In this document: positions 1 through 64,000 of the stretch, piece after piece | Numbering within the stretch: position 1 is the stretch's first letter | Layout of the letters: every line of letters begins with the position of its first letter | Origin: Acidobacteriota bacterium | Lineage (GTDB): Bacteria; Acidobacteriota; UBA4820; DSQY01 | Assembly (NCBI GenBank): GCA_049591295.1 | Contig: JBAWEQ010000259.1 | Span: forward strand, 25,812-89,811 | DNA length: 64,000 nt | Reading direction: 5' to 3' | Position numbers and translations under genes: made by a program | Notes under the pieces: model-generated | Databases searched by the model: none | What the model was told of the DNA's origin: nothing | The model's input: only the letters and a program-made list of their open reading frames with translations

Positions 1-1025
1 TTGGGCTTGAGGACCTTGCGAAGGATGACGGCCTCGGGCAGGCTCAGGCCGATGACGGCCATCATGAAGGCCAGCACCGTGCCCAGCGCCGCGCCCTTCT
101 CCATGAGGGCCTGGACGATGGGGATGATGCCGGCGGCGTTGGAGTACATGGGGACTCCGATGAGCACGGCCGCGGGCACGGCCCACCAGGCGCTCCTGCC
201 CATGAGGTGTGCCATGGCGTTGGTCGGAACGTAGCCGTGGATGCCCGCCCCCACGGCGATGCCCGCGAGGACGTAGGGCCAGACCCGGCCCACGATGTCG
301 CGCACCGCCTGCAGGCCAGCGCTGACGCGGTCGGCCCAGGTGATCTGCTCCTCCGTGTCCATCCCCGCCCCGGCCGACGTGGCATAGACCCACTCCTCCA
401 CCCATCCCTCCAGTTTCAACCTGCCGATGACGAAGCCCGCGAAGATGGCGATGATGAGGCCAGTCCCGGCATAGATGGCCGCCACCTTCCAGCCGAAGAG
501 GCCGAAGAGGAGGACGAGGGCCACCTCGTTCACCATGGGCGAGGCCACGAGGAAGGAGAGCGTCACGCCCAGGGGCACACCCGCCGTCACGAAACCGATG
601 AAGAGCGGCACTGCGGAGCAGGAGCAGAAGGGCGTGGGCACGCCCAGGAGAGCCGCGAGCACGTTCCCCGCCGACTCCCGCCTGCCCGCCAGGATGCGCC
701 GCGTGCGCTCCGGCGTGAAGAAGCTGCGGAGGATGCCCACGCCGAAGACCACGAGCAGCAGGAGCATGAGAACCTTGGGGGCCTCGAAAAGGAAGAACTG
801 CACCGCCATCCCGAAGCGCGAGATCTCGGCCAGGCCCGCCAGATCGAAGGCTACCCATTTGGAAAAAGGCTCCAGGACCCAGTAGAGGGCTATCCAGATG
901 GCCAGCGCTGGGATGCCGGCGAGAAGGTAGCGACCCGGGCCCCGGTTTAGCCGGGGAGAGGCCTCGCTGGGGCGTCCGGTTCCGGTTGCGCCCGAGGGTT
1001 CGGCGGGTATTTCTTGAGCTCTCAC
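1..1025 (-). CDS. arsP: ArsP-type permease (DUF318/COG0701), C-terminus runs off the left edge of the window; probable GTG start at 1025
   Basis: Reverse-strand translation gives a multi-TM protein with the TPFCSCSAVP motif that is diagnostic of ArsP organoarsenical efflux permeases. The gene was found by manual translation and is not in the ORF track because it has no ATG start. Hydrophobic helices continue throughout. Confidence 0.65.
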   Translation of the reverse strand, partial: MRAQEIPAEPSGATGTGRPSEASPRLNRGPGRYLLAGIPALAIWIALYWVLEPFSKWVAFDLAGLAEISRFGMAVQFFLFEAPKVLMLLLLVVFGVGILRSFFTPERTRRILAGRRESAGNVLAALLGVPTPFCSCSAVPLFIGFVTAGVPLGVTLSFLVASPMVNEVALVLLFGLFGWKVAAIYAGTGLIIAIFAGFVIGRLKLEGWVEEWVYATSAGAGMDTEEQITWADRVSAGLQAVRDIVGRVWPYVLAGIAVGAGIHGYVPTNAMAHLMGRSAWWAVPAAVLIGVPMYSNAAGIIPIVQALMEKGAALGTVLAFMMAVIGLSLPEAVILRKVLKP

Positions 1026-1038
1026 TTCCTGCCCTTTC

Positions 1039-1758
1039 TCAGCGTCCGTGGTCGCCACAGCGCGCCTTGGCCGCATCTGGCCGCTCTCCCGTCACGGGGT
1101 ACGGGAAGGCAGGCAGCACGGTCACCTCGTAGAGCGAAGCGGGCGGCGAGGCAAGCAACCGATGGATGAACGTCAGCTGAAGGCCCTGCACCCGGGCGAT
1201 GAGCGGCCCGTCGCACCCGGCAGCCCTCAATGTCTTCTCCATGGCCGGCAGGCCGGCCGGCTTGACGCCCGGCTTGAGGCGCACCGCTACGGCCTTGCCC
1301 GTGGAGCGGCGCACCAGAATCCATTCGTCGCCGAGGGTCTTGTCGATCACCAGGGTTCCGTAGAGGGTTCTGGCCCCGGTCAGGTAGGCCGCCACGTCAG
1401 AGTAACAGGGCGAGGCGTTCGTCGCGGCGGCCACGTCGGTGCGGTCCACGATCCCGCCCGGGAAGAGCGTCTTGAGCCCCAGGGTAATGCCCTGTGCCGC
1501 GGCGATCAGTCCGTCGCACGGATGCCCGTGGAACCGAACCAGATCCGCCAGCGTCACCTCCTGCGGCGTTTCCGACATGGGGCCAAGGCTCGACTCGGTG
1601 TCCAGCACACGAATCAGAACCCGCGAGGCCGCATGCGGCGTCAGCGGGGCATAGCCGGCTGTCCCTCCGGCGGACGCCACGACGCGGCTGGCCGTCACCG
1701 AGACGCCCAGGAGAACGGCCGCCAGTCCCAGGAAGGCCTGAATGGCTCGCCGGCTCAC
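1039..1758 (-). CDS. Secreted FmdE/FwdE-domain protein
   Basis: N-terminal signal-like hydrophobic segment and an FHGHPCDG motif typical of the formylmethanofuran dehydrogenase subunit E domain. Its 4-nt overlap with the upstream Trx gene indicates an operon. Confidence 0.55.
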   Translation of the reverse strand: MSRRAIQAFLGLAAVLLGVSVTASRVVASAGGTAGYAPLTPHAASRVLIRVLDTESSLGPMSETPQEVTLADLVRFHGHPCDGLIAAAQGITLGLKTLFPGGIVDRTDVAAATNASPCYSDVAAYLTGARTLYGTLVIDKTLGDEWILVRRSTGKAVAVRLKPGVKPAGLPAMEKTLRAAGCDGPLIARVQGLQLTFIHRLLASPPASLYEVTVLPAFPYPVTGERPDAAKARCGDHGR

Positions 1759-2006
1759 GACCGCATGGCCTCCAAGATCAACCCTTTCACGATCCCCACG
1801 CTGGGCAGCTTGCCCTGGAGGACGGCCTTGCCGTTGATGATGAGGCCGGGCGTGGTGAGGATTCCCAGGGCCGCGATGTCCTTGAAGTCGGTCACCTTCA
1901 CGACCGTGGCCTCCACCTGGAGATCTTCGAGCGCCTTGATCACCCGGGCTTCGAGTTCCTGGCAGTTCCGGCAGCCGGGGCCTGCCACGCGAATATCGAG
2001 GTTCAT
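1755..2006 (-). CDS. Small thioredoxin-fold redox-active disulfide protein (Trx_3 family)
   Basis: 83 aa with a CRNC CxxC motif and a GILTTPGLIINGK segment. Its 4-nt overlaps at both ends indicate an operon. Confidence 0.7.
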   Translation of the reverse strand: MNLDIRVAGPGCRNCQELEARVIKALEDLQVEATVVKVTDFKDIAALGILTTPGLIINGKAVLQGKLPSVGIVKGLILEAMRS

Positions 2007-2031
2007 GGATGGACTCCTTTCTTCGAAAAGT

Positions 2032-2739
2032 TCAGGCTCCCCCCATCAGGGGCGCCCCGATGACGTACAGGCCAAGACACAGGATCAGCGCCCCAGCTCC
2101 GCGGCGCAGCCAGAGATTGGCGCTGGCCCATCGGCGGCTTGACAGCAGCCCTCTCACGGCACCCATGGAAACGCCTGCCAGGAGCACGAGCATGCAGTGG
2201 CCGAGGGCGTAAGTCAGCAACAGGCCCCCTCCGTAAAGGACGCTTCCCTTGGCGGCGATGAAGGCCAGGAGCACGGCCAGGATGGGCACCGCGCAGGGCG
2301 TCGAGATGACGCCGAAGAGAATGCCCAGGAGGAAGGCGCCCAGGGCGCCCCGGCTACGAGGCCTGAGGGGCAGCGCCAGGCCCAGGCGCAGCGGGAGCCA
2401 TCCCAGCATGTGCAGCCCCATCACGAGGCAGACTCCCCCGATGAGGTAGGGCCAGAATCGCCCCTGGACGCCGAAGAGCCTGCCCAGCAGGGCCGCGGCT
2501 AGGCCCAGGACGGTGAAGGTCAGGGCCAGCCCCGCCACCATCGAGAGGGCGTAGAGCATGGATCGCCTGAGCGACGAGGCCTGCTCGCTGCCCCCGACAT
2601 AAGCCAGAACGAGCGGGATGCTCACGAGCACGCACGGGTTGCTCGCGGTCAGGAGCCCGCCCAGGAAGGCCGCCCCGAAGGCAAGCACGGGCGCCGTCTC
2701 GATGAGATTCCCGAACTGGCTCAAAAGCCCTTCCATCAA
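2032..2739 (-). CDS. ccdA: CcdA/DsbD-family transmembrane thiol-disulfide electron transporter
   Basis: Polytopic membrane protein with conserved Cys in the first TM segment (ASNPCVL) and in the core (STPCAVP), which is the DsbD_2 architecture. Confidence 0.75.
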   Translation of the reverse strand: MMEGLLSQFGNLIETAPVLAFGAAFLGGLLTASNPCVLVSIPLVLAYVGGSEQASSLRRSMLYALSMVAGLALTFTVLGLAAALLGRLFGVQGRFWPYLIGGVCLVMGLHMLGWLPLRLGLALPLRPRSRGALGAFLLGILFGVISTPCAVPILAVLLAFIAAKGSVLYGGGLLLTYALGHCMLVLLAGVSMGAVRGLLSSRRWASANLWLRRGAGALILCLGLYVIGAPLMGGA

Positions 2740-3158
2740 TGGCTCCGCTCGACACCCATCTTAGTGAAGATCTTCTCCACCTCCTCGAAGGGCAGGTAGC
2801 CCACGTGCCGTTCGAACTCTTTCCCGTCGGCAGTGAAAAAGATCTGCGTAGGGATCATCATGATCTTATACTCCCGGGCCGCCTCAGGCTTCTTGTCCAG
2901 GTCGATGAATTCGATGACCGCCTTGCCTTTGTAGCGGAGCTCGGCCTCCTGGAGAACCGCCACCATCTGCTTGCACGGGATGCACCACGTCTTGCCCAGA
3001 TCCACCATCCGGGGCAGGGCCCGGGGATCCGCCGGCCTCCCGGCGGCCGTCTTCTCCGGCGGAGGCGCCGCCTTCCCGCCCCGAACTCCAGCCATAACCC
3101 ACACCGACATCAGGATCAAAACCAGGAATACCGCACCCGCGACGACTCTCCTCATCAT
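2736..3158 (-). CDS. Membrane-anchored TlpA-like thioredoxin
   Basis: N-terminal TM anchor followed by a thioredoxin fold with a WCIPC active site. Its 4-nt overlap with ccdA indicates an operon. Confidence 0.7.
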   Translation of the reverse strand: MMRRVVAGAVFLVLILMSVWVMAGVRGGKAAPPPEKTAAGRPADPRALPRMVDLGKTWCIPCKQMVAVLQEAELRYKGKAVIEFIDLDKKPEAAREYKIMMIPTQIFFTADGKEFERHVGYLPFEEVEKIFTKMGVERSH

Positions 3159-3478
3159 TGGTCCCTCCTCTTGGTCATTCTCTTCGACGGGACGCCACCA
3201 CCGGCGCAGGGAAGTCCGGCGGCGCGAAGCACGGCCCGCGCGTTTTCATCCGTGATCCGATAGAAGACCATGGCCCCCTCGCGCTCATCCACGATGATGC
3301 CGTGATCCCTCAAGATGGTCAGGTGCCGGGCCAGGGTCGGCTGGGGAACCCGGAGCTCCGGCAGCATGCGGCACGAGCACTGCCGGCCCTCCCGCGCCAG
3401 AAGGCAGAGGATCCTCAGGCGCAACGGATGACCCAGGTCTCGAAATAATCTGGCTTGTGAAGCGAGCGATTCGGCCAC
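3155..3478 (-). CDS. ArsR/SmtB-family transcriptional repressor (GTG start)
   Basis: HTH_5 signature (LRLRILCLL...QPTLARHLTILRDHGII) and a GGAGGG RBS 5 nt upstream. It is the first gene of the operon. Confidence 0.75.
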   Translation of the reverse strand: MAESLASQARLFRDLGHPLRLRILCLLAREGRQCSCRMLPELRVPQPTLARHLTILRDHGIIVDEREGAMVFYRITDENARAVLRAAGLPCAGGGVPSKRMTKRRDQ

Positions 3479-3498
3479 TTTCCCTCCAAAAATCCAAT

Positions 3499-3516
3499 TA
3501 TTCGGATATCCGAATA
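3499..3516. promoter_or_regulatory. Perfect 18-bp palindrome TATTCGGATATCCGAATA, candidate ArsR operator
   Basis: Exact inverted repeat about 20 nt upstream of the arsR-like start codon, in a region that is otherwise non-palindromic. Confidence 0.6.
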
Positions 3517-3670
3517 TAAAGTCAAGGCCGGCGCTGATCCGCCGAGGGTGGGGGACTACAAGACCCCATCGGTTCGGTGCCGGCGGCTGGTGAACCGCCG
3601 CCTTTCTGGCGTAAGGTCACCAGCTCCGAAAGACCGATCTTCGAGCTTGCGCAGATTCTCGATCCGAGCC

Positions 3671-3703
3671 AAAAAAAGAAAGGGGGCCCCGAAGGGCCCC
3701 GGC
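3671..3703 (-). terminator. Rho-independent terminator downstream of the OMP gene
   Basis: On the minus strand the sequence reads GGGGCCC-TTCG-GGGCCCC followed by CTTCTTTTTTT, a GC stem with a UUCG tetraloop and a U tract. It lies about 47 nt after the OMP stop codon. Confidence 0.65.
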
Positions 3704-3749
3704 CAAGGGAAGGAAGGAAAGAAGAGAGGAAGGTGGGGAGGAGCGTCTG

Positions 3750-4322
3750 TCAGAAACGCACCACCAAGCCGATGCGTGCATCGCCGATGTCCGTCTTGTC
3801 GCTCACGTAACGGACGGAGTCAAAGCCCATATGCGTGTAGGTGAGCTGGAAAGACATGCCCACATTCGGCGTGAAAAAGCGCCGGTAGCCGAAGCCCACC
3901 TCCCCCGCCCACTTGGTCTGAGAAGGCTGATGGACGTACAGGGCACGGCCGCCGTCATGGATCCAGTAGTCCTTCGACTGCATCTCAGCAACGCCCGTGC
4001 CGACGAAGACGAAGAACTGGTCCTTGTCGGTCAGGTTGTAGTCGTACTCGGGGGCGATGGTGAAGGTCCAGATGTTGTTGGTCGTGCTGTTCAGACTGTC
4101 CTTGATCTTGCCGTCCCAGTAGGTGGCGTGGAAGGCGAGCTTCCAGTTGTCGGTGAAGTTGTAGGCGATGCCGGTGCTCGTGTTCCAGTCGCTGTTCATG
4201 AAGTTGCTGGAGGTGTAGTAGCCGCCCTGCAGCTCCCACGTCCAGGGGTTCTTCGGCGCTTGTGCCATGAGCGCCAGGCCGGTCGTCATAAGGGCCAATA
4301 CCGCGATCACGAGCTTTTTCAT
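3750..4322 (-). CDS. Outer-membrane beta-barrel protein (OmpW/OmpA-like porin family)
   Basis: Signal peptide MKKLVIAVLALMTTGLALMAQA, alternating aromatic/hydrophilic beta-strand pattern, C-terminal Phe, and a strong GGAGG RBS. Confidence 0.7.
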   Translation of the reverse strand: MKKLVIAVLALMTTGLALMAQAPKNPWTWELQGGYYTSSNFMNSDWNTSTGIAYNFTDNWKLAFHATYWDGKIKDSLNSTTNNIWTFTIAPEYDYNLTDKDQFFVFVGTGVAEMQSKDYWIHDGGRALYVHQPSQTKWAGEVGFGYRRFFTPNVGMSFQLTYTHMGFDSVRYVSDKTDIGDARIGLVVRF

Positions 4323-5964
4323 GGTCTACCTCCTTGCTTCGAGGCCCAGGGTCTGATCCCCCTTTCATCCGGCGGGACCCTCCTCGGCGGCCCCTGCCGT
4401 GCCTCTCTAAGTCCAAGGTTAGTTCCATCAGGATCTCGCGGCCTTGACGCCCATCAAGTGTGGAGTGAAGCCGGGCGCCCCCCCTAAGGGGCTCGCCCGC
4501 CGGAGCGGCCGGCTTGGCTGGCGCGGGGGCCACCCGGCAGGCCGCGGCTGCGGGGAGGGGCTTGTAGAGCAGGAAGTTGAGGAGGTTGTCCCAGAAGGTC
4601 CAGTTCTTGACGAGCTTCATGTGCTCTTCGCAGATGAAGCCCGAGAGGGCGTAGGGCAGGTCGGTGTGGGGCTCGCACAGGGCGCTTGCGGGCACCTCGG
4701 CCAGCAGGCTCGATTTGGTCACGTCGCCATCGCCTGGTCCGTAAAAGAGACTGCGAAGATCCACCCCCTGCACCGGATGCCGCACCTCCTCCGGCTTGCG
4801 GCGCACCACCCAGCGGCCGCCCTCCCATTCCACCACGAGGCCGCGCAGCGTCGGGGTGCAGTCTCCCCCCAGCAGGAGCGTCTGGATGGAGGCCGACACC
4901 GGTCCGGCCTCCAGGGCCAGGTGAAAAGCCTTCGCCTGGTGGAGAAGGACGCCGAAATGCGCCTGCAGTTCTCGCAGGTACGCGCGGGCCTGCTCCTCGC
5001 CCTCGCCGGGGTGGAGGTCGAGATAGCGCCGGAGGATGCCGGGGCGCTTTCGTGGATCGAAGATGCCCCAGCGCTCCCGCTCCCAGGTTTTCACGTCGTA
5101 GATGTCCAGGGGGGCGGGTTCGCCCGCCGCCGTGAAGAGCACCTGGTCCGAGGGCGAGGGCATCAGCTCGATCATGGAGGGCATGGTGGCGACGAGGTCG
5201 GGCGGGATGCGGGCCATTCCCACGCGGCTCCCGTCGATGAGCGCCAGGAGGCTGGAGACGGCGCCCATGTTGGGCGTCCCCAGCATGATGAGTTTGCGGA
5301 CGTGCGCCGCCCCGGCATCCGTGGGAATGGGCGTCTCCTCCCCCAGCACGTCCTTGCCGCCGTAGAGGATGTAGTAGCGGGCGATGAGGCCGCCCATGGA
5401 GTGGGCTACGATGTCCACCTTGATGGAAGGGTCGTGGCACCGCCCGGCGATGCTGCGGATGAAGGCCGCCAGCCTCCCGGCATTCTCCACGCAGCTCAGG
5501 CGCCAGTCGTAGGCGAAGGGGAAGAAAGGGGCCTCGGGCATGGCCCCAGGCCCCTTTACCATAGTGTAGCCACCGTCCTGGGTGAGCGTCTGCACAATGC
5601 CCGCGTAGACCTCCACCCCGCCGACCTTTTTGATGGAGCCCACGGCCACGAGGTTCGTCTCCTCACCCGGTCCGATGGGCAAGGCCAGACGCATGTCGGC
5701 GGTCGTCGAGAAGAGGTCGCGCACCTTGCCCCACAGGATTTTCCCCGTCTTTGGGTCCACGATCTCCGAGCCCATGAGGCCATGGATGCCCACGAGCGGT
5801 GGCCGGCCCTGCTTCTGTTGAGCCCAGTCGTGGTAGAGGAGCCCCAGGTCGGGCTCGCGGTGTGCGCAGCCCTCGGCGGCCAGGAACAGCAGACAGAGGC
5901 CGATGAACCATCGAACCCCTCTCGATGACCGGACCCGGATCGGGCTTGGCGCCTTGCTCCTCAT
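3985..5964 (-). CDS. Secreted alpha/beta-hydrolase lipase (LCAT/PGAP1-like). The ORF as written reads through into the OMP gene, so the true C-terminus is probably near 4480-4530
   Basis: N-terminal signal peptide, an AHSMGG nucleophile elbow and a GxSxG lipase fold. The final ~160 codons are low-complexity and overlap the intact OMP gene on the same strand by 337 nt. Confidence 0.5.
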   Translation of the reverse strand: MRSKAPSPIRVRSSRGVRWFIGLCLLFLAAEGCAHREPDLGLLYHDWAQQKQGRPPLVGIHGLMGSEIVDPKTGKILWGKVRDLFSTTADMRLALPIGPGEETNLVAVGSIKKVGGVEVYAGIVQTLTQDGGYTMVKGPGAMPEAPFFPFAYDWRLSCVENAGRLAAFIRSIAGRCHDPSIKVDIVAHSMGGLIARYYILYGGKDVLGEETPIPTDAGAAHVRKLIMLGTPNMGAVSSLLALIDGSRVGMARIPPDLVATMPSMIELMPSPSDQVLFTAAGEPAPLDIYDVKTWERERWGIFDPRKRPGILRRYLDLHPGEGEEQARAYLRELQAHFGVLLHQAKAFHLALEAGPVSASIQTLLLGGDCTPTLRGLVVEWEGGRWVVRRKPEEVRHPVQGVDLRSLFYGPGDGDVTKSSLLAEVPASALCEPHTDLPYALSGFICEEHMKLVKNWTFWDNLLNFLLYKPLPAAAACRVAPAPAKPAAPAGEPLRGGARLHSTLDGRQGREILMELTLDLERHGRGRRGGSRRMKGGSDPGPRSKEVDHEKARDRGIGPYDDRPGAHGTSAEEPLDVGAAGRLLHLQQLHEQRLEHEHRHRLQLHRQLEARLPRHLLGRQDQGQSEQHDQQHLDLHHRPRVRLQPDRQGPVLRLRRHGRC

Positions 5965-5997
5965 GGCGGCCCCTCCCTTAACCCCTGCCTCGCTCTC

Positions 5998-6477
5998 CTA
6001 CAGGGGTATCACCAGGGCCACACGAACCGACTCGGTGCCGGGGTTGTGGCGGGCCACACCGCCGTTCGAGTAGTGGAAGACCCCAATCCCCAGCCGGTAC
6101 CCCCTGCCGAGATGATAGAACAGCTCCAGTCCCGACCGGAACTCCAGGTGGCTCCCCAGGTCGTAGTGGTGATCCGAATAGCGGCCGGGGCCGGAGGTCA
6201 GAGACGCGCTCCAGCGGTCTGAAAAAACGTACTGAAGGGTCAGATTGAGCCCCTCGTAATTCTCTAGAGAACTGACGTCCAGCACGCCACCGGCGCCCCA
6301 AGAGAGCTTCCCCCAGGAATGAAAGAGGTGGCGCAGTTCCAGAGACCCGTAAAGGTGCCGGTTCTGGTTCTGGACGTTGCCCACGGCGGGACCCACCAGC
6401 ACGAAGGTCTCTCCCGCCAAGGCCGGCCAGCCTACGATGAACAGCGCGGCCATGAGAAGCCTCTTCATCCTCAGCAT
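5998..6477 (-). CDS. PagL-like outer-membrane lipid A 3-O-deacylase
   Basis: Signal peptide, a small beta-barrel, and a C-terminal FHYSNGG motif containing the His-Ser catalytic pair of PagL. Confidence 0.55.
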   Translation of the reverse strand: MLRMKRLLMAALFIVGWPALAGETFVLVGPAVGNVQNQNRHLYGSLELRHLFHSWGKLSWGAGGVLDVSSLENYEGLNLTLQYVFSDRWSASLTSGPGRYSDHHYDLGSHLEFRSGLELFYHLGRGYRLGIGVFHYSNGGVARHNPGTESVRVALVIPL

Positions 6478-6535
6478 GATCAGCCTCCTTTCTATCCGGC
6501 GCTGCTTTTGGCAAAAAGGCTGGCCGGCTGATGCC

Positions 6536-7813
6536 TTAGGCGAGCCACCCCGCGGCGCCCAGAAGCGCCCCCGCGGCCAGGGGGAAGACGGGATGCACCT
6601 TGAACTTCAGGAGCAACAGGAGGGCCAGGGCCATGAGCGCCCAACCGGGCAGGCCGTGGAGGGCCGAAGGGCCGAGGAGCACGGCCGCACCCACGATGAG
6701 CCCGGCTACGGCGGGCGAGACCCCCGCGAGGAAGTCCTCGAAGCGCGCGTTGCCCTTGAAGCGCACGTATCCCAGCGTGAGCACCGTCATGAGGGCCATG
6801 GCGGGGGCGAAGAGGGCCAGGGTGGCCGCGAGCGCCCCGCTCACGCCGTGCAGATGGTAGCCGGCGAAGGTGGCGAGGACGGCGATCGGGCCGGGCGTGA
6901 GGTTGCTGATGGCTACGCCATCCAAAAATTCGCGGTTGTTGAGCCAGTGGAGCTGGGTCACGAGTTTCTGGTGGAGGATGGGTATGAGGACGAAGCCGCC
7001 CCCGAAGAAGACGAGGCCCACCTTGAGGAAGGTCCAGACCAGGGCCGCCAGGGACGTGCCAGCCGCGGCCTGTGACGCGCCTGGGACGGTGAAGGCCTGA
7101 ATAGGGAGGACGGGAGAGCGGGAGGGTAACTCCTGGGGCATTCCCGGCTCTCCTCCTCCCCTCTCTTCCTCCTTGTGAACAGATCCTCCGCCCGTGCCGC
7201 CCGCCTTCGGGGGGCTTCCGCCGCCCAGCCGCCGATTGCCCGTCAGAAGCCCCAACGCGCCAGCCGTGGCCAGCACGTAGACGGCGTTGACCTTGAGCAG
7301 CGAAAGGGCCAAGGCCAGGAGGGCCACCACCACGGCGGGCCAGCTTCGGAGGGCCTTCCGCCCCAGGGACCAGGCGGCGGCCACGATGAGGGCGATGACC
7401 ACCGGCCCCACACCCTGCACCGCAGCCTGGAGCGAAGGGATGCTGTGGTAGGCGAAGTAGAGCCAGGACAGGAGGATCACGAGAAGCACTGAAGGCACCA
7501 TGAAGGCGCCCGCGCACAGGAGCCCCCCCAACGGCCCGAAGAGCCTGCACCCCACGAAAAAGGCCGTGTTGACCGCGAAGGGGCCAAGGAGCTGGCTGAA
7601 GCCCACGCCGTGCAGGAACTCCTCCGCCGGGAGAAGCCGGCGCTTCAGGACCAGATCCCTCTCCATCAGCGCGATCACCGCCATCCCACCGCCGAAACCA
7701 ATGGCACCGATGATCAGGAAACGGAGCATCAGCGAAGGGAGGGAAGCGCTGGACGCCGCTTGATCGCCCTCGTTCCCTGTCGGAGATTCTGGCTCGGCCT
7801 TCATCCTGCGCAC
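6536..7813 (-). CDS. chrA: Chromate transporter ChrA (duplicated CHR domains)
   Basis: Two homologous halves, each with FGGG motifs (IGFGGGMAVIAL and LVFFGGGFVLIPIL). A 425-aa polytopic membrane protein. Confidence 0.8.
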   Translation of the reverse strand: MRRMKAEPESPTGNEGDQAASSASLPSLMLRFLIIGAIGFGGGMAVIALMERDLVLKRRLLPAEEFLHGVGFSQLLGPFAVNTAFFVGCRLFGPLGGLLCAGAFMVPSVLLVILLSWLYFAYHSIPSLQAAVQGVGPVVIALIVAAAWSLGRKALRSWPAVVVALLALALSLLKVNAVYVLATAGALGLLTGNRRLGGGSPPKAGGTGGGSVHKEEERGGGEPGMPQELPSRSPVLPIQAFTVPGASQAAAGTSLAALVWTFLKVGLVFFGGGFVLIPILHQKLVTQLHWLNNREFLDGVAISNLTPGPIAVLATFAGYHLHGVSGALAATLALFAPAMALMTVLTLGYVRFKGNARFEDFLAGVSPAVAGLIVGAAVLLGPSALHGLPGWALMALALLLLLKFKVHPVFPLAAGALLGAAGWLA

Positions 7814-7817
7814 CCTC

Positions 7818-8912
7818 TCAGCGGCCCATCCGCAAGCTTGTCAGCAGCACGTACTGAATCTGAAAGCGCCACGTGTGGGTGTAGGCTTCGCTCCCACCGC
7901 GCGGCGAGAGGTAGTCGGCCACCAGGCGCAGCGGCACGCGGCGAAAGTCGTAGGTAACGCTGGAGTCCCATTGCCTCAGCGACGGGGCCGAGCCGGCGTG
8001 CAGGTCGGGCGTGAACCATTCGTAGCGCAGGGCGAGGATGATCTGCCGGATCGGCAGGTACGCCACCTGGCCGTAAGCGCCGTGGGCGATGATCTCTCCG
8101 CCCCGGTCGGGGGAGAGCCAGGCGCGGAAGTATTCGGCCTGGCTGCGCACCTTGCCCCAGCCCGCTTCCGCGAAGGCGTTGAGGCGGCTGTCGCGGCCGG
8201 CGAAGCGGCTCGTGAGCTTCTTGCTGAGCCCCGTCAGCTCGGAGGAAAGATTCATGTCCGCGTCGTGCCGGTCCGAGGCAGCCAGCCCCGTTCGCCAGAA
8301 CCACGGCGTGCCGCCGTCCAGCCCCTTCCCGCCGTAGCTGAGGCGCGCCACGCCAAGGGGGCCGTTGCCTTTACCATTCATGTTGGCGCCTTCGCCCTGG
8401 AAGAGGCCGGCGGAGAATTCCCAGCCGCCGTGGTTGAAGTCGCCCTCTACCCCCCGGTCGCGGGCAAAACTCTTGCCGAGGTTTCCGTTCACGACCATGC
8501 GGTTGGTCAGGTCGGTCCGGTCGATGAGGTCGAGGGCCGAATCGGGCTCAAAGCGTTCAAGGCCGAAGGGGGGCACGAACTGGCCCACCTTGAAGGCGAG
8601 GCCGCGGGATTCCGGCACCACGACGTAGGCGTCTTGAAGGTAGATCTGGTCGTCGGTGGAGCTTGAGAGGTTGGTCTTGTAGACGAATTGCACGTGGTAG
8701 TGGAGGCCGTCCTGGGGACCACCGTCCAGCATGGCCTTGAAGCGGCGGATCGCCCACGCATCATCCCCCTTGCTCGGATCGGTGTAGCGGAACTGGATGT
8801 AGGAGCTGAGCACGGGCAGGTAGGGCGGGGAGGCCGTCGCGCCGTCGGCGAACACCGCCGTTCCGCTGACGGTGAGGACAAGGAGAACGACCAGGCCGAT
8901 GCGCGATCTCAT
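7818..8912 (-). CDS. Phosphate/oxyanion-selective porin (OprO/OprP family)
   Basis: Internal start MRSRIGLVVLLVLTVSGTAVFA is a signal peptide, and the beta-barrel carries Porin_O_P-like motifs. The ATG overlaps the stop codon of the upstream CDF gene (ATGA). Confidence 0.65.
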   Translation of the reverse strand: MRSRIGLVVLLVLTVSGTAVFADGATASPPYLPVLSSYIQFRYTDPSKGDDAWAIRRFKAMLDGGPQDGLHYHVQFVYKTNLSSSTDDQIYLQDAYVVVPESRGLAFKVGQFVPPFGLERFEPDSALDLIDRTDLTNRMVVNGNLGKSFARDRGVEGDFNHGGWEFSAGLFQGEGANMNGKGNGPLGVARLSYGGKGLDGGTPWFWRTGLAASDRHDADMNLSSELTGLSKKLTSRFAGRDSRLNAFAEAGWGKVRSQAEYFRAWLSPDRGGEIIAHGAYGQVAYLPIRQIILALRYEWFTPDLHAGSAPSLRQWDSSVTYDFRRVPLRLVADYLSPRGGSEAYTHTWRFQIQYVLLTSLRMGR

Positions 8913-9832
8913 ACGTGATCCTCCCAATGGCCCAGCAGTTCTGTCTCCCCGTAGCCCGTCACTTCGGGCTCCAGCGTTGCGTGGGTGATGGCCCACTCCT
9001 CGTGCAGGTGCTCCCGGATCTCGTCGAAGAGCTTCTCGGCGGCGCTGGCCGCCATGTCTTGCTCCAAGGCCACGTGGGCCGTGAGCAGGCGCTGACCGGG
9101 GCCGTTCTGCCAGACGTGGAGGTGGTGGAGCCGCACCGTAGGGAAGGCCCTGCCCACGGCCTGGGCGATGGCCTCGGGGTCGGCGCCGGATGGCGCCCCC
9201 TCCATGAGCGTGGAGACGGTCTCCCATACGAGTGACAGGGCGCTGCGCAGGACGGCGAGGCCCACCAGGAGCGCCGCCGCCGGGTCCACGTAGGGCCCCA
9301 TGCGCGTGTGGGCCAGGAGAGCGGCGATGACCACCGCAAGAGAGGCCAGCGCGTCCTGGGCCATATGGAGAAAGGCGCTGCGCACGTTGACGTCGTCTTT
9401 GTCATGGTGTTTCAACAGGAAGACCGACCCCACGTTGGCGAAGAGCGCCACGAGCGCCACGGCAAGCATGAGCCCCTGCTGGACCGGCTCCGGGTGCGCA
9501 AAGCGCACGAAGGCCTCGCGGGCGATGAGAACGGTGATGGCGATGAGGACGACGGCGTTCGAGAGGGCCGCGAGCACCTCCGCCCGCTTGAAGCCGTAGG
9601 TGTGGCGCGCCGTCGGCGCGCGCCGCCCGAAGCGCCGGGCCCAGAGGGCCAGCACCACCGCCGCCACGTCGCTCAGGTTGTGAGCCGCGTCCGACAGAAG
9701 CGCCAGGCTGCCTGATAAGAGGCCGCCGAAGAATTCGGCCAGCGTGATGGCCCCGTTGAGGGCCGCGCTCGCCCAGAGTCTCCGGTCCATGAAGCCGTTT
9801 TCGGGGATCTCGTGGCTGTGGTTATGACTCAT
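8909..9832 (-). CDS. Cation diffusion facilitator family transporter (CzcD/ZitB-like)
   Basis: His-rich N-terminus (MSHNHSHE), six TM helices with an HNLSD motif, and a C-terminal cytoplasmic domain (HLHVWQ). Confidence 0.8.
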   Translation of the reverse strand: MSHNHSHEIPENGFMDRRLWASAALNGAITLAEFFGGLLSGSLALLSDAAHNLSDVAAVVLALWARRFGRRAPTARHTYGFKRAEVLAALSNAVVLIAITVLIAREAFVRFAHPEPVQQGLMLAVALVALFANVGSVFLLKHHDKDDVNVRSAFLHMAQDALASLAVVIAALLAHTRMGPYVDPAAALLVGLAVLRSALSLVWETVSTLMEGAPSGADPEAIAQAVGRAFPTVRLHHLHVWQNGPGQRLLTAHVALEQDMAASAAEKLFDEIREHLHEEWAITHATLEPEVTGYGETELLGHWEDHV

Positions 9833-9863
9833 GATCCGGCGCCCCTCCTGGAATCCCGTCTCC

Positions 9864-9882
9864 GATTTCTGCTTTTCGAATT
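9864..9882. promoter_or_regulatory. TTTTCGAATTCCGAATTTT motif upstream of the CDF gene, candidate ArsR/SmtB-type operator
   Basis: Shares a TCCGAAT half-site with the perfect palindrome at 3499-3516 and sits about 30 nt upstream of the CDF start codon. Confidence 0.3.
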
Positions 9883-9895
9883 CCGAATTTTCCGC

Positions 9896-10507
9896 CTACC
9901 CCTTGTACCCCGAGCACGGGATGCAGTACGGCTTGCCGTCCTTCGTGCGCACGTAGCGTTCGAAAACGAGTTCGCCGCAGCCCGTGCAGATGGCGCTGGC
10001 GAAGGAGCCCTTGGGCGGCTGGTAGTGGAAGTCGGGCCGCTCGGCCACGGAGTAGATCGTCTCACCGGGCAGGCTCAGGCCCCAGTCGATGACCTGCTGG
10101 GTGACGGCCTCCGGGATGCCCGAGGGCTCGATTCCCTTTTTCCGGTAAGTGAAGAATTCGAATCCGCCCATCTCCTTGAGAAACGCGGGTTTCAGGTTGT
10201 AGCGGACGGGGGTCTTGCCTGGATACCAGAAGGTCGCCGCGAGCTTGCCCCAGTAGGTTCTCTCGATGAGAGTCTTGCCGAAAGTGGCGCCCGTGGCGAT
10301 CTGGATGCCGTCCATCAGGCACGTCTGGGGATGCCCCTCGCCCAGCTCGCAGACGACGTGAAGGGCGTGATCCTTCTCCCGCTCGACGCCGAGCTTCTCG
10401 ATCGCCAGGATGCCCATGCGGTAGCCCAACGGCATAAAGGGGCACTTGTGGCCGTGGAACTGGAAAGCCCAGTCGGGTGGCACGAAGTGTTGGTTGGCTT
10501 GAGTCAT
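9896..10507 (-). CDS. FmdE/FwdE-domain protein with C-terminal zinc ribbon
   Basis: FHGHKCPFMPLG motif of the FwdE family, plus a C-terminal CTGCGE...CIPC double CxxC. Confidence 0.65.
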   Translation of the reverse strand: MTQANQHFVPPDWAFQFHGHKCPFMPLGYRMGILAIEKLGVEREKDHALHVVCELGEGHPQTCLMDGIQIATGATFGKTLIERTYWGKLAATFWYPGKTPVRYNLKPAFLKEMGGFEFFTYRKKGIEPSGIPEAVTQQVIDWGLSLPGETIYSVAERPDFHYQPPKGSFASAICTGCGELVFERYVRTKDGKPYCIPCSGYKG

Positions 10508-10540
10508 GATGTAGTCCTCCTTGCTTGATTCTTGGGACGA

Positions 10541-10561
10541 CCCGACGGCCCCTCACCGTGA
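10541..10561. repeat. Perfect 10-bp inverted repeat (GGCCCCTCAC c GTGAGGGGCC), an intercistronic stem-loop
   Basis: Exact palindrome between the AhpD-like gene stop and the FmdE gene RBS. No U tract follows it, so it is more likely an mRNA processing/stability element than a terminator. Confidence 0.5.
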
Positions 10562-10578
10562 GGGGCCTTCCCCCCGGG

Positions 10579-10953
10579 TCAGCGCGCCAAATCCTTGAGC
10601 AGTTCCTCGGCGAACCCGAAGGTCGCAGAGGCCATCAAGTGCCGGGTGATGCGCACGGCGTCGAGGATCTCCGCCTGCGTGGCCCCCGCCTCCCGGGCGA
10701 TGTGGGCCTGTGATCGCGCGCAGAGCGCATCTCCGCGGCCGAGAGCCGCCGCCGTCGCGATGAGGTGGCGGTACTTGGACGGAATGGTGCTGGCCTCCCG
10801 GTTCACGCTCTGGGCCGAATTCATGCCCGTCGCGACGAGCAGATCGGGCGCGAGCCGGTGCAGGAGATCCCCCCACGCCGGGGCGGTGGCTCCCATCTTC
10901 CCTTTCATCATGCCGAGAACCTGGTCGGCGGTCGGCGGCGTCTTCATCTCCAT
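10579..10953 (-). CDS. Carboxymuconolactone decarboxylase / AhpD-like family protein
   Basis: 124-aa all-alpha protein with CMD-family signature residues (ALCARSQAH). Confidence 0.55.
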   Translation of the reverse strand: MEMKTPPTADQVLGMMKGKMGATAPAWGDLLHRLAPDLLVATGMNSAQSVNREASTIPSKYRHLIATAAALGRGDALCARSQAHIAREAGATQAEILDAVRITRHLMASATFGFAEELLKDLAR

Positions 10954-11061
10954 CGTCGTTCTCCCTTTCGATCTTTAGCTTTTGACGGCAGGCCTCTTTA
11001 GGGGCAGGTTCGCCGTTCGTCCGCCACGGGTCGCGCTCTGGAGAGCGCCCCTGCAGCGTCA

Positions 11062-14000
11062 TCAGGAATCTGTCTTCCTCCCAAATCTCCCAGCCACCTT
11101 GGTTTGCAGCGTGTCGAACAGTTCGTAGAACACGGGAACGTAGATCAGCGTCAAGAAGGTGGAGACCGTGAGGCCGCCGATGGCCACCACCGCGAGAGGG
11201 CTGAGCCGCTCCAGGCCGATGGCCCACTGCAGGGCGATGGGAAGCATGCCCACGGCGGTGCCGACGGCGGTCATGAGGATGGGGCGGGTCCTGACTCTTA
11301 CCGAGCCCACCAGGGCGTCGTGGCGGCTCTCCCCGCGAGCCCGCGCCTCCAGGATGAAGTCGATGAGCAGGATGGAGTTCTTCACCACGATGCCCGCCAG
11401 CAGGATCATTCCCATGAAGGAGGGCATGCACGAGTGCTTGCCCGTCAGCAGCATGGCCCACGCGGCGCCGATGATGCCAAGAGGGATGGCCACCATGATG
11501 GTGAGCGGGTGCAGGAAGGACTTGAAGGCCGGCACGAGGGAGAAGTAGAGCAGGATCAGGCCCAGGAGCAGCGCCTTCATGAGGGCCGAAAAGGCTTCAT
11601 CCATGGTCTTGCGCTCGCCCTCGTCCTGAATGGTATACCCCGGCGGCAGCTTCAGCCCCTTGAGCGCGGCTGCCACGTTGTCGTTGATGTGGGTCACGGC
11701 CGCGGTGCTGCGGTAGCCGAGCACGTCCACCGTCTCCTGAAGGTTCTGCCGGGTGTGGAGCGTGGGGACGAAGTCCCGCTCCACGCGGCCCAGGGAGGAG
11801 AGCGGGATGGGGCCGCGCGGGGTGAGGATGGGCAGGGTCGTCAGGTCCTGCGGGTTCTGGCGCCGCTGGGCCCGGGCCTGCACCCAGACGGCGAAGGAGT
11901 CCTGGCCGGGCACCCGGAAGAGCGTGGCCGGAAAACCCTTCACCTGGGCGCTGACTTGGGCCGCGACCATGGCCGCGTCGGTGCCGTAGATGGCCATGCG
12001 GTCGGCGTCGGGGAAGAACCGGTATTCCAGGCGGTCCAGGGTCCACGTCGGGACCACGGCGGTGAGGCCTCCGACCGTCTTGACCCGCTTCGCCACCTCC
12101 TGCTGGAGCTGGGACAGCACCTTGGGATCGGGACCCGAGATCATGAGGTCCACGGTGGAACGGATGGTCGAGAGAGGGGTGGCGCCATAGTCGAACGCGG
12201 CCGGGAAGCGGATCCCGGGGATCTTGAGAAGCCGGTCCTCCACCGCCTTCTCGATCTGCCACATCGTCTCCTTGCGCTGGAAGCGGTTCACGAGGTGCAC
12301 GGTAATGAAGGCCTGCTGGGGGTTTCGGCCGGAGCCGAAGGAGAGGATGCCCGGTTCGGAGCCAAGGGTGGACGAGATCATGGTCACGCCAGGCTGCTTC
12401 TGGATCGCGCCCTCCACCTTCGAGAGCAGGGCCTCCGTCTCCTCCAGGGAGGTGTTGGGGTAGGCCTCGAAGGTGACGCGGAAAATGCCCGTGTCCATGG
12501 GCGGCATGAGGTCCCGCCCGATGAGGGGCATGAGCACCCGGCCCGTCAGCACGAGCAGCATCATGGCCGGAAGGATGAAGAAGATTTTGTGCCCTAGGGC
12601 GAAATCCACGGCCGAAACGAAGAACTCCTGGATGCCATGGAGGATCTTGCCCGTCACGATCTGGTCGAGCTTCAGCTCCCACTTCCATCGCTCCACGCGA
12701 CCGCCGAGCCTGAGGATGAAGGGGGCCAGGATGGGCAGGATGGTCACGGACACGATGTACGAGGCGACGAGTGCGATGGAGAGCGTGAGGCTCAATGGCC
12801 TCAAGACCGTCTGGACAAAGCCGCCGATGAAGATGATGGGGAGGAGTACCACCACGGTGGCGTAAGTGCCCGAGAGGATGGCGAGCATGACCTCCTGCGT
12901 GCCGCCGATGGTCGCCTCCCGGATGTCCTTGCCGAGCTTGTGGTAGTGCCGCTCGATGTTCTCCAGGACGACGATGGCGTCATCCAGGAGCATGCCTACG
13001 CCGAGGATGACCCCCGTCAGCGTCACCAGGTCGAACTCGAAGCCGAAGAGCCACATGAAGGCGAAGGTGATGAGGTAGGTGAAGGGGATGGAGATGCCCG
13101 CCAGCATCATGCCGCGCACGTCCGCGAGGAAGAGAAAGATGACGATGATCGTCATGAGGATGGCGTCGCGCAGGGCGTCCACCATGTTGGAGACGCTCGT
13201 GTGGATCAGTTCGCCCTGCGTGTCGGCGATGGCGAAGTGAATCCCGGGGTACTGCCGCTCAAGGGTGGGCAGTTGGGCCGTCACCGAGGCGATGGTGGGC
13301 AGGGCGTAACCCGACAGGGCCCGCTGGATGTTGATGCCGATGGCCGCCGCCCCGTTGCCGTGGAAGGCCGACAGCCGCTCCTGGATGCTTCTCTCCACCG
13401 TGGCCACGTCGCGGAGGTAGATGGGCGGTCCGGCCCCCGCGCTCACGACGACGTCGCTCACCTCCTCGGGCCGCTTGAACTCCCCCTCGTTCTTGAGGAG
13501 AATGTGGCTCTGGTCCGTGACGAGAAGGCCCTCGGGAGTATTGCGGTTCCAGGCGTTCAGCGCCTGCACGACCTGGCCTGGGCTCAGGTGGTAGGCCTGG
13601 AGCTTGTTCGGGTCCAGTGTGACGCGGATGACCGGCTGGTAAGCCCCGAATACCTCCACGTTGGCCACGTCGGGAAGGCGCAGCAGCGCCTCCTTGATGG
13701 GGTTGTCGGCGAGCTGGCGGATCATGGAGAGGTCCAGGTGGGAGCCTTCCTTGGGCGTCAGCGCGAGGGTGAGGACCGCCGGCGTGGCCGAGGAGACCTT
13801 GTAGACCTGGAAGGGGCGGATGTCCGGGGGCAGGAGGGGCCGGATCTTGTTGAGCGAGTTCGAGACGTCCGTGGCCGCAGAGTCGAGGCCCTTCCTGTAG
13901 CGGAACTCGGCCATGACCACCGAGACCTCGTCGTTGGAGGTGGAGGTCACGCGGCGCACGAGTTCGACGGTCTTCAGCTCCTTCTCGATGACCCGGCTGA

Positions 14001-14187
14001 CGTCCGAATCCACGTCGTCGGCCGAGGCGCCGGGCCAGACGGTGACCACGGCGATCTGGGGCCGCTCGCTGTCCGGGAAGAGGTTGACGGGGAGCTTGAA
14101 GAAGCCCACCACGCCCACCACCGCCAGCAGCAGGACGATGGAGAGGAGCAGGTGGGGCTTCTTGACGTAGCTTTCCACCAGGCGCAT
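11062..14187 (-). CDS. RND efflux transporter permease subunit (AcrB/CzcA superfamily)
   Basis: 1041 aa with 12 TM helices and two large periplasmic loops. The N-terminus reads MRLVESYVKKPHLLLSIVLLLAVVG...FPDSERPQI. Confidence 0.85.
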   Translation of the reverse strand: MRLVESYVKKPHLLLSIVLLLAVVGVVGFFKLPVNLFPDSERPQIAVVTVWPGASADDVDSDVSRVIEKELKTVELVRRVTSTSNDEVSVVMAEFRYRKGLDSAATDVSNSLNKIRPLLPPDIRPFQVYKVSSATPAVLTLALTPKEGSHLDLSMIRQLADNPIKEALLRLPDVANVEVFGAYQPVIRVTLDPNKLQAYHLSPGQVVQALNAWNRNTPEGLLVTDQSHILLKNEGEFKRPEEVSDVVVSAGAGPPIYLRDVATVERSIQERLSAFHGNGAAAIGINIQRALSGYALPTIASVTAQLPTLERQYPGIHFAIADTQGELIHTSVSNMVDALRDAILMTIIVIFLFLADVRGMMLAGISIPFTYLITFAFMWLFGFEFDLVTLTGVILGVGMLLDDAIVVLENIERHYHKLGKDIREATIGGTQEVMLAILSGTYATVVVLLPIIFIGGFVQTVLRPLSLTLSIALVASYIVSVTILPILAPFILRLGGRVERWKWELKLDQIVTGKILHGIQEFFVSAVDFALGHKIFFILPAMMLLVLTGRVLMPLIGRDLMPPMDTGIFRVTFEAYPNTSLEETEALLSKVEGAIQKQPGVTMISSTLGSEPGILSFGSGRNPQQAFITVHLVNRFQRKETMWQIEKAVEDRLLKIPGIRFPAAFDYGATPLSTIRSTVDLMISGPDPKVLSQLQQEVAKRVKTVGGLTAVVPTWTLDRLEYRFFPDADRMAIYGTDAAMVAAQVSAQVKGFPATLFRVPGQDSFAVWVQARAQRRQNPQDLTTLPILTPRGPIPLSSLGRVERDFVPTLHTRQNLQETVDVLGYRSTAAVTHINDNVAAALKGLKLPPGYTIQDEGERKTMDEAFSALMKALLLGLILLYFSLVPAFKSFLHPLTIMVAIPLGIIGAAWAMLLTGKHSCMPSFMGMILLAGIVVKNSILLIDFILEARARGESRHDALVGSVRVRTRPILMTAVGTAVGMLPIALQWAIGLERLSPLAVVAIGGLTVSTFLTLIYVPVFYELFDTLQTKVAGRFGRKTDS

Positions 14188-14189
14188 GG

Positions 14190-15278
14190 CTACCTCCCCC
14201 GGGGGGCCAGCGGCGTTCCGGCGGTCAGGGCCATGAGTTCGCTAGGCAGGCCCGTCACCAGGACGTCTCCCGGCTGAATGGCGCCGCTCACCGTGGCCTC
14301 GGAGCCGCTTTCGCCCGTCACCGCGACGGGCACGGGATCGCTTTTGCCATCCTTCAAGCGGATCACGAGGGTCTCGCCGAGCCCCTGGAGGAGAGCCGAG
14401 GAGGGCACCACGAGACCGCTCTTGGGGGTGGAGGCATAGTGCGCGGCGAGGGTGGCACCCGGCTGGAGTCCGAATGGAGCCTGGGGCAGATCGGTTTCCA
14501 CCGTCCCCAGGTGCGCCGCGTCGAGCGCGGGATAGATTCGTGAGGTTTGGGCGGTCAGGCTCTGGCCTGCGCCGGAAAAGGTCACGGCGTCACCCGCCCG
14601 GAGCGCCGCCAGGGTCTCCTGGGAGAGCTTGGAGATGAGCTTCACCGAACCGGGGACCTGAAGGGTATAGAGCGGTTTTCCGGGAGCGGCCAGATCGCCG
14701 GGCTCCACGAGCCGCGCCGTCACCACGCCCGAGTAAGGGGCGGGCACGTTGGCGTAGCCGCGGAAGGTCCTGACGCTCTGGAGGGCCTTCTCGGCGCCGA
14801 CCTCGGCGGCCTTAACGGCCGCGAGCTGCGCCCCGCTGACGTCGAAGGCCTGTTTGGCGACGGCCTGGTTGTCGAAGAGGATCTTGTCGCGGTCGTAGAT
14901 GGCTTGTTGTTTGGCCAGATCCTCCTTCGCTGCGGAGAGGCGGGCCTGGGCCGCCTGGACGGAGTCCTCCAGCACGCTGGGGTCGATGCGGGCCATGACC
15001 TCGCCCTTCTTGACCGCGTCGCCCTCGCGGAAGCGGACCTCCAGGAGCGCCCCAGACACCTGGGCCGAAACCGTGGCCGAGGTTTCCGAGACGACGAGGG
15101 CCACGGTGTCCACCGCGCTTCCCACGGAACCGTCCTTGACCACCGCCGTGTTCACCGGAATCGGGGGATTGGGCGGCGGCAGCAGATGCCTCAGGACGTA
15201 TCGCTTATGAACGATGACGGCCGCCCCGGCGGCTATGACCGCCACGACGATCAGGATGGCGAGCAGCTTCTTATTCAT
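14190..15278 (-). CDS. RND efflux periplasmic adaptor (membrane fusion protein, HlyD family)
   Basis: N-terminal TM anchor, coiled coil, lipoyl and beta-barrel domains. Lies 3 nt from the RND gene. Confidence 0.8.
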   Translation of the reverse strand: MNKKLLAILIVVAVIAAGAAVIVHKRYVLRHLLPPPNPPIPVNTAVVKDGSVGSAVDTVALVVSETSATVSAQVSGALLEVRFREGDAVKKGEVMARIDPSVLEDSVQAAQARLSAAKEDLAKQQAIYDRDKILFDNQAVAKQAFDVSGAQLAAVKAAEVGAEKALQSVRTFRGYANVPAPYSGVVTARLVEPGDLAAPGKPLYTLQVPGSVKLISKLSQETLAALRAGDAVTFSGAGQSLTAQTSRIYPALDAAHLGTVETDLPQAPFGLQPGATLAAHYASTPKSGLVVPSSALLQGLGETLVIRLKDGKSDPVPVAVTGESGSEATVSGAIQPGDVLVTGLPSELMALTAGTPLAPRGR

Positions 15279-16608
15279 GATCTCCTCCCCGTGCGGTCAC
15301 GAAGGCCAGGTAGTCGACGGCGCTCTGGTAGGCGTAGAGGCCCCGCCAGTAGGCCGTTTCCCCCGCCAGCTCCTCTCCCCTCGCGGCCAGGTAGTCCTCC
15401 ATCTTCCCCGTTCCCTGCTCCAGCTTTAGGTGCTCTACGCGGGCCACCTCCCGGCCCAGACCCCGCTGCGCCTTCCCCGCCTGGTAGAGCGCCTTGGCGG
15501 CTTCGAGGCGGCCCTGGGCGTCGGCCACCTGGGTGGTGATTTCCAGCTCCTTGGCGCGCTCCCGCTGCTTGGCTGCCAAGAGAGTGGCATCCGCCTCCTG
15601 GATGGCGTAGACGCGGCTCAGGCCGTTGAACAGTGGCACCTTCAGCATGAGGGTCCACTCCCTCGTGTCGAGGGGATCCCTGAGCGACGGCGCGTCGTTG
15701 CGGAGGTAGGTGGCCTGCAGGACGAGCTGCGGCGAGAAGGCCTCCAGCGCCAGGTGCTTTTTGTGTTCGAAGATGCGCGTGGCGTCCCGTGAGGCGAGCA
15801 GGTCGCCCCGTCCCGAAAGGGCTGCCCGGGTATTGGCATCCGGAGACGCGGCGGGCGCCGGTGGCTCTCCCTCGACCTCCTCCAGGTCGTAGCCTCCGGC
15901 GGGAGGCTCCCGGCCCATGAGAGCCGCGAGGGTGGCCTGGGCCGTTTCCGACTGGGCGGCGAACTCGGCCACCTGCGCCTCGGCCCCGCGCAGAGCGTAG
16001 GTGACCTTGGCCGCGTCCACGGGAGCCCACGCCCCGACCTTGACCTTGAGCTGCGCGTCGGACTCATCCTTCTCCAGCGCCGCCCGATAGGCCTGCGCCG
16101 CTTCCATGGCGTGCTGGACGATGAGCGCGTTACGGTAGGCCGCGCGGACGTTGTAGCGGATCTGGTCCCGCGTGAAGAGGGCCAGGTGCTCGGAGGCGTT
16201 TCGCGAGAGCCTCGCGATGCGGTCGCCCTCGTGGAGCCCCCCGGCCGCCAGGAGTGGGACCTGCCAGGTGAGGCCGTAGTGGACCTGGTTGCGGTCCCAC
16301 GGAAGCTGGCTCATGCCCAGGGCGGGAACCACGAAGAGCTCCTCGGCCATGGGCACGACGATGCGGTCTCGCTCGAAGTGGTTGTAGACGCCGACCACAT
16401 CCAGCTCGCCGAAGTGGCGCCCGAAGGTCTCCGCCGTTCGCTTTCCGGCCGCCACCGCATCCAGCTTCGCCGCCTGCAATGCGGGATTGGCTGAGAGCGC
16501 CGTGCTTTCGGCTTGCGCAAGGCTCAACGGCTCGGCCGCATGAACCGGCATACAAATCACCGCGGCCAGCAGGCACGCGCCCGCCGCCGCCCTCCAGACT
16601 CTGTTCAT
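15271..16608 (-). CDS. TolC-like outer-membrane efflux protein
   Basis: Signal peptide and the duplicated OEP repeat architecture. Overlaps the MFP gene. Confidence 0.8.
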   Translation of the reverse strand: MNRVWRAAAGACLLAAVICMPVHAAEPLSLAQAESTALSANPALQAAKLDAVAAGKRTAETFGRHFGELDVVGVYNHFERDRIVVPMAEELFVVPALGMSQLPWDRNQVHYGLTWQVPLLAAGGLHEGDRIARLSRNASEHLALFTRDQIRYNVRAAYRNALIVQHAMEAAQAYRAALEKDESDAQLKVKVGAWAPVDAAKVTYALRGAEAQVAEFAAQSETAQATLAALMGREPPAGGYDLEEVEGEPPAPAASPDANTRAALSGRGDLLASRDATRIFEHKKHLALEAFSPQLVLQATYLRNDAPSLRDPLDTREWTLMLKVPLFNGLSRVYAIQEADATLLAAKQRERAKELEITTQVADAQGRLEAAKALYQAGKAQRGLGREVARVEHLKLEQGTGKMEDYLAARGEELAGETAYWRGLYAYQSAVDYLAFVTARGGDHE

Positions 16609-16952
16609 GGCCCCTCCTGCTTCAGGCGTGTCCTGCCCTGATCCGGTCCTACTATTTTGCTGCAGTTTAGGATGGCCGACGCTCTCGGGTCAACGACCTG
16701 GTAGAAGACCTTCGCCCCCTCGCGGCGGTCCGCCACGACCCCGTGGTCCTTCAGGATTCGCAAGTGCCGCGAGAGCGTCGGCTGGTCCGCGCGGCAAGAG
16801 TGCGCCAGGCTGCAGACGCACTCCTTCTCCACCGACAGCAGCCGGATCACGATGGCCAGCCGCAGCGGATGCGACAGATCCCCGAAGAGACGCGCCAGGC
16901 TCTCCCGGCTCCCCGCCCCCTGAAGCTGTCGTGGCCATATATCCATAACCAT
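16605..16952 (-). CDS. ArsR/SmtB-family metalloregulator (alternative longer start at 17000)
   Basis: HTH_5 domain with an ECVCSLAHS metal-site motif like SmtB/CzrA/CadC. A GGAG RBS lies before the MVMDIW start. Its 4-nt overlap with tolC indicates an operon. Confidence 0.65.
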   Translation of the reverse strand: MVMDIWPRQLQGAGSRESLARLFGDLSHPLRLAIVIRLLSVEKECVCSLAHSCRADQPTLSRHLRILKDHGVVADRREGAKVFYQVVDPRASAILNCSKIVGPDQGRTRLKQEGP

Positions 16953-17045
16953 ATGTTCTCCGTCCTTGAAAAAGGCGCCCAAGCGCGCCTTCGGTCTCAA
17001 GGTGCGCCTCGGCGGCGCCGGGCGCCTTGACGCCCGTCAAGAAGG

Positions 17046-17090
17046 GAGAGGTGGGATTGGGGACTACGGATTTTCGATTTGGGAGTTGGG
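17046..17090. repeat. G-rich dispersed motif copy A (GAGAGGTGGGATTGGGGACTACGGATTTTCGATTTGGGAG)
   Basis: 15/16 identity to GAGGTTGGATTGGGGA at 59411. It shares the GGATTTT and GATTTGGG submotifs with that copy and GGTGGG..GGGGACTAC with 3545-3559. Confidence 0.55.
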
Positions 17091-17124
17091 CAGAAGAGGG
17101 TTCTTCGCCTCGCTCCTCCGCCCT

Positions 17125-20100
17125 CTACTCTCCACCCTCCATCGTCTTTCGCGTCCCCTGCTCGCTTCCACCCACCATCAGCGGAAGCACGACGGTGAAG
17201 GTGGAACCGGGCGGCGGATCGTTGTTGACGGCGTGGACGGTGCCGTGATGGGCCTGGACGATCTTTCGAACGATGGCGAGCCCCAGCCCAGTGCCCCCCT
17301 GGCGGCCCGTCTGGAAGGGCTGGAAGAGCCTGGGAAACAGCTCGCCTGCAATGCCCGGGCCCTCGTCGGCGACGGTGACGACGGCGTGCTCCTCCTCGCA
17401 CCGGGCGTGGACCATCACCCGCCCCCCGGGCGGCGTGAAGGAGACGGCATTTTCCATCAGGTTCAGAAATACCTGGACGAGCTTGTCGGAGGAGCCCATG
17501 ACCGCGAGCGGCCCGGAGGGCAGTTCCAGCGCGCACGGGCATTCCCCTGAGGCGCTCTTGAGCGCCAGCTCGAAGCACTGGCGCAGAACCTCTTCCAGGC
17601 GCACGGGCACGAAGGCCGCCTCTTCCACGGGTCTGCCGAGGGTGAGCAGGTCGTTCATGAGCGTGTTCAGGCGGCGGGTCTGGTCGAGGATGTGGCCGAC
17701 GTACTCGCCGAACTCTCGGTGGTCTTTGAGCTTGCGCTCCAGCGCCGTGACGATGGTCGTGATAGCGAAGAGGGGGTTGCGCACTTCGTGGGCCACGCCG
17801 CCGGCGATCATCCCCACCGTCTCCAGGTTCTTGGCGCGGGCCAGCGCCTCCTCCAGCTCCTTGCGCTCCGTGATATCGATGCAGGTCCCCTCGATGAGCG
17901 GAGGGCCTCCCGCCTCGTCCTCCACCAGGGCGGCGCTCTCCAGGAGCCAGAGAGGGCGGCCGTCCCTTCGCCGGTAGCGCATTTCGAGGTTGGTCACGGT
18001 CCGCTCGCGCAGCATCTTCTCCCGAAAGGCCGCGAGGTCAGCCGGAGCCGCGTAAAAGGACTCCGCCGGGAGGAGTACGGCCTCGTCGGGAGACTCGAAA
18101 CCGAACATCTTGGCGAAGGCCTGGTTGCACTCCGTGAGACCCCCACCCATCCTGCTGCGGTAGATTCCCGCGACGTTCCGTTCGAAGAAGTGGCGGTAGC
18201 GCCGCTCCGATTCCGCGAGCCGCTCCTCGGCCCGCTTGCGTTCGGTGATGTCGTAAGCGGTACAGAGAACGGCCTTCTCGCCGCGCAGGTCGCAGGCCGC
18301 GGCGGTGAAGTCGATCCAGCGAGCCTGTCCCCCCTTCGCCACCACGCGGAACTCGTAGCGCGGCGATGCGCTTCCTCCCCGCCCGCGGACCTGAAGGTTT
18401 GCCCGCACCATGGGCAGATCTTCGGGGTGGACGATGGAGAGCACGCTTCGGCCCAGCAGCTCCTCCGCTTCGTAGCCCGTGAGGCGGCAGACCTCGGGGT
18501 TGGCATAGACGAACTCTTCGCCGCGGTAGACGAAGATGGCGGCGTGGGCCGACTCGGCGAGCGTCTGGAAGGTGGCCCGGCTCTCCTCCAGCTCGGCCTC
18601 GGCCTTCGCCCGCTTCAGCCGGTCCTCCAGCGCCTCCTCGGCGAAGGCGAGGTCGGAGACGAGGCCCGAGAGCAGCTCCACGAGCTCGGGAAAGTAGGCC
18701 TCGCGCTCGCCCGAGTAGACGGCCAGCACCCCCTCCACCTCGCCGCGCACCACGATGGGGAAGCTCGCCACCGAGCGAAAGCCGTGGCGCTCCATGATGC
18801 TGCTCCACGGCGAGAAGCGCGCCTCGCTCAGAAGGTCCTGGTGGAGCGAGGGGCGCTCCGTCCTCGCGGCGGTCCCCATGGAGCCCTGGCCGAGGGGGCT
18901 CTCGTCCCAGCTGACCTCGATGGTCTGGATCTCCTCCAGCGTCATGCCGTAGGCAGCGGCCGGGGCCAGCCGAAAGGTGCCAGGCTGTTTGAGGCCGATC
19001 CAGGCCATCTTCAGCCCCGCCTCCTGCACGAGCAGGCGGCAGACGGTCTGACGCAGCACCTCGATGCTCCCGGCCCTCACCATGGCCTGCTGAGCCTGCA
19101 CCTGCGTGGCCAGCACGCGGGCCAGGAGGGCCTCGCGTGCCTGGGTCCGCTCGCGTTCGGCGAGGGTCCGGCCCAGCTCCAGGAGGCGCCTGTGCCGCAA
19201 GTAGGCGTATAGGAACGCGCCGCCGATGAGGAAGACGGCGAGAAGAAGGAAGGAGCCGACCGCCAGGGCGCGGCGATAGGGGGCCATGGCCTCCCAGCGC
19301 CCCACTTTGACGACGAGCCCCCAACCGGGCCCGGGAAGATATTTCGTGGCAGCCAGCACCTCCGTGCCATCCAGATCGTGGAACAGGCCGAAGGTCTCCG
19401 TGCCCGCAGCGGCCTTGGAGACCGCCAAGGAGGCGGCCGGCTCCGCCACGAGCCGTCCCGCTGCGCCCTCGCGCGAGGGGCTCAACAGGCGCACCCCCGC
19501 CCCCTCCCGCTTCACCAGCAGGCACTCGCCGCTCCCCGTGGGGAAGGGCTGCTTGGCCAAGAAGGGAAACAGCCAGTGCGCAGGGTCCGACAGAAGAAGC
19601 AGCGCCACTGGGCCGGCGGGCTCTCGCACCACCTGCACCGTTGCCACCAGAGGTCGTCCCGTCTCGTCCAGGAAACGCTGCCGGGGAGCGGTGTCACTCT
19701 CACCAGCCTCCCGTGCGAAGGCAAGCGCCTGCCGGGAGGGCCGCATCCCCGCCCACGTCACCGGGTCTCCGCCGCTTCCCACGAGCGCCGCTCCCACGTA
19801 GTGGTCGTGGCGGACCATGTCCGCGAGGATCTCCCGCAGATGAGCGGCTTCCGCTTCTTGCTCCGGTCCCGCGGAAGCGGTGGCCAGGTGGCGGACGATG
19901 GGAAAGAAGGAGAGCGTCACGGCGTCCTCTTGCCGCTCGTCGAGCCACCGAAGAACCGTAGCCTCGCGGTCCTGCGCCACGGCCGTGAGCCGCCCCTGCC
20001 AGAGGGCGAGAGTCTGAAGGCGTTGCCAGTGGGCGAAGAGAAGGAATAGCACCACCGCCAACGACGCGCCGCCCAAGAGCAGGGCCGCCCCTCTCGGTAC

Positions 20101-20148
20101 AGATTCTGGGGGCCGTTCCGTGGCGGGTTGTCCCGACCTTTCCCCCAT
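17125..20148 (-). CDS. Multi-sensor signal transduction histidine kinase (periplasmic sensor, GAF, PAS x2, HisKA, HATPase_c)
   Basis: 1007 aa with an N-terminal TM-flanked sensor, PAS/GAF blocks, an H-box, and N/G1/G2 boxes at the C-terminus (GGTGLGLAIVRKIV). No response regulator is adjacent. Confidence 0.8.
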   Translation of the reverse strand: MGERSGQPATERPPESVPRGAALLLGGASLAVVLFLLFAHWQRLQTLALWQGRLTAVAQDREATVLRWLDERQEDAVTLSFFPIVRHLATASAGPEQEAEAAHLREILADMVRHDHYVGAALVGSGGDPVTWAGMRPSRQALAFAREAGESDTAPRQRFLDETGRPLVATVQVVREPAGPVALLLLSDPAHWLFPFLAKQPFPTGSGECLLVKREGAGVRLLSPSREGAAGRLVAEPAASLAVSKAAAGTETFGLFHDLDGTEVLAATKYLPGPGWGLVVKVGRWEAMAPYRRALAVGSFLLLAVFLIGGAFLYAYLRHRRLLELGRTLAERERTQAREALLARVLATQVQAQQAMVRAGSIEVLRQTVCRLLVQEAGLKMAWIGLKQPGTFRLAPAAAYGMTLEEIQTIEVSWDESPLGQGSMGTAARTERPSLHQDLLSEARFSPWSSIMERHGFRSVASFPIVVRGEVEGVLAVYSGEREAYFPELVELLSGLVSDLAFAEEALEDRLKRAKAEAELEESRATFQTLAESAHAAIFVYRGEEFVYANPEVCRLTGYEAEELLGRSVLSIVHPEDLPMVRANLQVRGRGGSASPRYEFRVVAKGGQARWIDFTAAACDLRGEKAVLCTAYDITERKRAEERLAESERRYRHFFERNVAGIYRSRMGGGLTECNQAFAKMFGFESPDEAVLLPAESFYAAPADLAAFREKMLRERTVTNLEMRYRRRDGRPLWLLESAALVEDEAGGPPLIEGTCIDITERKELEEALARAKNLETVGMIAGGVAHEVRNPLFAITTIVTALERKLKDHREFGEYVGHILDQTRRLNTLMNDLLTLGRPVEEAAFVPVRLEEVLRQCFELALKSASGECPCALELPSGPLAVMGSSDKLVQVFLNLMENAVSFTPPGGRVMVHARCEEEHAVVTVADEGPGIAGELFPRLFQPFQTGRQGGTGLGLAIVRKIVQAHHGTVHAVNNDPPPGSTFTVVLPLMVGGSEQGTRKTMEGGE

Positions 20149-20416
20149 CGCCCCCTCGCCTGGAAAGTTTGCCCATCAGGGTCTATCGAGACTTTCTGCC
20201 GGCTCCCTGGGGTCCATCCGGTTGTGCGGCTATCGTAACACCAATGGCCTCTGCCCACTCAAGGCGGGGCCTTGGCCCCAAATCCCGCGATGCCATTTCG
20301 CCCGTGGGAGCGCCGCCCCGGCGCGACAGGCCGTTTACGAGGCGCCGGTCATGGTTCTGAGGGCGGCACGACTCTGCCTACTAGCCTTACTCCCCTTGTC
20401 CCCCGTCCCCTGTCCC

Positions 20417-21127
20417 CTATTCCCCCGCTATTCGCCTCAGCTCTTCCACGTCCAGCAGGCGGAAACAGCCCCTGCCTTCTCGTTCGATGAGGCCCTCCCG
20501 CCGAAGTCTGGCGAGGGCGCGGGAGAGGTTTTCCGGAGCCAGGTGGAGCGTGCGTGCGAACTCTTCCTGCGTGAAGGGGAGCCGGGCGTAGGCGACTCCG
20601 ATGCCGGAGGCCGTGCTTTCAACGAGGGCGAGCAGTCCCCGCGCCGTCCGATCGAGAGCTCCCTGTTGCCCCACGAGGCTGAGCTGGTCCAGACAGCCCC
20701 GCAGCCGGCCGGCGAGGTAGGCCATGAGGTGGGTGCAGAAGGTGGGGTTCTCGTGGATGAAGCCCAGGAAGGCCGCCCGGTCGAGTTCCTGAATCGCCGA
20801 TGGCTCGAGAGCCTCCACGGAGAGCGGCCTGGGGCCGCCATCCAAGAGCGGAAGGAAACCGAAGAACTCCCTGGGCTTGATCACGAAGACCGTGATCTCA
20901 CGGCCGTCGGGCAGGCGCCGGAAGGCCTTCAGGCGCCCGTCGGCCACGACGAAGAAGGAACCCCCGGTCTCTCCCTCCAGGAAGACGACGGCTCCTTTAT
21001 CCAGTCGCCTGGGCCTGAAGAGGGCAGCCAGGCTCCGCGACCCTTCCGGCCCTAGATGGGCGAAGGGCGTCTGTGCGATCAATTCCAACAACGGTACTTC
21101 GGGCGTCATCTCGCCTCTCTCCTCCAC
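20417..21127 (-). CDS. Crp/Fnr-family transcriptional regulator
   Basis: cNMP-binding beta-roll followed by a C-terminal HTH (EEFARTLHLAPENLSRALARLRREGLI). Confidence 0.8.
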   Translation of the reverse strand: MEERGEMTPEVPLLELIAQTPFAHLGPEGSRSLAALFRPRRLDKGAVVFLEGETGGSFFVVADGRLKAFRRLPDGREITVFVIKPREFFGFLPLLDGGPRPLSVEALEPSAIQELDRAAFLGFIHENPTFCTHLMAYLAGRLRGCLDQLSLVGQQGALDRTARGLLALVESTASGIGVAYARLPFTQEEFARTLHLAPENLSRALARLRREGLIEREGRGCFRLLDVEELRRIAGE

Positions 21128-21239
21128 CCGGCTCCTTTCCCTTTGGCATATCTCCCAATCCCGCGGCGCGTCGGGAGCCTCCTCCCGGCCCGCGCGCGAC
21201 CTCCCGCCTCGCTCCGGATTGGCAGGGAGCCGTCCGGCT

Positions 21240-22067
21240 TCACGTCCCCTTCACGGCCCTGACCTTCACGCTCACCACCGATTCGGCGGCCGTGGCCACG
21301 TCCTCGGCGGGCAGTCCCTCGGCCAGCGCGGCCAGCTCCGAGGTGTCGGGATTGCTGGAACCGATGGAGTAGGGAGCCTCGCCCACCAGCTCGACCTCGC
21401 TGAAGCCGGCCTCGGCCATGGCTCGGAGGTACTCCTCCTTGAGCATGGCTCCCGAAATGCAGCCGGCGTAGGCTTCGACGGATCCTCGGACGCTCTCGGG
21501 TAGTGGCCGCAAGAGCACGAGATCGGACACCATGAGCCGGCCGCCCGCCTTGAGGACCCGCAAGGCCTCGCGGAAGACTTGCGGCTTGTCGGTGGAGAGG
21601 TTGATGACGCAGTTGGAGATGATCATGTCGGCGGAGGCGTCCGCCACGGGCAGGTGCTCGATCTCGCCCAGGCGGAACTCCACGTTGGCAAGGCCGGCCT
21701 TCGAGGCGTTGGCTCGGGCCCGCTCGATCATCTCCGGAGTCATGTCCACTCCGATGACGCGCCCTGCCGTCCCCACGCGGTGCGCGGCGAGGAAGCAGTC
21801 GAAGCCCGCTCCAGAACCCAGGTCCACTACCGTTTCGCCCTCCCTGAGGTCCGACAGGGCCAGGGGGTTCCCGCAGCCCAGGCCCAGATTGGCGCCCTCC
21901 GGCACCGCACTCAGGTCTTCCCGGCTGTAGCCGATGGCCTCGCCCACTGCGCTGGCGGAACCGGGACCGCAACAGCCCGGCGCGGCTGGGCCGCAGCACG
22001 GCGAGCCACCCCTGGCCACATCAGCGTAGTGCTCTCGAACCGACCTCTTGATCGAATCATCGTTCAT
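21240..22067 (-). CDS. arsM: Arsenite S-adenosylmethionine methyltransferase
   Basis: The N-terminal MNDDSIKRSVREHYADVAR matches the ArsM family. It has paired Cys (CCGP...CCGP), SAM-binding motif I (VVDLGSGAGFD), and a conserved Cys near residue 170 (SNCVINL). Confidence 0.8.
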   Translation of the reverse strand: MNDDSIKRSVREHYADVARGGSPCCGPAAPGCCGPGSASAVGEAIGYSREDLSAVPEGANLGLGCGNPLALSDLREGETVVDLGSGAGFDCFLAAHRVGTAGRVIGVDMTPEMIERARANASKAGLANVEFRLGEIEHLPVADASADMIISNCVINLSTDKPQVFREALRVLKAGGRLMVSDLVLLRPLPESVRGSVEAYAGCISGAMLKEEYLRAMAEAGFSEVELVGEAPYSIGSSNPDTSELAALAEGLPAEDVATAAESVVSVKVRAVKGT

Positions 22068-22216
22068 GCCGGACTCCCTTCACGATCTCTCAGTGCACTC
22101 CAACCTGTTCAAGGAGGAGACGGAGAGAGGAGAAAATGGTTCTCCGCCGCCTCGCCCTTCCGCCGCTCCCTTGTTGCGATTCTCCTCCCTCATTCCCCAC
22201 GGTGCGGCCTCTTTCG

Positions 22217-22641
22217 TCACAGCGCCAGCTCGCGCCGCACGAGGGGCACGACCTTCTCGCGGATCAGGTCGCGCACGCGCCGGAATTCCGTGAGCGCCGC
22301 TTCTCCCTGGGTGCCGAAGGGAGCCGGATCGGGGATGGATGCGTGGACCTGCCGGGCCGCCCCCGGAAAGGCCGGGCACGCCTCATGGGCGGCATCGCAG
22401 ACGGTGGCCACCAGATCGAAGGACTGTTCCCAGTATTCCGAGACCGATTTGCTGCGGTGGCCGCAGAGGTCCACACCCGCCTCGGCCATGACCGCCACGG
22501 CGAGGGGGTGGACCGCGGTGGGTTTTGTGCCCGCGGAAAACACCTCGACGAAATCTCCCAGATCGTGGCGCACCCAACCTTCAGCCATTTGAGACCGGCA
22601 GGAGTTGCCGGTGCACAGGATCAACACGCGCCTTTTCCCGC

Positions 22642-22645
<4 letters not shown>
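22217..22645 (-). CDS. arsC: Arsenate reductase, LMW-PTP/thioredoxin-coupled type
   Basis: 142 aa with a CTGNSCRS P-loop and downstream Cys82/Cys89-type residues. It is the C-terminal portion of the 366-aa ORF in the track. Its ATG overlaps the acr3 stop (ATGA). Confidence 0.8.
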
Positions 22646-23702
<1,057 letters not shown>

Positions 23703-23706
<4 letters not shown>

Positions 23707-24113
23707 GGCCGGCCTCCAGCCGAGACGACGCCCGCCTTGCTCCGTGGACTGGATTCGTCGGAGCATCTTGCCGGCCGATCCTTCGCCTTCTCCCGCCCGG
23801 CCTGTTTGAGGTCCCGCCCGGCTTCCGGATCCTTGACCAGCGCCTTCTCGATGAGCCTCAGCAGCCGCCTCCGCGCGGGATCCTTCTTGATCCCCCTGGC
23901 GATCTCGTAGAAGACCCACTTGCCCCGCTTCTCGTCCTCGATGAGGCACGCGTTCTTGAGCACCGACAGGTGCTTGCTGATAGTGGGCTGGGTGAGATCT
24001 AGAACCGCCACGATCTGGCAGACGCATAGCGGGCCTTCGGCCAGCATATGGAGGATCCGAAGCCTGCTGCGATCCCCGGCCGCCTTTAGCGTGCTTTCCA
24101 GTTCCCTGTACAT
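23703..24113 (-). CDS. arsR: ArsR-family arsenic-responsive repressor
   Basis: HTH_5 domain with an LCVCQI metal(loid)-binding motif. Its 4-nt overlap with acr3 indicates an operon. Confidence 0.8.
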
Positions 24114-24285
24114 TGGTCCTCCTCATATCGTCATATTGGAATATAACGGTGCAAACGGAGGAAGGCAAGTGATGATTTTGCCAGAGGACCCGCTATGCGC
24201 TCCGGGCGAGGCCATCCCCCACTCGGGCACAGCCCGCATCACGGCCTGCGGGTCGTCGCGGAGGGGAAGACTCTGGAAATACCCC

Positions 24286-24987
24286 CTAGGTTCGCCAGCC
24301 GCAGCCGAAGGCGATGGGAAGCCGGACGCGTGATGGCCCGCCCATCTCCATGGCCTTCCGCAGAAGGGTCCCCTCCTCGCTGCCCAGCGTTCCCGTGGAG
24401 ACGAGGAACTCGATCTCCCAGTCGGTCTCCTGTGGATCCTCTGTGGATACCCACTCCCCTGGTGTTTCGCACAGGTCCGGCCTGAATGCCGCTTGCCAAA
24501 GCCAGCCAGCCAGCCGGCTTCCCGCGTCGGGGTGCCCCCCGGCTCTTCGGACGGCGGCCCTCAGGGCCGCGCCCAGTCCGGCGTCCGGCTCATCCTCGCG
24601 GCGAGTGAGATCGGGCTCGGAAAGGATCATCGCCACGCCGCCCGGCGCGAGCACGCGGTGGGCCTCCCTCAGGCAGGCGACTGGATCATTCAACCAGAGG
24701 AGCACGAAGTGGAAGGCCACCGCGTCGAAGGACCCGTCGGCGAAGGGCAGGGCCGCCGCCGTGCCCGCGACCGGGATGACTCCGGCCGCCCCGTGAATGG
24801 CCGGTTCCAGGTCCAGCGCCCATACCTTCCGGCCCATGCGGGAGGCCATCTCCGCCGCGACCTCTCCGCCTCCGGCTCCCACATCGAGGACTCGGCGCCG
24901 CAAGGAGAGCCGGGCCTTCCGGTAGACGGCCAGGCGAATGGGGCGGGTCCGAGCGAACTGATACGGCGACGGCCTGAGCGTATTCAA
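24286..24987 (-). CDS. Class I SAM-dependent methyltransferase (Methyltransf_11-like)
   Basis: Motif I VLDVGAGGG and the post-I acidic residue pattern; 233 aa. Confidence 0.65.
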   Translation of the reverse strand: MNTLRPSPYQFARTRPIRLAVYRKARLSLRRRVLDVGAGGGEVAAEMASRMGRKVWALDLEPAIHGAAGVIPVAGTAAALPFADGSFDAVAFHFVLLWLNDPVACLREAHRVLAPGGVAMILSEPDLTRREDEPDAGLGAALRAAVRRAGGHPDAGSRLAGWLWQAAFRPDLCETPGEWVSTEDPQETDWEIEFLVSTGTLGSEEGTLLRKAMEMGGPSRVRLPIAFGCGWRT

Positions 24988-25020
24988 CTTCCCTCCCCGG
25001 GCCGCTACCTGGCTCGCCCC

Positions 25021-25818
25021 CTATCGGAAGAAGTAGAGTCCGAAGGCCGCCGCCACGACGAAGCGGTAGTAGGCGAAGGGGGTGAGCTTCACCCGCACCA
25101 GGAGGCGCAGGAACCAGACCACGGCCAGCCACCCGACGACGAAGGAGACCAGGAAGCCCACCGCGAACATCCCGACGTCCGAGGAGGGCAGGCTCGAGGC
25201 GCTCTTGAAGAGGTCGAGGCCCGTGGCGGCCACCATGACGGGCACGGCAAGCATGAAGGAGAAGTCCGCCGCGGCGCGCAACCCGAGGCCGAGCAGGAGG
25301 GCCCCCGCGATGGTGGCGCCCGAGCGCGAGAAGCCCGGCCAGAGGGCGAGGCACTGGAAGCAGCCGATGCCGAGGGCCTGGAGGTAGGTGACGGAATCCG
25401 CCGTGGGGGCGGAGACCGGCCGCGGGAACCGTTCCACGAGAATCATCCAGATCCCCCCTCCCACGAGGCCTATGAGGACCGTGGTGGGTGTGAATAGGTA
25501 GGCCTTGATGGCGTGGAAGCCCAGCAACCCGACCACCGAGGCGGGAATCATGCCGAGGGCCATGTGCCAGACGTTGAGCCCCCCCTGGTCCCGCTTGAAG
25601 TGCCAGCGCCAAAGGATCTGCCAGAGGTGTCGCCGGTAGAGCCAGGCCACCGCCAGGATGGCGCCGAGCTGGATGAAGATCTCGAAACTCTTGGAGGCCT
25701 CGCCGGTGAAGCCCAGAAGGCTACCGGTGAGGATCAGGTGGCCAGTGGACGAGACGGGGATGAACTCCGTGAGTCCCTCCACGATGCCCTGGATGATCGC
25801 GATGAGATAGGGATTCAT
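25021..25818 (-). CDS. uppP: Undecaprenyl-diphosphate phosphatase
   Basis: BacA/UppP family with FIPVSSTGHL and SRSGATI motifs and eight TM helices. Confidence 0.85.
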   Translation of the reverse strand: MNPYLIAIIQGIVEGLTEFIPVSSTGHLILTGSLLGFTGEASKSFEIFIQLGAILAVAWLYRRHLWQILWRWHFKRDQGGLNVWHMALGMIPASVVGLLGFHAIKAYLFTPTTVLIGLVGGGIWMILVERFPRPVSAPTADSVTYLQALGIGCFQCLALWPGFSRSGATIAGALLLGLGLRAAADFSFMLAVPVMVAATGLDLFKSASSLPSSDVGMFAVGFLVSFVVGWLAVVWFLRLLVRVKLTPFAYYRFVVAAAFGLYFFR

Positions 25819-25947
25819 GGGACCTGCCTCCCTCCGTGCACCCCGCGCCGACGTCGGAGGCCAACTCGGCGCCCCTGGCCGGGAACAGGCTACTTTATCC
25901 CGCGGCCCCTGGCTTGAAAAGGTGGCGCCCCGCCGGCCATCTCGGCC

Positions 25948-27633
25948 TCAGGGCCTCGGTACGGCCTTGGCCATCCAACGCTTCACCGAGCGGTAGAGGC
26001 CGGGAGGGAAAGCCCCATTCATGAGCGGCGGCCAGCCTACCGCGCCGCCGGGCCCCATCACGACGGGCCCGCCCGCTTCGCCCAGCGGAAAGGGGGCGTA
26101 GATCAGATCCGCCGATCCCAAAGCGAACTCCGTGGTCATCAGGAGGCGCAGGACCATGGGGTTGAGCCGCACCTGCGCCTGGTTCGGCAGGAACTCCGCC
26201 AGCAGGCGAGGCGCCAGCGGAACCCAATCGGCGGGTTCGAGCGCCGGCGGAAGGACCCGGTCCGTCTTACCCAGCGCTATCTCCAGGACGAGCCGGGCCT
26301 CCTCCGCCTCCGCGGCCGGGGCGGCCAGGCCCGCAGCCGCCGAGAGCGACCAGCCGCCGTATCCCTGATACGCCAGCGTGTCGAAGGCGGGTACGCAGAA
26401 GGCGCCTGACAGGCCGGCAGGAGCCGCTCCCTCCCCGAGCACGGCATCCAGCAACTGGAAGGGCGTCGAGTACCGCTTGCCGTCCAGCGTGAAGGTGCCC
26501 TCGATCCGCCAGAAGGGGAGCCAGGCACGGCCCCCTTCGCCGGGCGCGTCGCCGAACCAGCCCTGTCCGACGGTGCGATAGGGAATCACCTGGAGCCCGC
26601 CGGGCGCCGCCCGCAGCATCCGCCCGCAGTTGCCGCATAGCTGATGCTCCGTACCTCCCTGCGGGCTTACGTCCCATCCGCACTCAGGGCAGCGGAAGGC
26701 CACCACGTGGATCGCGGGCGGCCGGACGTCATCGGGGCCCATCACCGGCCAGTCCTTCGCTGCAGCGCGCTCCACCTCCTCCGCTTTGGGGTAACCCGCC
26801 AGCGTGCGGAATTGACCGTCCAGGAGGAACCAGCCCAATCCCTCCGGCGTGCTCGCCTGCACGTAGTAGTAGGGCCGGTAGACCCACCATGCATGAGAAG
26901 CGAACACTTCGGAGTCAAAGAAGATGGGCGCAAGATCGGGTTCCAGGAGCCTGCCCTGCCGCAGCCAGCGTTTCGCGACGCGGCCGGGGTCCGCGTCGGC
27001 CGCCTGGGGCCGCATGAAGCGATGCTTCGCCAGGTCCTCGCCGGACAGGGGACGGAAGCGGAGGTGGGAGACCCACAGACCGGCATCCCTGAAATTCCAA
27101 TCGCTTCCGTAGGCGGGCAACAGATCATCGGCCACGTAAAAGAGGGATTGGAAGGCCTTCCGATCCGCCGGCGGCACGCGACCCAGAACGTGAAAGCCCA
27201 GGGACACCGACACCATGAGGTAGGGCGCGTAGATCCTGGTGTAGCCCCTGAGGGCGAACAGGCCCCGGCGCTTCGCCTTGATCTCGGCCAGGGCTGGAAG
27301 GTTTGCCTCCTGCATGTCCGTCAGGAGCGAGGGGGCATCGTTGCGCCGCGACTGTTGTTGGGCGATCCCAGCCAGGCGCGCCTGCTCCCGGACGGCGTCG
27401 TAGGTCTGGAGCACGTCGAGCAAGTCGTCCCGGGATCGGATGCGGTCCTCGGCCAGAAGGAAGCGCCTCTCTCCCTCCGGTTCCGGCCAGAGGAGGCGCG
27501 AGTCGCAGTAGGAGCAGACGTTCAGCCGCTGCAGAAGCCCCCAGCGGTTCTCTCCCCCGCAGTTGGGACAGGCCGCCCAGACCTCGTGATCGAGCGCCCC
27601 TGATCCCTCTCCCCGTCCCGCCTCCTCCGCCAT
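25948..27633 (-). CDS. Hypothetical protein with two zinc-ribbon modules (start at MAEEAGRG with a strong GGAGGGA RBS; ORF maximum extends to 27831)
   Basis: CPNCGG...CSYC near the N-terminus and CPECGW...CGNCG mid-protein. No recognisable catalytic motifs. Codon bias is consistent with a coding sequence. Confidence 0.5.
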   Translation of the reverse strand: MAEEAGRGEGSGALDHEVWAACPNCGGENRWGLLQRLNVCSYCDSRLLWPEPEGERRFLLAEDRIRSRDDLLDVLQTYDAVREQARLAGIAQQQSRRNDAPSLLTDMQEANLPALAEIKAKRRGLFALRGYTRIYAPYLMVSVSLGFHVLGRVPPADRKAFQSLFYVADDLLPAYGSDWNFRDAGLWVSHLRFRPLSGEDLAKHRFMRPQAADADPGRVAKRWLRQGRLLEPDLAPIFFDSEVFASHAWWVYRPYYYVQASTPEGLGWFLLDGQFRTLAGYPKAEEVERAAAKDWPVMGPDDVRPPAIHVVAFRCPECGWDVSPQGGTEHQLCGNCGRMLRAAPGGLQVIPYRTVGQGWFGDAPGEGGRAWLPFWRIEGTFTLDGKRYSTPFQLLDAVLGEGAAPAGLSGAFCVPAFDTLAYQGYGGWSLSAAAGLAAPAAEAEEARLVLEIALGKTDRVLPPALEPADWVPLAPRLLAEFLPNQAQVRLNPMVLRLLMTTEFALGSADLIYAPFPLGEAGGPVVMGPGGAVGWPPLMNGAFPPGLYRSVKRWMAKAVPRP

Positions 27634-28028
27634 GCTCCCTCCGCCGGATCCCATCGGGGTCCGGGCCTTGAGGTTAGCACAGTCGGTGTCATCAGCGATG
27701 GCCGCCGATCCTGCCGAGGGCCTCCTGGAAATGGGGAGAGCCCCTGTTCTCCACGTGGGTTCCGCCATCCAGGGCAGCCCTCCCTTCGTCCGTTCCGACC
27801 CATCCTCGATGGGTGTGCCGCTTCGGCACATCCGGGCCCCGATGCCCCGGCCGCTTTGGCACGGTTCATCCCTTCACATTTCACAATGAGCTGAAAAAAC
27901 GTCATTTCCCCTCCTCGGGGGAACTGGCATGCGTGATGCATTCAAGAAAACCTTCGGTGCCGAGGACAACGTCCCAGGCGCCGAGAGGTTCGGCCCCTCC
28001 GAACCCAATCCCTCCCTCCCCTTCCACA

Positions 28029-28050
28029 GGCCCGCCCGCAAGGGCGGGCC
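28029..28050 (+). other. GC-rich stem-loop GCCCGCCC-GCAA-GGGCGGGC (GNRA-like loop) within a long intergenic region
   Basis: 8-bp perfect stem with a GCAA tetraloop followed by CGCCCCATTTCT. No upstream gene on either strand for it to terminate. Confidence 0.35.
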
Positions 28051-28135
28051 GCCCCATTTCTAGGGGCGTGCCCCGTGCTTGAGGAAGAGACTCGGCCCCG
28101 CTTTCGATCACCAGCCGCGCGCTGGGCCCGTGCTA

Positions 28136-28335
28136 GTGCGCTGTCTCTAAAATGGGTTGACCATTGAAGCATGTGAGAGACAGCACACGGAGGGGTGCTG
28201 GGAGGAAGCCTCCCCGCTCCTTCGGGGTAACAGCCCCCGCGGGCGGACGCCCTAGGGGCGGAGCCCCTTGGGAAGTGTTGTGTCCCAGGAAAAAGCCATG
28301 GTAAACACAATCCAGGGACACAACACTAGCATGGA
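28136..28335 (+). ncRNA. Candidate structured RNA / 5' leader upstream of 28353 (series of stable hairpins, two mutually exclusive)
   Basis: Hairpin 28140-28184 (GCTGTCTCT...AGAGACAGC), GGGAGG-aagc-CCTCCC at 28198-28214 competing with CCCCG-ctcctt-CGGGG at 28212-28227, and a 15-bp stem GTGTTGTGTCCCAGG/CCAGGGACACAACAC at 28275-28326 ending 9 nt before the RBS. None of the ORFs in this region look like genes. Confidence 0.35.
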
Positions 28336-28352
28336 AGGCCGAGGAGCGAAGC

Positions 28353-28715
28353 ATGGATGATCTGCACGTGAGGGCCGTCACGGCCGATGAACAGGAACGG
28401 TTGGTCAGCTGCCTGCTCTGCGGAGAACTCTTCGAGGCCGGCTCCGAGGCCGCCGTGCTCTACGATGGCGATGAGCCGATGGGTGAACTCTGCCCCGCCT
28501 GCCTCCGGTCAGGCCCGAGAGAGGCGGCCCTGCGCGCACGCGAGTATGCCGCACAGCTCCACGCCATGGCCGAAGGCTACCTCGGATTGGCGGAGCAGGT
28601 GGAGTCTTTGGACGGATGGATGAACCGCCGTGGCGAAGCCCCTGGCCGGCTCTCGTCCGTTGAGACCGAGAAACATCCCCCTCCCAACGATCCCCGACGT
28701 TACAAACCGGTCTAG
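28353..28715 (+). CDS. Hypothetical small protein with CxxC...CxxC
   Basis: 120 aa, GAGGAG RBS, GC3-rich codons, and a zinc-ribbon-like CLLCGE...CPAC pattern. Confidence 0.4.
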   Translation: MDDLHVRAVTADEQERLVSCLLCGELFEAGSEAAVLYDGDEPMGELCPACLRSGPREAALRAREYAAQLHAMAEGYLGLAEQVESLDGWMNRRGEAPGRLSSVETEKHPPPNDPRRYKPV

Positions 28716-28782
28716 GAGGGCCTGGCCGGGTGACGGGTCCCTCTTCCTGGCCCCCTTCTCCCCGCCTTACTCCCCGCCACGT

Positions 28783-28876
28783 CTTGCGGCGGCTCCGCTA
28801 TCTCCCTCACCCCCCGCTGGCCACCTCCCGGCAGATCAGCTTCTGGTGCGCCGCCTCCAGCGGACACCCGCCGCCG
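28783..28876 (-). repeat. Direct repeat duplicating the 3' end of the radical SAM/SPASM gene (copy of 29020-29112)
   Basis: The minus strand encodes GGGCPLEAAHQKLICREVASGG-stop, versus CGGGCPLEAAHQKLYCREVASGG-stop at the genuine C-terminus. About 90% nt identity over ~90 nt, and the similarity continues into the 3' flank (GAGCCGCCGCA). Confidence 0.7.
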
Positions 28877-29042
28877 CGTCGCGCAAGCGCTCCCCAAGGA
28901 GGGCCTCGGCCGGCCCTCCTCGGCGCTCCCCCGGCCTTCGCCGGGCTCGCTGCTCCTCTCTGCTCTTGCGCGGGTTGCCCTCTGCGCGGGGGAACCTCTC
29001 CGTTCCCCCGCTCCCCCTCGCCCTGCGGCGGCTCCCTTCCCC

Positions 29043-30389
29043 TCACCCCCCGCTGGCCACTTCCCGGCAATAGAGCTTCTGATGGGCCGCCTCCAGCGGA
29101 CACCCGCCGCCGCAGAGGCTGAGGTGCTCACAGGCCTCGCACTCGGGCAGGGGCTTCTGGGGCTGACGGAGCTTGAGGCAGAGGGGGTGGTTCCAGATGG
29201 ACTCCCACGAATCGGTCAGAAGGTTGCCTACGCCTTCGTAATAGGATTGGCAGGGGATGACCGTTCCGTCCGGCTCCACCGCCATGCTCAGCCTCGCCGC
29301 CGTGCACTGCTTGACGCCGAGCGCCATCTCCACGGGGTTCAACTCGCAGTACCGCGTCGGGGTGTACCAGACGAAGCGGAGCCGCTTTTCGCGGGCCTGA
29401 CGGGCCAGCGTTTCCAGAACGGGTGCGACCTCCCGCGAGGTGAGGTCGATGCCCGAGCTCTTGCCCTTGCCCGAGTAGATCATCCCGTTGACGGCAAAGG
29501 TGCCGAGACCTTCGGCGGCCACCAGATCCACGAGGTTCTCGATGCCGGGCAGGTTGACCCGCGTGAGCGTGGTGTTGGTCAGGGTGAAGAGGCCCGAAGC
29601 CTTGGACTGGCGGAGCCCGGCCAGGGTCTCCTCGAAGGAGTCGGATCGGGTCAGGGCGTTGTGGAGGCTCGGATCGGCCGACTCCAGGGTGATCTGGACG
29701 TGATCCAGACCGGCCTCCCGAAGCGCCCCCGTGTAGGCGGCGTCCCGCAGGCGCCGCCCGTTGGTGTTGAGGCCCGTGACCAGCCCAAGCTCTCCGGCGT
29801 AGGCCACCAGCGCGGGCAGGTCGTCGCGGAGCGTGGGCTCGCCTCCCGTGAAGACCACGTGCGGTATGCCCGCCGACTCGCAGGCGTCCAGCACCCGCCT
29901 CCAACCAGCCGTGTCTAGCTCGGAGACCTGCCTGGATTCCTGGTTGTAGCAGTGGCTGCACCGGTTCTGGCAACGGTAGGTGAGGGCCAGGTCCATGCGC
30001 AGCGGGGCGCTCATGGCGGTTGAGAAGGGCTCGATGAGCTCGATCCCCAGGTCCGACAGGGGACAGACCTGGTCCGTGGCGGAGAGCCTACGCACCGCCT
30101 GGAGGATGCGCGAGAGGTCCGGTTCCAGCACCGCGCGCTTTACGCGATAGCGCCGGGCCATGAGATCCACCGTCTCGGCCTCGCTCAATCCGTCCACCAG
30201 GTGCTTCACCATCTCCGCCGCGGTGGGGTTCAGGTGGAGGATGCGGCTGGCGTCGAGGGTAAGGACTCCGGCTCCCGAGGGCTCGACCCGGAGGTGGATC
30301 CGGTGGGTGGTCCCCTCCACGATGAGGGTCCCCGGGTAGAGTCCCACCTTGACCCGCTCGGGTCTCCTGAAGAGGTCTCTCAGCCCCAT
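29043..30389 (-). CDS. Radical SAM/SPASM-domain peptide-modifying enzyme with N-terminal PqqD-like RRE domain
   Basis: CQNRCSHC (CxxxCxxC) radical SAM cluster motif. The N-terminal ~110 aa resemble a PqqD/RiPP-recognition element (LHLNPTAAEMVKHLVDG...). The C-terminal SPASM Cys array is CEACEHLSLCGGGCP. Confidence 0.8.
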   Translation of the reverse strand: MGLRDLFRRPERVKVGLYPGTLIVEGTTHRIHLRVEPSGAGVLTLDASRILHLNPTAAEMVKHLVDGLSEAETVDLMARRYRVKRAVLEPDLSRILQAVRRLSATDQVCPLSDLGIELIEPFSTAMSAPLRMDLALTYRCQNRCSHCYNQESRQVSELDTAGWRRVLDACESAGIPHVVFTGGEPTLRDDLPALVAYAGELGLVTGLNTNGRRLRDAAYTGALREAGLDHVQITLESADPSLHNALTRSDSFEETLAGLRQSKASGLFTLTNTTLTRVNLPGIENLVDLVAAEGLGTFAVNGMIYSGKGKSSGIDLTSREVAPVLETLARQAREKRLRFVWYTPTRYCELNPVEMALGVKQCTAARLSMAVEPDGTVIPCQSYYEGVGNLLTDSWESIWNHPLCLKLRQPQKPLPECEACEHLSLCGGGCPLEAAHQKLYCREVASGG

Positions 30390-30450
30390 GGCATCCTCCC
30401 TTTGCCCTCACTCCTGCGCACCAGGTCGAGCCTATTTCCCTTCGGGCCGT

Positions 30451-31989
30451 TCATCTTCCGCCTCCCGCGCAGGCGCAGGCGCAGCCAGCGCAAGCGCAAG
30501 CACAGGCGCAGCCTCCTCCCGAGGCGTGGCCCGAAGACTGCGGCACGGGATTCGTCTGCTGGGTGACCTTGGTGGCGAGGCCGGGGACGCTGTTCACCAG
30601 GTCGTGGGCGAACCCCTCCAGCCCCGTCACGACGGTGTTGGCCGCCGCCACGGGGCTCGGAGCGGGCACTCCTCCCCCCGCCGTTCCGGCCGTATGGCCG
30701 GTGTATAAGGGCACCCACCAGACGGGGAGCGGCATGGGGTTGTTCCCGAAACGCTGCGCGGCCTGCTGGCCGAACTCCTTGTCCAGGAGCATCCATTCGA
30801 AGGCCTGGGCGTAGTCCTGGCTCCCCACCTGCTCCCACGCCTTCCTCATGATCTCGCGGTAGTAGAGGACGCTCTTCTTCCGGCTGAAGCCCTTCATCTT
30901 CTCCTGGACCCGCTTGATGAGGTCCGTCAGGACCGCCACCGCCTCCTTCTCGCTGATTCGGCCGTCGTCCTGAACGGCCTTGGCGAAGGCCTGCTCGTAG
31001 TCCGCGGCCGGGGCCTCCCCCGGTACCAGCTCCAGCTTCAGCGGCGCTCGTCCCACCACCTTCAGGAGGTTCTTCCGTATCATGCCGAAGAGGAGGAGGG
31101 CCATCACCTTGTCCACGGGCTCCTCCATGAGGACGGCTACCTCGGGCACCGTCAGCCCCCTCCGCACCTCCACTCCCTCCATCCCGATGCTGGGCGGCAG
31201 GTATTTGAGGCGCCGACGCCGCGACTGGACGATCACCAGGATGAAGAGGCCGAAGAAACCAGCCATGAAGACGCAGGGCAAGGCACCGAGGATGAGCTGC
31301 CCCAGGGCTGCCGCCATCCTGGCGGCCGGCCCCGGCCCCTTCGGAACGGCAGCCAGCCGCTCCATGACCTTGGCCGGGAACGACGCCCCGAAGGTGACCT
31401 GGCGGGAGGGAGAGGCGTTCGGCATGTCCCACGTGTAGATGACCCGGCCTTGCTCCACCCGGGCCGAAGTGAAAGGCGTACCGTGGTAGCGGGGGTCGTC
31501 GGGCCCCACGCCCTCGGGGAAAACGAAGCTGCAGACCAGGAGAGTGGTCCCCGAGGTGTACTGGGAGCCGTACCAGGTGGGACTGAATTCCAGGCTGGCG
31601 TAGGAGGAGTCCTTGCTGTCGGGGAACACCCTGTTCCTGGCCACGGCCGAGAGGTGCAGCGTTCCCTCGGAGCCTGCGGGAATGGCCCTCTCGCCCAGAT
31701 GGACCTCCACCCCATACTGGAGGTAGGAAGAGGGCCGGATATCCGTCAGGGCCGCCCCATCCAGGTCGGCCTTCACCCCCTTCAGATCGTACTGGCCGTC
31801 GGGGAGGCCCACGTCGATGACGTCGATCGGCTGTCCCTGGTTCCGGAAGGTGATGGCGTACCGAATGGTGATGGAGGCGTCGCGATTCACCTCGACGACG
31901 CTGCGGTTCTGCGGTACCTCGAACCGGTAATCGGCCAGGACAGCGAGGCCCACCGCCAGGGCCACCAGGGCAACGAACAGTCTCTTCAT
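30451..31989 (-). CDS. DUF2207-like membrane protein with C-terminal (Cys-Ala)n tail (start at MKRLFVAL after a GGAGGGGG RBS; ORF maximum extends to 32028)
   Basis: Signal peptide, an extracytoplasmic N-domain (YRFEVPQNRSVVEVNRDASITIRYAITF), TM helices, a cytoplasmic domain, and the terminal GGGCACACACAGCACACAGGGR. Confidence 0.6.
   Translation of the reverse strand: MKRLFVALVALAVGLAVLADYRFEVPQNRSVVEVNRDASITIRYAITFRNQGQPIDVIDVGLPDGQYDLKGVKADLDGAALTDIRPSSYLQYGVEVHLGERAIPAGSEGTLHLSAVARNRVFPDSKDSSYASLEFSPTWYGSQYTSGTTLLVCSFVFPEGVGPDDPRYHGTPFTSARVEQGRVIYTWDMPNASPSRQVTFGASFPAKVMERLAAVPKGPGPAARMAAALGQLILGALPCVFMAGFFGLFILVIVQSRRRRLKYLPPSIGMEGVEVRRGLTVPEVAVLMEEPVDKVMALLLFGMIRKNLLKVVGRAPLKLELVPGEAPAADYEQAFAKAVQDDGRISEKEAVAVLTDLIKRVQEKMKGFSRKKSVLYYREIMRKAWEQVGSQDYAQAFEWMLLDKEFGQQAAQRFGNNPMPLPVWWVPLYTGHTAGTAGGGVPAPSPVAAANTVVTGLEGFAHDLVNSVPGLATKVTQQTNPVPQSSGHASGGGCACACACAGCACACAGGGR
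30456..30516. repeat. Simple sequence repeat (GCAGGC/GCAAGC hexamer units) encoding the Cys-Ala tail
   Basis: Minus-strand sequence tgc gcc tgt gct tgc gct tgc gct ggc tgc gcc tgc gcc tgc, imperfect 6-nt tandem units. Confidence 0.6.
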
Positions 31990-32226
31990 GACCTTTTCCC
32001 CCTCCGAAGCGGTCGGCCTTCGCCGCACCTTCCCGGTACCCTCAGCGGCGGGGCGCCGCTTTGCGAGTCATCCCCGTCGCTCTCCCTCCAAGAGAAGCCC
32101 TTCCGACGGGTCGCGGGTTCTATGTACTCCGCGCTACCGCCCATACTGCCCAACCGGCACCACCCGATCGCTCCGGGGACCGCCTTCGAGGAAACCCTCG
32201 AGATGGTGATGTCGGCTTCGCCGCGA

Positions 32227-32676
32227 TCACCACTTGGGCTCCTCTTGGATCAGGAAGGAGCCTTTGCAGTAGGGACAGGTGAGGGTGAGCGTCCCCTCGG
32301 GATTCAGGCGCGCCGTGGAGGCATCCACCTGGCCGCCGCAGTGCGGGCAGTTGAGCGCCTTGAGATTGATCTCTCCCGGCGGCTCCTGCCCCCGGGCCAC
32401 GCCGCCGGAGAGATCCCCCGGCTGGCCGGTGCTCCGCGAGGCGTTGCGGGCGAGGACCACGGCCAGGGCCGCCAGCAGCAGGCCTCCCAGCAGGAGGATC
32501 CCGCCGATCGCCGCCCTGGGAAGGCTCTTGCCCTGCGCCACCGCGTCGGGGTGAAAGGCCGAGAGGACGAAGATCGTCCCCAGGAAGAGCAGGGGCAGGC
32601 ACAGCACCACCGCCAACAGGACCAGCAGCCAGATCAGGGCGGGGAATGTCGTCGAACCTCGGCTCATGTGCCTCAT
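32227..32676 (-). CDS. Membrane protein with C-terminal zinc ribbon
   Basis: Two TM helices followed by CPHCGG...CPYCKG. Its 4-nt overlap with the upstream phosphatase gene indicates an operon. Confidence 0.5.
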   Translation of the reverse strand: MRHMSRGSTTFPALIWLLVLLAVVLCLPLLFLGTIFVLSAFHPDAVAQGKSLPRAAIGGILLLGGLLLAALAVVLARNASRSTGQPGDLSGGVARGQEPPGEINLKALNCPHCGGQVDASTARLNPEGTLTLTCPYCKGSFLIQEEPKW

Positions 32677-33350
32677 TGTAGGCTTCCGGGGCCCGGTTGG
32701 GGGAGTTGGGGTCCGGCAGGAATCATCGGATCGGGCATTTCCCGCACCTCCCCGCGCAGCCTGGCCCTATCCAGCCCCGCTACGTAACGCCTGAGGTTCA
32801 AAAAGACCGGGTGGAAGCCGAAGTTCGGCAACTCCGCTTCCGCCAGTGCCGGATCCCAATCCTGAACCACCACGCGGTAGGCCGCGACCATGACGCCGGT
32901 GCGGTCGGAACCGTGCTGGCAGTGCACGAAGACCGGCTGGCAGGCCGCGTCGGTGGCCAGCTTCAGGAAGAGGACCACGGGGGCATCATTTATGCGCCAG
33001 GCGTCGCAGGGAATCTCCACGTACCGAATGCCTAGGTCCGCCAGAAGCGGGGCATCGCTGTGGTGGTCCCGAAGGTTGATGACCGTTCGCACACCCATGG
33101 CTTTCAGGCTTTCGAACCCTTCCCGCGTGGGCTGGGCGCCCCGATAGAGGCCGTCGGACACCCGGGCGAAGTTGGGTAGGCCGGAGAGATCTCCTCGCGG
33201 CACGGCCAGGCCGCCGAGGTAGGAGGGGGTCGCTTTCAGCGAACGGGCTCCTGCTGCGGCGAGCAACAGGCAGAGCACCGCCGCACCCGCCGCCAGGACG
33301 GGAAGCGAGGTTCCTGGCCCGTTCCCCTTTGCGCGTGGGTCTTCCCTCAT
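32673..33350 (-). CDS. Protein-tyrosine/dual-specificity phosphatase (CX5R)
   Basis: HCQHGSDRTG active-site loop, with an N-terminal signal/anchor. Confidence 0.7.
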   Translation of the reverse strand: MREDPRAKGNGPGTSLPVLAAGAAVLCLLLAAAGARSLKATPSYLGGLAVPRGDLSGLPNFARVSDGLYRGAQPTREGFESLKAMGVRTVINLRDHHSDAPLLADLGIRYVEIPCDAWRINDAPVVLFLKLATDAACQPVFVHCQHGSDRTGVMVAAYRVVVQDWDPALAEAELPNFGFHPVFLNLRRYVAGLDRARLRGEVREMPDPMIPAGPQLPQPGPGSLQ

Positions 33351-33363
33351 GGCAGCGCCTCCC

Positions 33364-34935
33364 TCAGAGCTTGGACCAGAAGCGCCCGAACACCACGGTG
33401 GTCAGGATGAAGCCCAGCGGCACGTTGACGAGCACGCCGATGGTGAAGGCCCAGAACGGCTTGAGGCCGAAGGTCGCCAGGTCTCGGAAGCGCGTAGAGA
33501 GGCCGATGCAGAGGAAGCACAGCACGAAGGCCCAGGAGCGCAACTTCTTGATGGGGGCGATCACCTTGGGCGTGAGAACGCTCTCGAACCAGTTGCTCGA
33601 ACGGGCCAGCGCGGCGATGGCCCAGCGCTGGTCCTGGGTTGTGGCCGCCTCCTCCAGAAGCCGCTGCTCTTCGCGGGTCATGGTCCCCGAAAAGCCAAGC
33701 TCCCCCTTCACGGCGTCAATCGTGAACTTGCCGGCCAGCGAGGGCGGCACTGCGAAGGAGGAGAAGTCCGCCTGGTGGGCCGCGCCCTGAAATCGCCCCT
33801 CCATCCTCGCCGCCCCTCCATGGCCGGTCGGAGGACGGCCCGCGACCAGGCTCATGACCACCGACGCCAGGAGAAATCCGATCACGAACTTCGGGAAGCG
33901 TTCCCAAACGATGCCTGCTCCCACCCGCCCCTTGGCCCCACCGCCGTCCTCCCAGAAAACCACCGACACCACGGAGAGGATGAGGCACCAGATCCCGATC
34001 CAGATGTCCCGGCCGATGACCTTCATCAGCGTGAAAGCGTTGATGGGGGCATCACCGAAGCGGGTGGCCAGCTCGGCCACTACCGCGAATCCGGCGGCGT
34101 CGGCGAACTCCGAGTTGCCCACCCAGGCCCCCGCCTCCCCCGGCGAGATGGGGTTGGGAACGGTGTGCTTCAGGATGATGGTGAGGGCGAAGATCATGAC
34201 GATGGCCCAGACGGTCACCACGGCGATGGCGATGGAGATGTGGTCCTTCTTGGCCTTCACGGCCCCGCCTACGGCGATGGAGGCGGAGACACCGCAGACG
34301 GCCCCTGCTGCTCCCAGCACGGCTCCGAATTTGGGCTCCAGTTTGAAGAGCCGGGTCGCGGCCAGGTAGATCGTCAGCCACGTTGTAACGGAGACGATGG
34401 TGGCCTGCAGGAAGGCCACGGGACCCGCCGAGAAGACGAGGGTAAGGGGAAGGGTTGCGCCGAGAAGCACGATGCCCGTCTTGATGTAGTACTCGGTGCA
34501 GAGGCACTCCTTGCACCACTCGGGAATGCCCAGCGTATTGGAGATGACCAGCCCCGCGATGAGGGCGAGGAGAGGGGCCTCCACGTTGAACTCCTCCATC
34601 ACCTTCCAGCCCGCCGCGTAGAAGATCACCAGGGAGCCGACGAAGAGAAGGGCGAAACCCGGGACGAACCTCCTGGGGGAGTGGCCCATGATGGCCATGG
34701 ATAGGGAGAAGACCACTCCGAAGAGCAGGAAGATGGCCAGGTAACCGGCGGCGTGTTGCGCCAGATCCTGGGGGACGGCCGAAAGGTGTGTCCACTTGGG
34801 AGGCGTCACCGCCCACCCTTGGATGGACCCCCCGGACCAGAAGGCGGCGAGGGCGAAGAGAACCAGCCCCATGCCAAACCATACGGACCACCAGTCCTCG
34901 GTCTTCCACAGTTTCTCGATCCCGCCGGGCGCCAT
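33364..34935 (-). CDS. Polytopic membrane transporter, UPF0324/YeiH-like (putative sulfate exporter family)
   Basis: 523 aa, 10+ TM helices, and duplicated Gly-rich helices typical of YeiH/PSE-like proteins. Confidence 0.5.
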   Translation of the reverse strand: MAPGGIEKLWKTEDWWSVWFGMGLVLFALAAFWSGGSIQGWAVTPPKWTHLSAVPQDLAQHAAGYLAIFLLFGVVFSLSMAIMGHSPRRFVPGFALLFVGSLVIFYAAGWKVMEEFNVEAPLLALIAGLVISNTLGIPEWCKECLCTEYYIKTGIVLLGATLPLTLVFSAGPVAFLQATIVSVTTWLTIYLAATRLFKLEPKFGAVLGAAGAVCGVSASIAVGGAVKAKKDHISIAIAVVTVWAIVMIFALTIILKHTVPNPISPGEAGAWVGNSEFADAAGFAVVAELATRFGDAPINAFTLMKVIGRDIWIGIWCLILSVVSVVFWEDGGGAKGRVGAGIVWERFPKFVIGFLLASVVMSLVAGRPPTGHGGAARMEGRFQGAAHQADFSSFAVPPSLAGKFTIDAVKGELGFSGTMTREEQRLLEEAATTQDQRWAIAALARSSNWFESVLTPKVIAPIKKLRSWAFVLCFLCIGLSTRFRDLATFGLKPFWAFTIGVLVNVPLGFILTTVVFGRFWSKL

Positions 34936-35208
34936 GATCCCCTCCCCTCAGCCGGCGGTCCCGCTCCGCGGAGCTGTTCGGCCCTCGCTCCCGCGGCCCC
35001 CGGACAACGCGCCGGTCCTGTCATCGAAGATCCCACCGAAGTGTAGCACGGAGGTGACCTCTCCCCACACCGGACGGCCCATCGAGCCTCGCACCGGCCA
35101 ATACCCCATGAAGAGACGATCGGCCAACCTTCGCTCCAGTGTGGACCGCTCTTCGTAAGCCGGGAATATACTTCAAGTCGAAACGATTTAATGTGATCTT
35201 ACGACGAG

Positions 35209-35697
35209 GTGATCATGCCAACCCGCTACCGGGGCACGGAAGAGGAAGAGAGAGCGCTGAACGCCTTCATCACGCTCATGCGGGCCGGGGAGTCGCTCTC
35301 CGCCCGTCTGACCCGCGATCTGGCGGGCAAGGGTCTGACCATGACTCAGTTCGGGGCTCTTGAGGCCCTGCTCCATCTGGGCCCGCTCTGCCAGCGTGAT
35401 CTGGGGAGCAAGCTGCTCAGGAGCGGCGGCAACATCACCCTCGTCGTGGACAACCTGGAGAAGCAGGGCTTGGTCCGCCGCGATCGGGACGGATCGGACC
35501 GCCGCTACGTCACGGTGAGCCTCACGTTCGAGGGCCGGCGCCTCATCGAGCGCGTCTTCAGGGAGCACCTGACACTCATCGTAGGCGAGATGGCCGTTCT
35601 CTCACCGCGAGAACAGGAGAATCTGCGCAGGCTCTGTCGTTCCCTCGGCCTGGGCGTGAAACAGCACAAGGGGGGCACCGAGCCCCCAAAGGAGTGA
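35209..35697 (+). CDS. MarR-family transcriptional regulator
   Basis: Winged HTH (TMTQFGALEALLHLGPLCQRDLGSKLL...DRRYVTVSLT). Confidence 0.8.
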   Translation: MIMPTRYRGTEEEERALNAFITLMRAGESLSARLTRDLAGKGLTMTQFGALEALLHLGPLCQRDLGSKLLRSGGNITLVVDNLEKQGLVRRDRDGSDRRYVTVSLTFEGRRLIERVFREHLTLIVGEMAVLSPREQENLRRLCRSLGLGVKQHKGGTEPPKE

Positions 35698-35700
35698 AAC

Positions 35701-36114
35701 ATGGATCGGTCATTGGAACGCTACGCCCCTCTGATCGGAAGGATCTTGCTCTCCGTCATCTTCTTGTTCTCGGCCTTTGGCAAGGTCACCCACTTCTCGG
35801 GTATGGAGCAGTTCATGGCCTCCAAGGGCATGCCGGCGGTGCCGGTGCTGCTCGTGCTGGCCCTGCTCACGGAGGCGCTGGGAGGGCTCTCTCTCCTGTT
35901 GGGATTCAAGGCCAGGTGGGGAGCGCTTCTGCTCTTCTTGTTCCTCATTCCGACCACGCTGATCTTCCATGACTTCTGGGCCCTCACGGGAGCCATGCGG
36001 CAGGACATGCAGATCCACTTCCTCAAGAACCTTGCCATCATGGGCGGCCTCTTGATGGTCGCCGCCAACGGCCCCGGGGCCTTCAGCCTGGACAAGCCGG
36101 CCAAGGGTCGCTGA
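35701..36114 (+). CDS. DoxX-family membrane protein
   Basis: 137 aa with four TM helices and a DoxX pattern. Confidence 0.7.
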   Translation: MDRSLERYAPLIGRILLSVIFLFSAFGKVTHFSGMEQFMASKGMPAVPVLLVLALLTEALGGLSLLLGFKARWGALLLFLFLIPTTLIFHDFWALTGAMRQDMQIHFLKNLAIMGGLLMVAANGPGAFSLDKPAKGR

Positions 36115-36210
36115 GCACCCCATGAACTTCTGGGCAGGCGTGATGAACAGGGCCCTCTCGCCTGCCTTATTCGCTGTTCCCCTGGCCCTATCCAGAAAAG
36201 GAGTCATTCC

Positions 36211-36825
36211 ATGAAGGTCTACGTCGTTTTCTACAGCATGTACGGCCACATTTACCGCATGGCGGAAGCCGTGGCCGAAGGGGCACGGCAGGTTCCCGGA
36301 GCCGAAGTGAAGCTCTTCCAGGTCCCCGAGCTCGTCCCCCCGGAAGTCCTGGAGAAGAGCGGTGCGACGGCGGCCCGCAAGACCTTCGCCCACGTCCCCG
36401 TCATCGCCCCCGATCAGCTCGCGGAGGCCGACGCCATCCTCTTCGGCGCTCCCACGCGGTTCGGGAACATGTGCGCCCAGATGCGCAACTTCCTCGACCA
36501 GACCGGCGGCCTCTGGGCCGCGGGCGCCCTCATCGGCAAGGTGGGCAGCGTCTTCACGGCCACGGCCACCCAGCACGGCGGCCAGGAGAGCACGATCCTG
36601 AGCTTCCACACCACGCTGCTGCATCACGGGATGATGGTGGTGGGCGTCCCCTACTCCGAGGCCCGGCAGATGACGCTCGACGAGATCACCGGAGGATCTC
36701 CCTACGGCGCCTCCACGATCACGGGCGGCCAGGGCCAGCGCCAGCCCAGCGAGAACGAGCTGGCTATCGCCCGCTTCCAGGGCAAACACGTGGCCGAGAT
36801 CGCCGCTAGGCTGTGCGCCAAGTGA
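36211..36825 (+). CDS. wrbA: NAD(P)H:quinone oxidoreductase, type IV (WrbA)
   Basis: Flavodoxin-like fold: [13 protein letters not shown]...[10 protein letters not shown]...[24 protein letters not shown]. Confidence 0.85.
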
Positions 36826-36854
36826 TCTGGAGCGAGAAAGGGGCGAGGTGAAGC

Positions 36855-37295
36855 ATGCGCGTCAAGCGGCTCGGCCACGTGGTCCTGAGGGTCCGGGAAC
36901 TGGAGCGCTCGGTCCGCTTCTACGGGGAGGTGCTCGGCCTCAGAGAGGTGGCGCGCTATGGGGGCCGGATGGCCTTCTTCTCTCTGGGCGAGAACCATCA
37001 TGATCTGGCCCTGCAGGAAGTGGGGGCGGGGGCTCCTTCGCCCCACCCCCGCTCCGTGGGCCTATACCACGTGGCCTTCAAGGTGGGCGACAGCATCGAG
37101 GAACTGCGCGCCTGGCGGGATCGCCTCGAAAGCCACGGCGTCCCGATCCTGGGCGCGAGCGACCACCGGGTGAGCCAGGCGCTCTACGTGACCGATCCCG
37201 ACGGCATCGAGATCGAACTCTACGTGGACGCGGACCCCGCCGTGTGGCGGAATGACCCCTCGGCCGTGGCCACCATCGAACCCATCGATCTTTAG
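36855..37295 (+). CDS. VOC-family (glyoxalase/bleomycin-resistance/dioxygenase) protein
   Basis: GHVVLRV...LGL N-terminal motif and paired beta-alpha-beta-beta-beta modules. Confidence 0.75.
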   Translation: MRVKRLGHVVLRVRELERSVRFYGEVLGLREVARYGGRMAFFSLGENHHDLALQEVGAGAPSPHPRSVGLYHVAFKVGDSIEELRAWRDRLESHGVPILGASDHRVSQALYVTDPDGIEIELYVDADPAVWRNDPSAVATIEPIDL

Positions 37296-37425
37296 GCGGA
37301 ACGCAGGCGGCACGGAAGGCAGCAGAGGGAGACTTCCGGCATCATCCTCGACTTTCGCTCCGGCAGCCGGCCGGGCCGCCAGGTTACGGCGGCCCAGACC
37401 TTCGCGGCTGTCGGATCACCGCAAT

Positions 37426-38136
37426 ATGGAGGCGGACATGATCACCACACGCAAAGCAAGCGACCGAGGCCACTTCGACCACGGCTGGCTCGATACCTAT
37501 CACAGTTTCTCTTTCGCCGGTTATTTCGATCCCAGCCACATGGGCTTTCGAGTCCTGCGGGTCATCAACGAGGACCGGGTGGCGCCGGGAGAAGGGTTCG
37601 ACACCCACCCGCACAACGACATGGAGATCATCACCCTCGTCCTGGAGGGCGCCCTGCGCCACCAGGACAGCATGGGCAACGGCTCGGTCATCCGGCCCGG
37701 CGAGGTGCAGCGGATGAGCGCCGGCACCGGCGTGACCCACAGCGAATTCAACGCCTCCGAGACGGAGCCCGTTCACCTCTACCAGATCTGGATCCTTCCG
37801 GAACGGAAGGGGTTGCCGCCGAGCTACGAGCAGAAGGCCTTTCCCCCCGACCCGACGGCTGGGGGCCTGCAACTCGTGGCCTCGCGCGACGGCCGCGAAG
37901 GCTCCGTCACCATCCACCAGGACGCCAGCCTCTACCTGGCGAAGTTGGAGAAGGGGGAGAGCGTGAAGCACCCCCTTGCGCCCGGCCGCCACGCCTGGGT
38001 TCAGGTGGCCACGGGCGCGGTGGAGGTGAACGGCCTCGACCTGCGATCGGGCGACGGGCTGGCGGTGAGCGGCGAGGAGTCCCTCCACCTCTCCGCCTCG
38101 CCTGCTGGGGAGCTTCTCCTCTTCGATCTGCCCTGA
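37426..38136 (+). CDS. Pirin-family protein
   Basis: The cupin HPHNDMEIIT...E metal site matches pirin. The true start is internal to the 294-aa ORF. Confidence 0.8.
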   Translation: MEADMITTRKASDRGHFDHGWLDTYHSFSFAGYFDPSHMGFRVLRVINEDRVAPGEGFDTHPHNDMEIITLVLEGALRHQDSMGNGSVIRPGEVQRMSAGTGVTHSEFNASETEPVHLYQIWILPERKGLPPSYEQKAFPPDPTAGGLQLVASRDGREGSVTIHQDASLYLAKLEKGESVKHPLAPGRHAWVQVATGAVEVNGLDLRSGDGLAVSGEESLHLSASPAGELLLFDLP

Positions 38137-38172
38137 GGGCCGCCGGTACGCCCGCCTGACAGAAGCCCAGAA

Positions 38173-38202
38173 ACGAACAGGGGGCCTCGCGGCCCCCCAT
38201 CG
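38173..38202. terminator. Bidirectional rho-independent terminator between the convergent pirin and pepF genes
   Basis: GGGGGCC-tcgc-GGCCCCC stem flanked by T/U-rich runs on both strands (CGTTTCCGTTTGG on plus, TGTTCGTTTCTGG on minus). Confidence 0.6.
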
Positions 38203-38221
38203 CGTTTCCGTTTGGCTTGCG

Positions 38222-40132
38222 CTATTTGCCGGCCGGAGCGGCCTTTTTCTTGGCGTCCATCTTGTTGAGAATGGCTTCCATCTGGTCCATCGCCCTGTTC
38301 ATGGCCTTCATGGTGATGTCGAAGGGGGCATCGGTGGTCATATCGACGCCGGCCACCTTGAGCTCCTCCACCGGGGGCAGGGAGCTTCCGAGGGTGAGGA
38401 ACTTCCGGTAGTCCTTCACGGCGTCCGGCTTGCCCTCCATGATCATCTGCGAGATGGCCGTGGACGCCGTGATGGAAGTGGCGTAGCTATAGACGTAGAA
38501 ATTGTAGTAGAAGTGCGGGATGAAGGCCCACTCGGAGTAGCAGACCGGGTTGATCTCGGTGATCCCCTTGTCCACCCCGTAGTAATCGTTGATGATGCCG
38601 GCGTAGGCCTTGTTGAGGTTCTCGCCCGTGAGCGGCTGGCCGCTCTCCACCATCTGGTGGATCTTCAGCTCGAACTCGGCGAACTGCGCCTGCCGGAAGA
38701 GCGTCTGGCGGATGTTGTCCACGTAGCTGCCCAGCAGGAAGAGCTTCATGGCGTCGCTGTCGGTGTGCTTGAGCATGTAGTCCATGAGAAGGTTCTCGTT
38801 GCACGTGCTCGCCACCTCGGCCACGAAGATGGTGTAGTCGCTCGTGGGGAACGGCTGGGTCTTGTTGGAGTAATAGCTGTGCATGGTGTGGCCCGATTCG
38901 TGGGCCAGGGTCGAGACGTCCTCGTAGCTGCCGTTGAAATTGAGAAGCATGAAGGGGTGGACGTCGTAGGCCGCGCCGTTGCTGTAGGCGCCGCTGTGCT
39001 TGCCCGGCGAGGGGTAGAAGTCAACCCAGCGATGCGCGTACCCGTTCTTCAGCACGTCCACGTAGTCCTGGCCCAGAGGCGCCACGGCCTTCAGGACCAG
39101 GTCCTTGGCCTGGTCCGCCGTGTACTTCTCGTCCACCTCTTTGATGATGGGCGCGTAGAGGTCCGAGTAGCGGAGCTGGTCCAGCCCCATGATCCGCTGG
39201 CGCAGCTTGAGGTAGCGCCAGAGGGTGGGCAGGTTCTTGTGGACGTTCTTGAGGAGGTTGGTGTAGACCACCGTCGGGATGTTGGGCCCGTCGAGGGCCG
39301 AGCTGAGGCAGTCTTTGTAGTTGCGGGCCTTGGCGAAGAAGAGGTCCTTGTCCACCTCGCCGTTCAGGAGGGTGCCGTAGGTGCCCTTGAACTGGTCCAG
39401 GTTGCCGAAGAAGGCCTGGAAGACGGACTCGCGGTCCCACCGGTTGGGCACGGCCCGGTATTTGGTGTAGGCCGATGCGTCCAGCTTGACCGTCTCGCCG
39501 TTGCTGAGGGTCACCGTGGCCCTCGGGTTGTCGGCGTCCGAGAAGACGCTGAAGATGGAATCCGGCGTTCCCGACACCAGCGAGGCATCGGCCATGATCT
39601 TCTCCTCGGCCGGCGAGAGCGTGTGCGGCTTGAGGCGGATGATGTCCTCGATGACCGGCTTGTAGATCGCGAGACCGGGCTCCTCCTTCAGGAAGGCCTC
39701 GATCTTGGCGCTCGGGATCTCCAGGATCTCCGGATCCACCCACGCCGTCTTGGCTCCGAACTCCGCGCCCAGGGGATCCAGGGACTGTCTCATCTCCATG
39801 GCGTGGGCGTCCCGGACGTCGAGGTCCGATTTCTGGGAGGCGTAGGTGGCCAGGCGAGTGAACTCCTTCTTCAGATCGAAGAGGAGGTTCATGCAGCCTA
39901 GCAGTTCCTTCGGGGAACTACCTAGCTTGCCCTTGTACTGGGCCACCTCGGGGAGCCGCTTCTCGAGGTCCTTCTTGGCCGATTCCCACGCGGCGTCCGT
40001 CGGATAGACATCCGAAAGGTCCCACTTGTCCTGGTCGGGTATCTTGGAACGGTCCATAGCCTGGACGGACGCCCCCGCCAAGAAGAGGGACGCCACCGCG
40101 GCGGCCATCAGAGACGTTACGGTGCATTTCAT
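38222..40132 (-). CDS. pepF: Secreted M3-family oligoendopeptidase F
   Basis: Signal peptide, an HESGH zinc-binding motif, and M3B length and layout. Confidence 0.8.
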   Translation of the reverse strand: MKCTVTSLMAAAVASLFLAGASVQAMDRSKIPDQDKWDLSDVYPTDAAWESAKKDLEKRLPEVAQYKGKLGSSPKELLGCMNLLFDLKKEFTRLATYASQKSDLDVRDAHAMEMRQSLDPLGAEFGAKTAWVDPEILEIPSAKIEAFLKEEPGLAIYKPVIEDIIRLKPHTLSPAEEKIMADASLVSGTPDSIFSVFSDADNPRATVTLSNGETVKLDASAYTKYRAVPNRWDRESVFQAFFGNLDQFKGTYGTLLNGEVDKDLFFAKARNYKDCLSSALDGPNIPTVVYTNLLKNVHKNLPTLWRYLKLRQRIMGLDQLRYSDLYAPIIKEVDEKYTADQAKDLVLKAVAPLGQDYVDVLKNGYAHRWVDFYPSPGKHSGAYSNGAAYDVHPFMLLNFNGSYEDVSTLAHESGHTMHSYYSNKTQPFPTSDYTIFVAEVASTCNENLLMDYMLKHTDSDAMKLFLLGSYVDNIRQTLFRQAQFAEFELKIHQMVESGQPLTGENLNKAYAGIINDYYGVDKGITEINPVCYSEWAFIPHFYYNFYVYSYATSITASTAISQMIMEGKPDAVKDYRKFLTLGSSLPPVEELKVAGVDMTTDAPFDITMKAMNRAMDQMEAILNKMDAKKKAAPAGK

Positions 40133-40257
40133 GCGCTACCTCCCTTTCACAAACTGCCTGTGTTCCCGCTTTCCGAGCCCCAGGCCGAGACGCACCCAGG
40201 CCCGCCGGGTGCATTTCGGCCACTTGGTAGTATACGCCCGCCATACGGGCAAGGGTT

Positions 40258-41052
40258 TCAGAGAGAGCGGACCGGCGCCGCCTCCCTGGCCAGGTGGGCC
40301 GCGCCCAGGGCGCCGGTGAGCTGGGGGCGTTCGGGGATCCGGAAGGAGACGCCGAGGAACTCCTCCAGGCACCGGACCAGATCTACGTTGAGCGCCCCCC
40401 CTCCCGTGAAGACGGCCGGTTCCCCCACGCCCGCCTGGCGGACCAGCCCGGCGAGCCGCTTGGCCATGGCGCGGTGGACGGCGTGGGCGATGTCGGGCAC
40501 CGCCTCGCCCCGGGCGATGAGCGAGATGACCTCGCTCTCGGCGAAGACCGTGCAGGTGGAGGACATGGCCAGCTCGCGCGTGCTGTTGTTCCCCGCGGGG
40601 CCGAGCCCCTCGATGCCCGTGCGGAGCGTCGCGGCCATGGCGTTGAGGAACCGGCCCGTGCCCGCGGCGCACTTGTCGTTCATGGCGAAGGCGAGCACCC
40701 GGCCCGAGGCCTCCAGCCTGATGGCCTTGCTGTCCTGTCCCCCCACGTCCACCACGAGGGCGGCGCCCGGAAAGAGGGCGCAGGCCCCCCGGGCGTGACA
40801 GGTGATCTCCGTCACCCGCTTCTGGACGAAAGGAAGGGCCTCGCGCCCGTAGCCCGTGCCCACCACGAACGCCAGATCTTCGCTCCGTGCCCCCGCCGCG
40901 GAGACGGCCCCATCGAGCGCATCCCTCCCGCAGACGGCGAGCTGGGGCGTGGTCTCGGCCATCCCCCAGCCCAGCAGCCGCCCCTCCGCGTCCAGGACCA
41001 CCGCCTTGGCCGTCATGGAGCCCACGTCCAGTCCGCCGTAGAGGGAGGCCAT
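40258..41052 (-). CDS. BadF/BadG/BcrA/BcrD-type ATPase (HgdC-like activase of 2-hydroxyacyl-CoA dehydratase)
   Basis: The true start MASLYGGLDVGSMTAKAVVLD is an actin-like ATPase phosphate-1 motif. Conserved Cys for the bridging [4Fe-4S]. Internal to the 408-aa ORF. The start codon abuts the upstream dehydratase stop. Confidence 0.75.
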   Translation of the reverse strand: MASLYGGLDVGSMTAKAVVLDAEGRLLGWGMAETTPQLAVCGRDALDGAVSAAGARSEDLAFVVGTGYGREALPFVQKRVTEITCHARGACALFPGAALVVDVGGQDSKAIRLEASGRVLAFAMNDKCAAGTGRFLNAMAATLRTGIEGLGPAGNNSTRELAMSSTCTVFAESEVISLIARGEAVPDIAHAVHRAMAKRLAGLVRQAGVGEPAVFTGGGALNVDLVRCLEEFLGVSFRIPERPQLTGALGAAHLAREAAPVRSL

Positions 41053-42365
41053 CACGCCGCCTCCAGGGATTCGATGAAGGCCATCAGCCGGGTCCGCGCC
41101 GCCGCCTCGGCCCAGCTCCTGAAGTCCGTCATGTCCGCCTCCAGAACTACGCTCCTGACGCCCAGCCGCTCCTCCAAGGCGCGCTGAATGCCGTATTGCC
41201 CGAGGGAGTATGGTTTGCACGAACGGGCCGAGTGGAGCACGAGCCCGTCCACGGAGAAATCCTTTGCGATCTGCTCCATGAGATTCAGCCTGTTCTCCAG
41301 GTCCCGGTTGAGAAAGATGAGCCCGTAGGCCCGGGCCAGCGAGCCCCATGGCTCCTTCTCGTCGATGCGCACAGCGGGCTCGGCCCAGGCGTGCGTGTAG
41401 GTGCCCGCCACCAGGGCGCAGCCGTTCTCGGCGAAGAGGCGGGAGAGCGGCTGGAGAGCGAACCACACGGCGATGTTGTCCCACAGGAGCCGGTGGCGCT
41501 CTCCCGGCACCGCCGCCACACCCCTCTCCACCCGCTCCTTCAGCTCCTTGAGGAGCCCCTCGTAGTAGCGCTCGCAGACGGGGAGACCGCGCAGGGCCAC
41601 CACCGGCGCGAGGTGGACGAAGGCGTCGAAGAGGGTCATGGGGGTTGGCCTCGCCTGGAGCGTGGAAAGCACCTCACCCCACAGCGCGGCGCTCCTGCGG
41701 GAGGAGAGGAGAACCTCCCGGAAGCGCTCCTCCCTGAAATCGGTGCCGGTGATACGCTCCAGCTCGGGCACAAGGGCCCGGAGCTGGTCGCCCACGTATC
41801 GCAGGGCGGCCTCATCCGGCTCGCCGTGGACGTAGGGCGTGTCCACGAGGAGGAACGGGATGCGGTAATGGTGAGCCAGGGCCTTGAACCAGTAGAGGAC
41901 GGTCTGGCAGATATTGTTGGTGCAGAAGAGCAGATCGGGCGCCGGAAGCTTCCCCACCGGGGTTCTGCCCGAGAGGGCGTGGCCGAGGTCAACCTTGGCG
42001 TAGGAGCAGAGGTCCAGGGAGTATCCGGCCTCCTCGGCCACCTCGCAGAGCTCGGGGCCCATGCGGCGGGCGCCGCAGACCGCCGAGTGGTTCTCCGGAT
42101 ACAGGGTGTAGCAGCCGAAGGCCCTGAGCAGCTCCACCGGCGCCCCGCTCGTGACCCACGCCACGGGCCGCACCCCCTTGACGTACCGGGCCAGCCCGTA
42201 GTGCCGGGTCATGATCCGGCGCAGCTCGTGCCGGCTCTCTAGCGGAGGCCCGAAGAAGGGCTCCCGGGACGCCGGCGGACGGCGGGGCCCCGACGAGAGG
42301 CGCGTCATCCAGTCCAGCCCGGCCCCCCTCATGAAGGCGAAGCGCAGATCCGACCAGGGTTTCAT
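41052..42365 (-). CDS. 2-hydroxyacyl-CoA dehydratase family subunit (HgdA/BcrC-like)
   Basis: 437 aa with HGD-D family conserved Cys and DTPYV-like motifs. Its 4-nt overlap with the next gene indicates an operon. Confidence 0.7.
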   Translation of the reverse strand: MKPWSDLRFAFMRGAGLDWMTRLSSGPRRPPASREPFFGPPLESRHELRRIMTRHYGLARYVKGVRPVAWVTSGAPVELLRAFGCYTLYPENHSAVCGARRMGPELCEVAEEAGYSLDLCSYAKVDLGHALSGRTPVGKLPAPDLLFCTNNICQTVLYWFKALAHHYRIPFLLVDTPYVHGEPDEAALRYVGDQLRALVPELERITGTDFREERFREVLLSSRRSAALWGEVLSTLQARPTPMTLFDAFVHLAPVVALRGLPVCERYYEGLLKELKERVERGVAAVPGERHRLLWDNIAVWFALQPLSRLFAENGCALVAGTYTHAWAEPAVRIDEKEPWGSLARAYGLIFLNRDLENRLNLMEQIAKDFSVDGLVLHSARSCKPYSLGQYGIQRALEERLGVRSVVLEADMTDFRSWAEAAARTRLMAFIESLEAA

Positions 42366-43516
42366 GGAATTGACTCCAGGAAGGCCTGGATCCGCGTCAC
42401 GAGCGAAGCGGGCGGTTCAGGCTCCAGCTCGCTCTCGGCCTGGAGGAGGGGCACCCCCTCCGCGCGCAAGGCTTCGACTAGGGCCGGCCGCTCGAAGCCC
42501 TCGGGTTCGCAGAATTTCATGGCCAGAAAGATCACGCCCCGGGCGTCCGAGCGCTCCACCAGGCGGCGCAGGAACGCGATGCGCTCCGGAAGGGGCGAGC
42601 CGGCGGTGGAGCAGGGGGGCCAGGCGAGCTGGCGCCGGGCCAGGGCCGCCCACGGATCTGTTGGCAACTCCGGGGGCTCGCGAAGGACCCTTCGCCCGCA
42701 CGCGATCAGGTCGTCCTCGGCGATCCGTATCCCTTCCCCGTCCAGCCACCGAAGAAGCGAAGCCGGGGCGGGCAGCACCCCGGAGAGGAGGATGGGCACC
42801 CCCTCCTTCAGGGGCTGCTCAGCGCGGCGCTCGCGCAGAAAGGCCTCCAGCCGGGCCAGCGCCTCCTCCGGCCAGAGGTACTCGCAGGAGCGGACCGCCT
42901 CGTAGAACTCGGTGGCGCTGGCGCGGAGCCTTGCCTCCGCTCGCAAGCGGTAAAGGTCCCGCAAGAGGCCGTCCCGGCGCGCTCCCCACGCCACGGCCTC
43001 CTCCAGCGCCCCATCCCGCATGGGCCCCGTCACTCGGTCGAGCGCCTGGGAGAGGCTCGCCAGCTGGCTCTCGGCGTAGGCCAGTGCCTGCGGTCCCGAG
43101 CCCCTCGGCGGATACCAGGCGAGGCAGGGCTTTTCTTCGCGAAGCAGATCCTTCACCAGCGATGAGAGGTTCTGCAGGCTGTCGCAGGTGTGGGGAAATA
43201 CAAAGAGGTCCACGGGGGCGAGCGTTCCGGAGAGATAGAGGCCCAGCCCCCTCTTGACCACGGGGCAGACGAAGCTCTGGAGGTGGGCTAAGGTCAGCTC
43301 CACATCCCCGGGCGGATCCCACACCTCGCCGGCGCAGAGTCCGTGGGCCCACAGCAGCTCCGCCGGATAGCGCGCCGGCCACACCGCGGCCAGGCCCCGC
43401 CCGTTAATCCTCTTTTGCTCCGTGAGGTACGCCCTCCGGCCCATCATCGGCTCCGGGGGTGTCCGGTGCACCGACCGGCCGGTGGCGGCAGCGGCCGGTT
43501 CAGGCTGAAGCCCCAT
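42362..43516 (-). CDS. 2-hydroxyacyl-CoA dehydratase family subunit (HgdB-like); alternative start at 43447 (MMGRRAYL)
   Basis: 384 aa, homologous to the partner subunit, with conserved Cys residues (C...C...C). Confidence 0.65.
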   Translation of the reverse strand: MGLQPEPAAAATGRSVHRTPPEPMMGRRAYLTEQKRINGRGLAAVWPARYPAELLWAHGLCAGEVWDPPGDVELTLAHLQSFVCPVVKRGLGLYLSGTLAPVDLFVFPHTCDSLQNLSSLVKDLLREEKPCLAWYPPRGSGPQALAYAESQLASLSQALDRVTGPMRDGALEEAVAWGARRDGLLRDLYRLRAEARLRASATEFYEAVRSCEYLWPEEALARLEAFLRERRAEQPLKEGVPILLSGVLPAPASLLRWLDGEGIRIAEDDLIACGRRVLREPPELPTDPWAALARRQLAWPPCSTAGSPLPERIAFLRRLVERSDARGVIFLAMKFCEPEGFERPALVEALRAEGVPLLQAESELEPEPPASLVTRIQAFLESIP

Positions 43517-43550
43517 GCTAGACTGGGCTTCCGTGAAGAAGGAGGTGGGG

Positions 43551-45422
43551 ATGCGTTGGTCATGGTTGGTTATGTTGATCTCCCTCTGCCTGCCGCTGCT
43601 GGCCTCGGCCGGGGACGCGTTCGATCCCCTGCCCGGCGACCAGCGCCGGCTCTACCGGTTCGACCTCGCCAGGAACTTCTACGCCGACCGGGCGGCCTGG
43701 CAGGCCGACGTGGACCGGGCCAAGGCCCTGATCGGCCGCGTCGAATCCTATAGGGGCAAGCTTCTGGACGGCCCAGAGTCCCTTCTCGCCGTCATGGAAC
43801 TCCAGCGCGACCTGGAGGACCTGACCACGAAATTATACGCCTACGGCGAATTCCGCGCCGCCGTGAACACCTCCGACCGGGAGGCTTACGAGGCTTACCA
43901 GAGGCTGATGGCCGATCTGGAGGCCAGGACCAGCTTCATCCGCGTGGAGCTGCTCGGCCTCACGGAGTCCCGGCTGAAGGCCTTGGAGGGAGCGGAGCCG
44001 CGGCTTTCTTCCTATCGCTACCTGCTCGAGGAGACGGTGCGGATGGGACCGCACACGCTCTCCGAGCGCGAGGAATCCCTCCTCGCCTCGCTGGGCCCAG
44101 ACCTCACCGCCTGGCAGCCCGTGCTTTTCCAGAAGGCCTTCGACCGATACCCCTTCCCCTCCATCCGCGTGGGAGAGAAGTCCCTTAATGTCCACTCGGA
44201 CTTCGAGACCCTCATCAGGAACCCCGACCGCTCCATCCGCGAGCGGGCCTTCCGTCAGTACTACGACGCCCTCCGCCAGAGCAGCGACTTGGCCGGCTTC
44301 GGCCTCCTGCGCGAAATGAAGGCCTACAACGAAGTCGCTCGGCTCAGGGGCTTCCCGACCTACTACGACGAGACCCTCTTCGAGCGCTTTCTCACCCGGC
44401 CCCAGATCCTCAACCTCTTCGGCCAGATCGAGAAACGCCTGGCTCTCTACAGGGCTTACCAGGAGTGGCGCATGAAGGAGGTGGAGGCCCAGACGGGGGT
44501 GGCCCGCGCGGAGATCTGGGACATGGAGCTCCCGCCGGACGATCTTCCCCAGCCGCGCACCACCGCGGATCAGGCGGTGGGGCTCGTGGAGGAGAGCCTC
44601 GCCGTCCTGGGGCCGGAGTACTCCGCCGACCTGCGCCGCTTGCTCGATCCCCGCCACGGCTCCATCGACATCGCCGGCGGGCCGGGCCGGGGCCAGGGCG
44701 CCTTCACCGAGGGCAACCTCGGCTTCTTCATGGACAACTTCCAGGGCTACCTCGGCGACGCCTCCACTATCGCCCACGAGTCCGGCCACGCCGTCCACTA
44801 CCAGCTCGTGAAGGACCACCGGGGCTCCCTCCTCTTCGCCCGCGGCCCCTCCTACATGACCGAGTCCTTCGCCATGTTCAACGAGTGGCTGCTGCGCGAC
44901 CACCTCCTCAAGACCGCCAAGGACCCCGCCCTCCGCGAGATGGTCCGCAGGGACTCGCTCAACGAGATGATGTATCTCTGGGAGCTGGCGCGGCGCGCGA
45001 AGTTCGAGATGGTGGCCTACGACCGGGTCGCCGCGGGGGAGATCACGGACGAGAGGGGTTTCGACAAGGCCTGCGAGGACACGGGCCGCCTCTACGATTC
45101 CTGGTTCCAGCGGTATCCGGAGCTGGAGGTGCACTGGATGCGCAAGCACCACTACTGGACCGTGCCCACCTACTACGTGAACTACGTCCTGGCCCACCTG
45201 CTGGCCCTCAAGTACTACCAGCTCTACCTGGAGGACCCCGCGGGCTTTGCCCCGCGCTACGTCGCCATGGTGGAGAACGGGTTCCCCGAACCCGCGGCGG
45301 AGATCCTGAAGAAGAGCCTGGGGATCCACCTCGGAGACCCGGACCTCCTCGCCGGCACCTTCGCGCTGATCCAGAAGCGCTTCGACGAAGAGAGGGCGCG
45401 GGGCGCCTCACCGGCCGGGTGA
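43551..45422 (+). CDS. Secreted M3-family oligoendopeptidase F paralog
   Basis: AAGGAGGTG RBS, signal peptide MRWSWLVMLISLCLPLLASA, and an HESGH motif. Confidence 0.8.
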   Translation: MRWSWLVMLISLCLPLLASAGDAFDPLPGDQRRLYRFDLARNFYADRAAWQADVDRAKALIGRVESYRGKLLDGPESLLAVMELQRDLEDLTTKLYAYGEFRAAVNTSDREAYEAYQRLMADLEARTSFIRVELLGLTESRLKALEGAEPRLSSYRYLLEETVRMGPHTLSEREESLLASLGPDLTAWQPVLFQKAFDRYPFPSIRVGEKSLNVHSDFETLIRNPDRSIRERAFRQYYDALRQSSDLAGFGLLREMKAYNEVARLRGFPTYYDETLFERFLTRPQILNLFGQIEKRLALYRAYQEWRMKEVEAQTGVARAEIWDMELPPDDLPQPRTTADQAVGLVEESLAVLGPEYSADLRRLLDPRHGSIDIAGGPGRGQGAFTEGNLGFFMDNFQGYLGDASTIAHESGHAVHYQLVKDHRGSLLFARGPSYMTESFAMFNEWLLRDHLLKTAKDPALREMVRRDSLNEMMYLWELARRAKFEMVAYDRVAAGEITDERGFDKACEDTGRLYDSWFQRYPELEVHWMRKHHYWTVPTYYVNYVLAHLLALKYYQLYLEDPAGFAPRYVAMVENGFPEPAAEILKKSLGIHLGDPDLLAGTFALIQKRFDEERARGASPAG

Positions 45423-45489
45423 GCCCGGTCCCCAGCCGGCCGCGAAGACCGGCGACCGCTGCCGCCGCACAAGGGGCCGGTCCCTCCCC

Positions 45490-45534
45490 TTGACAAGTTC
45501 TTCTCCCCTCGTTAAATTACCAAACAGTTGGTTT
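45490..45534 (+). promoter_or_regulatory. Sigma70-type promoter (TTGACA-17-TAAATT) with an overlapping ACCAA-N4-TTGGT inverted repeat, candidate TetR operator
   Basis: TTGACA at 45490-45495 and TAAATT at 45513-45518. The palindromic ACCAAacagTTGGT at 45519-45532 lies immediately upstream of the tetR-like gene. Confidence 0.55.
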
Positions 45535-45578
45535 AACCTTTTAGTTGAACCGGCCAGTTATCGATAGGAAGGAGAAGC

Positions 45579-46304
45579 ATGGCCGCCGCCGAAGAGTCGC
45601 AGCAGCAGGGAACCAGGACGGCCATCCTCGATGCCGCCGCCCGCGAATTCGCCGAGTCGGGCTTCGCAGGCGGTCGGGTAGACGAAATCGCCCGGCGCGC
45701 CGGCGTCAACAAGGCCATGCTCTACTACCACGTGGGCAACAAGTCGGCGCTCTACGAGGCCGTCCTGCTGCGGTGGATGGATCAGCTCTTCGAGGAACTC
45801 GACCGGCGAATCTCACCGGAGATGGAGGCAGAGGAGCAACTGGCCGCCCTGGCCGGAACCTTCGAAGCGCTCGTCGGGCGCAACCCTCAATACCCCCAGA
45901 TCCTGGTGCGGGAGTTCTCCACCGGCGGGCAGAACCTCTCCCCCCGCGTGATGACCAAGCTGCTGGAACTCTTCCGGAGGGAGGGCCGGATCCTGTCGGA
46001 GGGCAGACGGGCCGGAACGCTCAGGAAGGCCGGTCCCATCACGGTGCACATCCTCCTGGTCGTGGGCACCGTGATGCACCTCATGGGCCGCCAGATCCGC
46101 GAGCGGATCCTGGCCCTCAACCTGGGCGACATCCCGGAGATTCCCGCTTCTCCCTCGCAGATCGTCGTGGACCTGCTGCTCAATGGCCTCAAGGTGCGGC
46201 CACCTTGCGAAAAAGGCGCGGCGCGCCCCGGCGCGCCCCCATCGAAGGAGCGTCCTATCCGTCCCGCGGCCCATCCCCGCCGGCACAAGGAGAACTCACG
46301 ATGA
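45579..46304 (+). CDS. TetR/AcrR-family transcriptional regulator
   Basis: N-terminal HTH (TRTAILDAAAREFAESGFAGGRVDEIARRAGVNKAMLYYHV). Confidence 0.8.
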   Translation: MAAAEESQQQGTRTAILDAAAREFAESGFAGGRVDEIARRAGVNKAMLYYHVGNKSALYEAVLLRWMDQLFEELDRRISPEMEAEEQLAALAGTFEALVGRNPQYPQILVREFSTGGQNLSPRVMTKLLELFRREGRILSEGRRAGTLRKAGPITVHILLVVGTVMHLMGRQIRERILALNLGDIPEIPASPSQIVVDLLLNGLKVRPPCEKGAARPGAPPSKERPIRPAAHPRRHKENSR

Positions 46305-47290
46305 ACCGACGAACCACTCTCACGGCCTCCGGAGCCGCTCTGGCAGCGGTAGTGGCGCTGATCTCCTGCGGGCGCGGCGACGCGGGAGGAGCCATCAGGG
46401 TGTCCGGCAACATCGAAACCGACGAGACGCAGATCTCCTTCCGGGTCCCCGGGCGCATGGCCGTGCGTCTCGTGGACGAGGGCGACACGGTGAAGGCGGG
46501 CCAGGTGGTAGCACGCCTCGACGCCACCGACCTCAACCAGCAGGTGGCCCTCAGGCAGGCCGACGCAGACGCCGCGGCGGCCGCCCTCAAGGAGCTGCAG
46601 GACGGCTACCGCAAGGAGGACGTGGCTCAGGCCAAGGCGCGCCTCGACGCCGCCGAGGCCGAGGAGAACCGGCTCAAAGCCGACGACGCCCGCCAGCAGG
46701 ACCTGTTCAAGCGGGAGGTCATCTCGGCGCGCGAGTACGACGCCTCCCACGCCGCCCTTCTGACGGCCCAGGCGCAGAAGCGCGCCGCGGCCGAACAGTA
46801 CGCCCTCATGAAGAGCGGCTACCGGAGGGAGCAGATCGACCAGGCCAAAGCCAGGCTCGATGCCGCAAATCAGGCCCTGGATCTGGCGAAGACCCAGCTC
46901 GGATACGCGACGGCCGTCTCTCCGCTCTCGGGAGTGGTCCTCTCCAAAAACGCCGAGCCAGGCGAGGTCCTCGCCGCGGGGGCTCCCGTGGTGACGGTGG
47001 GCGACATCAGGGACGTCTACCTCCGGGCCTACATCGACGAGGCCGACCTGGGGCGAGTCAAGCTCGGGCAGGAGGTGAAGGTCACCACCGACAGCTACCC
47101 GGGCAAAGCCTACAAGGGGCGCATCGTCTTCATCTCGCCGGAGGCCGAATTCACGCCGAAGATGGTCCAGACCCAGCGGGAGCGCGTCAAGCTCGTCTAC
47201 CGGATCAAGATCGACATCTCCAATCCCGACCAGGAACTCAAGCCCGGCATGCCGGCGGATGGGGAGATTGAGGTGGGGCGTCCGTCGTGA
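46301..47290 (+). CDS. HlyD-family membrane fusion protein (YbhG-like)
   Basis: The ATG overlaps the tetR stop (ATGA). Lipoprotein-like N-terminus, long coiled coil, and beta-barrel. Confidence 0.8.
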   Translation: MNRRTTLTASGAALAAVVALISCGRGDAGGAIRVSGNIETDETQISFRVPGRMAVRLVDEGDTVKAGQVVARLDATDLNQQVALRQADADAAAAALKELQDGYRKEDVAQAKARLDAAEAEENRLKADDARQQDLFKREVISAREYDASHAALLTAQAQKRAAAEQYALMKSGYRREQIDQAKARLDAANQALDLAKTQLGYATAVSPLSGVVLSKNAEPGEVLAAGAPVVTVGDIRDVYLRAYIDEADLGRVKLGQEVKVTTDSYPGKAYKGRIVFISPEAEFTPKMVQTQRERVKLVYRIKIDISNPDQELKPGMPADGEIEVGRPS

Positions 47291-47318
47291 AGCCCCGAAC
47301 GGAGAGCCGGAGCCGCCC

Positions 47319-48257
47319 ATGAGCCAGAGCGAATCAGCGCCCGCCATCCAGACCGTCGGCCTGACCCGCGCCTTCGGGGAGCTCGTCGCGGTGAACGGGC
47401 TCACCCTCTCCGTAGCCGAGGGCGAAATCTTCGGGCTCGTGGGGCCGGACGGGGCAGGCAAGACGACCACCATGCGGATGCTCACGGGCATTCTGGATCC
47501 GACCGAGGGCGAAGTGTTCGTCACCGGTCTCGACGTCCGCCAGGAGCCCGAGGCCGTCAAGGAACGCATCGGCTACATGAGCCAGCGCTTCGGCCTCTAC
47601 CCCGACCTCACGGTGATGGAAAACATCGACTTCTACGCGGAGCTCTACGGCGTCCCGAAGAAGGGGCGCGGGGCGCAGGTGGAGCGCCTGCTCGCCTTCA
47701 GCAACCTGACACCCTTCAAGCGCCGGAGGGCAGGCAACCTCTCCGGCGGCATGAAACAGAAGCTCGGACTGGCCTGCGCCCTGGTGCACACCCCGAGGGT
47801 CCTCTTCCTGGACGAGCCAACCAACGGCGTGGACCCCGTCTCCCGCCGGGACTTCTGGCGCATCCTCTACCAGCTGCTCAAGGAGCGCGTCACGATCTTC
47901 GTCTCCACGGCCTATCTGGACGAGGCCGAGCGCTGCAACCGAATCGGCCTCATGCACAAGGGGAGCCTACTGGCGTACGACACGCCCGACGGCGTCAAGG
48001 GTCTCCTCAAGGGAAGCCTGCTCGAGATCCGCTGCGGGGAGTGCAGGCAGTCCTCCAAGGTGCTTCGCGCGGCCCGTATCGGCTCGGTGGCGGTCTTCGG
48101 AGACAAGGTGCACCTGCTGGTCCAGGACGCGGAGAGGGGCCGATCGGCCGCGGAGGCGGCCCTCCGCGCGGCCGGCGCCTCCCTCTTCGAAATCCGGGTG
48201 GCCGAGCCGTCCCTGGAGGACGTCTTCATTGCCACCGTCAGCGGAGGAGCGGCATGA
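47319..48257 (+). CDS. ABC transporter ATP-binding protein
   Basis: Walker A GPDGAGKTT, signature LSGGMKQKL, and Walker B LFLDEP. Confidence 0.85.
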   Translation: MSQSESAPAIQTVGLTRAFGELVAVNGLTLSVAEGEIFGLVGPDGAGKTTTMRMLTGILDPTEGEVFVTGLDVRQEPEAVKERIGYMSQRFGLYPDLTVMENIDFYAELYGVPKKGRGAQVERLLAFSNLTPFKRRRAGNLSGGMKQKLGLACALVHTPRVLFLDEPTNGVDPVSRRDFWRILYQLLKERVTIFVSTAYLDEAERCNRIGLMHKGSLLAYDTPDGVKGLLKGSLLEIRCGECRQSSKVLRAARIGSVAVFGDKVHLLVQDAERGRSAAEAALRAAGASLFEIRVAEPSLEDVFIATVSGGAA

Positions 48258-49237
48258 ACGGCGACCTGCCCGGAAAGCTCGCACTCGCCGTGACGCTCAA
48301 GGAACTGAGCCGAAGATTTGGCGATTTCGTGGCGGTGGACCGCGTCAGCCTGGAGGTGGCGAGAGGGGAGATCTTCGGCTTCCTGGGCCCCAACGGTGCC
48401 GGAAAGTCCACCACCATCCGCATGCTCTGCGGCCTGCTCGAACCGACCTCGGGCACCGGGACGGTGGCGGGCTTCGACATCACGACCCAGCCGGAGGCGA
48501 TCAAGCAGAATATCGGCTACATGAGCCAGAAGTTCTCCCTCTACGAAGATCTGACGGTGGAGGAGAACATCGACTTCTACAGCGGCATCTACCGCATCCC
48601 CCGCGAGAAGAAAGCCGCCCGCAAGGCCTGGGTGCTGGAGATGGCGGGCCTCGAGCCGCACCGCCGGATGCGGACGGGTCTCCTTCCCGGCGGCTGGAAG
48701 CAGCGGCTCTCCCTCGGCTGCGCGCTGCTCCATGAGCCCCCGGTGCTCTTCCTGGACGAGCCCACCTCCGGCGTGGACCCCATCAGCCGCCGGAGCTTCT
48801 GGGACCTCATCTACGAGCTGGCGGCGGGGGGGGTAACCATCTTCGTGACCACCCACTACATGGAGGAGGCCGAGTACTGCGACCGGCTGGGGCTGATCTA
48901 CCGCGGCCAGCTCATCGCGCTGGGCACGCCGGGTGCGCTCAAGGGCCGCTTCATGCAGGAACAGGTCCTCCAGGTGAGCTGCAGCGCGCCTCAGGACGCC
49001 CTGGAGTTGGTGGAGCGGGTGGCCGGAGTCAAAGAGGCGGCCATCTTCGGGAAGGATCTCCACGTCATCGCCAGCGACGCCGCGGCCATCTCCCAGCCGC
49101 TCAGGGCCGCCCTTGAATCGGCGGGCCATTCGGTCATGCGCATCGAGCGCATCGTTCCGAGCCTGGAGGACGTCTTCGTCTCCCTCATCGAACAGCGGGA
49201 CCGCGAAGAGGGCAGCCAGAAGGAGTTCGCGCGATGA
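48254..49237 (+). CDS. ABC transporter ATP-binding protein (second ATPase)
   Basis: Walker A GPNGAGKST and Walker B LFLDEP. The start codon overlaps the previous gene's stop. Confidence 0.85.
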   Translation: MNGDLPGKLALAVTLKELSRRFGDFVAVDRVSLEVARGEIFGFLGPNGAGKSTTIRMLCGLLEPTSGTGTVAGFDITTQPEAIKQNIGYMSQKFSLYEDLTVEENIDFYSGIYRIPREKKAARKAWVLEMAGLEPHRRMRTGLLPGGWKQRLSLGCALLHEPPVLFLDEPTSGVDPISRRSFWDLIYELAAGGVTIFVTTHYMEEAEYCDRLGLIYRGQLIALGTPGALKGRFMQEQVLQVSCSAPQDALELVERVAGVKEAAIFGKDLHVIASDAAAISQPLRAALESAGHSVMRIERIVPSLEDVFVSLIEQRDREEGSQKEFAR

Positions 49238-50367
49238 ACCTCCGCCGAACCCTGGCCGTGGCCCGGAAGGAGACCCTGCACGTCCTCAGGGATCCACGAG
49301 CGCTGGGCATTGCCATCGCCCTGCCGCTCTTCCTCCTCCTGCTCTTCGGCTACGCCCTCACCCTGGACGTGGACCACGTGCCGCTCGTGGTGTGGGACCA
49401 GAGCAACACGCCGCAGAGCCGGGAACTCGTCAGCCGCTTCTCGGGCTCCCGCTATTTCGACGTCAAGGCCCACGTGGAGGGATACGGCGCCATCGAGGAC
49501 GCCATCCTCAATGGGCGCACCCTGATGGCCCTCGTCATACCGCCCGACTACGCTCGCTGGCTGGATTCGGGGCGGTCGGCGGAGGTCCAGCTCATCACCG
49601 ACGGCAGCGATGCCAACACGGCCGCGATCGCCATGGGCTACGCGGAGACGGTGGTCCAGGGTTACTCGCAGCAGCTCCGGGTGGCCCTCGCGCGCCGGAC
49701 CCTGGGGCGGGCCCTCAAACCGCCTCTGGATGTGCGTGCGCGGGTCTGGTTCAACACCGAGATGGAGTCGAAGAACTTCATCGTGCCCGGCCTCATCGCC
49801 GTGATCATGATGCTCATCGCGGCACTCCTGACCTCCCTCACGGTGTCCCGCGAGTGGGAGACCGGGACCATGGAGCAGCTCATCTCCACGCCCCTCAGGG
49901 GATCGGAACTGGTGATCGGCAAGCTGGTCCCCTACTTCGGGGTGGGGATGCTCGACATGGTCCTGTCGGTGATGGCGGGCAGGTTCCTCTTCAGCGTTCC
50001 ACTGCGGGGCAGCGTGCTCCTGGTCTTCGCCATGGCGGCCATCTACCTGCTCGGCTCTCTCTCCATGGGCATGCTCATCAGCATCGTGGCCAAGAACCAG
50101 CTTCTCGCCAACCAGATGGCCTTCATGACCACCTTCCTGCCCGCCTTCCTCCTCTCGGGATTCATGTTCGACATCTCCAACATGCCCAAGGTGCTCCAGC
50201 TCGTGACCTACCTCGTGCCGGCGCGCTACTGCATCTTCCTGCTCAGAAGTCTGTACCTCAAGGGCGTGGGGCCCTCCATGCTCTGGAGCGAGGGTGTTTT
50301 CCTGCTCGCCTTCGCGGCTCTGATGCTGGGCCTCTCGCTGATCATATTCAAGAAGAAGCTGGAGTGA
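49234..50367 (+). CDS. ABC-2 family transporter permease (YbhS-like)
   Basis: N-terminal cytoplasmic segment, a large periplasmic loop, then six TM helices. The start overlaps the ATPase gene's stop. Confidence 0.8.
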   Translation: MNLRRTLAVARKETLHVLRDPRALGIAIALPLFLLLLFGYALTLDVDHVPLVVWDQSNTPQSRELVSRFSGSRYFDVKAHVEGYGAIEDAILNGRTLMALVIPPDYARWLDSGRSAEVQLITDGSDANTAAIAMGYAETVVQGYSQQLRVALARRTLGRALKPPLDVRARVWFNTEMESKNFIVPGLIAVIMMLIAALLTSLTVSREWETGTMEQLISTPLRGSELVIGKLVPYFGVGMLDMVLSVMAGRFLFSVPLRGSVLLVFAMAAIYLLGSLSMGMLISIVAKNQLLANQMAFMTTFLPAFLLSGFMFDISNMPKVLQLVTYLVPARYCIFLLRSLYLKGVGPSMLWSEGVFLLAFAALMLGLSLIIFKKKLE

Positions 50368-50374
50368 GGCGGCC

Positions 50375-51505
50375 ATGCTCGAGCGTTTGAGGCACATGCT
50401 CAGGAAGGAGTTCATCCAGGTCCTCAGGGACCCGCGGATGCGCGCGGTGATCATCGTGGTGCCCATCTTCCAGGTCCTCATCTTCGGCTACGCCGTGACC
50501 ACGGACGTGCGCGACATACGCACGGCCGTCTACGACCTGGACAACACGCCGCAGAGCCGCGACCTTCTCGATCGCTTCGTCGCCTCGGGGTACTTCGACG
50601 TGGTGGCCCGCCTTCACGATGAGGCCCAGGTGCGGGACGTCCTGGACCGCGGAACCGCCAAGGCCGTCCTGCGTGTGGACCGGGGCTTCGGAGGGGCCAT
50701 CGCAGCCGGGCGGCAGGCCTCCCTCCAGATCCTCCTCGACGGCACCGACTCGAACACCGCGAGCCTCGTCCTCAAATATGCCGGTCAGATCACCGCCGGC
50801 TATAACGAGAGGGCCCTCACCAAGGAGGTCCTCCGCATGACGGGCCAGCCGCCGCCGCCCCCTCCCGTGGTCCTGTCCGAACGGGCTTGGTTCAATCCCA
50901 ATCTCGAGAGCCGCGACTACTTCGTGCCGGGCGTCATCGCGCTGCTCGTGATGGTCATCTCCATCCTCCTCTCCAGCATGGCCATCGTGCGCGAGAAGGA
51001 GATCGGGACCATCGAGCAGATCATGGTCACGCCCATCGGCCGGCTCGAATTCATCCTCGGCAAGACCATCCCCTTCGCCCTCATCGGCTTTCTGGACGTC
51101 ATCCTCATCAGCCTCGTGGCGGTCTTCTGGTTCGACGTGCCCATCGAGGGTGATCCTCTCCTGCTCTTCTTCTCCACCGGCCTGTACCTCATGAGCACCC
51201 TCGGGGTGGGCCTGTTCATCTCGACGGTGAGCCGCACGCAGCAGCAGGCCATGATGACGGCCTTCTTCTTCATGCAGCCGGCCATCCTGCTGTCGGGGTT
51301 CATCTACCCCATCGCCAACATGCCGGTGGTCGTGCAGTGGTTCACTTACCTGAATCCCCTCCGCTATTTCCTGGTGATCATCCGCGGCGTGTTCCTCAAG
51401 GGGGTCGGGCTTTCCGTGCTCTGGCCCCAGATGGCCGCCCTGGCGGTCCTCGGAACGGTCCTGCTTCTTCTGGCGTCGACCCGGTTCCGGAAGACCCTGG
51501 CCTAA
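50375..51505 (+). CDS. ABC-2 family transporter permease (YbhR-like)
   Basis: Paralog of the previous gene with the same topology. Confidence 0.8.
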   Translation: MLERLRHMLRKEFIQVLRDPRMRAVIIVVPIFQVLIFGYAVTTDVRDIRTAVYDLDNTPQSRDLLDRFVASGYFDVVARLHDEAQVRDVLDRGTAKAVLRVDRGFGGAIAAGRQASLQILLDGTDSNTASLVLKYAGQITAGYNERALTKEVLRMTGQPPPPPPVVLSERAWFNPNLESRDYFVPGVIALLVMVISILLSSMAIVREKEIGTIEQIMVTPIGRLEFILGKTIPFALIGFLDVILISLVAVFWFDVPIEGDPLLLFFSTGLYLMSTLGVGLFISTVSRTQQQAMMTAFFFMQPAILLSGFIYPIANMPVVVQWFTYLNPLRYFLVIIRGVFLKGVGLSVLWPQMAALAVLGTVLLLLASTRFRKTLA

Positions 51506-51517
51506 GGAGAGAGTTCC

Positions 51518-52882
51518 ATGCCCAAGCCCCTCGCCATCCCCATGCTGACCGCCGCCATGGTGGCCCTGGCCACCGCCGTCTTGGCCGCGACTCCCTCCGC
51601 CGGCGCCGCGCCGAACCCCTCGCCCGCCCTCTCTCTGGACTCGTGCATCCGCACGGCCCTGTCCAACAATCCGTCCCTCAAGGCCTCTCGGGCCGGCCTG
51701 ACGGCCGCCCTGGAGTCGGAGGGCAGGACGCGGTCCGCTTACTACCCCCAGCTCAGCCTCCAGGCCGGCTACAGCCGGTGGGAGAGCCACGCCTTCCTGC
51801 CCAACTCGATCCAGAACCTGCCGTTCGGTACCATCTCCCCGGTCATCGGCCCCACGAACCAATACAGCCTGGGCCTCCAGGGCAGCTACACCCTGTTCGA
51901 CAGCGGGCTGAGAAAGGCGGATGTGGCCGGCGCCAAGGCCACGCGCGAGGCCACTTCGGAGGTCAGCGCGCAGGACACGCAGGACCTCGTGCTCAACGTC
52001 ACCTCGTCCTACTACGGCCTGCTGGCGGCCGAGGCCAACCTCTCGGTGGAGAAGCAGAGCCTGAAGCGGAGCGAGGACCACCTCCGGCTGGCCCAGGACA
52101 GGAAGGCGGTGGGCGCTGTCCCTCTGGCGGACGTCCTCAGGGCCCGGGTGGAGGTGGCCAACGCTCGTCTCGCACAGGTGCATGCCGCCAGCGGCGTGGA
52201 GGTGGCCCGCGGAGCCCTCGCCGCCTCCATGGGACTCTCGCCCGATACGCCCCTGGCCATCCAGGACGCCGGGGAGGAAGTTCAACCTCCCACCCGCCTC
52301 GACGCTGGCCAGGCCCTCGATGAGGCCCAGGCCAATCGCCCCGAGGTCAAGGCCGCCGAACGGCGGGTGGAGGCGGGGCAGGCCAGCGTGAGGGCCGCCC
52401 GGAGTGCCTATGGGCCTACCGTCGAGCTCGACGCCTCCTACGGGCGCCTCGACAGCACCTATTTTCCCCAGGACAAGAACTGGTCCGCCGGGATCGTGCT
52501 CCGGCTTCCCGTCTTCACCGGTTTTGCCCGGAGCCACGCGCTCGCGCAGGCCCGGGCCGAGCTGGGCCGCTCCGAAGACCAGCGCGACCAGGCCGCCCTG
52601 GCCGTCCGCCAGGAGGTCTGGAACGCCCAGGCGAGGTTGCGGGAGGCTTACAACGCGGTCCTGGCCGTTAGGGCGCTCACCGCCGACGCGCAGGAGAGCC
52701 TGCGCATGGCCGACGAGCGGTACAAGGTGGGAGCCGGCACCATCACCGACCTGCTCGACGCCGAGACCAACCTGGCGCAGGCCCAGGCCCAGCAGGTGGA
52801 CGCCGATTTTCAGTACCATATCGCCGGGGCGAATCTCAAGCGGGCCCTCGGCGAGCTGGGGGCCCCGGAGGAGGGCCGGTAG
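51518..52882 (+). CDS. TolC-like outer-membrane efflux protein
   Basis: Signal peptide and duplicated OEP repeats. Confidence 0.8.
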   Translation: MPKPLAIPMLTAAMVALATAVLAATPSAGAAPNPSPALSLDSCIRTALSNNPSLKASRAGLTAALESEGRTRSAYYPQLSLQAGYSRWESHAFLPNSIQNLPFGTISPVIGPTNQYSLGLQGSYTLFDSGLRKADVAGAKATREATSEVSAQDTQDLVLNVTSSYYGLLAAEANLSVEKQSLKRSEDHLRLAQDRKAVGAVPLADVLRARVEVANARLAQVHAASGVEVARGALAASMGLSPDTPLAIQDAGEEVQPPTRLDAGQALDEAQANRPEVKAAERRVEAGQASVRAARSAYGPTVELDASYGRLDSTYFPQDKNWSAGIVLRLPVFTGFARSHALAQARAELGRSEDQRDQAALAVRQEVWNAQARLREAYNAVLAVRALTADAQESLRMADERYKVGAGTITDLLDAETNLAQAQAQQVDADFQYHIAGANLKRALGELGAPEEGR

Positions 52883-52929
52883 TGCAACGGGCCCGCACGC
52901 GCTACCATAGCGCGTGAGGAGGAGCAGTC

Positions 52930-53868
52930 GTGTCGCTCAACGGCCACTACTGGACCATCGCCCCGCGCCTGCGCCACGCCCTTCGTCCCTCGCCGGCCCC
53001 GCCGGCCAAACCTTGGAAAACCAGGGTTCCCGATTCCGATTTCGGCTCCGTCGAAATCACGGGCCTCTTGCGGGAGAAGCCCGAAGCGGACTCGGTGCTC
53101 ATCGTCATCCACGGGCTGGGCGGCTCCAGCGAGAGCAACTACGCGCTCCGGGCCGCCAGAGCCGCCGATGCGGCGGGGCTTTCGTGCCTGAGGATGAACC
53201 TCCGCGGCGCGGACGGAAGCGGGGAGGACCTCTACCACGCCGGCCTCACCGACGATCTGCGGGCGGCCATTTTAAGCCCGGAGATCCGAAAGTACCGGCG
53301 GGTCCTCGTCCTGGGCTATTCGCTCGGGGGCCACGTGGCCCTGCGCTATGCCGCCGAATACCCTGGTGACGGCGTCGCCGCCGTGGCGGCCGTCTCCTCG
53401 CCGCTCAACCTGGAGGTCTGCCAGGCCAACCTCGATTCCCCCGCGTTGTGGCTGTATCGAACCTACCTGCTCTCCGCCCTGAAGATCACCTACCGCGCCG
53501 TGGCGGCCAGGCGGCCACTCCCCAATCCCCCCGAGGCCATTCAGGCCATTTCCCGGCTTCGGGAGTTCGACGAGCTGGCCGTCGCCCCGCGGCACCACTT
53601 CGCCGGAGCGGACGATTACTACGCCAGGGCCAGCGTCTGGCCCCTGCTGCCCAGGCTGGAGGTGCCCGCCCTTCTCGTCGCGTCGAGAAACGACCCGATG
53701 GTCCCGCTGGAGGCGGTGGAACCCTGGGTGGGCCTGGCATCGCCAGCCCTCTCGGTGCGATGGGAAGACGGTGGAGGCCACGTGGGCTTTCCGCCCGACC
53801 TCGACCTCGGCGAGCCCTCGCCCAGGGGCCTCGAACCCCAGGTCCTGCACTGGCTGGCGACCCGCTGA
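52930..53868 (+). CDS. Alpha/beta hydrolase (YheT/abhydrolase-1-like)
   Basis: GYSLGG nucleophile elbow and an HGLGGS oxyanion region. Confidence 0.7.
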   Translation: MSLNGHYWTIAPRLRHALRPSPAPPAKPWKTRVPDSDFGSVEITGLLREKPEADSVLIVIHGLGGSSESNYALRAARAADAAGLSCLRMNLRGADGSGEDLYHAGLTDDLRAAILSPEIRKYRRVLVLGYSLGGHVALRYAAEYPGDGVAAVAAVSSPLNLEVCQANLDSPALWLYRTYLLSALKITYRAVAARRPLPNPPEAIQAISRLREFDELAVAPRHHFAGADDYYARASVWPLLPRLEVPALLVASRNDPMVPLEAVEPWVGLASPALSVRWEDGGGHVGFPPDLDLGEPSPRGLEPQVLHWLATR

Positions 53869-54358
53869 CTCCCCATGCGATTGGATCCCTCTCTCGATCT
53901 GCCCGTGGCTGTTATGGCAAATCCACAAAGAGCTCATGCAGCGCATCAGGTTTTCTGTGAATAGCGAGGATGCGGCGGCGCTGCCTCGTTCGGCAGAGAA
54001 CTCATCCAGAAGGACTTCTCAGGAAGCTGTTCCTTCCCAACCGCCTGAAGAGGCCTGTGGAATTCCCTGTGGAAAGTGGGGTTCAGCCCGGTTCCTAGAG
54101 GCCCCTCCGCTGACCGGTGCCCGCCCATCCAGGCCGGAATTATGCCATTATTTATCAACTCGTTGCGGCCACTGGCCTTGGAAGGACGGCGCGACCAGTC
54201 CTCTGCCGGCGCGGCGCTTCATCCATCTTCGGGCTGTGCAAAAGCCGTGGATCATCAGCCGGGCGGTGGTTTCGTAACGAGGAGGAGCCGGATCTCTCTT
54301 CCGTTTGAGGCCCCATTCGCCTTGACACGAGAGAAGCCGACCGGCCAGACTGCCTTGC

Positions 54359-55537
54359 ATGGAAAGAACCCTGAATCCCGCCGTAGCGCACATGGACGAA
54401 TCCCTGATCCGGGAGATGACGCGCGTGGCCGAGGAGTGCGGCGCGGTCAATCTGGCTCAGGGATTCCCCGACTACCCCACTCCCTTAGCCGTCCTCGATG
54501 CCGCCAGCACGGCTCTCCGGGAGGGCAGGAACGGCTACACCCGGACATGGGGCGACCCTGCCCTCCGTTCGGCCTTGGCCCGCCATCTCCGGGAATTCTG
54601 GGGACTCGCCTACGATGCCGAGGAGGAGTGCGTCATCACCTGCGGCGCCTCCGAGGCGATCATGGCGACGCTCCTCTCCCTTCTGGCCCCCGGAGAGACC
54701 ATCGTCGTTCCCGAGCCCATCTACGAGAATTATCTCCCCGCCTCCCGCCTGGCGCGGGCCGAAGTCAGGCTCCTCGAATTGGACCCCTTCACGGGTCGCT
54801 GGGACCCGACCGCCCTGGACGAGGCGCTCACCGGGGCCAAGGTGCTGGTGCTCAACACCCCAGCCAACCCAACGGGCAAGGTCTGGCGCCTCGAAGAACT
54901 GGAAACCCTGGCCGAGCTGCTCCGCCGCCACCACTGCCTTCTCGTGACCGATGAGACTTACGCCTTCATCACCCGGCCCGGCCTGCGCCACGTGCCGCCC
55001 GCCACGGTGGGCGACCTGAGGGGAAGGACCGTGACCATCGGCTCCTTCTCCAAGACCTACGCCGTGACGGGCTGGCGGGTGGGTTTCGCCTGCGCGCCGA
55101 GGCCGCTCATGGAGGGCATCCGCAGGGCCCACGACTTCTTCACCATCTGCGCGCCGGCCCCCTTTCAGGCGGCTTTGGTGGAGGCGCTGAAGCTTCCCGA
55201 GAGCTACTACACCGTTATGGCCGCCTCCTACCGGCGCCGGTGCGACCTGCTGCGCGCCGGTCTGGCCGAGACCGGCTTTATCCCCAGCGATCCCGACGGC
55301 AGCTACTTCCTCTTGGTCGACGTAAGCTCTCTGGGCATCGAGGATGACCGCTCCTGGGCCTCGGCCTTCGCGAGGGACCGGGGTGTGGCCGGCGTCGCGG
55401 GCTCCGCCTTCCTACTGAGGGGCATGCCGCGGGAGGACGGGCGCGCGCCGGACCGGCGCGGCACCTTCCTTCGGCTGAGTTTCGGCTCCTCCGAGGCGCG
55501 CATCGCCGAGGCCATCCGCAGGTTGAGGGGAGCCTGA
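54359..55537 (+). CDS. Pyridoxal-phosphate-dependent aminotransferase (class I/II)
   Basis: The SFSKTYAVTGWRVG motif contains the PLP-binding Lys, and the protein shows a fold-type I pattern. Confidence 0.8.
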   Translation: MERTLNPAVAHMDESLIREMTRVAEECGAVNLAQGFPDYPTPLAVLDAASTALREGRNGYTRTWGDPALRSALARHLREFWGLAYDAEEECVITCGASEAIMATLLSLLAPGETIVVPEPIYENYLPASRLARAEVRLLELDPFTGRWDPTALDEALTGAKVLVLNTPANPTGKVWRLEELETLAELLRRHHCLLVTDETYAFITRPGLRHVPPATVGDLRGRTVTIGSFSKTYAVTGWRVGFACAPRPLMEGIRRAHDFFTICAPAPFQAALVEALKLPESYYTVMAASYRRRCDLLRAGLAETGFIPSDPDGSYFLLVDVSSLGIEDDRSWASAFARDRGVAGVAGSAFLLRGMPREDGRAPDRRGTFLRLSFGSSEARIAEAIRRLRGA

Positions 55538-55604
55538 CCATCGTCAGCCCCCCGCGGGACATTTCCCGATGGGGCGGCTCCGCTCCGATTCCGGCGGGAG
55601 GGAG

Positions 55605-56288
55605 TCAGGAAATGGGCTGGCCGGACCGGCGGGCCTCGTTCACCGCCTCGTGGGCCTTTCGGATGGGCTCGGGGAGGCGGTAGCGGGGGGAGCAGGCGAG
55701 CACGAGCGAGACGGCGGTGGGCAGATCCGAGAGGTGGCCGGGTGAGACGTAGACCGGGCGCACCCGCTGGCGGGTCCTCAGGGCCGCGCCGACGGCGGTG
55801 CCGTCCAGCAGGATCGGCGACCACCCGCCCCTTTGCGGCGGCGGTTCGTCGTGACTCCCGCAGAGCAGGCTCTTGGCACTGCCCACCGTGGGCACCCCGA
55901 GCACGACGCCCAGGTGGGCCGCCGAGCCGAACATCCTGGGGTGCGCCGTTCCGTGCGCATCGACCAGGATCGCCTCCGGCTTGAGAGTGAGGGCTTCGAA
56001 GGCACGCGCCAGGACCGGGACTTCCCGGAAGCCCAGCAGCCCAGGGATGTAGGGGAAATCCACCTCCATCCTCACGATGGCCCGCTCCACGACCTGAAAC
56101 CCTTCCTGAGCGTCGCAAACCACCATTCCCCCCCAGAAGGTGGTGCCGTACAGGTGAAAGGAGACATCCGCCCCGCCGATCCAGCGGAGGGGCGAGGGCA
56201 GAGGGGATTCCCGCCGCTCCCTCCTGAGCCTCATCTGCTCCTCGATGGCCTCCTGGTAGCGTGGGTTTCGGTAGACGGGTTGCTTCAC
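55605..56288 (-). CDS. nfi: Endonuclease V (deoxyinosine 3' endonuclease); probable GTG start at 56288
   Basis: GADVSF, YIPGLLGFRE and VDAHGTAHPR motifs match Nfi. A GGGAG RBS precedes the GTG. The ATG-only ORF extends to 56423. Confidence 0.7.
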   Translation of the reverse strand: MKQPVYRNPRYQEAIEEQMRLRRERRESPLPSPLRWIGGADVSFHLYGTTFWGGMVVCDAQEGFQVVERAIVRMEVDFPYIPGLLGFREVPVLARAFEALTLKPEAILVDAHGTAHPRMFGSAAHLGVVLGVPTVGSAKSLLCGSHDEPPPQRGGWSPILLDGTAVGAALRTRQRVRPVYVSPGHLSDLPTAVSLVLACSPRYRLPEPIRKAHEAVNEARRSGQPIS

Positions 56289-56406
56289 GGCGGCTCCCGC
56301 GTGCTCGGTTGCAAGGCGAGGGTACCCCCGCTTCACTGGCGCCGCAAGTCGATCCGTGGCATAAAGTGAAGCGAATCGAGATTGTGAAAACGAGGAGGCG
56401 ATCGCA

Positions 56407-56613
56407 ATGGTCAGCGTCAACATTCATCCTATTGAGCGCGTGGTCCGGGGAGTTGTGGGGCTCTTCTTGATCAGCCTGATCTTCTGGGGGCCCAAGAGCC
56501 TCTGGGGGCTCGTCGGCCTCATCCCCCTGCTGACGGCCCTGTTCGGCTGGTGCCCGCCCTACAGCCTTCTGGGCATCAACACCTGCAACCTCGGGAAGAG
56601 GAAGGCCGCCTAG
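56407..56613 (+). CDS. DUF2892 (YgaP-like) small inner-membrane protein
   Basis: 68 aa with two TM helices and a conserved GWCP motif. Confidence 0.55.
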   Translation: MVSVNIHPIERVVRGVVGLFLISLIFWGPKSLWGLVGLIPLLTALFGWCPPYSLLGINTCNLGKRKAA

Positions 56614-57081
56614 CGCACCTTGCTTGGCTCGTCCCCTTCTTCATCCCGGCCAGGGGCTCGCCTTCCCATGGGGAGCCCCTGTTCCTGGCTGTTCAGCTAC
56701 TTCCAGCCCCCCTCTGGCGACCTGCCTTCCGGAGCGAGGCGGCGGCAGGCGCGGCCGAGGCCCAGCCGGGGTTCGGATCCGACAAGCCCCCCGCTGTGGA
56801 CGGGCATGCCTCTATACAGAGCTGCATCAGTGAATGCGCATAAGGTGGTGGGGCTTGGGGGTATGCCACTCTGTATTCGCGGGGAAGGCCCCATCCCTTG
56901 CGAGTGCGGCCCTGCGGGCCGCGCAAGGGCTGAGCCCTCCCCGCGGGCCCTACCGGGAGAGGCGCGGCGGCGCCTCCCCAGGACCCCCACCCGCAGACAG
57001 CGCGCCGGACTTCCGCCGCGCTGATAACCCTTGAATTTTCAGCTCATCGGGATGTATGCTTGGAGGCAAAGGAGAGTGAAC

Positions 57082-57921
57082 GTGCAAATTACTCCCACGG
57101 ACCAAACCCCCCGCATCGCCCTGTTCATCGACTTCGACAACGGGCAGCTGGACATCACGCGTGTCCTGAACGCGCTCAGGGAGCGGGGCATCATCATCCT
57201 GAAGAAGGCTTACGGGGACTGGGCCAAGTTCCCCCAGTTCCGCAAGACCCTGGCCGAAAACGGCGTGGACCTGGTGGAGCGGCCCACCATCTTCGCCGGA
57301 GGCGACAAGAACGGCGCCGACATCCAGCTCGCCGTGGATGCGCTGGAGGCCTGCCTGACGAACCACCACATCGACGTCTTCGCCGTGGTCAGCGGGGACA
57401 GCGACTTCCTGCCCCTCATCTCCCGCCTCCAGGCCTACAACAAGAAGGTAGTGATCATCGGGATGCGCCAGACCACCTCCTCGGTGGTCATGAAGAACTG
57501 CAACGAGTACCTCGCCTACGAGAACATCGTGGATCCTCTTCAGGCCACGGAGGCCATGGTCGGCGAGACCAAGGAGACCGACCCGAAGGACCTTCCCAAG
57601 GCCTTCGCCATCCTCAAGCGCGCCATCGCCCTGCTGGAGGACGAGGATCGTTCGGTGGACTCCTCCAACCTCAAGCAGAAGATGCTCCAGCTCAGCCCCA
57701 CCTTCGACGAGAAGAGCTTCGGCTTCAGCCAGTTCAAGGCCTTCCTCGCCGAGGCCCAGCGGCGCAAGATCATCCACATCGGCAAGAAGGTCGATGGCGC
57801 CTATCCCATCGTGCTGGGGCGGATGGGCCGGCTTCTGGAGGACGGAGAAGAGGAGGGCGAGGCCGAGGTGCAGGCCACGCCCGCCAAGAAGCCCAAGAAG
57901 CGCCGCAGCGGCAACCGCTGA
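57082..57921 (+). CDS. NYN-domain (LabA-like PIN nuclease fold) protein with C-terminal OST-HTH/LOTUS domain; GTG start after an AAGGAG RBS
   Basis: N-terminal IALFIDFDN...VVSGDSDF NYN signature, a central linker, and a C-terminal OST-HTH-like segment (KDLPKAFAILKRAIALL). Confidence 0.7.
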   Translation: MQITPTDQTPRIALFIDFDNGQLDITRVLNALRERGIIILKKAYGDWAKFPQFRKTLAENGVDLVERPTIFAGGDKNGADIQLAVDALEACLTNHHIDVFAVVSGDSDFLPLISRLQAYNKKVVIIGMRQTTSSVVMKNCNEYLAYENIVDPLQATEAMVGETKETDPKDLPKAFAILKRAIALLEDEDRSVDSSNLKQKMLQLSPTFDEKSFGFSQFKAFLAEAQRRKIIHIGKKVDGAYPIVLGRMGRLLEDGEEEGEAEVQATPAKKPKKRRSGNR

Positions 57922-57933
57922 AATACCGGGCGT

Positions 57934-59406
57934 TCACCGCGCGCTGGGTTTCGAGCCCTCGGAACCGCCCCAGGACACCTGGTCCACCGTGACGAAGCGG
58001 TAATTCTGTCTCTTGAGGGATTCGATCAGGGTGGGCAGGATCACGTCCGCCCGCATGTCGCCCTGCCGTTCGGTGCCTAGGTGCATGAGCACGATGCCTC
58101 CGTCCACTCCGTCGGGGGCCGTTGCGGCCCTCTTGAGAAGCCCGGCGAGGATCTGCTGCGGGGTGTGAAAGAGCGGGTTGGCCGGTGAGGCGACCCAATC
58201 CAAGGTATCCAGGTGGGGGGTCCAGTACACCGCGCTGAATCCCGCGTCATGGGCCCAGCCCAAGATCTCCGAGTTGAATTCGCCGAAGGGTGCCCGCCAG
58301 TAGGGTGCCATGGTCTTCCCCGTGATGAGCTTGTAGAGATCGGCGGCCTTCAGGAGCTGGTCGCGCACGAAGTCCTCCGTCACTCCCGGGAGCGTGGCCT
58401 GCCGGTGATCGAAGGAGTAGGTCGTCAGGTGGGGATGGCTGAAGGTGTGGTTGCCCACCACGTACCCCGCGTCCGCGATCCGCCGGACCAAATCGGGATA
58501 GTGCCGCATGTACATGCCGGTGAGGAAGAAGGTGGCGCGGACGTGCTCCTTCTGGAGATCGTCCAGGATGGCCTCGGTGGCGCTGTCGTTGGAGCCGCCG
58601 TCGAAGGTCAGGAGCACCTCGTGCTGTCCCACGGGCGCCCGGATCAGGTTGTAGCTGCCGCCCAGCGCTTCGTTGACAGCTTCCGTGGGCGCCTCCAGCC
58701 TGGCGGGCGCCGCCCGCAGATCGACCCGCACGGCGGGGCCGTAGGAGGAGTTGCCCCGGTTGTCGAAATACCTGGCCTGGAGGATGTTTCGGGGCTGGGT
58801 GAGCGGCACGGCCGCGAAGCTCCACTGTCCCTGCTTGCAGAGCTGGACGCTCACCCTCTGGCCGTTCATGTAGAGGCCCACCATGGCTTCGGGCGGCGCG
58901 TGCCCCCGGACCTCGATGGTATTCGTCGTCACCTCGGCGCCGTTCACCGGCTCGTCGATGACGATGGACCCGGGCGACTCCCAGTCCACTTTCTCTTGGT
59001 CGAGTTCACGCTCGTGCACCGTCCCGAACTTGGGAAGTACCGCCTCCGGCGCGGGCATGAAGCGGTCCGCGTTCATGGAGAACCACACCGCCAGACCGCC
59101 CCCCGCCAGCAGGCAGCCGAACAGGACGATCCGGAACCAGATTCCACCCAGGGCCGTCCGGTTCCACGCCTTCAGACGGTTCAGCCGCTCCTTCCTCCCG
59201 GTCAGCCTGGCGCACCGCCGCGAGCAGAAGATGTGGCCGGCGGTCCGGATCTGGCAGCTCGGGCAGATGGGTCTCCTGCACTCGTAGCATCTGCGGCGGG
59301 CCGTCTTGGTTGGGTGGCGGAAGCACGGCGCCCCCGCTGGACGCTCCTCGGTCATCCAGTTAGGATAGCGCGATTCCCGGAAGGCTTCTCTCCCTTCTTC
59401 CTGCAA
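57934..59406 (-). CDS. Polysaccharide deacetylase (NodB homology, CE4) with N-terminal Cys-rich zinc-ribbon/B-box segment and a TM helix
   Basis: TFDGGSND and HTFSHP CE4 motifs. The N-terminal segment reads CFRHP...CYECRRPICPSCQ...CSRRC. Confidence 0.7.
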   Translation of the reverse strand: MQEEGREAFRESRYPNWMTEERPAGAPCFRHPTKTARRRCYECRRPICPSCQIRTAGHIFCSRRCARLTGRKERLNRLKAWNRTALGGIWFRIVLFGCLLAGGGLAVWFSMNADRFMPAPEAVLPKFGTVHERELDQEKVDWESPGSIVIDEPVNGAEVTTNTIEVRGHAPPEAMVGLYMNGQRVSVQLCKQGQWSFAAVPLTQPRNILQARYFDNRGNSSYGPAVRVDLRAAPARLEAPTEAVNEALGGSYNLIRAPVGQHEVLLTFDGGSNDSATEAILDDLQKEHVRATFFLTGMYMRHYPDLVRRIADAGYVVGNHTFSHPHLTTYSFDHRQATLPGVTEDFVRDQLLKAADLYKLITGKTMAPYWRAPFGEFNSEILGWAHDAGFSAVYWTPHLDTLDWVASPANPLFHTPQQILAGLLKRAATAPDGVDGGIVLMHLGTERQGDMRADVILPTLIESLKRQNYRFVTVDQVSWGGSEGSKPSAR

Positions 59407-59407
59407 A

Positions 59408-59457
59408 GGGGAGGTTGGATTGGGGATTGGGGATTTTGGGGCATGGGATTTGGGGGG
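59408..59457. repeat. G-rich dispersed motif copy B (GGGGAGGTTGGATTGGGGATTGGGGATTTTGGGGCATGGGATTTGGGGGG); G-quadruplex-capable
   Basis: Six or more runs of G3-6 on the plus strand in a divergent intergenic region. It is related to the 17046 and 3545 copies. Confidence 0.6.
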
Positions 59458-59595
59458 TGCTGGCCATCACCCGCTGAGCGCCTTTAGGGCCTCCCGCTCC
59501 CTCGCCTCCCGCCTCCGGTTCTCGTACTCCCAAGCGGCGGCCACCCTGGTTGTACCTCCCGGCGACTCACCGTATAGTGCCCGCAGGAGGGATCC

Positions 59596-60003
59596 TTGGA
59601 GCTCAAGAAGATCATCCTCCACTACCTGGACGGGCGGATTGAGCGGGCCTACGCCCCCCTCTTCGAGGAGGGATGCGATCCGGTCCCCACGGTGGATCTC
59701 CAGGGGAGGCCCGAGATGGTCCCGCTGGAACACCTGAAGGCGGCCTTCTTTGTGAGGAGCTTCACCGGCAACCCGGCCTACGACCGGCCCTCCTCTCCCG
59801 AGGAGTGGGAGGTCGACACCGGCGGGAATCTCGTGGGCGTGCTGTTTCACGACGGCGAGACCATCTTCGGAGAGCTTCGGCCCGGAGCCGACGTGGCCAG
59901 GGGCTTCTACCTCACCGTCCTGGACGAACAGGACAACAATCTCCTCATCTACGTCAATCCGGCGAGCCTCCTGGCACCGCCTCGCGAGCCGGAGGCATGC
60001 TGA
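59596..60003 (+). CDS. Hypothetical protein
   Basis: 135 aa with coding-like composition and no recognisable motif. Confidence 0.45.
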   Translation: MELKKIILHYLDGRIERAYAPLFEEGCDPVPTVDLQGRPEMVPLEHLKAAFFVRSFTGNPAYDRPSSPEEWEVDTGGNLVGVLFHDGETIFGELRPGADVARGFYLTVLDEQDNNLLIYVNPASLLAPPREPEAC

Positions 60004-60028
60004 GAATCGGCTCCACCGGCCGTTTCTC

Positions 60029-60973
60029 ATGCAGAGGCGGGAGGGAATCCGCGTGAGCCGTTACGCCCTGGCACGCATCCTCCTGTTCTTTCCGACGCTG
60101 TGGGGCCTCCTGACCCTGGTCTTCTTCCTGAATCGCGCCATGCCCGGGGATCCGGTGGAGATCATGCTGGGAGAGAATGCCGTGCCGGCGCGCAGGATCC
60201 AGATGCGCCACGCCCTCGGGCTGGACCGGCCGCTGGCCGTCCAGTACGGCGATTACCTCGCGGGGCTGGCCACCGGCCGCCTCGGCCGCTCCCTGCGTAC
60301 CGGGCGCCCCGTCTCGGCCGAACTCGCCGACGCCTTTCCCAGAACCCTCGAGCTGGGGTGCTGCGCCATGCTCCTGGCCTTCCTCATCGCGGTGCCCCTG
60401 GGGACCGCGGCGGCCCGCAGACCGGGCGGTGCATGGGACGCCGCGGCCCGGTTCATCTCGAGCGCCGGTTTCTCGCTACCCTCCTTCTTTCTGGGTCCGC
60501 TGCTCATCCTCGCCTTCGCCGTGAAATACCCCTGGTTGCCGGTCTCCGGCGCGGACGCACCCGGCAGCATCGTGCTGCCCTCGCTGGCCCTGGGCCTCCC
60601 TCTCGCCGCCCTCCTCGTCAGGATCGTGCGGACTTCCGTGGGCGAGGAGGCCCATCGGGAGTACGTTCGGGCGGCCCTGGCGAGGGGCCTTCGGGAAGGA
60701 ACCGCCTTCCGACGCCACGCCCTGCGCAACGCCCTTCTCCCCGTGGTCACGGTGGCGGGCCTCCAGTTCGGCGCTGTCTTGACCGGGGCCATCATCACGG
60801 AGAAAATTTTCCGGTGGCCCGGCCTCGGAACGCTGGTCCTGACGGCCATCACGGGCCGTGATTACCCGGTGGTCCAGGGAGCGGTGCTCCTGTTTGCCGT
60901 GACGGTGCTGACCGTCAACCTCGGGACGGATCTCCTGTACGCCCGGATCGATCCGAGGGTGCGCTATGCCTAG
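60029..60973 (+). CDS. ABC transporter permease, OppB/DppB family
   Basis: BPD_transp_1 EAA-like loop (ALARGLREGTAFRRHALRNALLP) and six TM helices. Confidence 0.75.
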   Translation: MQRREGIRVSRYALARILLFFPTLWGLLTLVFFLNRAMPGDPVEIMLGENAVPARRIQMRHALGLDRPLAVQYGDYLAGLATGRLGRSLRTGRPVSAELADAFPRTLELGCCAMLLAFLIAVPLGTAAARRPGGAWDAAARFISSAGFSLPSFFLGPLLILAFAVKYPWLPVSGADAPGSIVLPSLALGLPLAALLVRIVRTSVGEEAHREYVRAALARGLREGTAFRRHALRNALLPVVTVAGLQFGAVLTGAIITEKIFRWPGLGTLVLTAITGRDYPVVQGAVLLFAVTVLTVNLGTDLLYARIDPRVRYA

Positions 60974-61781
60974 GAGGATGCTCGTGCTCATCATCCTGGG
61001 GCTCTGGCTCTTGAGCTCCCTCGCCGCGCCTCTCTTCATCGCGCGCTCCTACGCGAGCCTCGACCTTTCCGCCCGTCTTCAGGGCCCTTCCCTTCAACAC
61101 CCGTTGGGCACCGACGACCTGGGGAGGGATGTCCTGGCCCGCCTCTGCTACGGCGGACGCGTGTCTCTCGGCGTGGTGACCGCGAGCCTCTTCCTGGCTC
61201 TCTGCCTGGGCTCCCTCGTGGGCCTGGCGTCGGGCTATCTAGGAGGGTGGTGCGACCGTGGGACCGTCTTTCTCACCGACGTGCTCCTGGCCCTGCCGGG
61301 CATCCTGCTGGCGATTACCATCCTGGCCTACGTGGGACGCGGAGTAGTGCCGCTCATCTTGGCCCTCTCCTGCACGGCCTGGGTCGGTTACGCCCGCCTG
61401 GCCCGCTCCATGGCGCTCTCCCTCCGGCAGAGGGAGTACACCCAGGCGAGCCTGGCTTCGGGAGCGGGGCTCCCCCGCGTGCTCTTCCGCCACCTCCTGC
61501 CCAACTGCGCAGGCCTCCTCGCGGTCCAGGCCGCCGCGGGGGCCGCCAGCGTCCTGTTGGCGGAGGCCGGCCTCTCCTTCCTCGGTCTGGGCATTCAGCC
61601 GCCCATGCCTTCGTGGGGCGAGATGCTCTCCACCGGCTGCGACTATCTGCTGGAGGCGCCCCACCTCGCGCTCATCCCCGGGGCGGCCATCTTCCTCGTG
61701 ATCTGGGCACTGAATACGCTGGGCGAGGAGATGGCCGCATCCTTCGACCCGAAGGGGAAAGCGATTGCGCTGGCTTTATAG
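60966..61781 (+). CDS. ABC transporter permease, OppC/DppC family
   Basis: BPD_transp_1 signature (QASLASGAGLPRVLFRHLLPN). Overlaps the previous gene. Confidence 0.75.
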   Translation: MPRRMLVLIILGLWLLSSLAAPLFIARSYASLDLSARLQGPSLQHPLGTDDLGRDVLARLCYGGRVSLGVVTASLFLALCLGSLVGLASGYLGGWCDRGTVFLTDVLLALPGILLAITILAYVGRGVVPLILALSCTAWVGYARLARSMALSLRQREYTQASLASGAGLPRVLFRHLLPNCAGLLAVQAAAGAASVLLAEAGLSFLGLGIQPPMPSWGEMLSTGCDYLLEAPHLALIPGAAIFLVIWALNTLGEEMAASFDPKGKAIALAL

Positions 61782-63000
61782 GCTCCTCTCCGTACTCGCG
61801 GCGCCCCTGTGGCTCGCCTACCTCGCCCTGCGCCAGCGGGGAGCTCTCCGCCTCGCGGAGCGGCTCGGCTGCCTTCGACATCGAGAGGACGGCCCCGTGT
61901 GGATTCAGGCCGTTTCCGTCGGAGAGGTCCGAATCGCGCTTCGCTTTGCCCAGGCGCTGAAGGAGCGAGGCCTGCCGTCGGCCCTCACGGTCACGACCGC
62001 AGCCGGGCTCGCCCTGGCTCGTCGCGAGGGCCCTCCGGAGATGGACCCGCAGGCATTTCCCCTCGATCTCCGTTCCTGCGTACAAAGAGCCCTTCGCCGC
62101 CTCAGGCCCCGTGCTCTCGTGCTCGTGGAGACGGAGATCTGGCCCGAACTGTTTAGGGAGGCCACACGCTCCGGCATCCCCGTCCTCATCGTGAACGGCC
62201 GCCTTTCGGACCGCGCGCTGCGCCGGACCGTACGCTTGAGGGCCCTCTACAGCGGCGCGCTGAAGGACGTCCACGTGGCGGCCCAGAGCGAGGAGCACGC
62301 GGCGCGGTTCCGGACGCTGGGCGCCCATCCCGACCGCGTCAGGGTCTACGGAAATCTCAAGTACGACCTGACCCTCCCCCCCACCTTCGAGCAGGTCCGG
62401 ACCGAGCTGGCCGCCCTCGCCGGGCCGGGGCCCTGCTGGGTGGCCGGATCGGTGCGCGAAGGCGAGGAGCGGCTCGTCCTGGAGGCCCACGCGGCCGTGC
62501 GGGAGACCTGCCCTCAGGCCCGGCTCATCCTCGCCCCCCGGCACCTGGATCGGGTGCACGAGTGTCTCGAAGCCGCCGCCTCCCTCGGATTGGGGGCGGC
62601 GCGCCGCACGACCGGGCCCGCCCCAGGATGGGATGTCCTGATCCTGGATACGGTCGGAGAGCTCTGGCCGGCCTATGCCCTGGGGATCCTCGCCTTCGTG
62701 GGCGGCAGCCTTGTCCCCCTGGGCGGTCAGAACGTGCTGGAACCAGCCTTCGTGGGCCGCCCGGTGCTGTTCGGGCCACACACCGAGAACTTCCGGGAGG
62801 AGGCAGAACGGCTGCTGGCCTCGGGCGGCGCCTTCCGGACGGAGGACCCAAGGGAGCTGGCCTGGAGGGTCTCGGCGCTGCTCTCCGATCCGGCCCTGGC
62901 TCGGGCCTGCGGCGAGAAGGCCCTCCAAGCGGCGGAGCAGCACAAGGGGGCTGTCTCTCGCGCCTCCCAGTGGCTCGCCGACCTCCTGCCCGGCCTCTAG
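61765..63000 (+). CDS. waaA: 3-deoxy-D-manno-octulosonic acid (Kdo) transferase
   Basis: Glycos_transf_N motif VWIQAVSVGEV and C-terminal LILDTVGEL...FVGGSL. Confidence 0.8.
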   Translation: MRWLYRLLSVLAAPLWLAYLALRQRGALRLAERLGCLRHREDGPVWIQAVSVGEVRIALRFAQALKERGLPSALTVTTAAGLALARREGPPEMDPQAFPLDLRSCVQRALRRLRPRALVLVETEIWPELFREATRSGIPVLIVNGRLSDRALRRTVRLRALYSGALKDVHVAAQSEEHAARFRTLGAHPDRVRVYGNLKYDLTLPPTFEQVRTELAALAGPGPCWVAGSVREGEERLVLEAHAAVRETCPQARLILAPRHLDRVHECLEAAASLGLGAARRTTGPAPGWDVLILDTVGELWPAYALGILAFVGGSLVPLGGQNVLEPAFVGRPVLFGPHTENFREEAERLLASGGAFRTEDPRELAWRVSALLSDPALARACGEKALQAAEQHKGAVSRASQWLADLLPGL

Positions 63001-63077
63001 CCCGCGGCGCACGGCTGGAACAAATTCCCCTCCCGAGTGTTGGCACTCCTAGCGCCCAGTCTGGGCAGGAGGCCGCC

Positions 63078-64000
63078 GTGAAGGGGTTCAAGGTCTTCGT
63101 CCTCGTCGCCGCCGCATCCCTGGTGGGCCTGCTCCTCTGGAGCGGACGGCCTGCACAGGTGGGCAAGTCTGCACCCGACTTCCCCAAGGCCCAGTGGCTC
63201 AACAGCCCCCCGCTGACCCTTCGCGAGCTTCGCGGAAAGGTGGTCCTGGTGGACTTCTGGGAGTACACCTGCATCAACTGCATCCGCACCCTCCCGTACC
63301 TCAAGGAGTGGTACAAGCGCTACGCCCCCTACGGGCTGGTCATCGTGGGAGTCCACACGCCGGAGTTCCGCGCCTCTTCCATCCCCTCCAACGTGGAAGC
63401 CGCCGTGAAGCGGTTCGGGATCACCTATCCCGTCCTGCTGGACGACCGATACAAGGCCTGGAACGCCTACGGCAATTCCTATTGGCCCCGCGACTACCTC
63501 ATCGACCGGAAGGGTGTCATCCGGTTCGATCACGTGGGGGAGGGGGGCTACGGACGGACGGAGGAGGAGATCCAAGCGCTCCTGCGGGAGGGCGGCACCT
63601 GCCCCAACCTGCCCATCATGGCCCCTGTCCGAGCGACCGACCAGCCCGGCGCCGTCTGCTACCTCACCACGCCGGAGATCTACGTGGGCTCGAACCGCGG
63701 CCACCTCTCCAACCAAGGAGGTTACGCCGGGATCTTCGGCGGACCCGGGGGGGAGGCGGCCGGTGCACCCCAAGAGTCGCAGGGGAGCCCGAGCGGTGCT
63801 CCCTCCTCGATGCTCTCGCCGATGGTGTCCTCCGCCTCCGACCGCCCCTTTTCCGCTCCTCCCCCCGACCGAATCGCGGACGGGCTCCCGGCCCTCGATG
63901 GGCTGTGGGAACCCAGAGGGCAGTATTGCCAGTCGGGCGGGGCCTTCTCCAAGCTTCTCCTGAGGTATCACGCGGCGGGATGCTACGTGGTGGCCGACGC
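63078..64000 (+). CDS. Thiol-disulfide oxidoreductase (redoxin/TlpA-like), GTG start, 3' end beyond the window
   Basis: Found by manual translation: VKGFKVFVLVAAASLVG...GKVVLVDFWEYTCINCIRTLPYL has a CxxC active site in a thioredoxin fold. Not in the ORF track because it has no ATG start. Confidence 0.6.
   Translation, partial: MKGFKVFVLVAAASLVGLLLWSGRPAQVGKSAPDFPKAQWLNSPPLTLRELRGKVVLVDFWEYTCINCIRTLPYLKEWYKRYAPYGLVIVGVHTPEFRASSIPSNVEAAVKRFGITYPVLLDDRYKAWNAYGNSYWPRDYLIDRKGVIRFDHVGEGGYGRTEEEIQALLREGGTCPNLPIMAPVRATDQPGAVCYLTTPEIYVGSNRGHLSNQGGYAGIFGGPGGEAAGAPQESQGSPSGAPSSMLSPMVSSASDRPFSAPPPDRIADGLPALDGLWEPRGQYCQSGGAFSKLLLRYHAAGCYVVAD

Follow-up and report, generated by a model that had tools for sequence, protein, structure and literature searches.

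A putative arsenic-linked envelope operon combining an ArsP-family permease, a thiol relay and an exported FmdE-fold protein

We describe a six-gene operon at the start of the window (the whole 64,000-nucleotide stretch of DNA analysed here) for which we see about an even chance that it encodes an arsenic-linked module for detoxification in the envelope, repressed by ArsR: a variant of the arsR-arsEFG-arsP arrangement with an extra, so far undescribed periplasmic component. The architecture put forward by the original prediction - an ArsR-controlled ArsP-family permease joined to an exported FmdE protein and to a thiol relay directed at the periplasm - is borne out by gene calls and domains (Table 1). 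Its arrangement is far beyond chance; in 73 of the 80 species genomes surveyed, homologs are surrounded by the same gene set. The architecture also passed the conserved-neighbourhood check proposed with that prediction.

Results

Operon layout and control region

The six genes are co-directional on the minus strand, from 3478 to <1, in the order ArsR > anchored thioredoxin > CcdA > Trx_3 > FmdE > permease. This order had been predicted correctly; the uniform 4-nt overlaps claimed along with it had not, as they occur at two junctions only, ArsR/thioredoxin (ATGA) and Trx_3/FmdE (GTGA). Thioredoxin and CcdA overlap by 1 nt with the CcdA start ATG 2736 and by 4 nt with TTG 2739, and spacers of 25 nt and 13 nt lead from CcdA to Trx_3 and from FmdE to the permease, respectively.

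Table 1. Positions of operon genes, control elements and the second FmdE gene in the window.
Feature	Position	Strand	Details
PF03773 (ArsP_1) permease, TPFCSCS	1..1025	-	213 bits; 341/366 aa inside window
Exported FmdE-fold protein, 239 aa	1039..1758	-	PF02663 48 bits; motif FHGHPCDG
Trx_3 cytoplasmic mini-thioredoxin, 83 aa, GCRNC	1755..2006	-	PF13192 79 bits
CcdA / DsbD-beta-type transmembrane thiol-disulfide conduit, 234 aa	2032..2736	-	PF02683 67 bits, PF13386
Membrane-anchored periplasmic thioredoxin, 140 aa	2736..3158	-	PF00085 45 bits, PF13098
ArsR/SmtB repressor, 107 aa	3155..3478	-	HTH_5; NF033788 74 bits vs cut-off 55
Sigma-70-like promoter of operon, TTGACT-17-AATAAT	3497..3525	-	10/12 matches
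Perfect 18-nt palindrome TATTCGGATATCCGAATA	3499..3516	.	overlaps promoter spacer and -10 element
Terminator-like hairpin and T-run	3683..3700	-	7 G-C pairs, then CTTTCTTTTT
Second FmdE of window	9896..10507	-	between RND pump and CDF gene

The sigma-70-like promoter, located 19 nt upstream of the ArsR GTG, is the one site found against 0.1 expected from shuffles, and the 16-nt core of the palindrome overlapping it is likewise single-copy in the window (0.07 expected). An identical core lies upstream of arsR in loci L003 and L004, and the L008 palindrome carries a symmetric change to ATCCGGATATCCGGAT; we infer that this element is likely the ArsR operator. On its 5' side the operon is delimited by the hairpin that ends the upstream OMP gene.

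Repressor, permease and thiol relay

In an alignment, ArsR residues Cys34 and Cys36 (RQCSCRM) match Cys32 and Cys34 of E. coli K-12 ArsR, the pair used there for As(III) binding. The CxC recurs in the ArsR of the window's own RND/CDF operon, and an alpha-3-helix CxC is found as well in Cd/Pb/Zn sensors of the ArsR/SmtB family. Weak matches to BigR (54 bits) and TsoR (40 bits) lie far under the curated cut-offs.

The permease gene, cut by the window start, is present at full length in L001. Relatives back its start at GTG 1025, as their proteins begin with a conserved V/M-[RK]-AQE. TPFCSCS is found in all 30 same-subfamily homologs, yet it cannot be called ArsP-diagnostic as first thought: C(S/T)C is family-wide and common to SO_0444 Cu/Zn exporters and SaoE, the nearest named relatives, and 'tPF' marks one of two published ars-operon ArsP clusters without being organoarsenical-specific. 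Both of these clusters (TPFCSCS, LAVCSCT) partner with FmdE. The permease scores under every NCBIfam equivalog cut-off, SaoE and SO_0444 included; together with Trx_3 it resembles the SaoE-SaoT pair. Reductive handling of a methylarsenical, as first proposed, is one candidate role, and the substrate may be As(III), some organoarsenical or a soft metal.

The anchored thioredoxin is built from an N-terminal TM helix, a Pro/Ala linker and a WCIPC domain, and it matches DsbD and TsoB in their C-terminal domains. Its earlier placement in the TlpA family falls away, with only generic thioredoxin models matched (ResA 26.6 bits vs cut-off 170); it looks DsbD-gamma-like, with a presumed TlpA-like role. 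The CcdA protein, whose cysteines in ASNPCVL (NPC) and STPCAVP (TPC) are both kept in relatives, matches the central domains of DsbD and TsoB. Judged by sequence, the two are a split-DsbD pair. Against the ArsG model CcdA scores 44 bits (cut-off 200), and no protein of the window operon matches the ArsF model. Trx_3, preceded by the ribosome-binding site GAAAGGAG and with no signal sequence found, passes TIGR00412 (MTH895/ArsE) at 79.3 bits vs a cut-off of 62.

The FmdE-fold protein

FmdE, the sole exported soluble protein of the operon, carries a hydrophobic signal sequence (residues ~1-30) and the subfamily motif VxDTESSLG. Its fold is confidently modelled (AF2 pLDDT 90) and Foldseek matches it to FmdE structures (2glz, 3d00, 2gvi) only. 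The metal ligands H77/H79/C81/C118 (His2Cys2) are invariant in 59 sequences, 56 of which have a hydrophobic N-terminus and 13 a lipobox. In FmdE crystals Zn or Ni is bound by such a His2Cys2 set (FHGHxC motif plus distal Cys), and one of them holds an unknown ligand covalently attached to the distal Cys, for which a catalytic site was suggested. His2Cys2 differs from the classical As(III) tri-thiolate site, and the crystals held Zn/Ni, not arsenic. The proposal of a periplasmic metal or metalloid handler fits these ligands, the export signals and the FmdE-thioredoxin fusions described below, and the second FmdE gene does sit, as predicted, in a CDF/RND operon. A literature search found no paper tying FmdE to arsenic.

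Conserved neighbourhood, arsenic genes and fusions

Our survey covered 80 species genomes from ~10 phyla - uncultured soil, sediment and hot-spring bacteria - and counted genes within 6 kb on the same strand as an FmdE homolog. Trx_3 was found in 63 genomes, PF03773 in 57 and ArsR in 53, all three jointly in 46 loci, and gene order is shuffled from phylum to phylum. Relay parts of any kind occur in 43 loci (thioredoxin and CcdA as a pair in 22, ArsF and ArsG as a pair in 12; ArsF proteins in 15 altogether). With permease, Trx_3 and FmdE as the constant core and about half of the loci without a dedicated relay, the relay is accessory. RND pumps adjoin the module in ~10 related loci, and TauE/SafE genes occur in 9; a hint of sulfur chemistry comes from neighbours and fusions of the rhodanese and TauE kinds.

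ACR3 (TIGR00832, 444 bits) and/or ArsM (NF008823, 347 bits) stand beside the module in 21 of the 80 loci, from several phyla, the other 59 having neither within 6 kb. A Comamonas plasmid reads arsR-arsC-arsD-arsA-arsC-acr3-...-permease-Trx_3, its permease being 63% identical and the closest on a plasmid, and an Alicyclobacillus plasmid reads arsD-arsA-arsA-x-FmdE-arsR-arsB-arsC-arsC-trxB. The latter FmdE is without signal peptide, so that the periplasm is not strictly needed for function. These loci and plasmid operons lend independent support to the predicted arsenic link, and the window itself has arsR-acr3-arsC-arsM 18 kb from the operon. On our best reading the exporter is arsenic-linked; its substrate and chemistry we infer.

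Natural fusions exist (FmdE-Trx, Trx-FmdE, rhodanese-FmdE), two of the three in the same operon type, and FmdE is also fused to an AAL_decarboxy-like domain. P0124, encoded in the operon ArsR-ArsP_1-Trx_3-[FmdE-Trx]-DGC-Trx-DsbD_TM, is an FmdE-Trx polypeptide that shares 44% identity with the window's FmdE over its FmdE part (E 7e-47) and, over its C-terminal CIPC thioredoxin, 36% with the anchored thioredoxin (E 5e-22); P0140 has the reverse order, Trx-FmdE. In L008 (FmdE 76% identical), which reads ArsR-ArsF(102 bits)-ArsG(268 bits)-ArsE-FmdE-permease, ArsF and ArsG sit where the window operon has thioredoxin and CcdA, the rest of the order being alike. RCxxC is found in all ArsF proteins and two DsbD-type TM cysteines in the ArsG proteins; ArsF is an anchored, thioredoxin-like fold bearing a CxxC, and ArsG, like CcdA, has the two TM cysteines of DsbD-type electron conduits.

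Discussion

In the arsenic-linked module that we favour, a thiophilic metalloid - As(III) or a trivalent organoarsenical being the likeliest inducer - would bind ArsR and derepress the operon. The permease would export the metalloid to the periplasm, with Trx_3 as substrate chaperone or keeper of the CSC thiols. Cytoplasmic reducing equivalents may reach the anchored thioredoxin through CcdA, and this thioredoxin would in turn hold Cys81 and Cys118 of FmdE as thiols in the oxidising periplasm. Reduced FmdE could then capture the exported trivalent arsenical and either pass it on, given the RND pumps beside the module in related loci, or transform it. A stoichiometric binder by itself would not detoxify.

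Could the operon instead handle soft metals, exporting Zn, Ni, Cd, Cu(I) or Hg with FmdE as a relay-reduced, CusF/MerP-like metallochaperone? In the crystals the same four residues coordinate Zn/Ni, and the paper describing these structures places most PF02663 genes next to metal-ion transporters, as is the second FmdE between its RND pump and CDF transporter; the Comamonas plasmid and L092 likewise have CDF genes after the module, the permease has SO_0444 Cu/Zn efflux and SaoE as its nearest named relatives, and many metal sensors belong to the ArsR/SmtB family. However, the cysteines of ArsR correspond to those of the As(III) site in E. coli, ACR3/ArsM, ArsF (15 loci) and ArsG (12 loci) accompany the module, an FmdE homolog lies within an arsDA-arsRBC operon, the closest plasmid permease belongs to an ars operon, and P-type ATPase, mer and cop families are absent from the 30 most frequent ORF clusters near FmdE, all of which makes a soft-metal system unlikely to our minds. 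Decidedly unlikely, too, is that the relay does not serve FmdE, with CcdA and thioredoxin guarding or repairing other envelope thiols under arsenical stress while FmdE acts independently, e.g. as an enzyme. Loci that manage with the core and no relay would agree with this, as would the covalent ligand on the distal Cys and the fusions to enzyme-like domains (AAL_decarboxy-like, rhodanese), and the outward-facing permease CSC, apocytochromes c and Dsb proteins are candidate other clients. It sits poorly, though, with FmdE being the operon's only exported soluble protein and with fusions in both orders, where the fused thioredoxin is of the CIPC type like the anchored one and P0124 comes from the same operon type.

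Closer to the ars literature is a scenario in which the thioredoxin-like proteins act as nitroreductases on aromatic arsenicals (roxarsone/nitarsone type) and the DsbD-like protein exports the amino products, leaving FmdE as an accessory. NCBIfam names and text citing Chen, Zhang & Rosen 2019 assign such nitroreductase and permease roles to ArsEFG, a published model that runs counter to a thiol relay; Trx_3 passes the MTH895/ArsE model and L008 has true members of the ArsF and ArsG families at the same positions. The window proteins, however, fail ArsG and ArsF, the CxxC of ArsF and the TM cysteines of CcdA and ArsG are easier to reconcile with a thiol relay than with a nitroreductase and a permease, and synthetic nitroaromatic arsenicals seem an unlikely selective agent over ~10 phyla of uncultured bacteria, so we consider this highly improbable. 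Fainter still is the chance of trafficking or detoxification of a reactive sulfur or selenium species (persulfide, sulfite, thioarsenate, selenide) under a BigR/TsoR-like sensor of the ArsR family: the weak regulator matches, similarly weak CcdA and thioredoxin matches to selenoprotein TsoB, rhodanese neighbours and the rhodanese-FmdE fusion, the TauE/SafE loci and the SaoE-SaoT analogy are in line with it, but BigR, TsoR and TsoB all score far under curated cut-offs, the regulator has the ArsR CxC, and the contexts are ACR3, ArsM and ArsDA. The rhodanese fold, moreover, takes in arsenate reductases too. CcdA with a ResA/TlpA-like protein is the classical System II reductant pathway, and the two genes might be housekeeping cytochrome c maturation genes caught between arsR and the permease. 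We give this next to no credence in view of start/stop codon overlaps within one ArsR-led operon, the presence of thioredoxin and CcdA or their ArsF/ArsG equivalents with FmdE in 34 species, the fusion proteins, and the lack of ccsBA and ccm genes near the operon; chance juxtaposition of CcdA/thioredoxin with ars genes is effectively refuted by the comparative data.

Coming back to the arsenic-linked module, a recurrent gene set that often adjoins classic arsenic-resistance genes suggests that arsenic detoxification has a periplasmic arm not described so far. By analogy, its logic may be the same as in the known relays from CcdA/DsbD via TlpA to ScoI and from ScsB to ScsC, here applied to arsenic.

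Results

Operon layout and control region

The six-gene operon of the original prediction is real; each of its domains was confirmed by Pfam and NCBIfam, and the genes are read from the minus strand (see the table of features below). The 4-nt overlaps claimed for its junctions hold only between ArsR and thioredoxin (ATGA) and between Trx_3 and FmdE (GTGA); thioredoxin and CcdA share 1 nt (ATG start) or 4 nt (TTG start), and spacers of 25 nt and 13 nt, with ribosome-binding sites, separate the genes at the remaining two. The 25 permease residues absent from the window are supplied by L001, a 15-kb metagenome contig whose genes are identical; there the operon stops after the permease, and ~220 nt further on comes a PagL gene (L001, 8621-9112), the second one besides the PagL-like deacylase gene upstream of the operon. 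The GTG start of the permease is backed by a conserved V/M-[RK]-AQE start among relatives; ATG 1076, the gene caller's choice in L001, is not conserved and was rejected.

The palindrome in the control region is a candidate operator that overlaps the promoter of arsR itself. Its 16-nt core is found once in the 64-kb window (0.07 matches expected), recurs without change before arsR in both of the closest relatives and, in the related locus L008, is changed symmetrically to ATCCGGATATCCGGAT. Searches for operators at up to 4 mismatches returned matches mostly at chance level, and the sites taken here are exact or symmetric 2-mismatch ones directly upstream of arsR only. The regulator itself is an ArsR/SmtB winged-helix repressor (HTH_5; NF033788, 74.2 bits against a cut-off of 55) whose Cys34 and Cys36 (RQCSCRM) align on Cys32 and Cys34 (ELCVCDL) in helix alpha-3 of E. 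coli K-12 ArsR (pairwise alignment A3). It has no counterpart of the third Cys residue, Cys37, which is dispensable. Taken together, the CxC motif and the palindrome fit an As(III)-type sensor. However, because the ArsR of the RND/CDF operon in the window has a CxC motif, too, this motif does not settle the inducer.

Positions of features in the window
Feature	Position	Strand	Remarks
Permease, PF03773	GTG 1025 to beyond window edge	-	
FmdE-domain protein, 239 aa	1758..1039	-	signal sequence
Thioredoxin_3 protein, 83 aa	2006..1755	-	GCRNC
CcdA	2736..2032	-	
Thioredoxin, 140 aa	3158..2736	-	N-terminal membrane anchor, WCIPC
ArsR	3478..3155	-	HTH_5, NF033788
Palindrome, 18 nt, perfect	3516..3499		TATTCGGATATCCGAATA; fills promoter spacer, overlaps -10 element
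Sigma-70-like promoter	3525..3497	-	TTGACT-17-AATAAT; 1 site vs 0.1 expected
Terminator-like hairpin	3700..3683	-	ends upstream outer-membrane-protein gene
OMP beta-barrel gene	3750..4322	-	upstream of operon
PagL-like lipid A deacylase gene	5998..6477	-	upstream of operon
Chromate transporter gene	6536..7813	-	upstream of operon
Second ArsR-led operon	7818-16940	-	ArsR (ECVCS motif)
Porin O/P-like gene	7818..9227	-	second operon
CDF transporter	8909..9832	-	second operon
Cytoplasmic FmdE	9896..10507	-	second operon; dksA/traR zinc finger
RND pump	11062..14187	-	second operon; TM4 motif LLDDAIVVLEN
Membrane-fusion protein	14190..15278	-	second operon
Outer-membrane factor	15271..16608	-	second operon
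Sensor histidine kinase, 1007 aa	17125-20148	-	between ArsR-RND-FmdE-CDF operon and ars operon
Canonical arsR-acr3-arsC-arsM operon	21240-24113	-	
arsM	21240..22067	-	ars operon
Low-MW-phosphatase-type arsC	C-terminal part of ORF 22217..23317	-	ars operon
acr3	about 22650..23700	-	ars operon
arsR	23703..24113	-	ars operon; LCVCQ

The permease

With 212.9 bits (cut-off 32.3) over profile positions 2-270 of 294, the rest lying past the window edge, the permease belongs to PF03773 (ArsP_1) and carries its TPFCSCS motif, of the form C(S/T)C, in a transmembrane segment. That motif had been taken as diagnostic of ArsP, a claim we cannot uphold. C(S/T)C is described for all ArsP homologs of ars operons, with 'LAV' before it in cluster 1 and 'tPF' in cluster 2 (Yang et al. 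2015, PMC4435449), but it is not specific to organoarsenical exporters; the same CSC is found in SO_0444 Cu/Zn exporters and in SaoE (Haft, bioRxiv 10.1101/2022.07.06.499078). Since the permease stays below the NCBIfam cut-offs of both these relatives (SaoE, 125 vs 325 bits; SO_0444, 95 vs 300 bits) and has the tPF form, we place it in the 'tPF' cluster of the ArsP family, a comparison made through the published motif description rather than the C. jejuni ArsP sequence. Its setting is one of arsenic resistance: the operon is ArsR-led and homologs of the same subfamily adjoin Acr3 and ArsM.

The exported FmdE protein

The FmdE domain (PF02663) scores 48.1 bits (cut-off 22.9), and among 59 aligned family members (alignments A1 and A2) F76-H77-G78-H79-P80-C81 and C118 are invariant, as are the DRTD motif and a subfamily-specific VxDTESSLG strand. 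In the FmdE structures 2GLZ and 2GVI, the FHGHxC motif and a Cys 36 residues downstream bind Zn/Ni tetrahedrally (PMC2954224); the window protein, with a C81-C118 spacing of 37 residues compared with 36 in 2GLZ, appears to keep this His2Cys2 metal site intact, going by the ligands read from its sequence. An AlphaFold model (AF2; pLDDT 90.2) had as its top four Foldseek matches FmdE structures (2GLZ, 2GVI, 3D00; E 1e-6 to 2e-5) and nothing else at E<=1e-3. Only the fold search found them, as PDB sequence searches with the protein or a profile of A2 matched no FmdE structure.

A hydrophobic N-terminal signal is present in 56 of the 59 members and a lipobox in 13, so that the branch is predicted to be exported in diderm bacteria. 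Relatives number 239 among 5.8 billion proteins. When 1.84 billion cluster representatives were searched with a profile, 343 clusters passed E<=1e-3 and 58 passed E<=1e-30, few enough for an exhaustive search to mark the branch as small and distinct. Most members of the FmdE family at large adjoin metal transporters and are not associated with formylmethanofuran dehydrogenase genes (PMC2954224). In agreement with the latter, no fmd/fwd genes were seen in positions 1-27 kb of the window, in L001 or in the related loci. The second FmdE gene that had been assigned to the CDF/RND operon is indeed there, ArsR-led and between the RND pump and CDF genes; its product is cytoplasmic, with a zinc finger, and 23% identical to the secreted protein. 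It was missed by tblastn with the latter (E<0.01) and found by a scan for the motif HG[HY]xC.

Conserved neighbourhood

Among 185,579 species, each represented by a single genome, a scan for the family motifs gave 244 relatives, the best 80 loci of which were analysed. They span Acidobacteriota, Desulfobacterota, Thermodesulfobacteriota, Nitrospirota, Planctomycetota, Verrucomicrobiota/Kiritimatiellae/Lentisphaerae, Armatimonadota, Omnitrophota, Hydrogenedentota, Krumholzibacteriia and Alphaproteobacteria. The neighbourhood check proposed along with the operon thus came out in its favour, the gene set recurring around FmdE homologs across these phyla. From phylum to phylum the genes change order but the set stays the same, which argues for a functional module, with ArsR-permease-Trx_3-FmdE as its constant core and the relay (anchored thioredoxin and CcdA, or ArsF and ArsG) as a frequent accessory; a dedicated relay is missing in about half of the 80 loci. 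Contig ends cut many loci, and among the 31 with at least 6 kb on each side the permease was found in 24, Trx_3 in 26, ArsR in 26 and a relay in 18. Many apparently conserved clusters on the minus strand are shadow ORFs antisense to high-GC genes and were set aside.

Neighbours within 6 kb of the FmdE homolog on the same strand (80 loci; ArsF and any-relay counts leave out four alternative-frame ORFs over arsR, in L009, L010, L012 and L014)
Neighbour	Loci
Trx_3	63/80
PF03773 permease	57/80
ArsR	53/80
ArsR, permease and Trx_3 jointly	46/80
Anchored thioredoxin + CcdA pair	22/80
ArsF + ArsG pair	12/80
Any relay component	43/80
No recognised partner	7/80

Thirty of the 57 permeases are of the window's subfamily, and matching ORFs carry TPFCSCS; ORFs without the motif stem from genes split over two reading frames (L008, L012). 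The remaining 27 form a second subfamily, mostly with LAVCSCT or LAACSCT, and so the two subfamilies near FmdE correspond to both ArsP clusters that have been published. In ~10 related loci, the FmdE gene adjoins an RND/MFP/OMF triad. The TM4 motif of these triads, like that of the window's RND pump (LLDDAIVVLEN), is of the DDA type and not DGA, the form found in classic heavy-metal RND pumps. Apart from these partners, a cysteine-rich DGC-domain protein (PF08859, 111 bits) occurs in 14 related loci (e.g. L050 4678-5091, L086 6634-7008) and is frequent in the Planctomycetota/Verrucomicrobiota versions of the operon, and TauE/SafE-family membrane proteins (PF01925) flank FmdE in nine.

Linkage to arsenic genes

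ACR3 (TIGR00832, 444 bits vs 283) and/or arsenite methyltransferase (NF008823, 347 vs 263) lie beside the module in 21 of the 80 loci from several phyla, and NCBIfam cut-offs are passed by ArsF-family proteins in 15 loci and ArsG-family proteins in 12. Among plasmids, the permease has its closest homolog (63% identity) in Comamonas, where the gene comes after arsR-arsC-arsD-arsA-arsC-acr3 and is itself followed by a Trx_3 gene, a rhodanese, OsmC and CDF. On plasmid p1 of Alicyclobacillus sp. SO9 from a mining district (L089, 6935-7588), an FmdE-family gene with 37% identity and all motifs but no signal peptide sits within arsD-arsA-arsA-x-FmdE-arsR-arsB-arsC-arsC-trxB. This Gram-positive homolog, predicted to be cytoplasmic, indicates by its place inside arsDA-arsRBC that the arsenic link of the family is not tied to the periplasm or to PF03773. 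P-type ATPase, mer and cop families were not among the 30 most frequent ORF clusters near FmdE. In the window itself, three ArsR-led operons within 24 kb look like a metal(loid)-resistance neighbourhood; the sensor histidine kinase between two of them has repeated sensor-like regions that are PAS/GAF-like by eye.

The proposed relay and its ArsF/ArsG counterpart

CcdA (DsbD_TM, PF02683, 67.2 bits) has one Cys in each of two transmembrane helices (ASNPCVL, STPCAVP), both kept in relatives. Its thioredoxin partner had been called TlpA; yet it matches only generic thioredoxin models (PF00085, PF13098) and the DsbD C-terminal domain, and falls far below the cut-offs for ResA (26.6 bits vs 170) and StoA (25.6 vs 210). 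We would therefore regard it as TlpA-like in its probable role (anchored, periplasmic, WCxPC) and not in family. Trx_3, in turn, belongs to the ArsE family of ~80-aa CxxC proteins (TIGR00412, 79.3 bits, cut-off 62; motif GCRNC).

The window pair itself fails the ArsF/ArsG models, CcdA with 44.4 bits vs 200 for ArsG (NF040495) and the anchored thioredoxin with no ArsF (NF040494) match. In contrast, L008 (5864-9715; FmdE 76% identical) passes both (ArsF 102 bits, ArsG 268 bits) and reads ArsR-ArsF-ArsG-ArsE-FmdE-permease, with ArsF and ArsG in the exact place of thioredoxin and CcdA. The same position is taken by ArsF and ArsG in L013, L017, L021, L023, L027, L033-L035, L037, L040 and L050. All ArsF proteins in these loci have RCxxC on an anchored thioredoxin-like fold, and the ArsG proteins have two membrane cysteines (SPCP, FCP) typical of DsbD-type conduits. 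The pairs resemble two exchangeable forms of a single device. Hence, ArsF and ArsG may form a thiol-disulfide relay rather than, or besides, a nitroreductase subunit and a permease.

Domain fusions

In one FmdE-family protein (P0124), a signal peptide is followed by an FmdE part 44% identical to the window FmdE (E 7e-47) and, after a linker, by a thioredoxin part (GCIPC) 36% identical to the anchored thioredoxin of the window (E 5e-22); its operon reads ArsR-ArsP_1-Trx_3-[FmdE-Trx]-DGC-Trx-DsbD_TM. The reverse order, thioredoxin-FmdE, is seen in P0140, and P0159 is a rhodanese-FmdE fusion (L091, 5712-6701) in the operon ArsR-Trx_3-ArsP_1-[fusion]-x-DsbD_TM.

Rhodanese domains also recur at L083 8270-8713, L088 8684-9148 and L092 4568-5014, beside permease-Trx_3 on the Comamonas plasmid and beside FmdE on a Sulfuricella plasmid. 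Four further proteins (P0144, P0146, P0153, P0172) are ~435-aa fusions of an alpha-acetolactate-decarboxylase-like domain (PF03306) with a secreted-type FmdE; one such fusion, at L092 6001-7299, has the operon Trx_3-rhodanese-ArsP_1-[fusion]-AAL_decarboxy-like-CDF. An MtrA-like gene (NF002126, 103 bits, below cut-off), related to the corrinoid-binding methyltransferase subunit MtrA, closes the FmdE-Trx fusion operon in two loci (L086 8494-9159, L087 8730-9209).

Discussion

Our findings lead us to put forward, as a tentative and on balance rather doubtful proposal, that the operon encodes an overlooked periplasmic arm of arsenic detoxification, in which a DsbD-type conduit (CcdA and thioredoxin, or ArsG and ArsF) would feed electrons to an exported FmdE metalloprotein acting on trivalent (organo)arsenicals that ArsP-family permeases have just exported. 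In the mechanism that we infer for the operon itself, a thiophilic metalloid would bind the CxC of ArsR, which would then leave the palindrome; the permease would export the compound, served by Trx_3/ArsE as a substrate chaperone or as keeper of its CSC thiols. CcdA would hand reducing equivalents to the anchored thioredoxin, and this in turn would maintain the periplasmic FmdE in a form reduced at Cys81 and Cys118; FmdE might then bind the exported species and pass it on or transform it. A hand-off across the outer membrane via the RND/MFP/OMF triads near the module is conceivable.

The relay is tied to FmdE by three observations: FmdE alone among the operon's soluble products is exported, it is fused to thioredoxin domains elsewhere and, in L008, ArsF and ArsG are swapped in. 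Trx_3, on the other hand, is near-obligately paired with the permease even where CcdA is absent, which argues for the permease as its main partner. A reading of CcdA and thioredoxin as cytochrome c maturation factors was rejected on context and fusions. As for what FmdE itself does, Zn/Ni is what the site holds in the crystal structures, a His2Cys2 site is not of the classical kind for As(III), and a pure binder cannot detoxify catalytically. The recurrent rhodaneses could be of the arsenate-reductase type or serve sulfur transfer; together with the TauE links they leave room for sulfur chemistry, perhaps with thio-arsenicals. The MtrA-like gene at the end of the FmdE-Trx fusion operon hints at methyl-transfer chemistry. 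Every part of our proposal belongs to a known family, and the whole rests on comparative inference.

If the proposal is true, ArsG would conduct electrons and ArsF would be its thioredoxin partner in the periplasm, instead of a permease and a nitroreductase subunit, and the FmdE fold, which has lacked an explanation since the 1990s, would serve the thiol-dependent handling of metal(loid)s. Descriptions of known bacterial arsenic resistance comprise chemistry in the cytoplasm and efflux across the inner membrane. To these, the conserved and ArsR-controlled envelope set of a thiol relay and an exported His2Cys2 protein, which occurs in at least 80 species from about 10 phyla, would add a post-export step. 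Confirmation would for the first time place this exported, distinct branch of FmdE, a family long uncharacterised, in a functional context and offer a testable reinterpretation of ArsF/ArsG as a DsbD-like relay. It would also improve annotation of gene strings labelled 'permease / thioredoxin family protein / formylmethanofuran dehydrogenase subunit E'; soil and sediment metagenomes commonly contain these strings, and they bear on arsenic cycling. ArsP and ArsEFG are already known from ars operons; in the literature searched, we found no paper with both 'formylmethanofuran dehydrogenase subunit E' and arsenite and a single, irrelevant one with both FmdE and arsenic, nor did we find described the exported FmdE branch as a partner of ArsP, its thioredoxin fusions or the equivalence of ArsF/ArsG to thioredoxin/CcdA.

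Among known systems, the permease shares with C. jejuni ArsP (TC 2.A.119) its Pfam family, the C(S/T)C in a membrane helix, control by ArsR and homologs in ars operons, albeit with a CSC motif that is not unique to ArsP. The SAO locus likewise pairs a PF03773 exporter with CSC (SaoE) and a ~85-aa thioredoxin-like CxxC protein (SaoT), much as the window pairs its permease and Trx_3, and for SaoE-SaoT a role in the handling of thiophilic metals or organometals has been put forward (Haft, bioRxiv 10.1101/2022.07.06.499078). Unlike the SAO locus, the window operon has no SAO ABC importer, SaoL or selenoproteins, and its context is ArsR and arsenic. ArsEFG resembles the window operon in having an ArsE-family protein beside an anchored CxxC thioredoxin-like protein and a DsbD-superfamily membrane protein with two transmembrane cysteines; the roles given in the accessible part of its description (Chen, Zhang & Rosen 2019, Environ Sci Technol 53:6182), however, are nitroreduction and efflux and not a periplasmic thiol relay, and no FmdE component is mentioned there. 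Compared with 2GLZ, 2GVI and 3D00, the window FmdE has the same fold and keeps FHGHxC and the distal Cys, yet it is predicted to be exported or lipid-anchored, lacks the C-terminal zinc finger and carries an additional VxDTESSLG strand at its N-terminus and a helical region at its C-terminus.

CusF (with CusCBA) and MerP (with MerT) are small periplasmic proteins that bind a thiophilic species and pass it to or from a membrane transporter; their folds are unrelated to FmdE, the window operon has no RND pump and a comparable hand-off would be hypothetical here. Copper-site assembly by CcdA/DsbD, TlpA and ScoI/CoxB, and copper tolerance by ScsB and ScsC, follow the logic of the proposed relay, with reductant passing from the cytoplasm through a two-Cys conduit and an anchored periplasmic thioredoxin to a periplasmic Cys metal-binding protein, which can bind its ligand only while reduced. 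The proposed relay differs from these in that its target has the FmdE fold, rather than being Sco or a thioredoxin, and in that the module is linked to arsenic genes and a PF03773 exporter.

Follow-up and report, generated by a model that had tools for sequence, protein, structure and literature searches.

The FmdE/FwdE proteins encoded in the fmd/fwd operons of methanogens are assumed to act as a maturation factor for a molybdenum or tungsten enzyme. The structure, but not the function, of the family (PF02663) has been known for about 20 years, and in the source annotations its members from non-methanogens are routinely mis-annotated as a methanogenesis subunit. Approximately 13 of 208 family genes are located in fmd operons, and most PF02663 genes adjoin metal-ion transporters (Axelrod et al. 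2010, PMC2954224). According to a 2026 paper, the specific function is undetermined even in the methanogen fmd operon, which agrees with the preliminary description of the DNA studied here, where FmdE/FwdE proteins outside methanogens were said to have no assigned function. No functional study of FmdE/FwdE in connection with zinc, efflux, arsenic or TauE was found in the literature. In the transcriptome of Acidiplasma, an FmdE homologue showed strong down-regulation when sulfur, pyrite or arsenopyrite was compared with ferrous iron.

The closest described protein is TA1109 from Thermoplasma acidophilum (Q9HJ63_THEAC; PDB: 2GVI), in which the metal site of the N-terminal domain holds Zn in crystals grown without added zinc. 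This site is solvent-accessible within a 30 x 10 Å cleft formed by both subunits, an unknown ligand is covalently bound 1.8 Å from the sulfur of Cys61, and the C-terminal zinc finger docks on the core domain of the partner subunit as part of the cleft (PMC2954224). DSY1837 (B8FYU2_DESHY; PDB: 2GLZ) has the same core fold and a FHGHxC plus Cys metal site with mixed Zn/Ni occupancy (Axelrod et al. 2010, PMC2954224), but it is a single-domain protein without a zinc finger and forms a different dimer. In the crystal structures, all four metal coordination positions are taken by protein ligands (PMC2954224).

Small cytoplasmic proteins that serve a membrane or enzymatic system encoded nearby offer a second point of comparison. 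CooT (PF10133) is a Cys/His metal-binding dimer encoded beside the machinery that it serves. ArsD, a comparable small cytoplasmic metal-binding dimer, is the metallochaperone that serves ArsA, an exporter component. For both CooT and ArsD transfer has been demonstrated, but neither is related to the FmdE core by sequence or fold. In YeeD-YeeE, which mediates thiosulfate uptake, a small cytoplasmic Cys protein of the TusA type serves a multi-pass permease and the two genes are tightly coupled. The two-gene layout is that of the FmdE-TauE pairs found in loci related to the one analyzed here; however, the folds and families are different, and the window itself lacks an FmdE-permease pair of this kind.

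The window, i.e., the whole stretch of 64,000 nucleotides that was analyzed, derives from an Acidobacteriota metagenome-assembled genome (MAG). The open reading frame at positions 9896–10507 of the minus strand begins with ATG and encodes 203 amino acids followed by a stop codon. It was confirmed as a genuine gene: a Shine-Dalgarno sequence, AAGGAGG (10516–10522, minus strand), lies 8 nt before the ATG and its GGAG is kept in the alignment of relatives, the GC content by codon position (0.57/0.44/0.88) is usual for real genes at a window GC of 67%, and a 100% identical protein from an Acidobacteriota MAG is present at NCBI. The product matches PF02663 over residues 17–145 (79.3 bits; cutoff 22.9) and chain 2gvi_A over residues 7–197 (E value 4.9e-48), and a profile search of the PDB retrieves 2GVI with an E value of 3.9e-56. 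Its AF2 monomer model (pLDDT 87.8) superimposes on 2GVI in Foldseek with a query TM-score (TMq) of 0.77, and the two proteins, of 203 and 204 amino acids, share both domains and 39% identity over 198 aligned columns. The protein is therefore a full-length relative of TA1109 and a two-domain FmdE protein. Neither the profile search of the PDB nor the fold search found a newer or functionally annotated FmdE-like structure. The match to TA1109 yields structure, not function, and the gene is an added member of an existing puzzle and not a new type of thing.

The alpha+beta core at the N-terminus (residues 17–145; 10073–10459, minus strand) contains the sequence F17-H18-G19-H20-K21-C22 and C63, which align with His16, His18, Cys20 and Cys61 of 2GVI. 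These His2Cys2 ligands (H18, H20, C22, and C63) are invariant in all 26 orthologues aligned (66–91% identity), as are D66, Q69 and T72, which correspond to the Asp/Gln/Thr dimer-interface motif defined by Axelrod et al. (2010, PMC2954224). Other invariant residues that are not ligands surround the site, namely E57-G58-H59-P60, T72-G-A-T-F, K78 and W86-G-K-L; the EGHPQ stretch before C63 is restricted to the bacterial orthogroup of this protein and is not shared with TA1109. Across different phyla and archaea, orthologues retain 60–91% identity. The C-terminal finger (residues 167–198; 9914–10009, minus strand) has C174, C177, C195 and C198, likewise invariant in the 26 orthologues, at the positions of Cys174, Cys177, Cys195 and Asp198 of 2GVI, so that all eight ligand positions are matched and only the fourth finger ligand differs, Cys in place of Asp. 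The finger has high pLDDT in the AF2 model; it gives weak matches to LIM-domain folds (E values 1.3–6, probability up to 0.8) and a zf-dskA_traR-like match (PF01258) of 23.4 bits, under the Pfam cutoff of 24.9. The CxxC...CxxC arrangement noted previously is thus present, although the module resembles the 2GVI finger in being of the treble-clef/LIM-like type and is not the zinc ribbon that had been proposed. By analogy with the crystal structures of the homologues, from which both dimer state and Zn/Ni occupancy are carried over, the protein is probably a domain-swapped dimer.

The gene is located in a string of nine, all on the minus strand, in the order ArsR-OMF-MFP-RND-CMD-FmdE-CDF-porin-ChrA. 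Gaps and overlaps from ArsR to ChrA range from -8 to 108 nt, and the string would appear to be co-transcribed as one operon. Its first gene (16605–17000) encodes an ArsR/SmtB regulator with an HTH_5 domain (NF033788, 73.1; cutoff 55), whose sequence carries an alpha3 thiolate motif, ECVCSLAHSC, and lacks the alpha5 site. It is followed by an outer-membrane efflux protein of the OEP/TolC-like type (15271–16608; PF02321, 82 bits), an RND periplasmic adaptor (14190–15278; HlyD_D23/HlyD_3; TIGR01730, 161.7; cutoff 94.9) and an HAE1/Mdt-like RND permease (11062–14187; PF00873, 678 bits). The best NCBIfam model for the permease is the multidrug RND_permease_2 (594 bits), and its score on the CusA/CzcA model TIGR00914 is 373.9 against a cutoff of 701. 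Heavy-metal-efflux RND proteins such as CzcA and CusA are marked by the TM4 motif DFG...DGA...VEN, in place of which this permease reads LLDDAIVVLEN. On these sequence characteristics the pump is classed as AcrB/Mdt-like, not CzcA-like.

Next is a small CMD/AhpD-like protein (10579–10953; PF02627, 35.3 bits) with a CxxSxxH motif and a single Cys, a gene that immediately precedes FmdE on its 5' side in eight related loci. On the other side of FmdE lies a CDF cation exporter of the CzcD/ZitB-like type (8909–9832; PF01545, 159 bits, plus ZT_dimer), so that the reported placement of FmdE between an AhpD-like gene and a CDF gene is correct. The CDF protein scores 258.6 on TIGR01297 (cutoff 82), has HxxxD in both TM2 and TM5, and is His-rich at its N-terminus; these features place it in the CDF exporter family. 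Because it falls under the ZitB equivalog cutoff (224.6; cutoff 408) and also misses that of DmeF, its metal is left unassigned. The earlier designation of the string as an RND/CDF metal-efflux operon is, as regards the RND pump, unsupported by family features, given the HAE1/AcrB-type TM4 of the pump and its best scores on multidrug models. The string ends with a Porin O/P-like outer-membrane protein (7818–8912; PF07396, 37.4 bits), whose start was taken from the gene call in the related locus L081 and shares 4 nt with the end of the CDF gene at its stop, and a ChrA chromate-transporter family protein (6536–7813; PF02417, 271 bits; TIGR00937, 212; cutoff 172). Beyond it, the listed open reading frame at 5978–6514 is in the wrong frame (GC3 0.42), and the real gene there, at 5998–6477, is PagL-like.

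FmdE and CDF are separated by a spacer of 63 nt (9833–9895) with a lower GC content (0.56). In the same place, a relative with 91% identity (L001) has a TauE/SafE gene of approximately 0.95 kb. The results from blastn indicate that the window and L001 are collinear, with 88–89% identity on both flanks, and that approximately 947 nt in L001 correspond to 53 nt in the window. A TauE/SafE gene (PF01925), adjacent on the same strand or anywhere else in the 64-kb window, was not found, and the order CMD-FmdE-CDF was confirmed in two independent Logan assemblies. The TauE gene has been deleted cleanly from this genome, and CDF is now the next gene. FmdE has been kept beside CDF without TauE both in the window genome and in a second locus, L003. 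The FmdE-TauE/SafE pair is seen in related loci and has not been described as a system.

The genomic context was analyzed in 80 related loci from species-level genomes, in which TauE was found in 65, ArsR in 29, CDF in 27, RND in 26, ACR3 in 26, and ArsP in 23. Local enrichment was expressed as gene density within 1.5 kb of FmdE versus that at 3–8 kb. Per 100 kb, the values are 23.9 versus 0.4 for TauE (60-fold), 7.4 versus 0.5 for CDF (15-fold), and 8.3 versus 2.0 for RND (4-fold). Forty-eight TauE neighbours lie on the same strand as FmdE at gaps of less than 400 nt, several of them overlapping the stop codon, and CDF is immediately beside FmdE in seven loci. The enrichment of exporters around FmdE is strong and non-random, and the order of FmdE and the exporter genes is kept across phyla. 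This partly supports the association with metal exporters from which a role in metal trafficking had been argued, but the association itself is not new, having been reported by Axelrod et al. (2010, PMC2954224). Moreover, CDF and RND, the partners first named, are not the most specific; the tightest conserved partner is the TauE/SafE (TSUP) permease, followed by CDF and RND. The wider islands are of the ArsR/ACR3/ArsC/ArsP/ArsM type as much as of the divalent-metal type, and OsmC and thioredoxin genes recur in the loci. Many phyla have arsenic/metal islands through which the FmdE-TauE pair travels. In Citrobacter and Klebsiella the pair is carried by IncHI2A plasmids, for instance p112298-catA of Citrobacter freundii (195552–196925), and has a CoA-disulfide-reductase-like protein and a BigR-like ArsR in its vicinity. 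Such IncHI2 plasmids of clinical Enterobacteriaceae offer a tractable system in which to study FmdE and TauE/SafE together.

Three apparent fusions in the related material were set aside. The 799-residue FmdE-CDF open reading frame of L037 is an artefact, as its middle 265 residues are an out-of-frame read-through of TauE; the source is high-GC DNA in a long-read MAG. Both P0261 (an FmdE fragment with a ChrA fragment) and P0141 (a DsbD_TM fragment with an FmdE fragment) look like frameshift gene calls and document adjacency only.

The window is a clean case of an FmdE family member inside an ArsR-controlled efflux operon, and the reading that we favour, at roughly even confidence, is that FmdE is a cytoplasmic soft-metal-binding accessory protein or chaperone for exporters. 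The operon, including the tripartite RND pump, CDF, porin and ChrA, would be controlled by a repressor of the ArsR type that senses through a thiolate (CVC) site. FmdE would reside in the cytoplasm, with the Cys4 finger packed onto the partner subunit and closing the cleft, and its His2Cys2 site would capture a soft divalent metal of the Zn/Cd/Co/Ni class. It might then pass the metal to the adjacent permease or signal the presence of the metal to that permease, which in most relatives would be TauE/SafE, often together with CDF, and in the window CDF. What happens in vivo, from the capture of a metal to its hand-off or to gating of the permease, is inferred, as is the choice of metal. Metal handling is consistent with the His2Cys2 Zn/Ni site of the solved homologues, with the occurrence of FmdE subfamilies next to metal-chelate importers (Peripla_BP_2/FecCD/ABC) or Co/Ni importers (CbiQ/ABC plus a CbiA-like ATPase), and with fusions of the Ni chaperone domain CooT (PF10133) to the FmdE-zinc finger protein; being rare (two clusters among the 120 matches listed), the fusions lend weak support. 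Against this reading, a Zn site with four protein ligands may have a purely structural role or belong to an active site, the covalent ligand on the C63-equivalent Cys of 2GVI is less easily reconciled with a simple chaperone than with a carrier or an enzyme, and the RND pump is outside the heavy-metal class. The TauE/SafE family takes its name from sulfite export, and the TauE partners in the related loci have conserved Asn, Arg, His and Lys but no conserved Cys; for both reasons a metal cation is not an obvious substrate for them. Since the islands carry ACR3, ArsC and ArsM, a metalloid could be the toxicant that matters. If the chaperone reading were true, FmdE would represent a new accessory class in metal homeostasis and a widespread annotation would be corrected.

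More tentatively, and with appreciably less confidence, we speculate that FmdE-zinc finger proteins of the TA1109 type are unrecognised, horizontally mobile, metal(loid)-binding cytoplasmic subunits that dock on permeases of unrelated families, which they load or gate, for export with TauE/SafE, CDF and ArsP and for import with FecCD/ECF. The TauE/SafE partners would then be exporters of metal(loids) and not of sulfite, and the module in the window would have been re-wired to CDF after the loss of TauE.

An unlikely but serious alternative is that FmdE is the cytoplasmic partner of TauE/SafE anion exporters and carries a sulfur species or thiophilic oxyanion on a reactive Cys63. The cargo might be sulfite, persulfide/thiosulfate or a thio-arsenic species, the metal being structural or catalytic; YeeD and its permease YeeE provide the model. 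Such a role would account for TauE being by far the nearest neighbour, with frequent overlap of stop and start codons, for the conserved Arg/Lys/His/Asn in Cys-free TauE partners, and for the adduct on Cys61 of 2GVI. The genes near the IncHI2A pair have a flavour of sulfur stress, and the recurrent OsmC and thioredoxin genes are in keeping with it. However, the neighbour clusters that recur in the 80 loci include CDF, ACR3, ArsC and ArsP but not rhodanese, SQR, persulfide dioxygenase or TusA/DsrE, and the ArsR of the window has 49.7 bits on the BigR model, for which the cutoff is 155. Other FmdE subfamilies accompany metal importers and CooT. In the window, where the TauE partner is lost, FmdE would have to be a remnant or re-used, yet it persists beside CDF here and in L003.

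Less probable again is that FmdE is a zinc-dependent enzyme, with zinc-activated thiolate chemistry at C63 and a product exported by the neighbouring permeases, the cleft accommodating an organo-metal(loid), a thiol of small size or some other substrate. An accessible site in a cleft between two subunits, a ligand Cys bearing a covalent adduct, and the many invariant non-ligand residues around the site would all suit an enzyme, and the identity kept across phyla and archaea is typical of a constrained active site. TrmO_N-FmdE fusions exist, and fusion of FmdE to a molybdopterin-binding domain was reported in 2010 (Axelrod et al., PMC2954224). On the other hand, a catalytic zinc does not usually have all four coordination positions filled by the protein, no characterised enzyme emerged as similar in the fold search, and the context yields no candidate substrate.

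It is very improbable that FmdE is a metal-responsive regulator whose DksA/TraR-like C4 finger binds RNA polymerase, DNA or RNA. Transcriptional regulation is one of the options that Axelrod et al. (2010, PMC2954224) name for the finger, and the weak zf-dskA_traR match points the same way, but that match is below cutoff and the FmdE core takes up the first 160 residues, which sets the protein apart from the DksA/TraR regulators (PF01258). In addition, the 2GVI finger is occupied in the cleft, docked on the partner's core domain, the Pfam search and AF2 model give neither a helix-turn-helix nor a coiled coil in FmdE, and the operon has its own ArsR. Hardly credible is a maturation factor of a Mo or W enzyme present in this operon by chance, for which the family name, the minority of family genes in fmd operons and, from one unrelated locus, a MoeA gene at a distance of a few kb might be cited: the neighbours are efflux genes in an order conserved across phyla, the host is an Acidobacteriota MAG and not a methanogen, the window ORFs that were scanned and the recurrent neighbours in the 80 loci include neither an Fmd/Fwd catalytic subunit nor a molybdopterin enzyme, and with the methanogen FmdE/FwdE the protein has PF02663 in common but not the role of a formylmethanofuran dehydrogenase subunit E beside fmd/fwd catalytic genes.

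A second FmdE paralog is encoded at 1039–1758 (minus strand). It was located by a search for the HGHxC motif, and phmmer with the 203-residue protein against all window ORFs retrieved no paralog. It has a single domain (PF02663, 48.1 bits, residues 76–205) with the sequence FHGHPC, and is closer to DSY1837, likewise single-domain, than is the two-domain protein. An N-terminal RR followed by a hydrophobic segment predicts that it is exported or membrane-anchored. The gene is preceded by ArsR (3155–3478), thioredoxin (2736–3158) and CcdA/DsbD_TM (2032–2739) and followed by an ArsP_1 permease with a FCSCSAVP motif (3–1076; PF03773, 212.6 bits) that runs past the end of the window, all on the minus strand, giving the order ArsR-Trx-CcdA-FmdE-ArsP. 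The description of two paralogs, one of them given as secreted and in an ArsP operon, is in accord with these data. An arsenite methyltransferase, ArsM (21240–22067, minus strand; NF008823, 343.9 bits; cutoff 263; Methyltransf_31), marks the island as arsenic-related.

The spacer between CMD and FmdE contains a perfect palindrome, GGCCCCTCAC-C-GTGAGGGGCC, at 10547–10567, for which 0.04 occurrences are expected by chance. It had been described as a perfect 10-bp stem-loop at 10541–10561; the palindrome is real, but it lies 6 nt from there, and in mRNA it gives a hairpin with a 9-bp stem and a 3-nt loop. The scan for terminators at the hairpin found none, and an intrinsic (Rho-independent) terminator is ruled out because no T-run, i.e., no U-tract in the transcript, follows. 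Its folding energy is unexceptional compared with shuffled sequences (z -0.6 to -1.5). L001 retains the palindrome with one compensatory change, A-U to G-C, and at this position other relatives form GC-rich hairpins that differ from it.

The FmdE gene at 9896–10507 (minus strand) is an open reading frame of 203 codons plus stop that begins with ATG; a Shine-Dalgarno sequence (AAGGAGG) lies 8 nt before the ATG, and GC at the three codon positions (0.57/0.44/0.88) follows the genuine-gene pattern for a window of 67% GC. A 100% identical protein, deposited from an Acidobacteriota MAG, is named "FmdE family protein", and two independent read-set assemblies share the arrangement of an AhpD-like small protein (CMD), FmdE and a CDF cation exporter. 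In Pfam, the product matches FmdE (PF02663) with 79.3 bits (cutoff 22.9) and has a sub-threshold match to a DksA/TraR-type C4 finger at residues 167–198; its C-terminus contains the pairs C174-x2-C177 and C195-x2-C198. The gene's place, its FmdE domain and its C-terminal Cys pairs are as the preliminary description had them. The protein is cytoplasmic, without a signal sequence.

Over its full length, the protein matches the structure of TA1109 from Thermoplasma acidophilum (PDB: 2GVI) with an E value of 4.9e-48 as a single sequence and 3.9e-56 as a profile from 26 orthologues, and an AlphaFold2 model (pLDDT 87.8) has TM scores of 0.77 to 2GVI and 0.53 to the solved single-domain FmdE protein 2GLZ. 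The architecture of TA1109 was reported by Axelrod et al. 2010 (PMC2954224). Its alpha+beta core has a solvent-accessible metal site (His16, His18, Cys20 and Cys61) in which Zn was present even when crystals had been grown without zinc, the site in 2GLZ showed Zn/Ni occupancy, and an unknown ligand was attached covalently to Cys61 of 2GVI (PMC2954224). The two subunits of 2GVI form a domain-swapped dimer, in which the C-terminal treble-clef finger of one packs against the other and contributes to a 30 x 10 Å cleft (PMC2954224). In the window protein, H18, H20, C22 and C63 occupy the positions of the four core ligands, and the finger ligands are C174, C177, C195 and C198; the last of these is an Asp in TA1109, whereas it is a Cys here. 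All eight ligand positions and the D66/Q69/T72 interface motif are invariant across the 26 orthologues. Membership in the TA1109-type FmdE subfamily is well supported, and by analogy with the crystal structures the protein would be a metal-containing dimer. The C-terminal module had been called a zinc ribbon, which does not hold, as it is a treble-clef, LIM-like finger in 2GVI, and fold search gave weak LIM-like matches. The gene is a further member of an uncharacterised family already known: a PDB copy to April 2026 held no later or functionally annotated FmdE-like structure, no functional work after 2010 was found in the searchable literature (which covers few subscription journals, so could miss some), and a 2026 paper still calls the specific function undetermined.

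We propose that the cleft site of the protein would bind a soft divalent metal (of the Zn/Cd/Co/Ni class) and that the protein would act as donor, buffer or gate for the permease encoded next to it. This permease would be the CDF exporter in the window and, elsewhere, a TauE/SafE permease (TauE; PF01925) with or without CDF. For metal binding and permease service taken jointly, we judge the chances to be about even.

The surrounding genes are all on the minus strand, with tiny gaps or overlaps. Profile matches identify ArsR (16605–17000), an outer-membrane factor (OMF; 15271–16608), a membrane-fusion protein (MFP; 14190–15278), an RND permease (11062–14187), CMD (10579–10953), the CDF exporter (8909–9832) and ChrA (6536–7813), the last two being separated by a porin O/P-like protein (7818–8912). 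Judging from gene spacing, the string from ArsR to ChrA is probably co-transcribed. The ArsR includes a CVC...C thiolate motif without the alpha5 site, and the CDF contains HxxxD/HxxxD. The RND permease has the TM4 motif LLDDAIVVLEN of AcrB/Mdt (multidrug) type and scores 594 bits on its best, multidrug, model, versus 374 on the CusA/CzcA model (cutoff 701). Thus, of the "RND/CDF metal-efflux operon" described earlier the gene neighbours stand, but family features do not support a metal-efflux RND, although its operon partners are metal-related. Orthologous RND pumps remain linked to FmdE in about 17 loci, mostly acidobacterial. Acidobacteriota relatives have the window order ArsR-OMF-MFP-RND-CMD-FmdE-...-CDF-porin-ChrA. 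The operon also has an outer-membrane-remodelling tail, with PagL-like (5998–6477), LCAT/lipase-like (3985–5964) and OMP beta-barrel (3750–4322) genes. The longest frame listed at the first of these (5978–6514, minus strand; GC3 0.42) is a wrong-frame artefact, and the overlapping minus-strand frame encodes a PagL-like lipid A deacylase of 159 aa (GC3 0.81).

The FmdE orthogroup is unusually conserved (60–91% identity between members) and widely scattered, in Acidobacteriota, Chloroflexota, Bacillota, Myxococcota, Beta- and Gammaproteobacteria as well as several lineages of archaea. GTDB contigs (one genome per species) yielded 398 confirmed matches, and a word-index homologue search gave 1090 proteins at E ≤ 1e-5; grouped at 50% identity, the FmdE family as a whole makes up about 1500 clusters. 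For the 80 best loci, all surrounding ORFs were clustered and the clusters named with Pfam, using the outer flanks (3–8 kb) of the same loci as control for the 1.5 kb nearest FmdE. The dominant neighbour was TauE, present in 65 of the 80 loci. In 48 of these it shared the strand of FmdE at a distance of less than 400 nt, and its reading frame often overlapped the FmdE stop codon. Densities per 100 kb, near versus outer, were 23.9 and 0.4 for TauE (60-fold), 7.4 and 0.5 for CDF (15-fold), and 8.3 and 2.0 for RND (4-fold). The metal-trafficking role suggested in the preliminary description, which restates an existing hypothesis, is partly supported by this local enrichment. ACR3, ArsC and ArsR are evenly spread and are therefore island mates, not immediate partners; ArsP_1 permease with a Thioredoxin_3 partner, DGC, OsmC, CcdA with thioredoxin, and ChrA also recur. 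In 12 loci, a second, divergent paralog with the same two-domain architecture (FmdE-ZnF; about 125 bits to the query) forms a tandem with the orthologue and comes before TauE (L015, 1767–2384; L030, L049, L057, L061, L064, L071, L074, L076 and others). Heterodimers are conceivable there, given that the solved proteins dimerise by domain swapping. No paper naming TauE together with FmdE or FwdE was found in the searched literature. The new findings lie more in the related loci than in the window itself: the FmdE-TauE module, its location in ArsR/arsenic/metal islands and on enterobacterial plasmids, and, in the window, the clean loss of TauE.

TauE is absent from the whole 64-kb window. The window is collinear with the locus of a 91%-identical relative (L001), at 88–89% DNA identity on both sides of the FmdE-CDF spacer, and about 947 nt with TauE in L001 (8620–9566) correspond to 53 nt in the lower-GC window spacer (9833–9895). 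Since nearly all close relatives carry TauE, its absence is most simply a clean deletion. A separate loss occurred in locus L003, with (GGTGAGTR)n repeats in the spacer, and CDF directly follows FmdE in seven other loci.

The TauE partners (e.g., L001, 8591–9553; L054, 7204–7962) have no conserved Cys and share N55, R68, H194 and K233 (L054 numbering). Such Cys-free, Arg/Lys/His-bearing permeases, together with the covalent ligand in 2GVI, would also suit TauE-linked members that carry a sulfur species or thiophilic oxyanion on Cys63, leaving the window copy an orphan. Plasmid context points the same way. IncHI2A plasmids from Citrobacter, Klebsiella and Enterobacter encode an FmdE protein of 41% identity, again with TauE following (Citrobacter freundii p112298-catA, L089, record 195552–196925; the same pair on 22 other plasmids). 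On these large enterobacterial plasmids, IS elements bracket the pair, and its vicinity includes a CoA-disulfide-reductase-like protein of 552 aa, a BigR-like ArsR and a second TauE accompanied by LysR, a setting that hints at sulfur stress rather than metals. We consider the sulfur or oxyanion reading, which is the main rival, unlikely; the plasmid pair provides a tractable host for testing. Less well supported are an enzyme, which seems improbable, a regulator, which seems very improbable, and a Mo/W maturation factor, which is scarcely credible; the window ORFs scanned include no formylmethanofuran dehydrogenase or molybdopterin enzyme.

Returning to metal binding, members of another FmdE-ZnF subfamily lie at further loci (L084/L085, 6001–9659; L087, 4001–7722; L086, 2215–5326). 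In Moorella and Desulfothermobacter, Peripla_BP_2/FecCD/ABC importers of metal chelates directly follow the gene, and in one genome it is flanked by a CbiQ/ABC module on one side and a CbiA-like ATPase on the other; the family thus accompanies importers as well as exporters. A fourth example adjoins no transporter. The nickel-chaperone domain CooT (PF10133, N-terminal Cys2) is fused to FmdE and the zinc finger in two database proteins (P0259, P0271; locus L083, 2330–3133), a rare fusion (two clusters among the matches listed) flanked by two OsmC genes; a TrmO_N fusion to FmdE also exists. FmdE-ZnF proteins could tentatively form a mobile class of subunits that load unrelated permeases with metal(loid)s, with the TauE partners as metal(loid) exporters, a generalization we think doubtful.

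The perfect stem-loop reported upstream of FmdE at 10541–10561 is present, but at 10547–10567, where the palindrome as RNA folds into a 9-bp stem closed by a 3-nt loop. The hairpin lacks a trailing U-tract, a terminator scan found nothing at that spot, and the CMD-FmdE spacer folds only 0.6–1.5 sd better than shuffles. L001 keeps the same stem via one compensatory change, and more distant relatives have other GC-rich hairpins at this position. A hairpin after the CMD stop codon is thus recurrent and could serve in stabilising or processing the transcript. In the corresponding spacers of three relatives (L005, ~7880–7950; L002; L007), (GTGAGGA)n tandem heptamers pair with CTCC-rich tracts into long hairpins, followed in L007 by a U-run.

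The second FmdE paralog (1039–1758, minus strand; PF02663, 48.1 bits) has an FHGHPC motif and an N-terminal segment "SRRAIQAFLGLAAVLLGV..." that, from its sequence, looks like an export signal or anchor. It comes after ArsR, thioredoxin and CcdA/DsbD_TM and before an ArsP_1 permease that is cut off by the window end, in agreement with the ArsP operon first described. In this stretch (1039–3478, minus strand), the thioredoxin and CcdA/DsbD_TM electron conduit preceding the paralog suggests that the Cys ligands of the paralog stay reduced outside the cytoplasm; weak matches to TsoB and ArsG models were obtained for the DsbD_TM protein. On the other side, a 1007-aa GAF/PAS histidine kinase adjoining the operon (within 17125–22067), a Crp-family regulator (20417–21127) and a bona fide arsenite methyltransferase, ArsM (21240–22067), all on the minus strand, bring the metal(loid) island to about 22 kb. 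Elsewhere in the window, a radical SAM/SPASM protein with an N-terminal PqqD domain (29043–30389, minus strand; RiPP-maturase-like) adjoins two large ORFs without Pfam matches (25948–27831 and 30451–32028), and divergently oriented M3 oligopeptidase-F paralogs (38222–40132, minus strand; 43515–45422, plus strand) enclose a 2-hydroxyglutaryl-CoA dehydratase D-component-like gene (41052–42365).

Follow-up and report, generated by a model that had tools for sequence, protein, structure and literature searches.

Two G-rich intergenic sequences, at 17.0 and 59.4 kb of the window (the whole 64-kb stretch of DNA that was analysed, 67% GC), are best explained as degenerate tandem arrays of the heptamers GGGGATT and GGGGACT (CCCCAAT and CCCCAGT on the other strand) lying in unconstrained spacers, a reading to which we give a probability of about 0.72. 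According to this reading, the two sequences resemble each other because both consist of one and the same repeat unit, and not because they are copies of a fixed element or represent a conserved site for a protein. We infer that the likeness came about through the shared unit rather than through a copied element, and that these two arrays (the focal arrays, below arrays A and B) have little or no sequence-specific function. Orthologous loci place the window among uncultured Acidobacteriota related to Thermoanaerobaculia MAGs. The analysis covered 64 kb of the host genome and ~60 kb of relatives, and statements on genome-wide abundance are extrapolated from these.

Results

Two of the three proposed copies are similar beyond chance

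An earlier note had proposed a short G-rich motif shared by three intergenic regions. Its sequences and coordinates for the copies at 17.0 and 59.4 kb were found to be correct, with GAGAGGTGGGATTGGGGACTACGGATTTTCGATTTGGGAG beginning at 17046, and the 15/16 core was recovered as GAGGTGGGATTGGGGA (17048-17063) and GAGGTTGGATTGGGGA (59411-59426), which differ by one mismatch between the 16-mers. Both copies also contain the submotifs GGATTTT and GATTTGGG, and all three copies lie between genes in the context that had been described. The genes concerned are as follows.

3155-3478, minus strand: second arsR gene (arsR#2), adjoining the gene for an outer membrane protein (OMP) beta-barrel
3750-4322, minus strand: OMP beta-barrel gene, on the other flank of the third copy
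16605-16952, minus strand: ArsR-family gene (arsR#1), heading an OEP/MFP/RND efflux operon (arsR-czcCBA)
17125-20148, minus strand: PAS/GAF sensor histidine kinase gene, upstream of arsR#1, with the 17.0 kb copy between the two
57934-59355, minus strand: polysaccharide deacetylase gene, divergent from the DUF6982 gene, with the 59.4 kb copy between the two
59596-60003, plus strand: DUF6982 gene, the divergent partner of the deacetylase gene

Local alignment of 17041-17090 with 59405-59454 gave a score of 41, the highest among the 552 pairings of intergenic regions in the window (runner-up, 34). This score was reached by none of 500 shuffles of the whole regions and by none of 2,000 mono- or dinucleotide shuffles of both ~55-60-nt segments, confirming that this pair, as part of the proposed three-copy motif, is real. 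At the level of single words the picture is weaker: GGATTGGGGA with at most one mismatch occurs 8 times in the window versus 7.0 expected, and as a dispersed word it is not clearly enriched, and CCCAATCCC occurs 8 times versus 1.4 expected, with four of the eight occurrences intergenic and several of the coding ones at one conserved position of orthologous efflux operons. In an unbiased k-mer test of thousands of words in intergenic DNA, words of the motif family ranked among the top intergenic k-mers, the leading enriched word being the Shine-Dalgarno-like AAGGGAG; none of the family was better than p ~3e-4, a value that we judge would not survive correction over thousands of words. Counts of two or three GGGGAY units, obtained with a regular expression, were not above the block-shuffled expectation, and only the extended arrays stood out.

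The third copy did not hold up as a member of the motif. The sequence in question is:

3544-3559, plus strand: GAGGGTGGGGGACTAC, upstream of arsR#2, containing one GGGGACT unit

The earlier note had placed it from 3545, one base off. The upstream regions of arsR#2 and arsR#1 have only the 9-mer GTAGTCCCC in common, with an alignment score of 18 that 229 of 1,000 shuffles reach, and autocorrelation detected no 7-nt periodicity in 3544-3559. Its mean G4Hunter score is 0.62, and no G-quadruplex (G4) is predicted for it. Since the score is at chance level and the 7-nt periodicity is lacking, this copy is not supported, and chance resemblance is its best reading. A remnant of an arsR duplication was considered and rejected: although the arsR genes are paralogs (repeat family D8), their upstream regions share only the chance-level 9-mer.

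The two supported copies are period-7 arrays, each with a partner array

Both supported copies proved to be periodic with a 7-nt unit, and each is followed on the plus strand by a second array of period 7. The features of the two loci are as follows.

16969-16991, minus strand: GC-rich hairpin followed by a T-run, just upstream of the ribosome-binding site of arsR#1
17026-17041, minus strand: palindrome CTTGACG-NN-CGTCAAG, directly downstream of array A on the arsR sense strand and not part of the repeat
17042-17097, plus strand (G-rich): heptamer array A (lag-7 z = 4.2, lag-14 z = 2.7)
17115-17141, minus strand: partner array of A, (GGAGGGT)x3.9, called by TRF (lag-7 z = 3.3)
59405-59459, plus strand (G-rich): heptamer array B (lag-7 z = 3.2, lag-14 z = 3.0)
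59489-59516, minus strand: partner array of B, (GGGAGGC)x3.9, called by TRF with period 7
59550-59578, plus strand: promoter-like block TTGTAC-N17-TATAGT of the DUF6982 gene

Array A reads, in register from 17048, GAGGTGG GATTGGG GACTACG GATTTTC GATTTGG GAGTTGG; on the minus strand it comprises eight units with the consensus CCCCAAT and directly abuts the palindrome. It contains one GGGGACT and a GGGATT within 6-8 degenerate units, and thus falls only under the looser definition of a heterogeneous array with at least one perfect unit. Its distance to the arsR#1 ATG is 90-145 nt, farther than the typical 50 bp. The units of array B, from 59411, are GAGGTTG GATTGGG GATTGGG GATTTTG GGGCATG GGATTTG GGGGGTG, and TRF called period 7 at 59417-59454. 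Two perfect GGGGATT units stand in tandem (59422-59435) among its seven units, which brings array B under the definition used for the Nostoc repeats (two or more GGGGATT or GGGGACT runs, at least 14 bp).

The layout of the two loci on the plus strand is the same, a G-rich array followed by a gap of 25-35 nt and a C-rich array. The partner of array A overlaps the sensor kinase stop codon (17125-17127), and the partner of array B sits 34 nt upstream of the TTGTAC-N17-TATAGT block. This block is conserved in the window and in the orthologous loci L013 and L014-L020, and it was not called by the consensus scanner because only 8 of 12 positions match. Scans for sigma-70 promoters and terminators called nothing at the arrays, and a search against Rfam 15 yielded no match at the gathering score in the whole window, with permissive searches at both loci returning chance-level hits only (E > 0.3). 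Small open reading frames running through the arrays after the Shine-Dalgarno-like AAGGGGAGG were also considered. These were rejected, because 14-nt indels in the relatives would shift the frame and the frame at 17 kb is antisense to the kinase gene.

The arrays vary among relatives next to conserved control sequences

At the arsR locus, the spacer between the fixed anchors GAAGAAC and CTTGACG is 58 nt long in the window, 43 nt in L002 and 71 nt in L003, and the array has 8, 6 and 10 units, respectively, in a single 7-nt register relative to the palindrome. The promoter-proximal part of array A, CCCCAATCCCACCTCTCCCTT, is identical in L002, and the array of L003 also holds CCCCAGT units. Arrays orthologous to the partner of array A are present in both. 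In more distant arsR orthologs (L004-L009) the repeat is replaced at the same place by other heptamers, CTTAACA and CTCAAAA, and (GAGTGAA)x4.6 or (TGAAGAG)x13 is found further upstream.

The block downstream of the array, which comprises the palindrome, the GC-rich hairpin with its T-run and the start region, is conserved in 8/8 orthologs. The palindrome is identical at all eight orthologous loci except for its two central bases and looks like a candidate operator; the stem of the hairpin is kept in the eight orthologs, with two compensatory pair changes. The palindrome and hairpin upstream of arsR-czcCBA make up a separate, truly conserved candidate control region that is worth following up.

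At the 59.4 kb spacer, array B is missing from the nearest relatives (L014-L019), which retain the gene order and both flanking conserved blocks; the DUF6982 protein is identical, and the 33-nt block beside the deacetylase start is kept. Their spacer consists of ~290 nt of unrelated sequence and a heptamer run of the CATCNNT type, and (CATCYAT)x4.7 occupies this spacer in L013 and L020. The spacers of more distant loci (L022-L024) are 78-270 nt long and contain no arrays by inspection. A metagenome scan with the DUF6982 protein retrieved one locus only.

Period-7 arrays are frequent in the intergenic DNA of the window and of relatives

Two further arrays of period 7 were found in the window, the first of them absent from the list in the earlier note.

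20391-20418, minus strand: third array of the GGGGAYN unit, (GGGGACN)x4, reading GGGGACA GGGGACG GGGGACAA GGGG, called by TRF
9854-9889, minus strand: weak period-7 array, purine-rich on this strand, found by lag-7 scan just past the stop codon of the gene at 9896-10507

The 20.4 kb array begins right after the stop codon of a Crp-family gene (20417-21127) and has four G-tracts. Four units persist in L002 and L003. All four G-tracts are intact in the window and in L003, whereas the third unit of L002 reads CGAACGG, a decayed form that has lost its G-tract. Three arrays of the GGGGAYN unit (17 kb, 59.4 kb and 20.4 kb) are thus present in 64 kb. Among periods not divisible by 3, period 7 is the most enriched in the intergenic DNA of the window, with 4 arrays versus 0.3 expected from block shuffles, the other such periods giving 1-2 intergenic arrays versus 0-0.8 expected. 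All arrays of the window are intergenic or overlap a stop codon.

Arrays of this kind extend beyond the window. The 21 kb available from one relative (L025) contain five period-7 arrays, all five intergenic. Among these loci, the pair at L025:4504-4650, (AAGTGAA)n followed by (CTTTTTA)n, starts at a stop codon, folds into a long hairpin (z = -5.4) and is missing from the orthologous spacer of the window (40133-40258). In the organism of the window itself, 1.2 kb past the window end (L012:8238-8356), (GGAAACAG)n and (CTGTTTCC)n form a pair whose fold has z = -3.5. In the clade, such arrays, with a unit of 7 nt or sometimes 8 nt, often lie at or just past stop codons, a purine-rich array coming first and a pyrimidine-rich one after it. 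Arrays of the near-identical strains L025, L026 and L027 are identical to one another, and are therefore not hypermutable on that time scale. Phase-variable contingency repeats were accordingly rejected as an explanation, given this identity and the presence of at most two perfect units. Follow-up would be most worthwhile for the array pairs and for the conserved arsR control region.

G-quadruplex potential is restricted to some of the arrays

The suggestion that the copies are G4 elements was supported, at the level of sequence, for one of the three: the 59.4 kb array is predicted to form a G4, and the 17 kb array and the third copy are not. Array B has a canonical G4 motif at 59422-59447 and a mean G4Hunter score of 1.86. 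The two top G4Hunter scores in the window belong to the 20.4 kb array (-2.48, the highest absolute value) and the 59.4 kb array (2.24). The minimum free energy (MFE) calculated with ViennaRNA changed from -8.3 kcal/mol without G4 to -30.4 kcal/mol with G4 for the 59.4 kb array, and from -2.4 to -35.7 kcal/mol for the 20.4 kb array, which also has a canonical motif; these energies use RNA parameters and are rough only. Array A has no canonical motif (a loop of 18 nt would be needed); its G4Hunter mean is 1.08, and its minimum-energy fold contains no G4. The window contains 11 canonical G4 motifs, three of them intergenic, with intergenic DNA making up ~7% of its length. From these predictions, the G-rich strand of the 59.4 and 20.4 kb arrays should be able to form an intramolecular G4 and the C-rich strand an i-motif, as demonstrated in vitro for this unit from Nostoc, and the decayed 17 kb array is predicted to be unable to form a G4. 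An RNA G4 in the downstream mRNAs is excluded for both minus-strand genes, because the G-rich strand is their template.

Discussion

Origin and possible effects of the arrays

Most likely, the arrays arise and change through slipped-strand mispairing, whole units at a time; we infer slippage because the length differences amount to whole units. The focal arrays would then be members of a larger set of arrays, with units of 7 nt or sometimes 8 nt, that fills the intergenic spacers of the clade. The changes in unit number and the presence or absence of arrays among relatives indicate that the arrays are recent, lineage-specific and dispensable. Any regulatory effect would probably be weak and independent of the exact sequence, exerted through spacing or the local structure of the DNA, or through a C-rich transcript without structure, and it would act on DNA and not on RNA, since the G-rich strand is the template for the downstream minus-strand genes. 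As a counterpoint, arrays A and B also share a decayed edge, AAGGG(A)GAGGTKG, which is not obviously predicted by independent expansion of a unit, so that the two arrays may have a common origin. In addition, several lineages have arrays in matching places, directly upstream of the arsR palindrome and in front of the -35 element of the DUF6982 gene, which could reflect selection for the presence of some array, and these recurring positions may point to selection on spacing or structure. The four G-tracts of the 20.4 kb array in the window and L003 are compatible with selection for G4 capacity.

Alternative explanations

The explanation that the two main copies are G/T-rich low-complexity patches resembling each other by chance, with no common cause, is extremely unlikely. 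In 64 kb, a 15/16 match taken singly should turn up many times over, and GGATTGGGGA with at most one mismatch is not enriched; however, the alignment score of 41 was reached by none of the 2,000 composition-matched local shuffles and leads the 552 intergenic pairs, and the 7-nt periodicity appears independently in both segments. The alignment score together with the independent periodicity refutes chance for these two copies. It is also highly unlikely that one transcription factor or nucleoid protein binds both copies by recognising GAGGTKGGATTGGGGA and so controls the arsR-czcCBA operon together with the deacetylase gene, a reading that the earlier note had listed as a shared regulator-binding site. 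The 15/16 core and its flank do occur, identically oriented, upstream of two minus-strand genes, and the identity of the promoter-proximal CCCCAATCCCACCTCTCCCTT in L002 would fit a protein site. Nevertheless, the closest relatives lack the site in the spacer that is orthologous to the one at 59.4 kb, and elsewhere the site is diverged (L003) or gives way to other heptamers (L004-L009). It lacks dyad symmetry, array A varies by whole 7-nt units, and the invariant palindrome that adjoins it is a far better operator candidate; the arsR and deacetylase genes have no obvious physiology in common. An element of the REP or MITE type, mobile or hairpin-forming, in which a G-array, a spacer and a C-array (~110-150 nt) insert as one piece, would account for the common layout of the two loci on the plus strand and for whole pairs being present or absent between relatives, and other pairs of the clade do fold as long hairpins (z = -5.4 and -3.5). 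We regard it as very unlikely, because the arms are not complementary at either focal locus (803 and 861 of 1,000 shuffles score as well), the focal folds on both strands equal those of shuffled sequences (z from -0.7 to +1.0), and there is only marginal similarity between the C-arms of the two loci, with a score of 23 that 104 of 2,000 shuffles reach. Terminal inverted repeats and target-site duplications were not evident at the array boundaries by inspection, and Rehm et al. saw no association of such repeats with mobile elements (PMC4692102). The REP-like element that had been proposed also fails in that neither copy is palindromic and no Rfam family matches. REP sequences as many near-identical dispersed copies were likewise rejected, with two supported copies in 64 kb and a core 10-mer that is not enriched.

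We consider it unlikely, though less so, that the arrays are functional G4/i-motif elements, kept because a G4 in the G-rich strand near promoters and gene ends modulates transcription or 3'-end formation. This explanation draws on the 59.4 and 20.4 kb arrays, which are canonical motifs with the highest G4Hunter scores and with a G4 in the predicted MFE fold, on the retention of four units at 20.4 kb across the window, L002 and L003 (the third unit of L002 being without a G-tract), and on the 3 of 11 canonical motifs that are intergenic though only ~7% of the window is. The GGGGA(C/T)T unit forms G4 in vitro, and Xanthomonas arrays show a preference for four units (PMC4692102). However, the 17 kb array has neither a canonical motif nor a predicted G4, the orthologous positions of other lineages hold heptamers without G-tracts (CTCAAAA, CATCYAT and AAGTGAA), the nearest relatives are without array B, the downstream minus-strand mRNAs do not carry the G-rich strand, and the energies from RNA parameters are rough. 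Similarly doubtful is a clade-wide, strand-oriented system of 7-nt arrays at gene boundaries, purine-rich at the stop codon and then pyrimidine-rich, sometimes forming long hairpins, in which each lineage would amplify a few preferred units, that of the window's lineage being the GGGGAYT of Nostoc. If it were true, it would imply a dedicated generating mechanism or selection (for a boundary, a terminator or a G4/i-motif) and not neutral slippage. Overall, degenerate arrays whose likeness is driven by the unit remain our preferred explanation of the two focal sequences.

Comparison with known heptamer repeats

These results remove a false lead, as these loci hold neither a new dispersed regulatory motif nor a new REP family, and they extend a known and still unexplained class of G4-capable GGGGA(C/T)T repeats to a high-GC Acidobacteriota lineage known only from metagenomes. 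For annotation, they suggest that such arrays be masked before motif discovery. The occurrence of G-rich heptamers across three distant phyla, their convergent pairs and their placement at stop codons raise the question of why heptamers, and such a heptamer, recur in spacers. A literature search on heptameric repeats in Acidobacteria retrieved no publication. The repeats of Nostoc with the unit GGGGA(C/T)T presumably correspond to the cyanobacterial STRR1 heptamer CCCCA(A/G)T (Mazel et al. 1990).

Rehm et al. (2015) described heptamer repeats of Nostoc PCC 7120 (unit GGGGA(C/T)T) and of Xanthomonas (unit GGGAATC), which are dispersed, mostly intergenic and variable in unit number (with four preferred in Xanthomonas), frequently occur as convergent pairs, form G4 in vitro, are not associated with mobile elements and have no known function (PMC4692102). 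In sequence, location and variability the focal arrays fall within this class. With the Nostoc repeats they share an identical unit, both GGGGATT and GGGGACT being present here, the tandem and mostly intergenic arrangement, heterogeneous and decayed arrays of varying unit number, G4-capable sequence, and a G-rich strand that is often the non-coding strand upstream of ORFs. In contrast, Nostoc is a cyanobacterium of 41% GC and the organism studied here an acidobacterium of 67% GC; its arrays have up to 26 perfect units, whereas those found here have 2 perfect and 6-10 degenerate units, and only three arrays of the GGGGAYN unit occur in 64 kb. X. campestris and X. axonopodis (Rehm 2015) are closer in base composition, with G-rich heptamers in a high-GC genome, and ~90% of the Xanthomonas repeats are intergenic. 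As in the window, two nearby arrays are often convergent and some overlap stop codons on the coding strand, and a given intergenic site can differ widely in array length and sequence between close relatives; the unit is a different one, GGGAATC, and the Xanthomonas pairs are true inverted repeats, whereas neither focal pair is complementary.

The TAACTGA intergenic direct repeats of Beggiatoaceae, cyanobacteria and Bacteroidetes (MacGregor 2015; PMC4679880) are also heptamers, in sets of 2-6 copies near gene starts, with one dominant unit per genome and a patchy phylogenetic distribution. They differ from the focal arrays in having an A/T-rich unit that contains stop codons and has no G4 potential, and in lying a few nucleotides from the start codon, where they were proposed as sites for post-transcriptional regulators. 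Finally, the phase-variable (ATCTTTC)n arrays in the hmw1A and hmw2A promoters of Haemophilus influenzae, in which unit number sets the expression level (PMC8262952), are promoter-region heptamers that show how such an array could act; they are long, perfect (13-24 units) and hypermutable, whereas the focal arrays are short and degenerate.

Control regions and gene starts

Upstream of arsR, the first gene of the arsR-czcCBA-type efflux operon, lies a control region that is conserved in 8 orthologous loci, and a second candidate operator was found at the other arsR copy (arsR#2).

16953-17041, minus strand: conserved control region upstream of arsR, also present upstream of the arsR homologue in the related loci L002-L010
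3499-3520, minus strand: perfect palindrome ATATTCGGATATCCGAAT, between a TTGACT hexamer and the arsR#2 start

Within the first region, the palindrome CTTGACG-NN-CGTCAAG is invariant across the 8 orthologous loci, and about 35 nt beyond it a GC-rich hairpin with a T-run lies directly 5' of the ribosome-binding site, its stem showing two compensatory changes among the orthologous loci. No sigma-70 -10 element was found at the usual spacing after the TTGACG of the palindrome, and an Rfam search returned no family matching the region. The region may combine an ArsR operator with an attenuator or terminator. The palindrome at arsR#2 is likely an ArsR operator for the thioredoxin/DsbD/ArsP-type operon.

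The same arsR-efflux locus was also found on two nearly identical contigs, L008 and L010, one from a Halothiobacillaceae bin and one from an Acidobacteriota bin, a discrepancy that points to either a binning error or recent transfer.

At the start of the polysaccharide deacetylase gene (59356-59391, minus strand), no Shine-Dalgarno sequence was found, while TATCCT is conserved 6 nt 5' of the ATG; judged from this sequence arrangement, the mRNA may be leaderless.

Stretches without a convincing open reading frame

Four unusually long stretches of the window (27832-28352, 28716-29042, 53869-54358 and 56614-57030) lack a convincing ORF, and none of them had a match in Rfam. Long inverted repeats (GTGTTGTGTCCC...GGGACACAACAC) occur in the first, together with a strong terminator-like hairpin; the second has a C content of 48% and is marked by a 111-nt direct repeat (28767-28877 versus 29003-29113, 78% identical).

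Short-unit arrays at the 3' ends of genes

Arrays of short units were found at or near stop codons in the related loci, in L012 (the window's own organism, past the window end) and in the window itself.

L025:4504-4650, L012:8238-8356, L007:11928-12046 and L006:9146-9222: purine-rich then pyrimidine-rich array, 7-8-nt units, just 3' of a stop codon
L007:5713-5804 and L006:3001-3032: (TGAAGAG)x13 plus related arrays, located where the gene upstream of arsR has its 3' end
20391-20418, minus strand (coding strand): (GGGGACN)x4 array, directly after the stop codon of the Crp-family gene

Two of the array pairs fold into long hairpins (L025, z = -5.4 relative to shuffles; L012, z = -3.5). Since the orthologous window spacer (40133-40258) lacks the L025 pair, such pairs are gained or lost whole. 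As the length of the TGAAGAG unit, 7 nt, is not divisible by 3, its TGA supplies a stop in each of the three reading frames.

Elsewhere in L025 (7966-8400), a tandem repeat has about three copies of a roughly 100-110-nt unit, and the spacer of the near-identical strain L026 is 198 nt shorter, indicating minisatellite copy-number variation.

The array following the Crp-family gene is the strongest G-quadruplex candidate of the window. Its four units are kept in L002 and L003, the third unit in L002 having lost its G-tract, and it could form an RNA G-quadruplex, unlike the G-rich heptamer arrays at 17042-17097 and 59405-59459.
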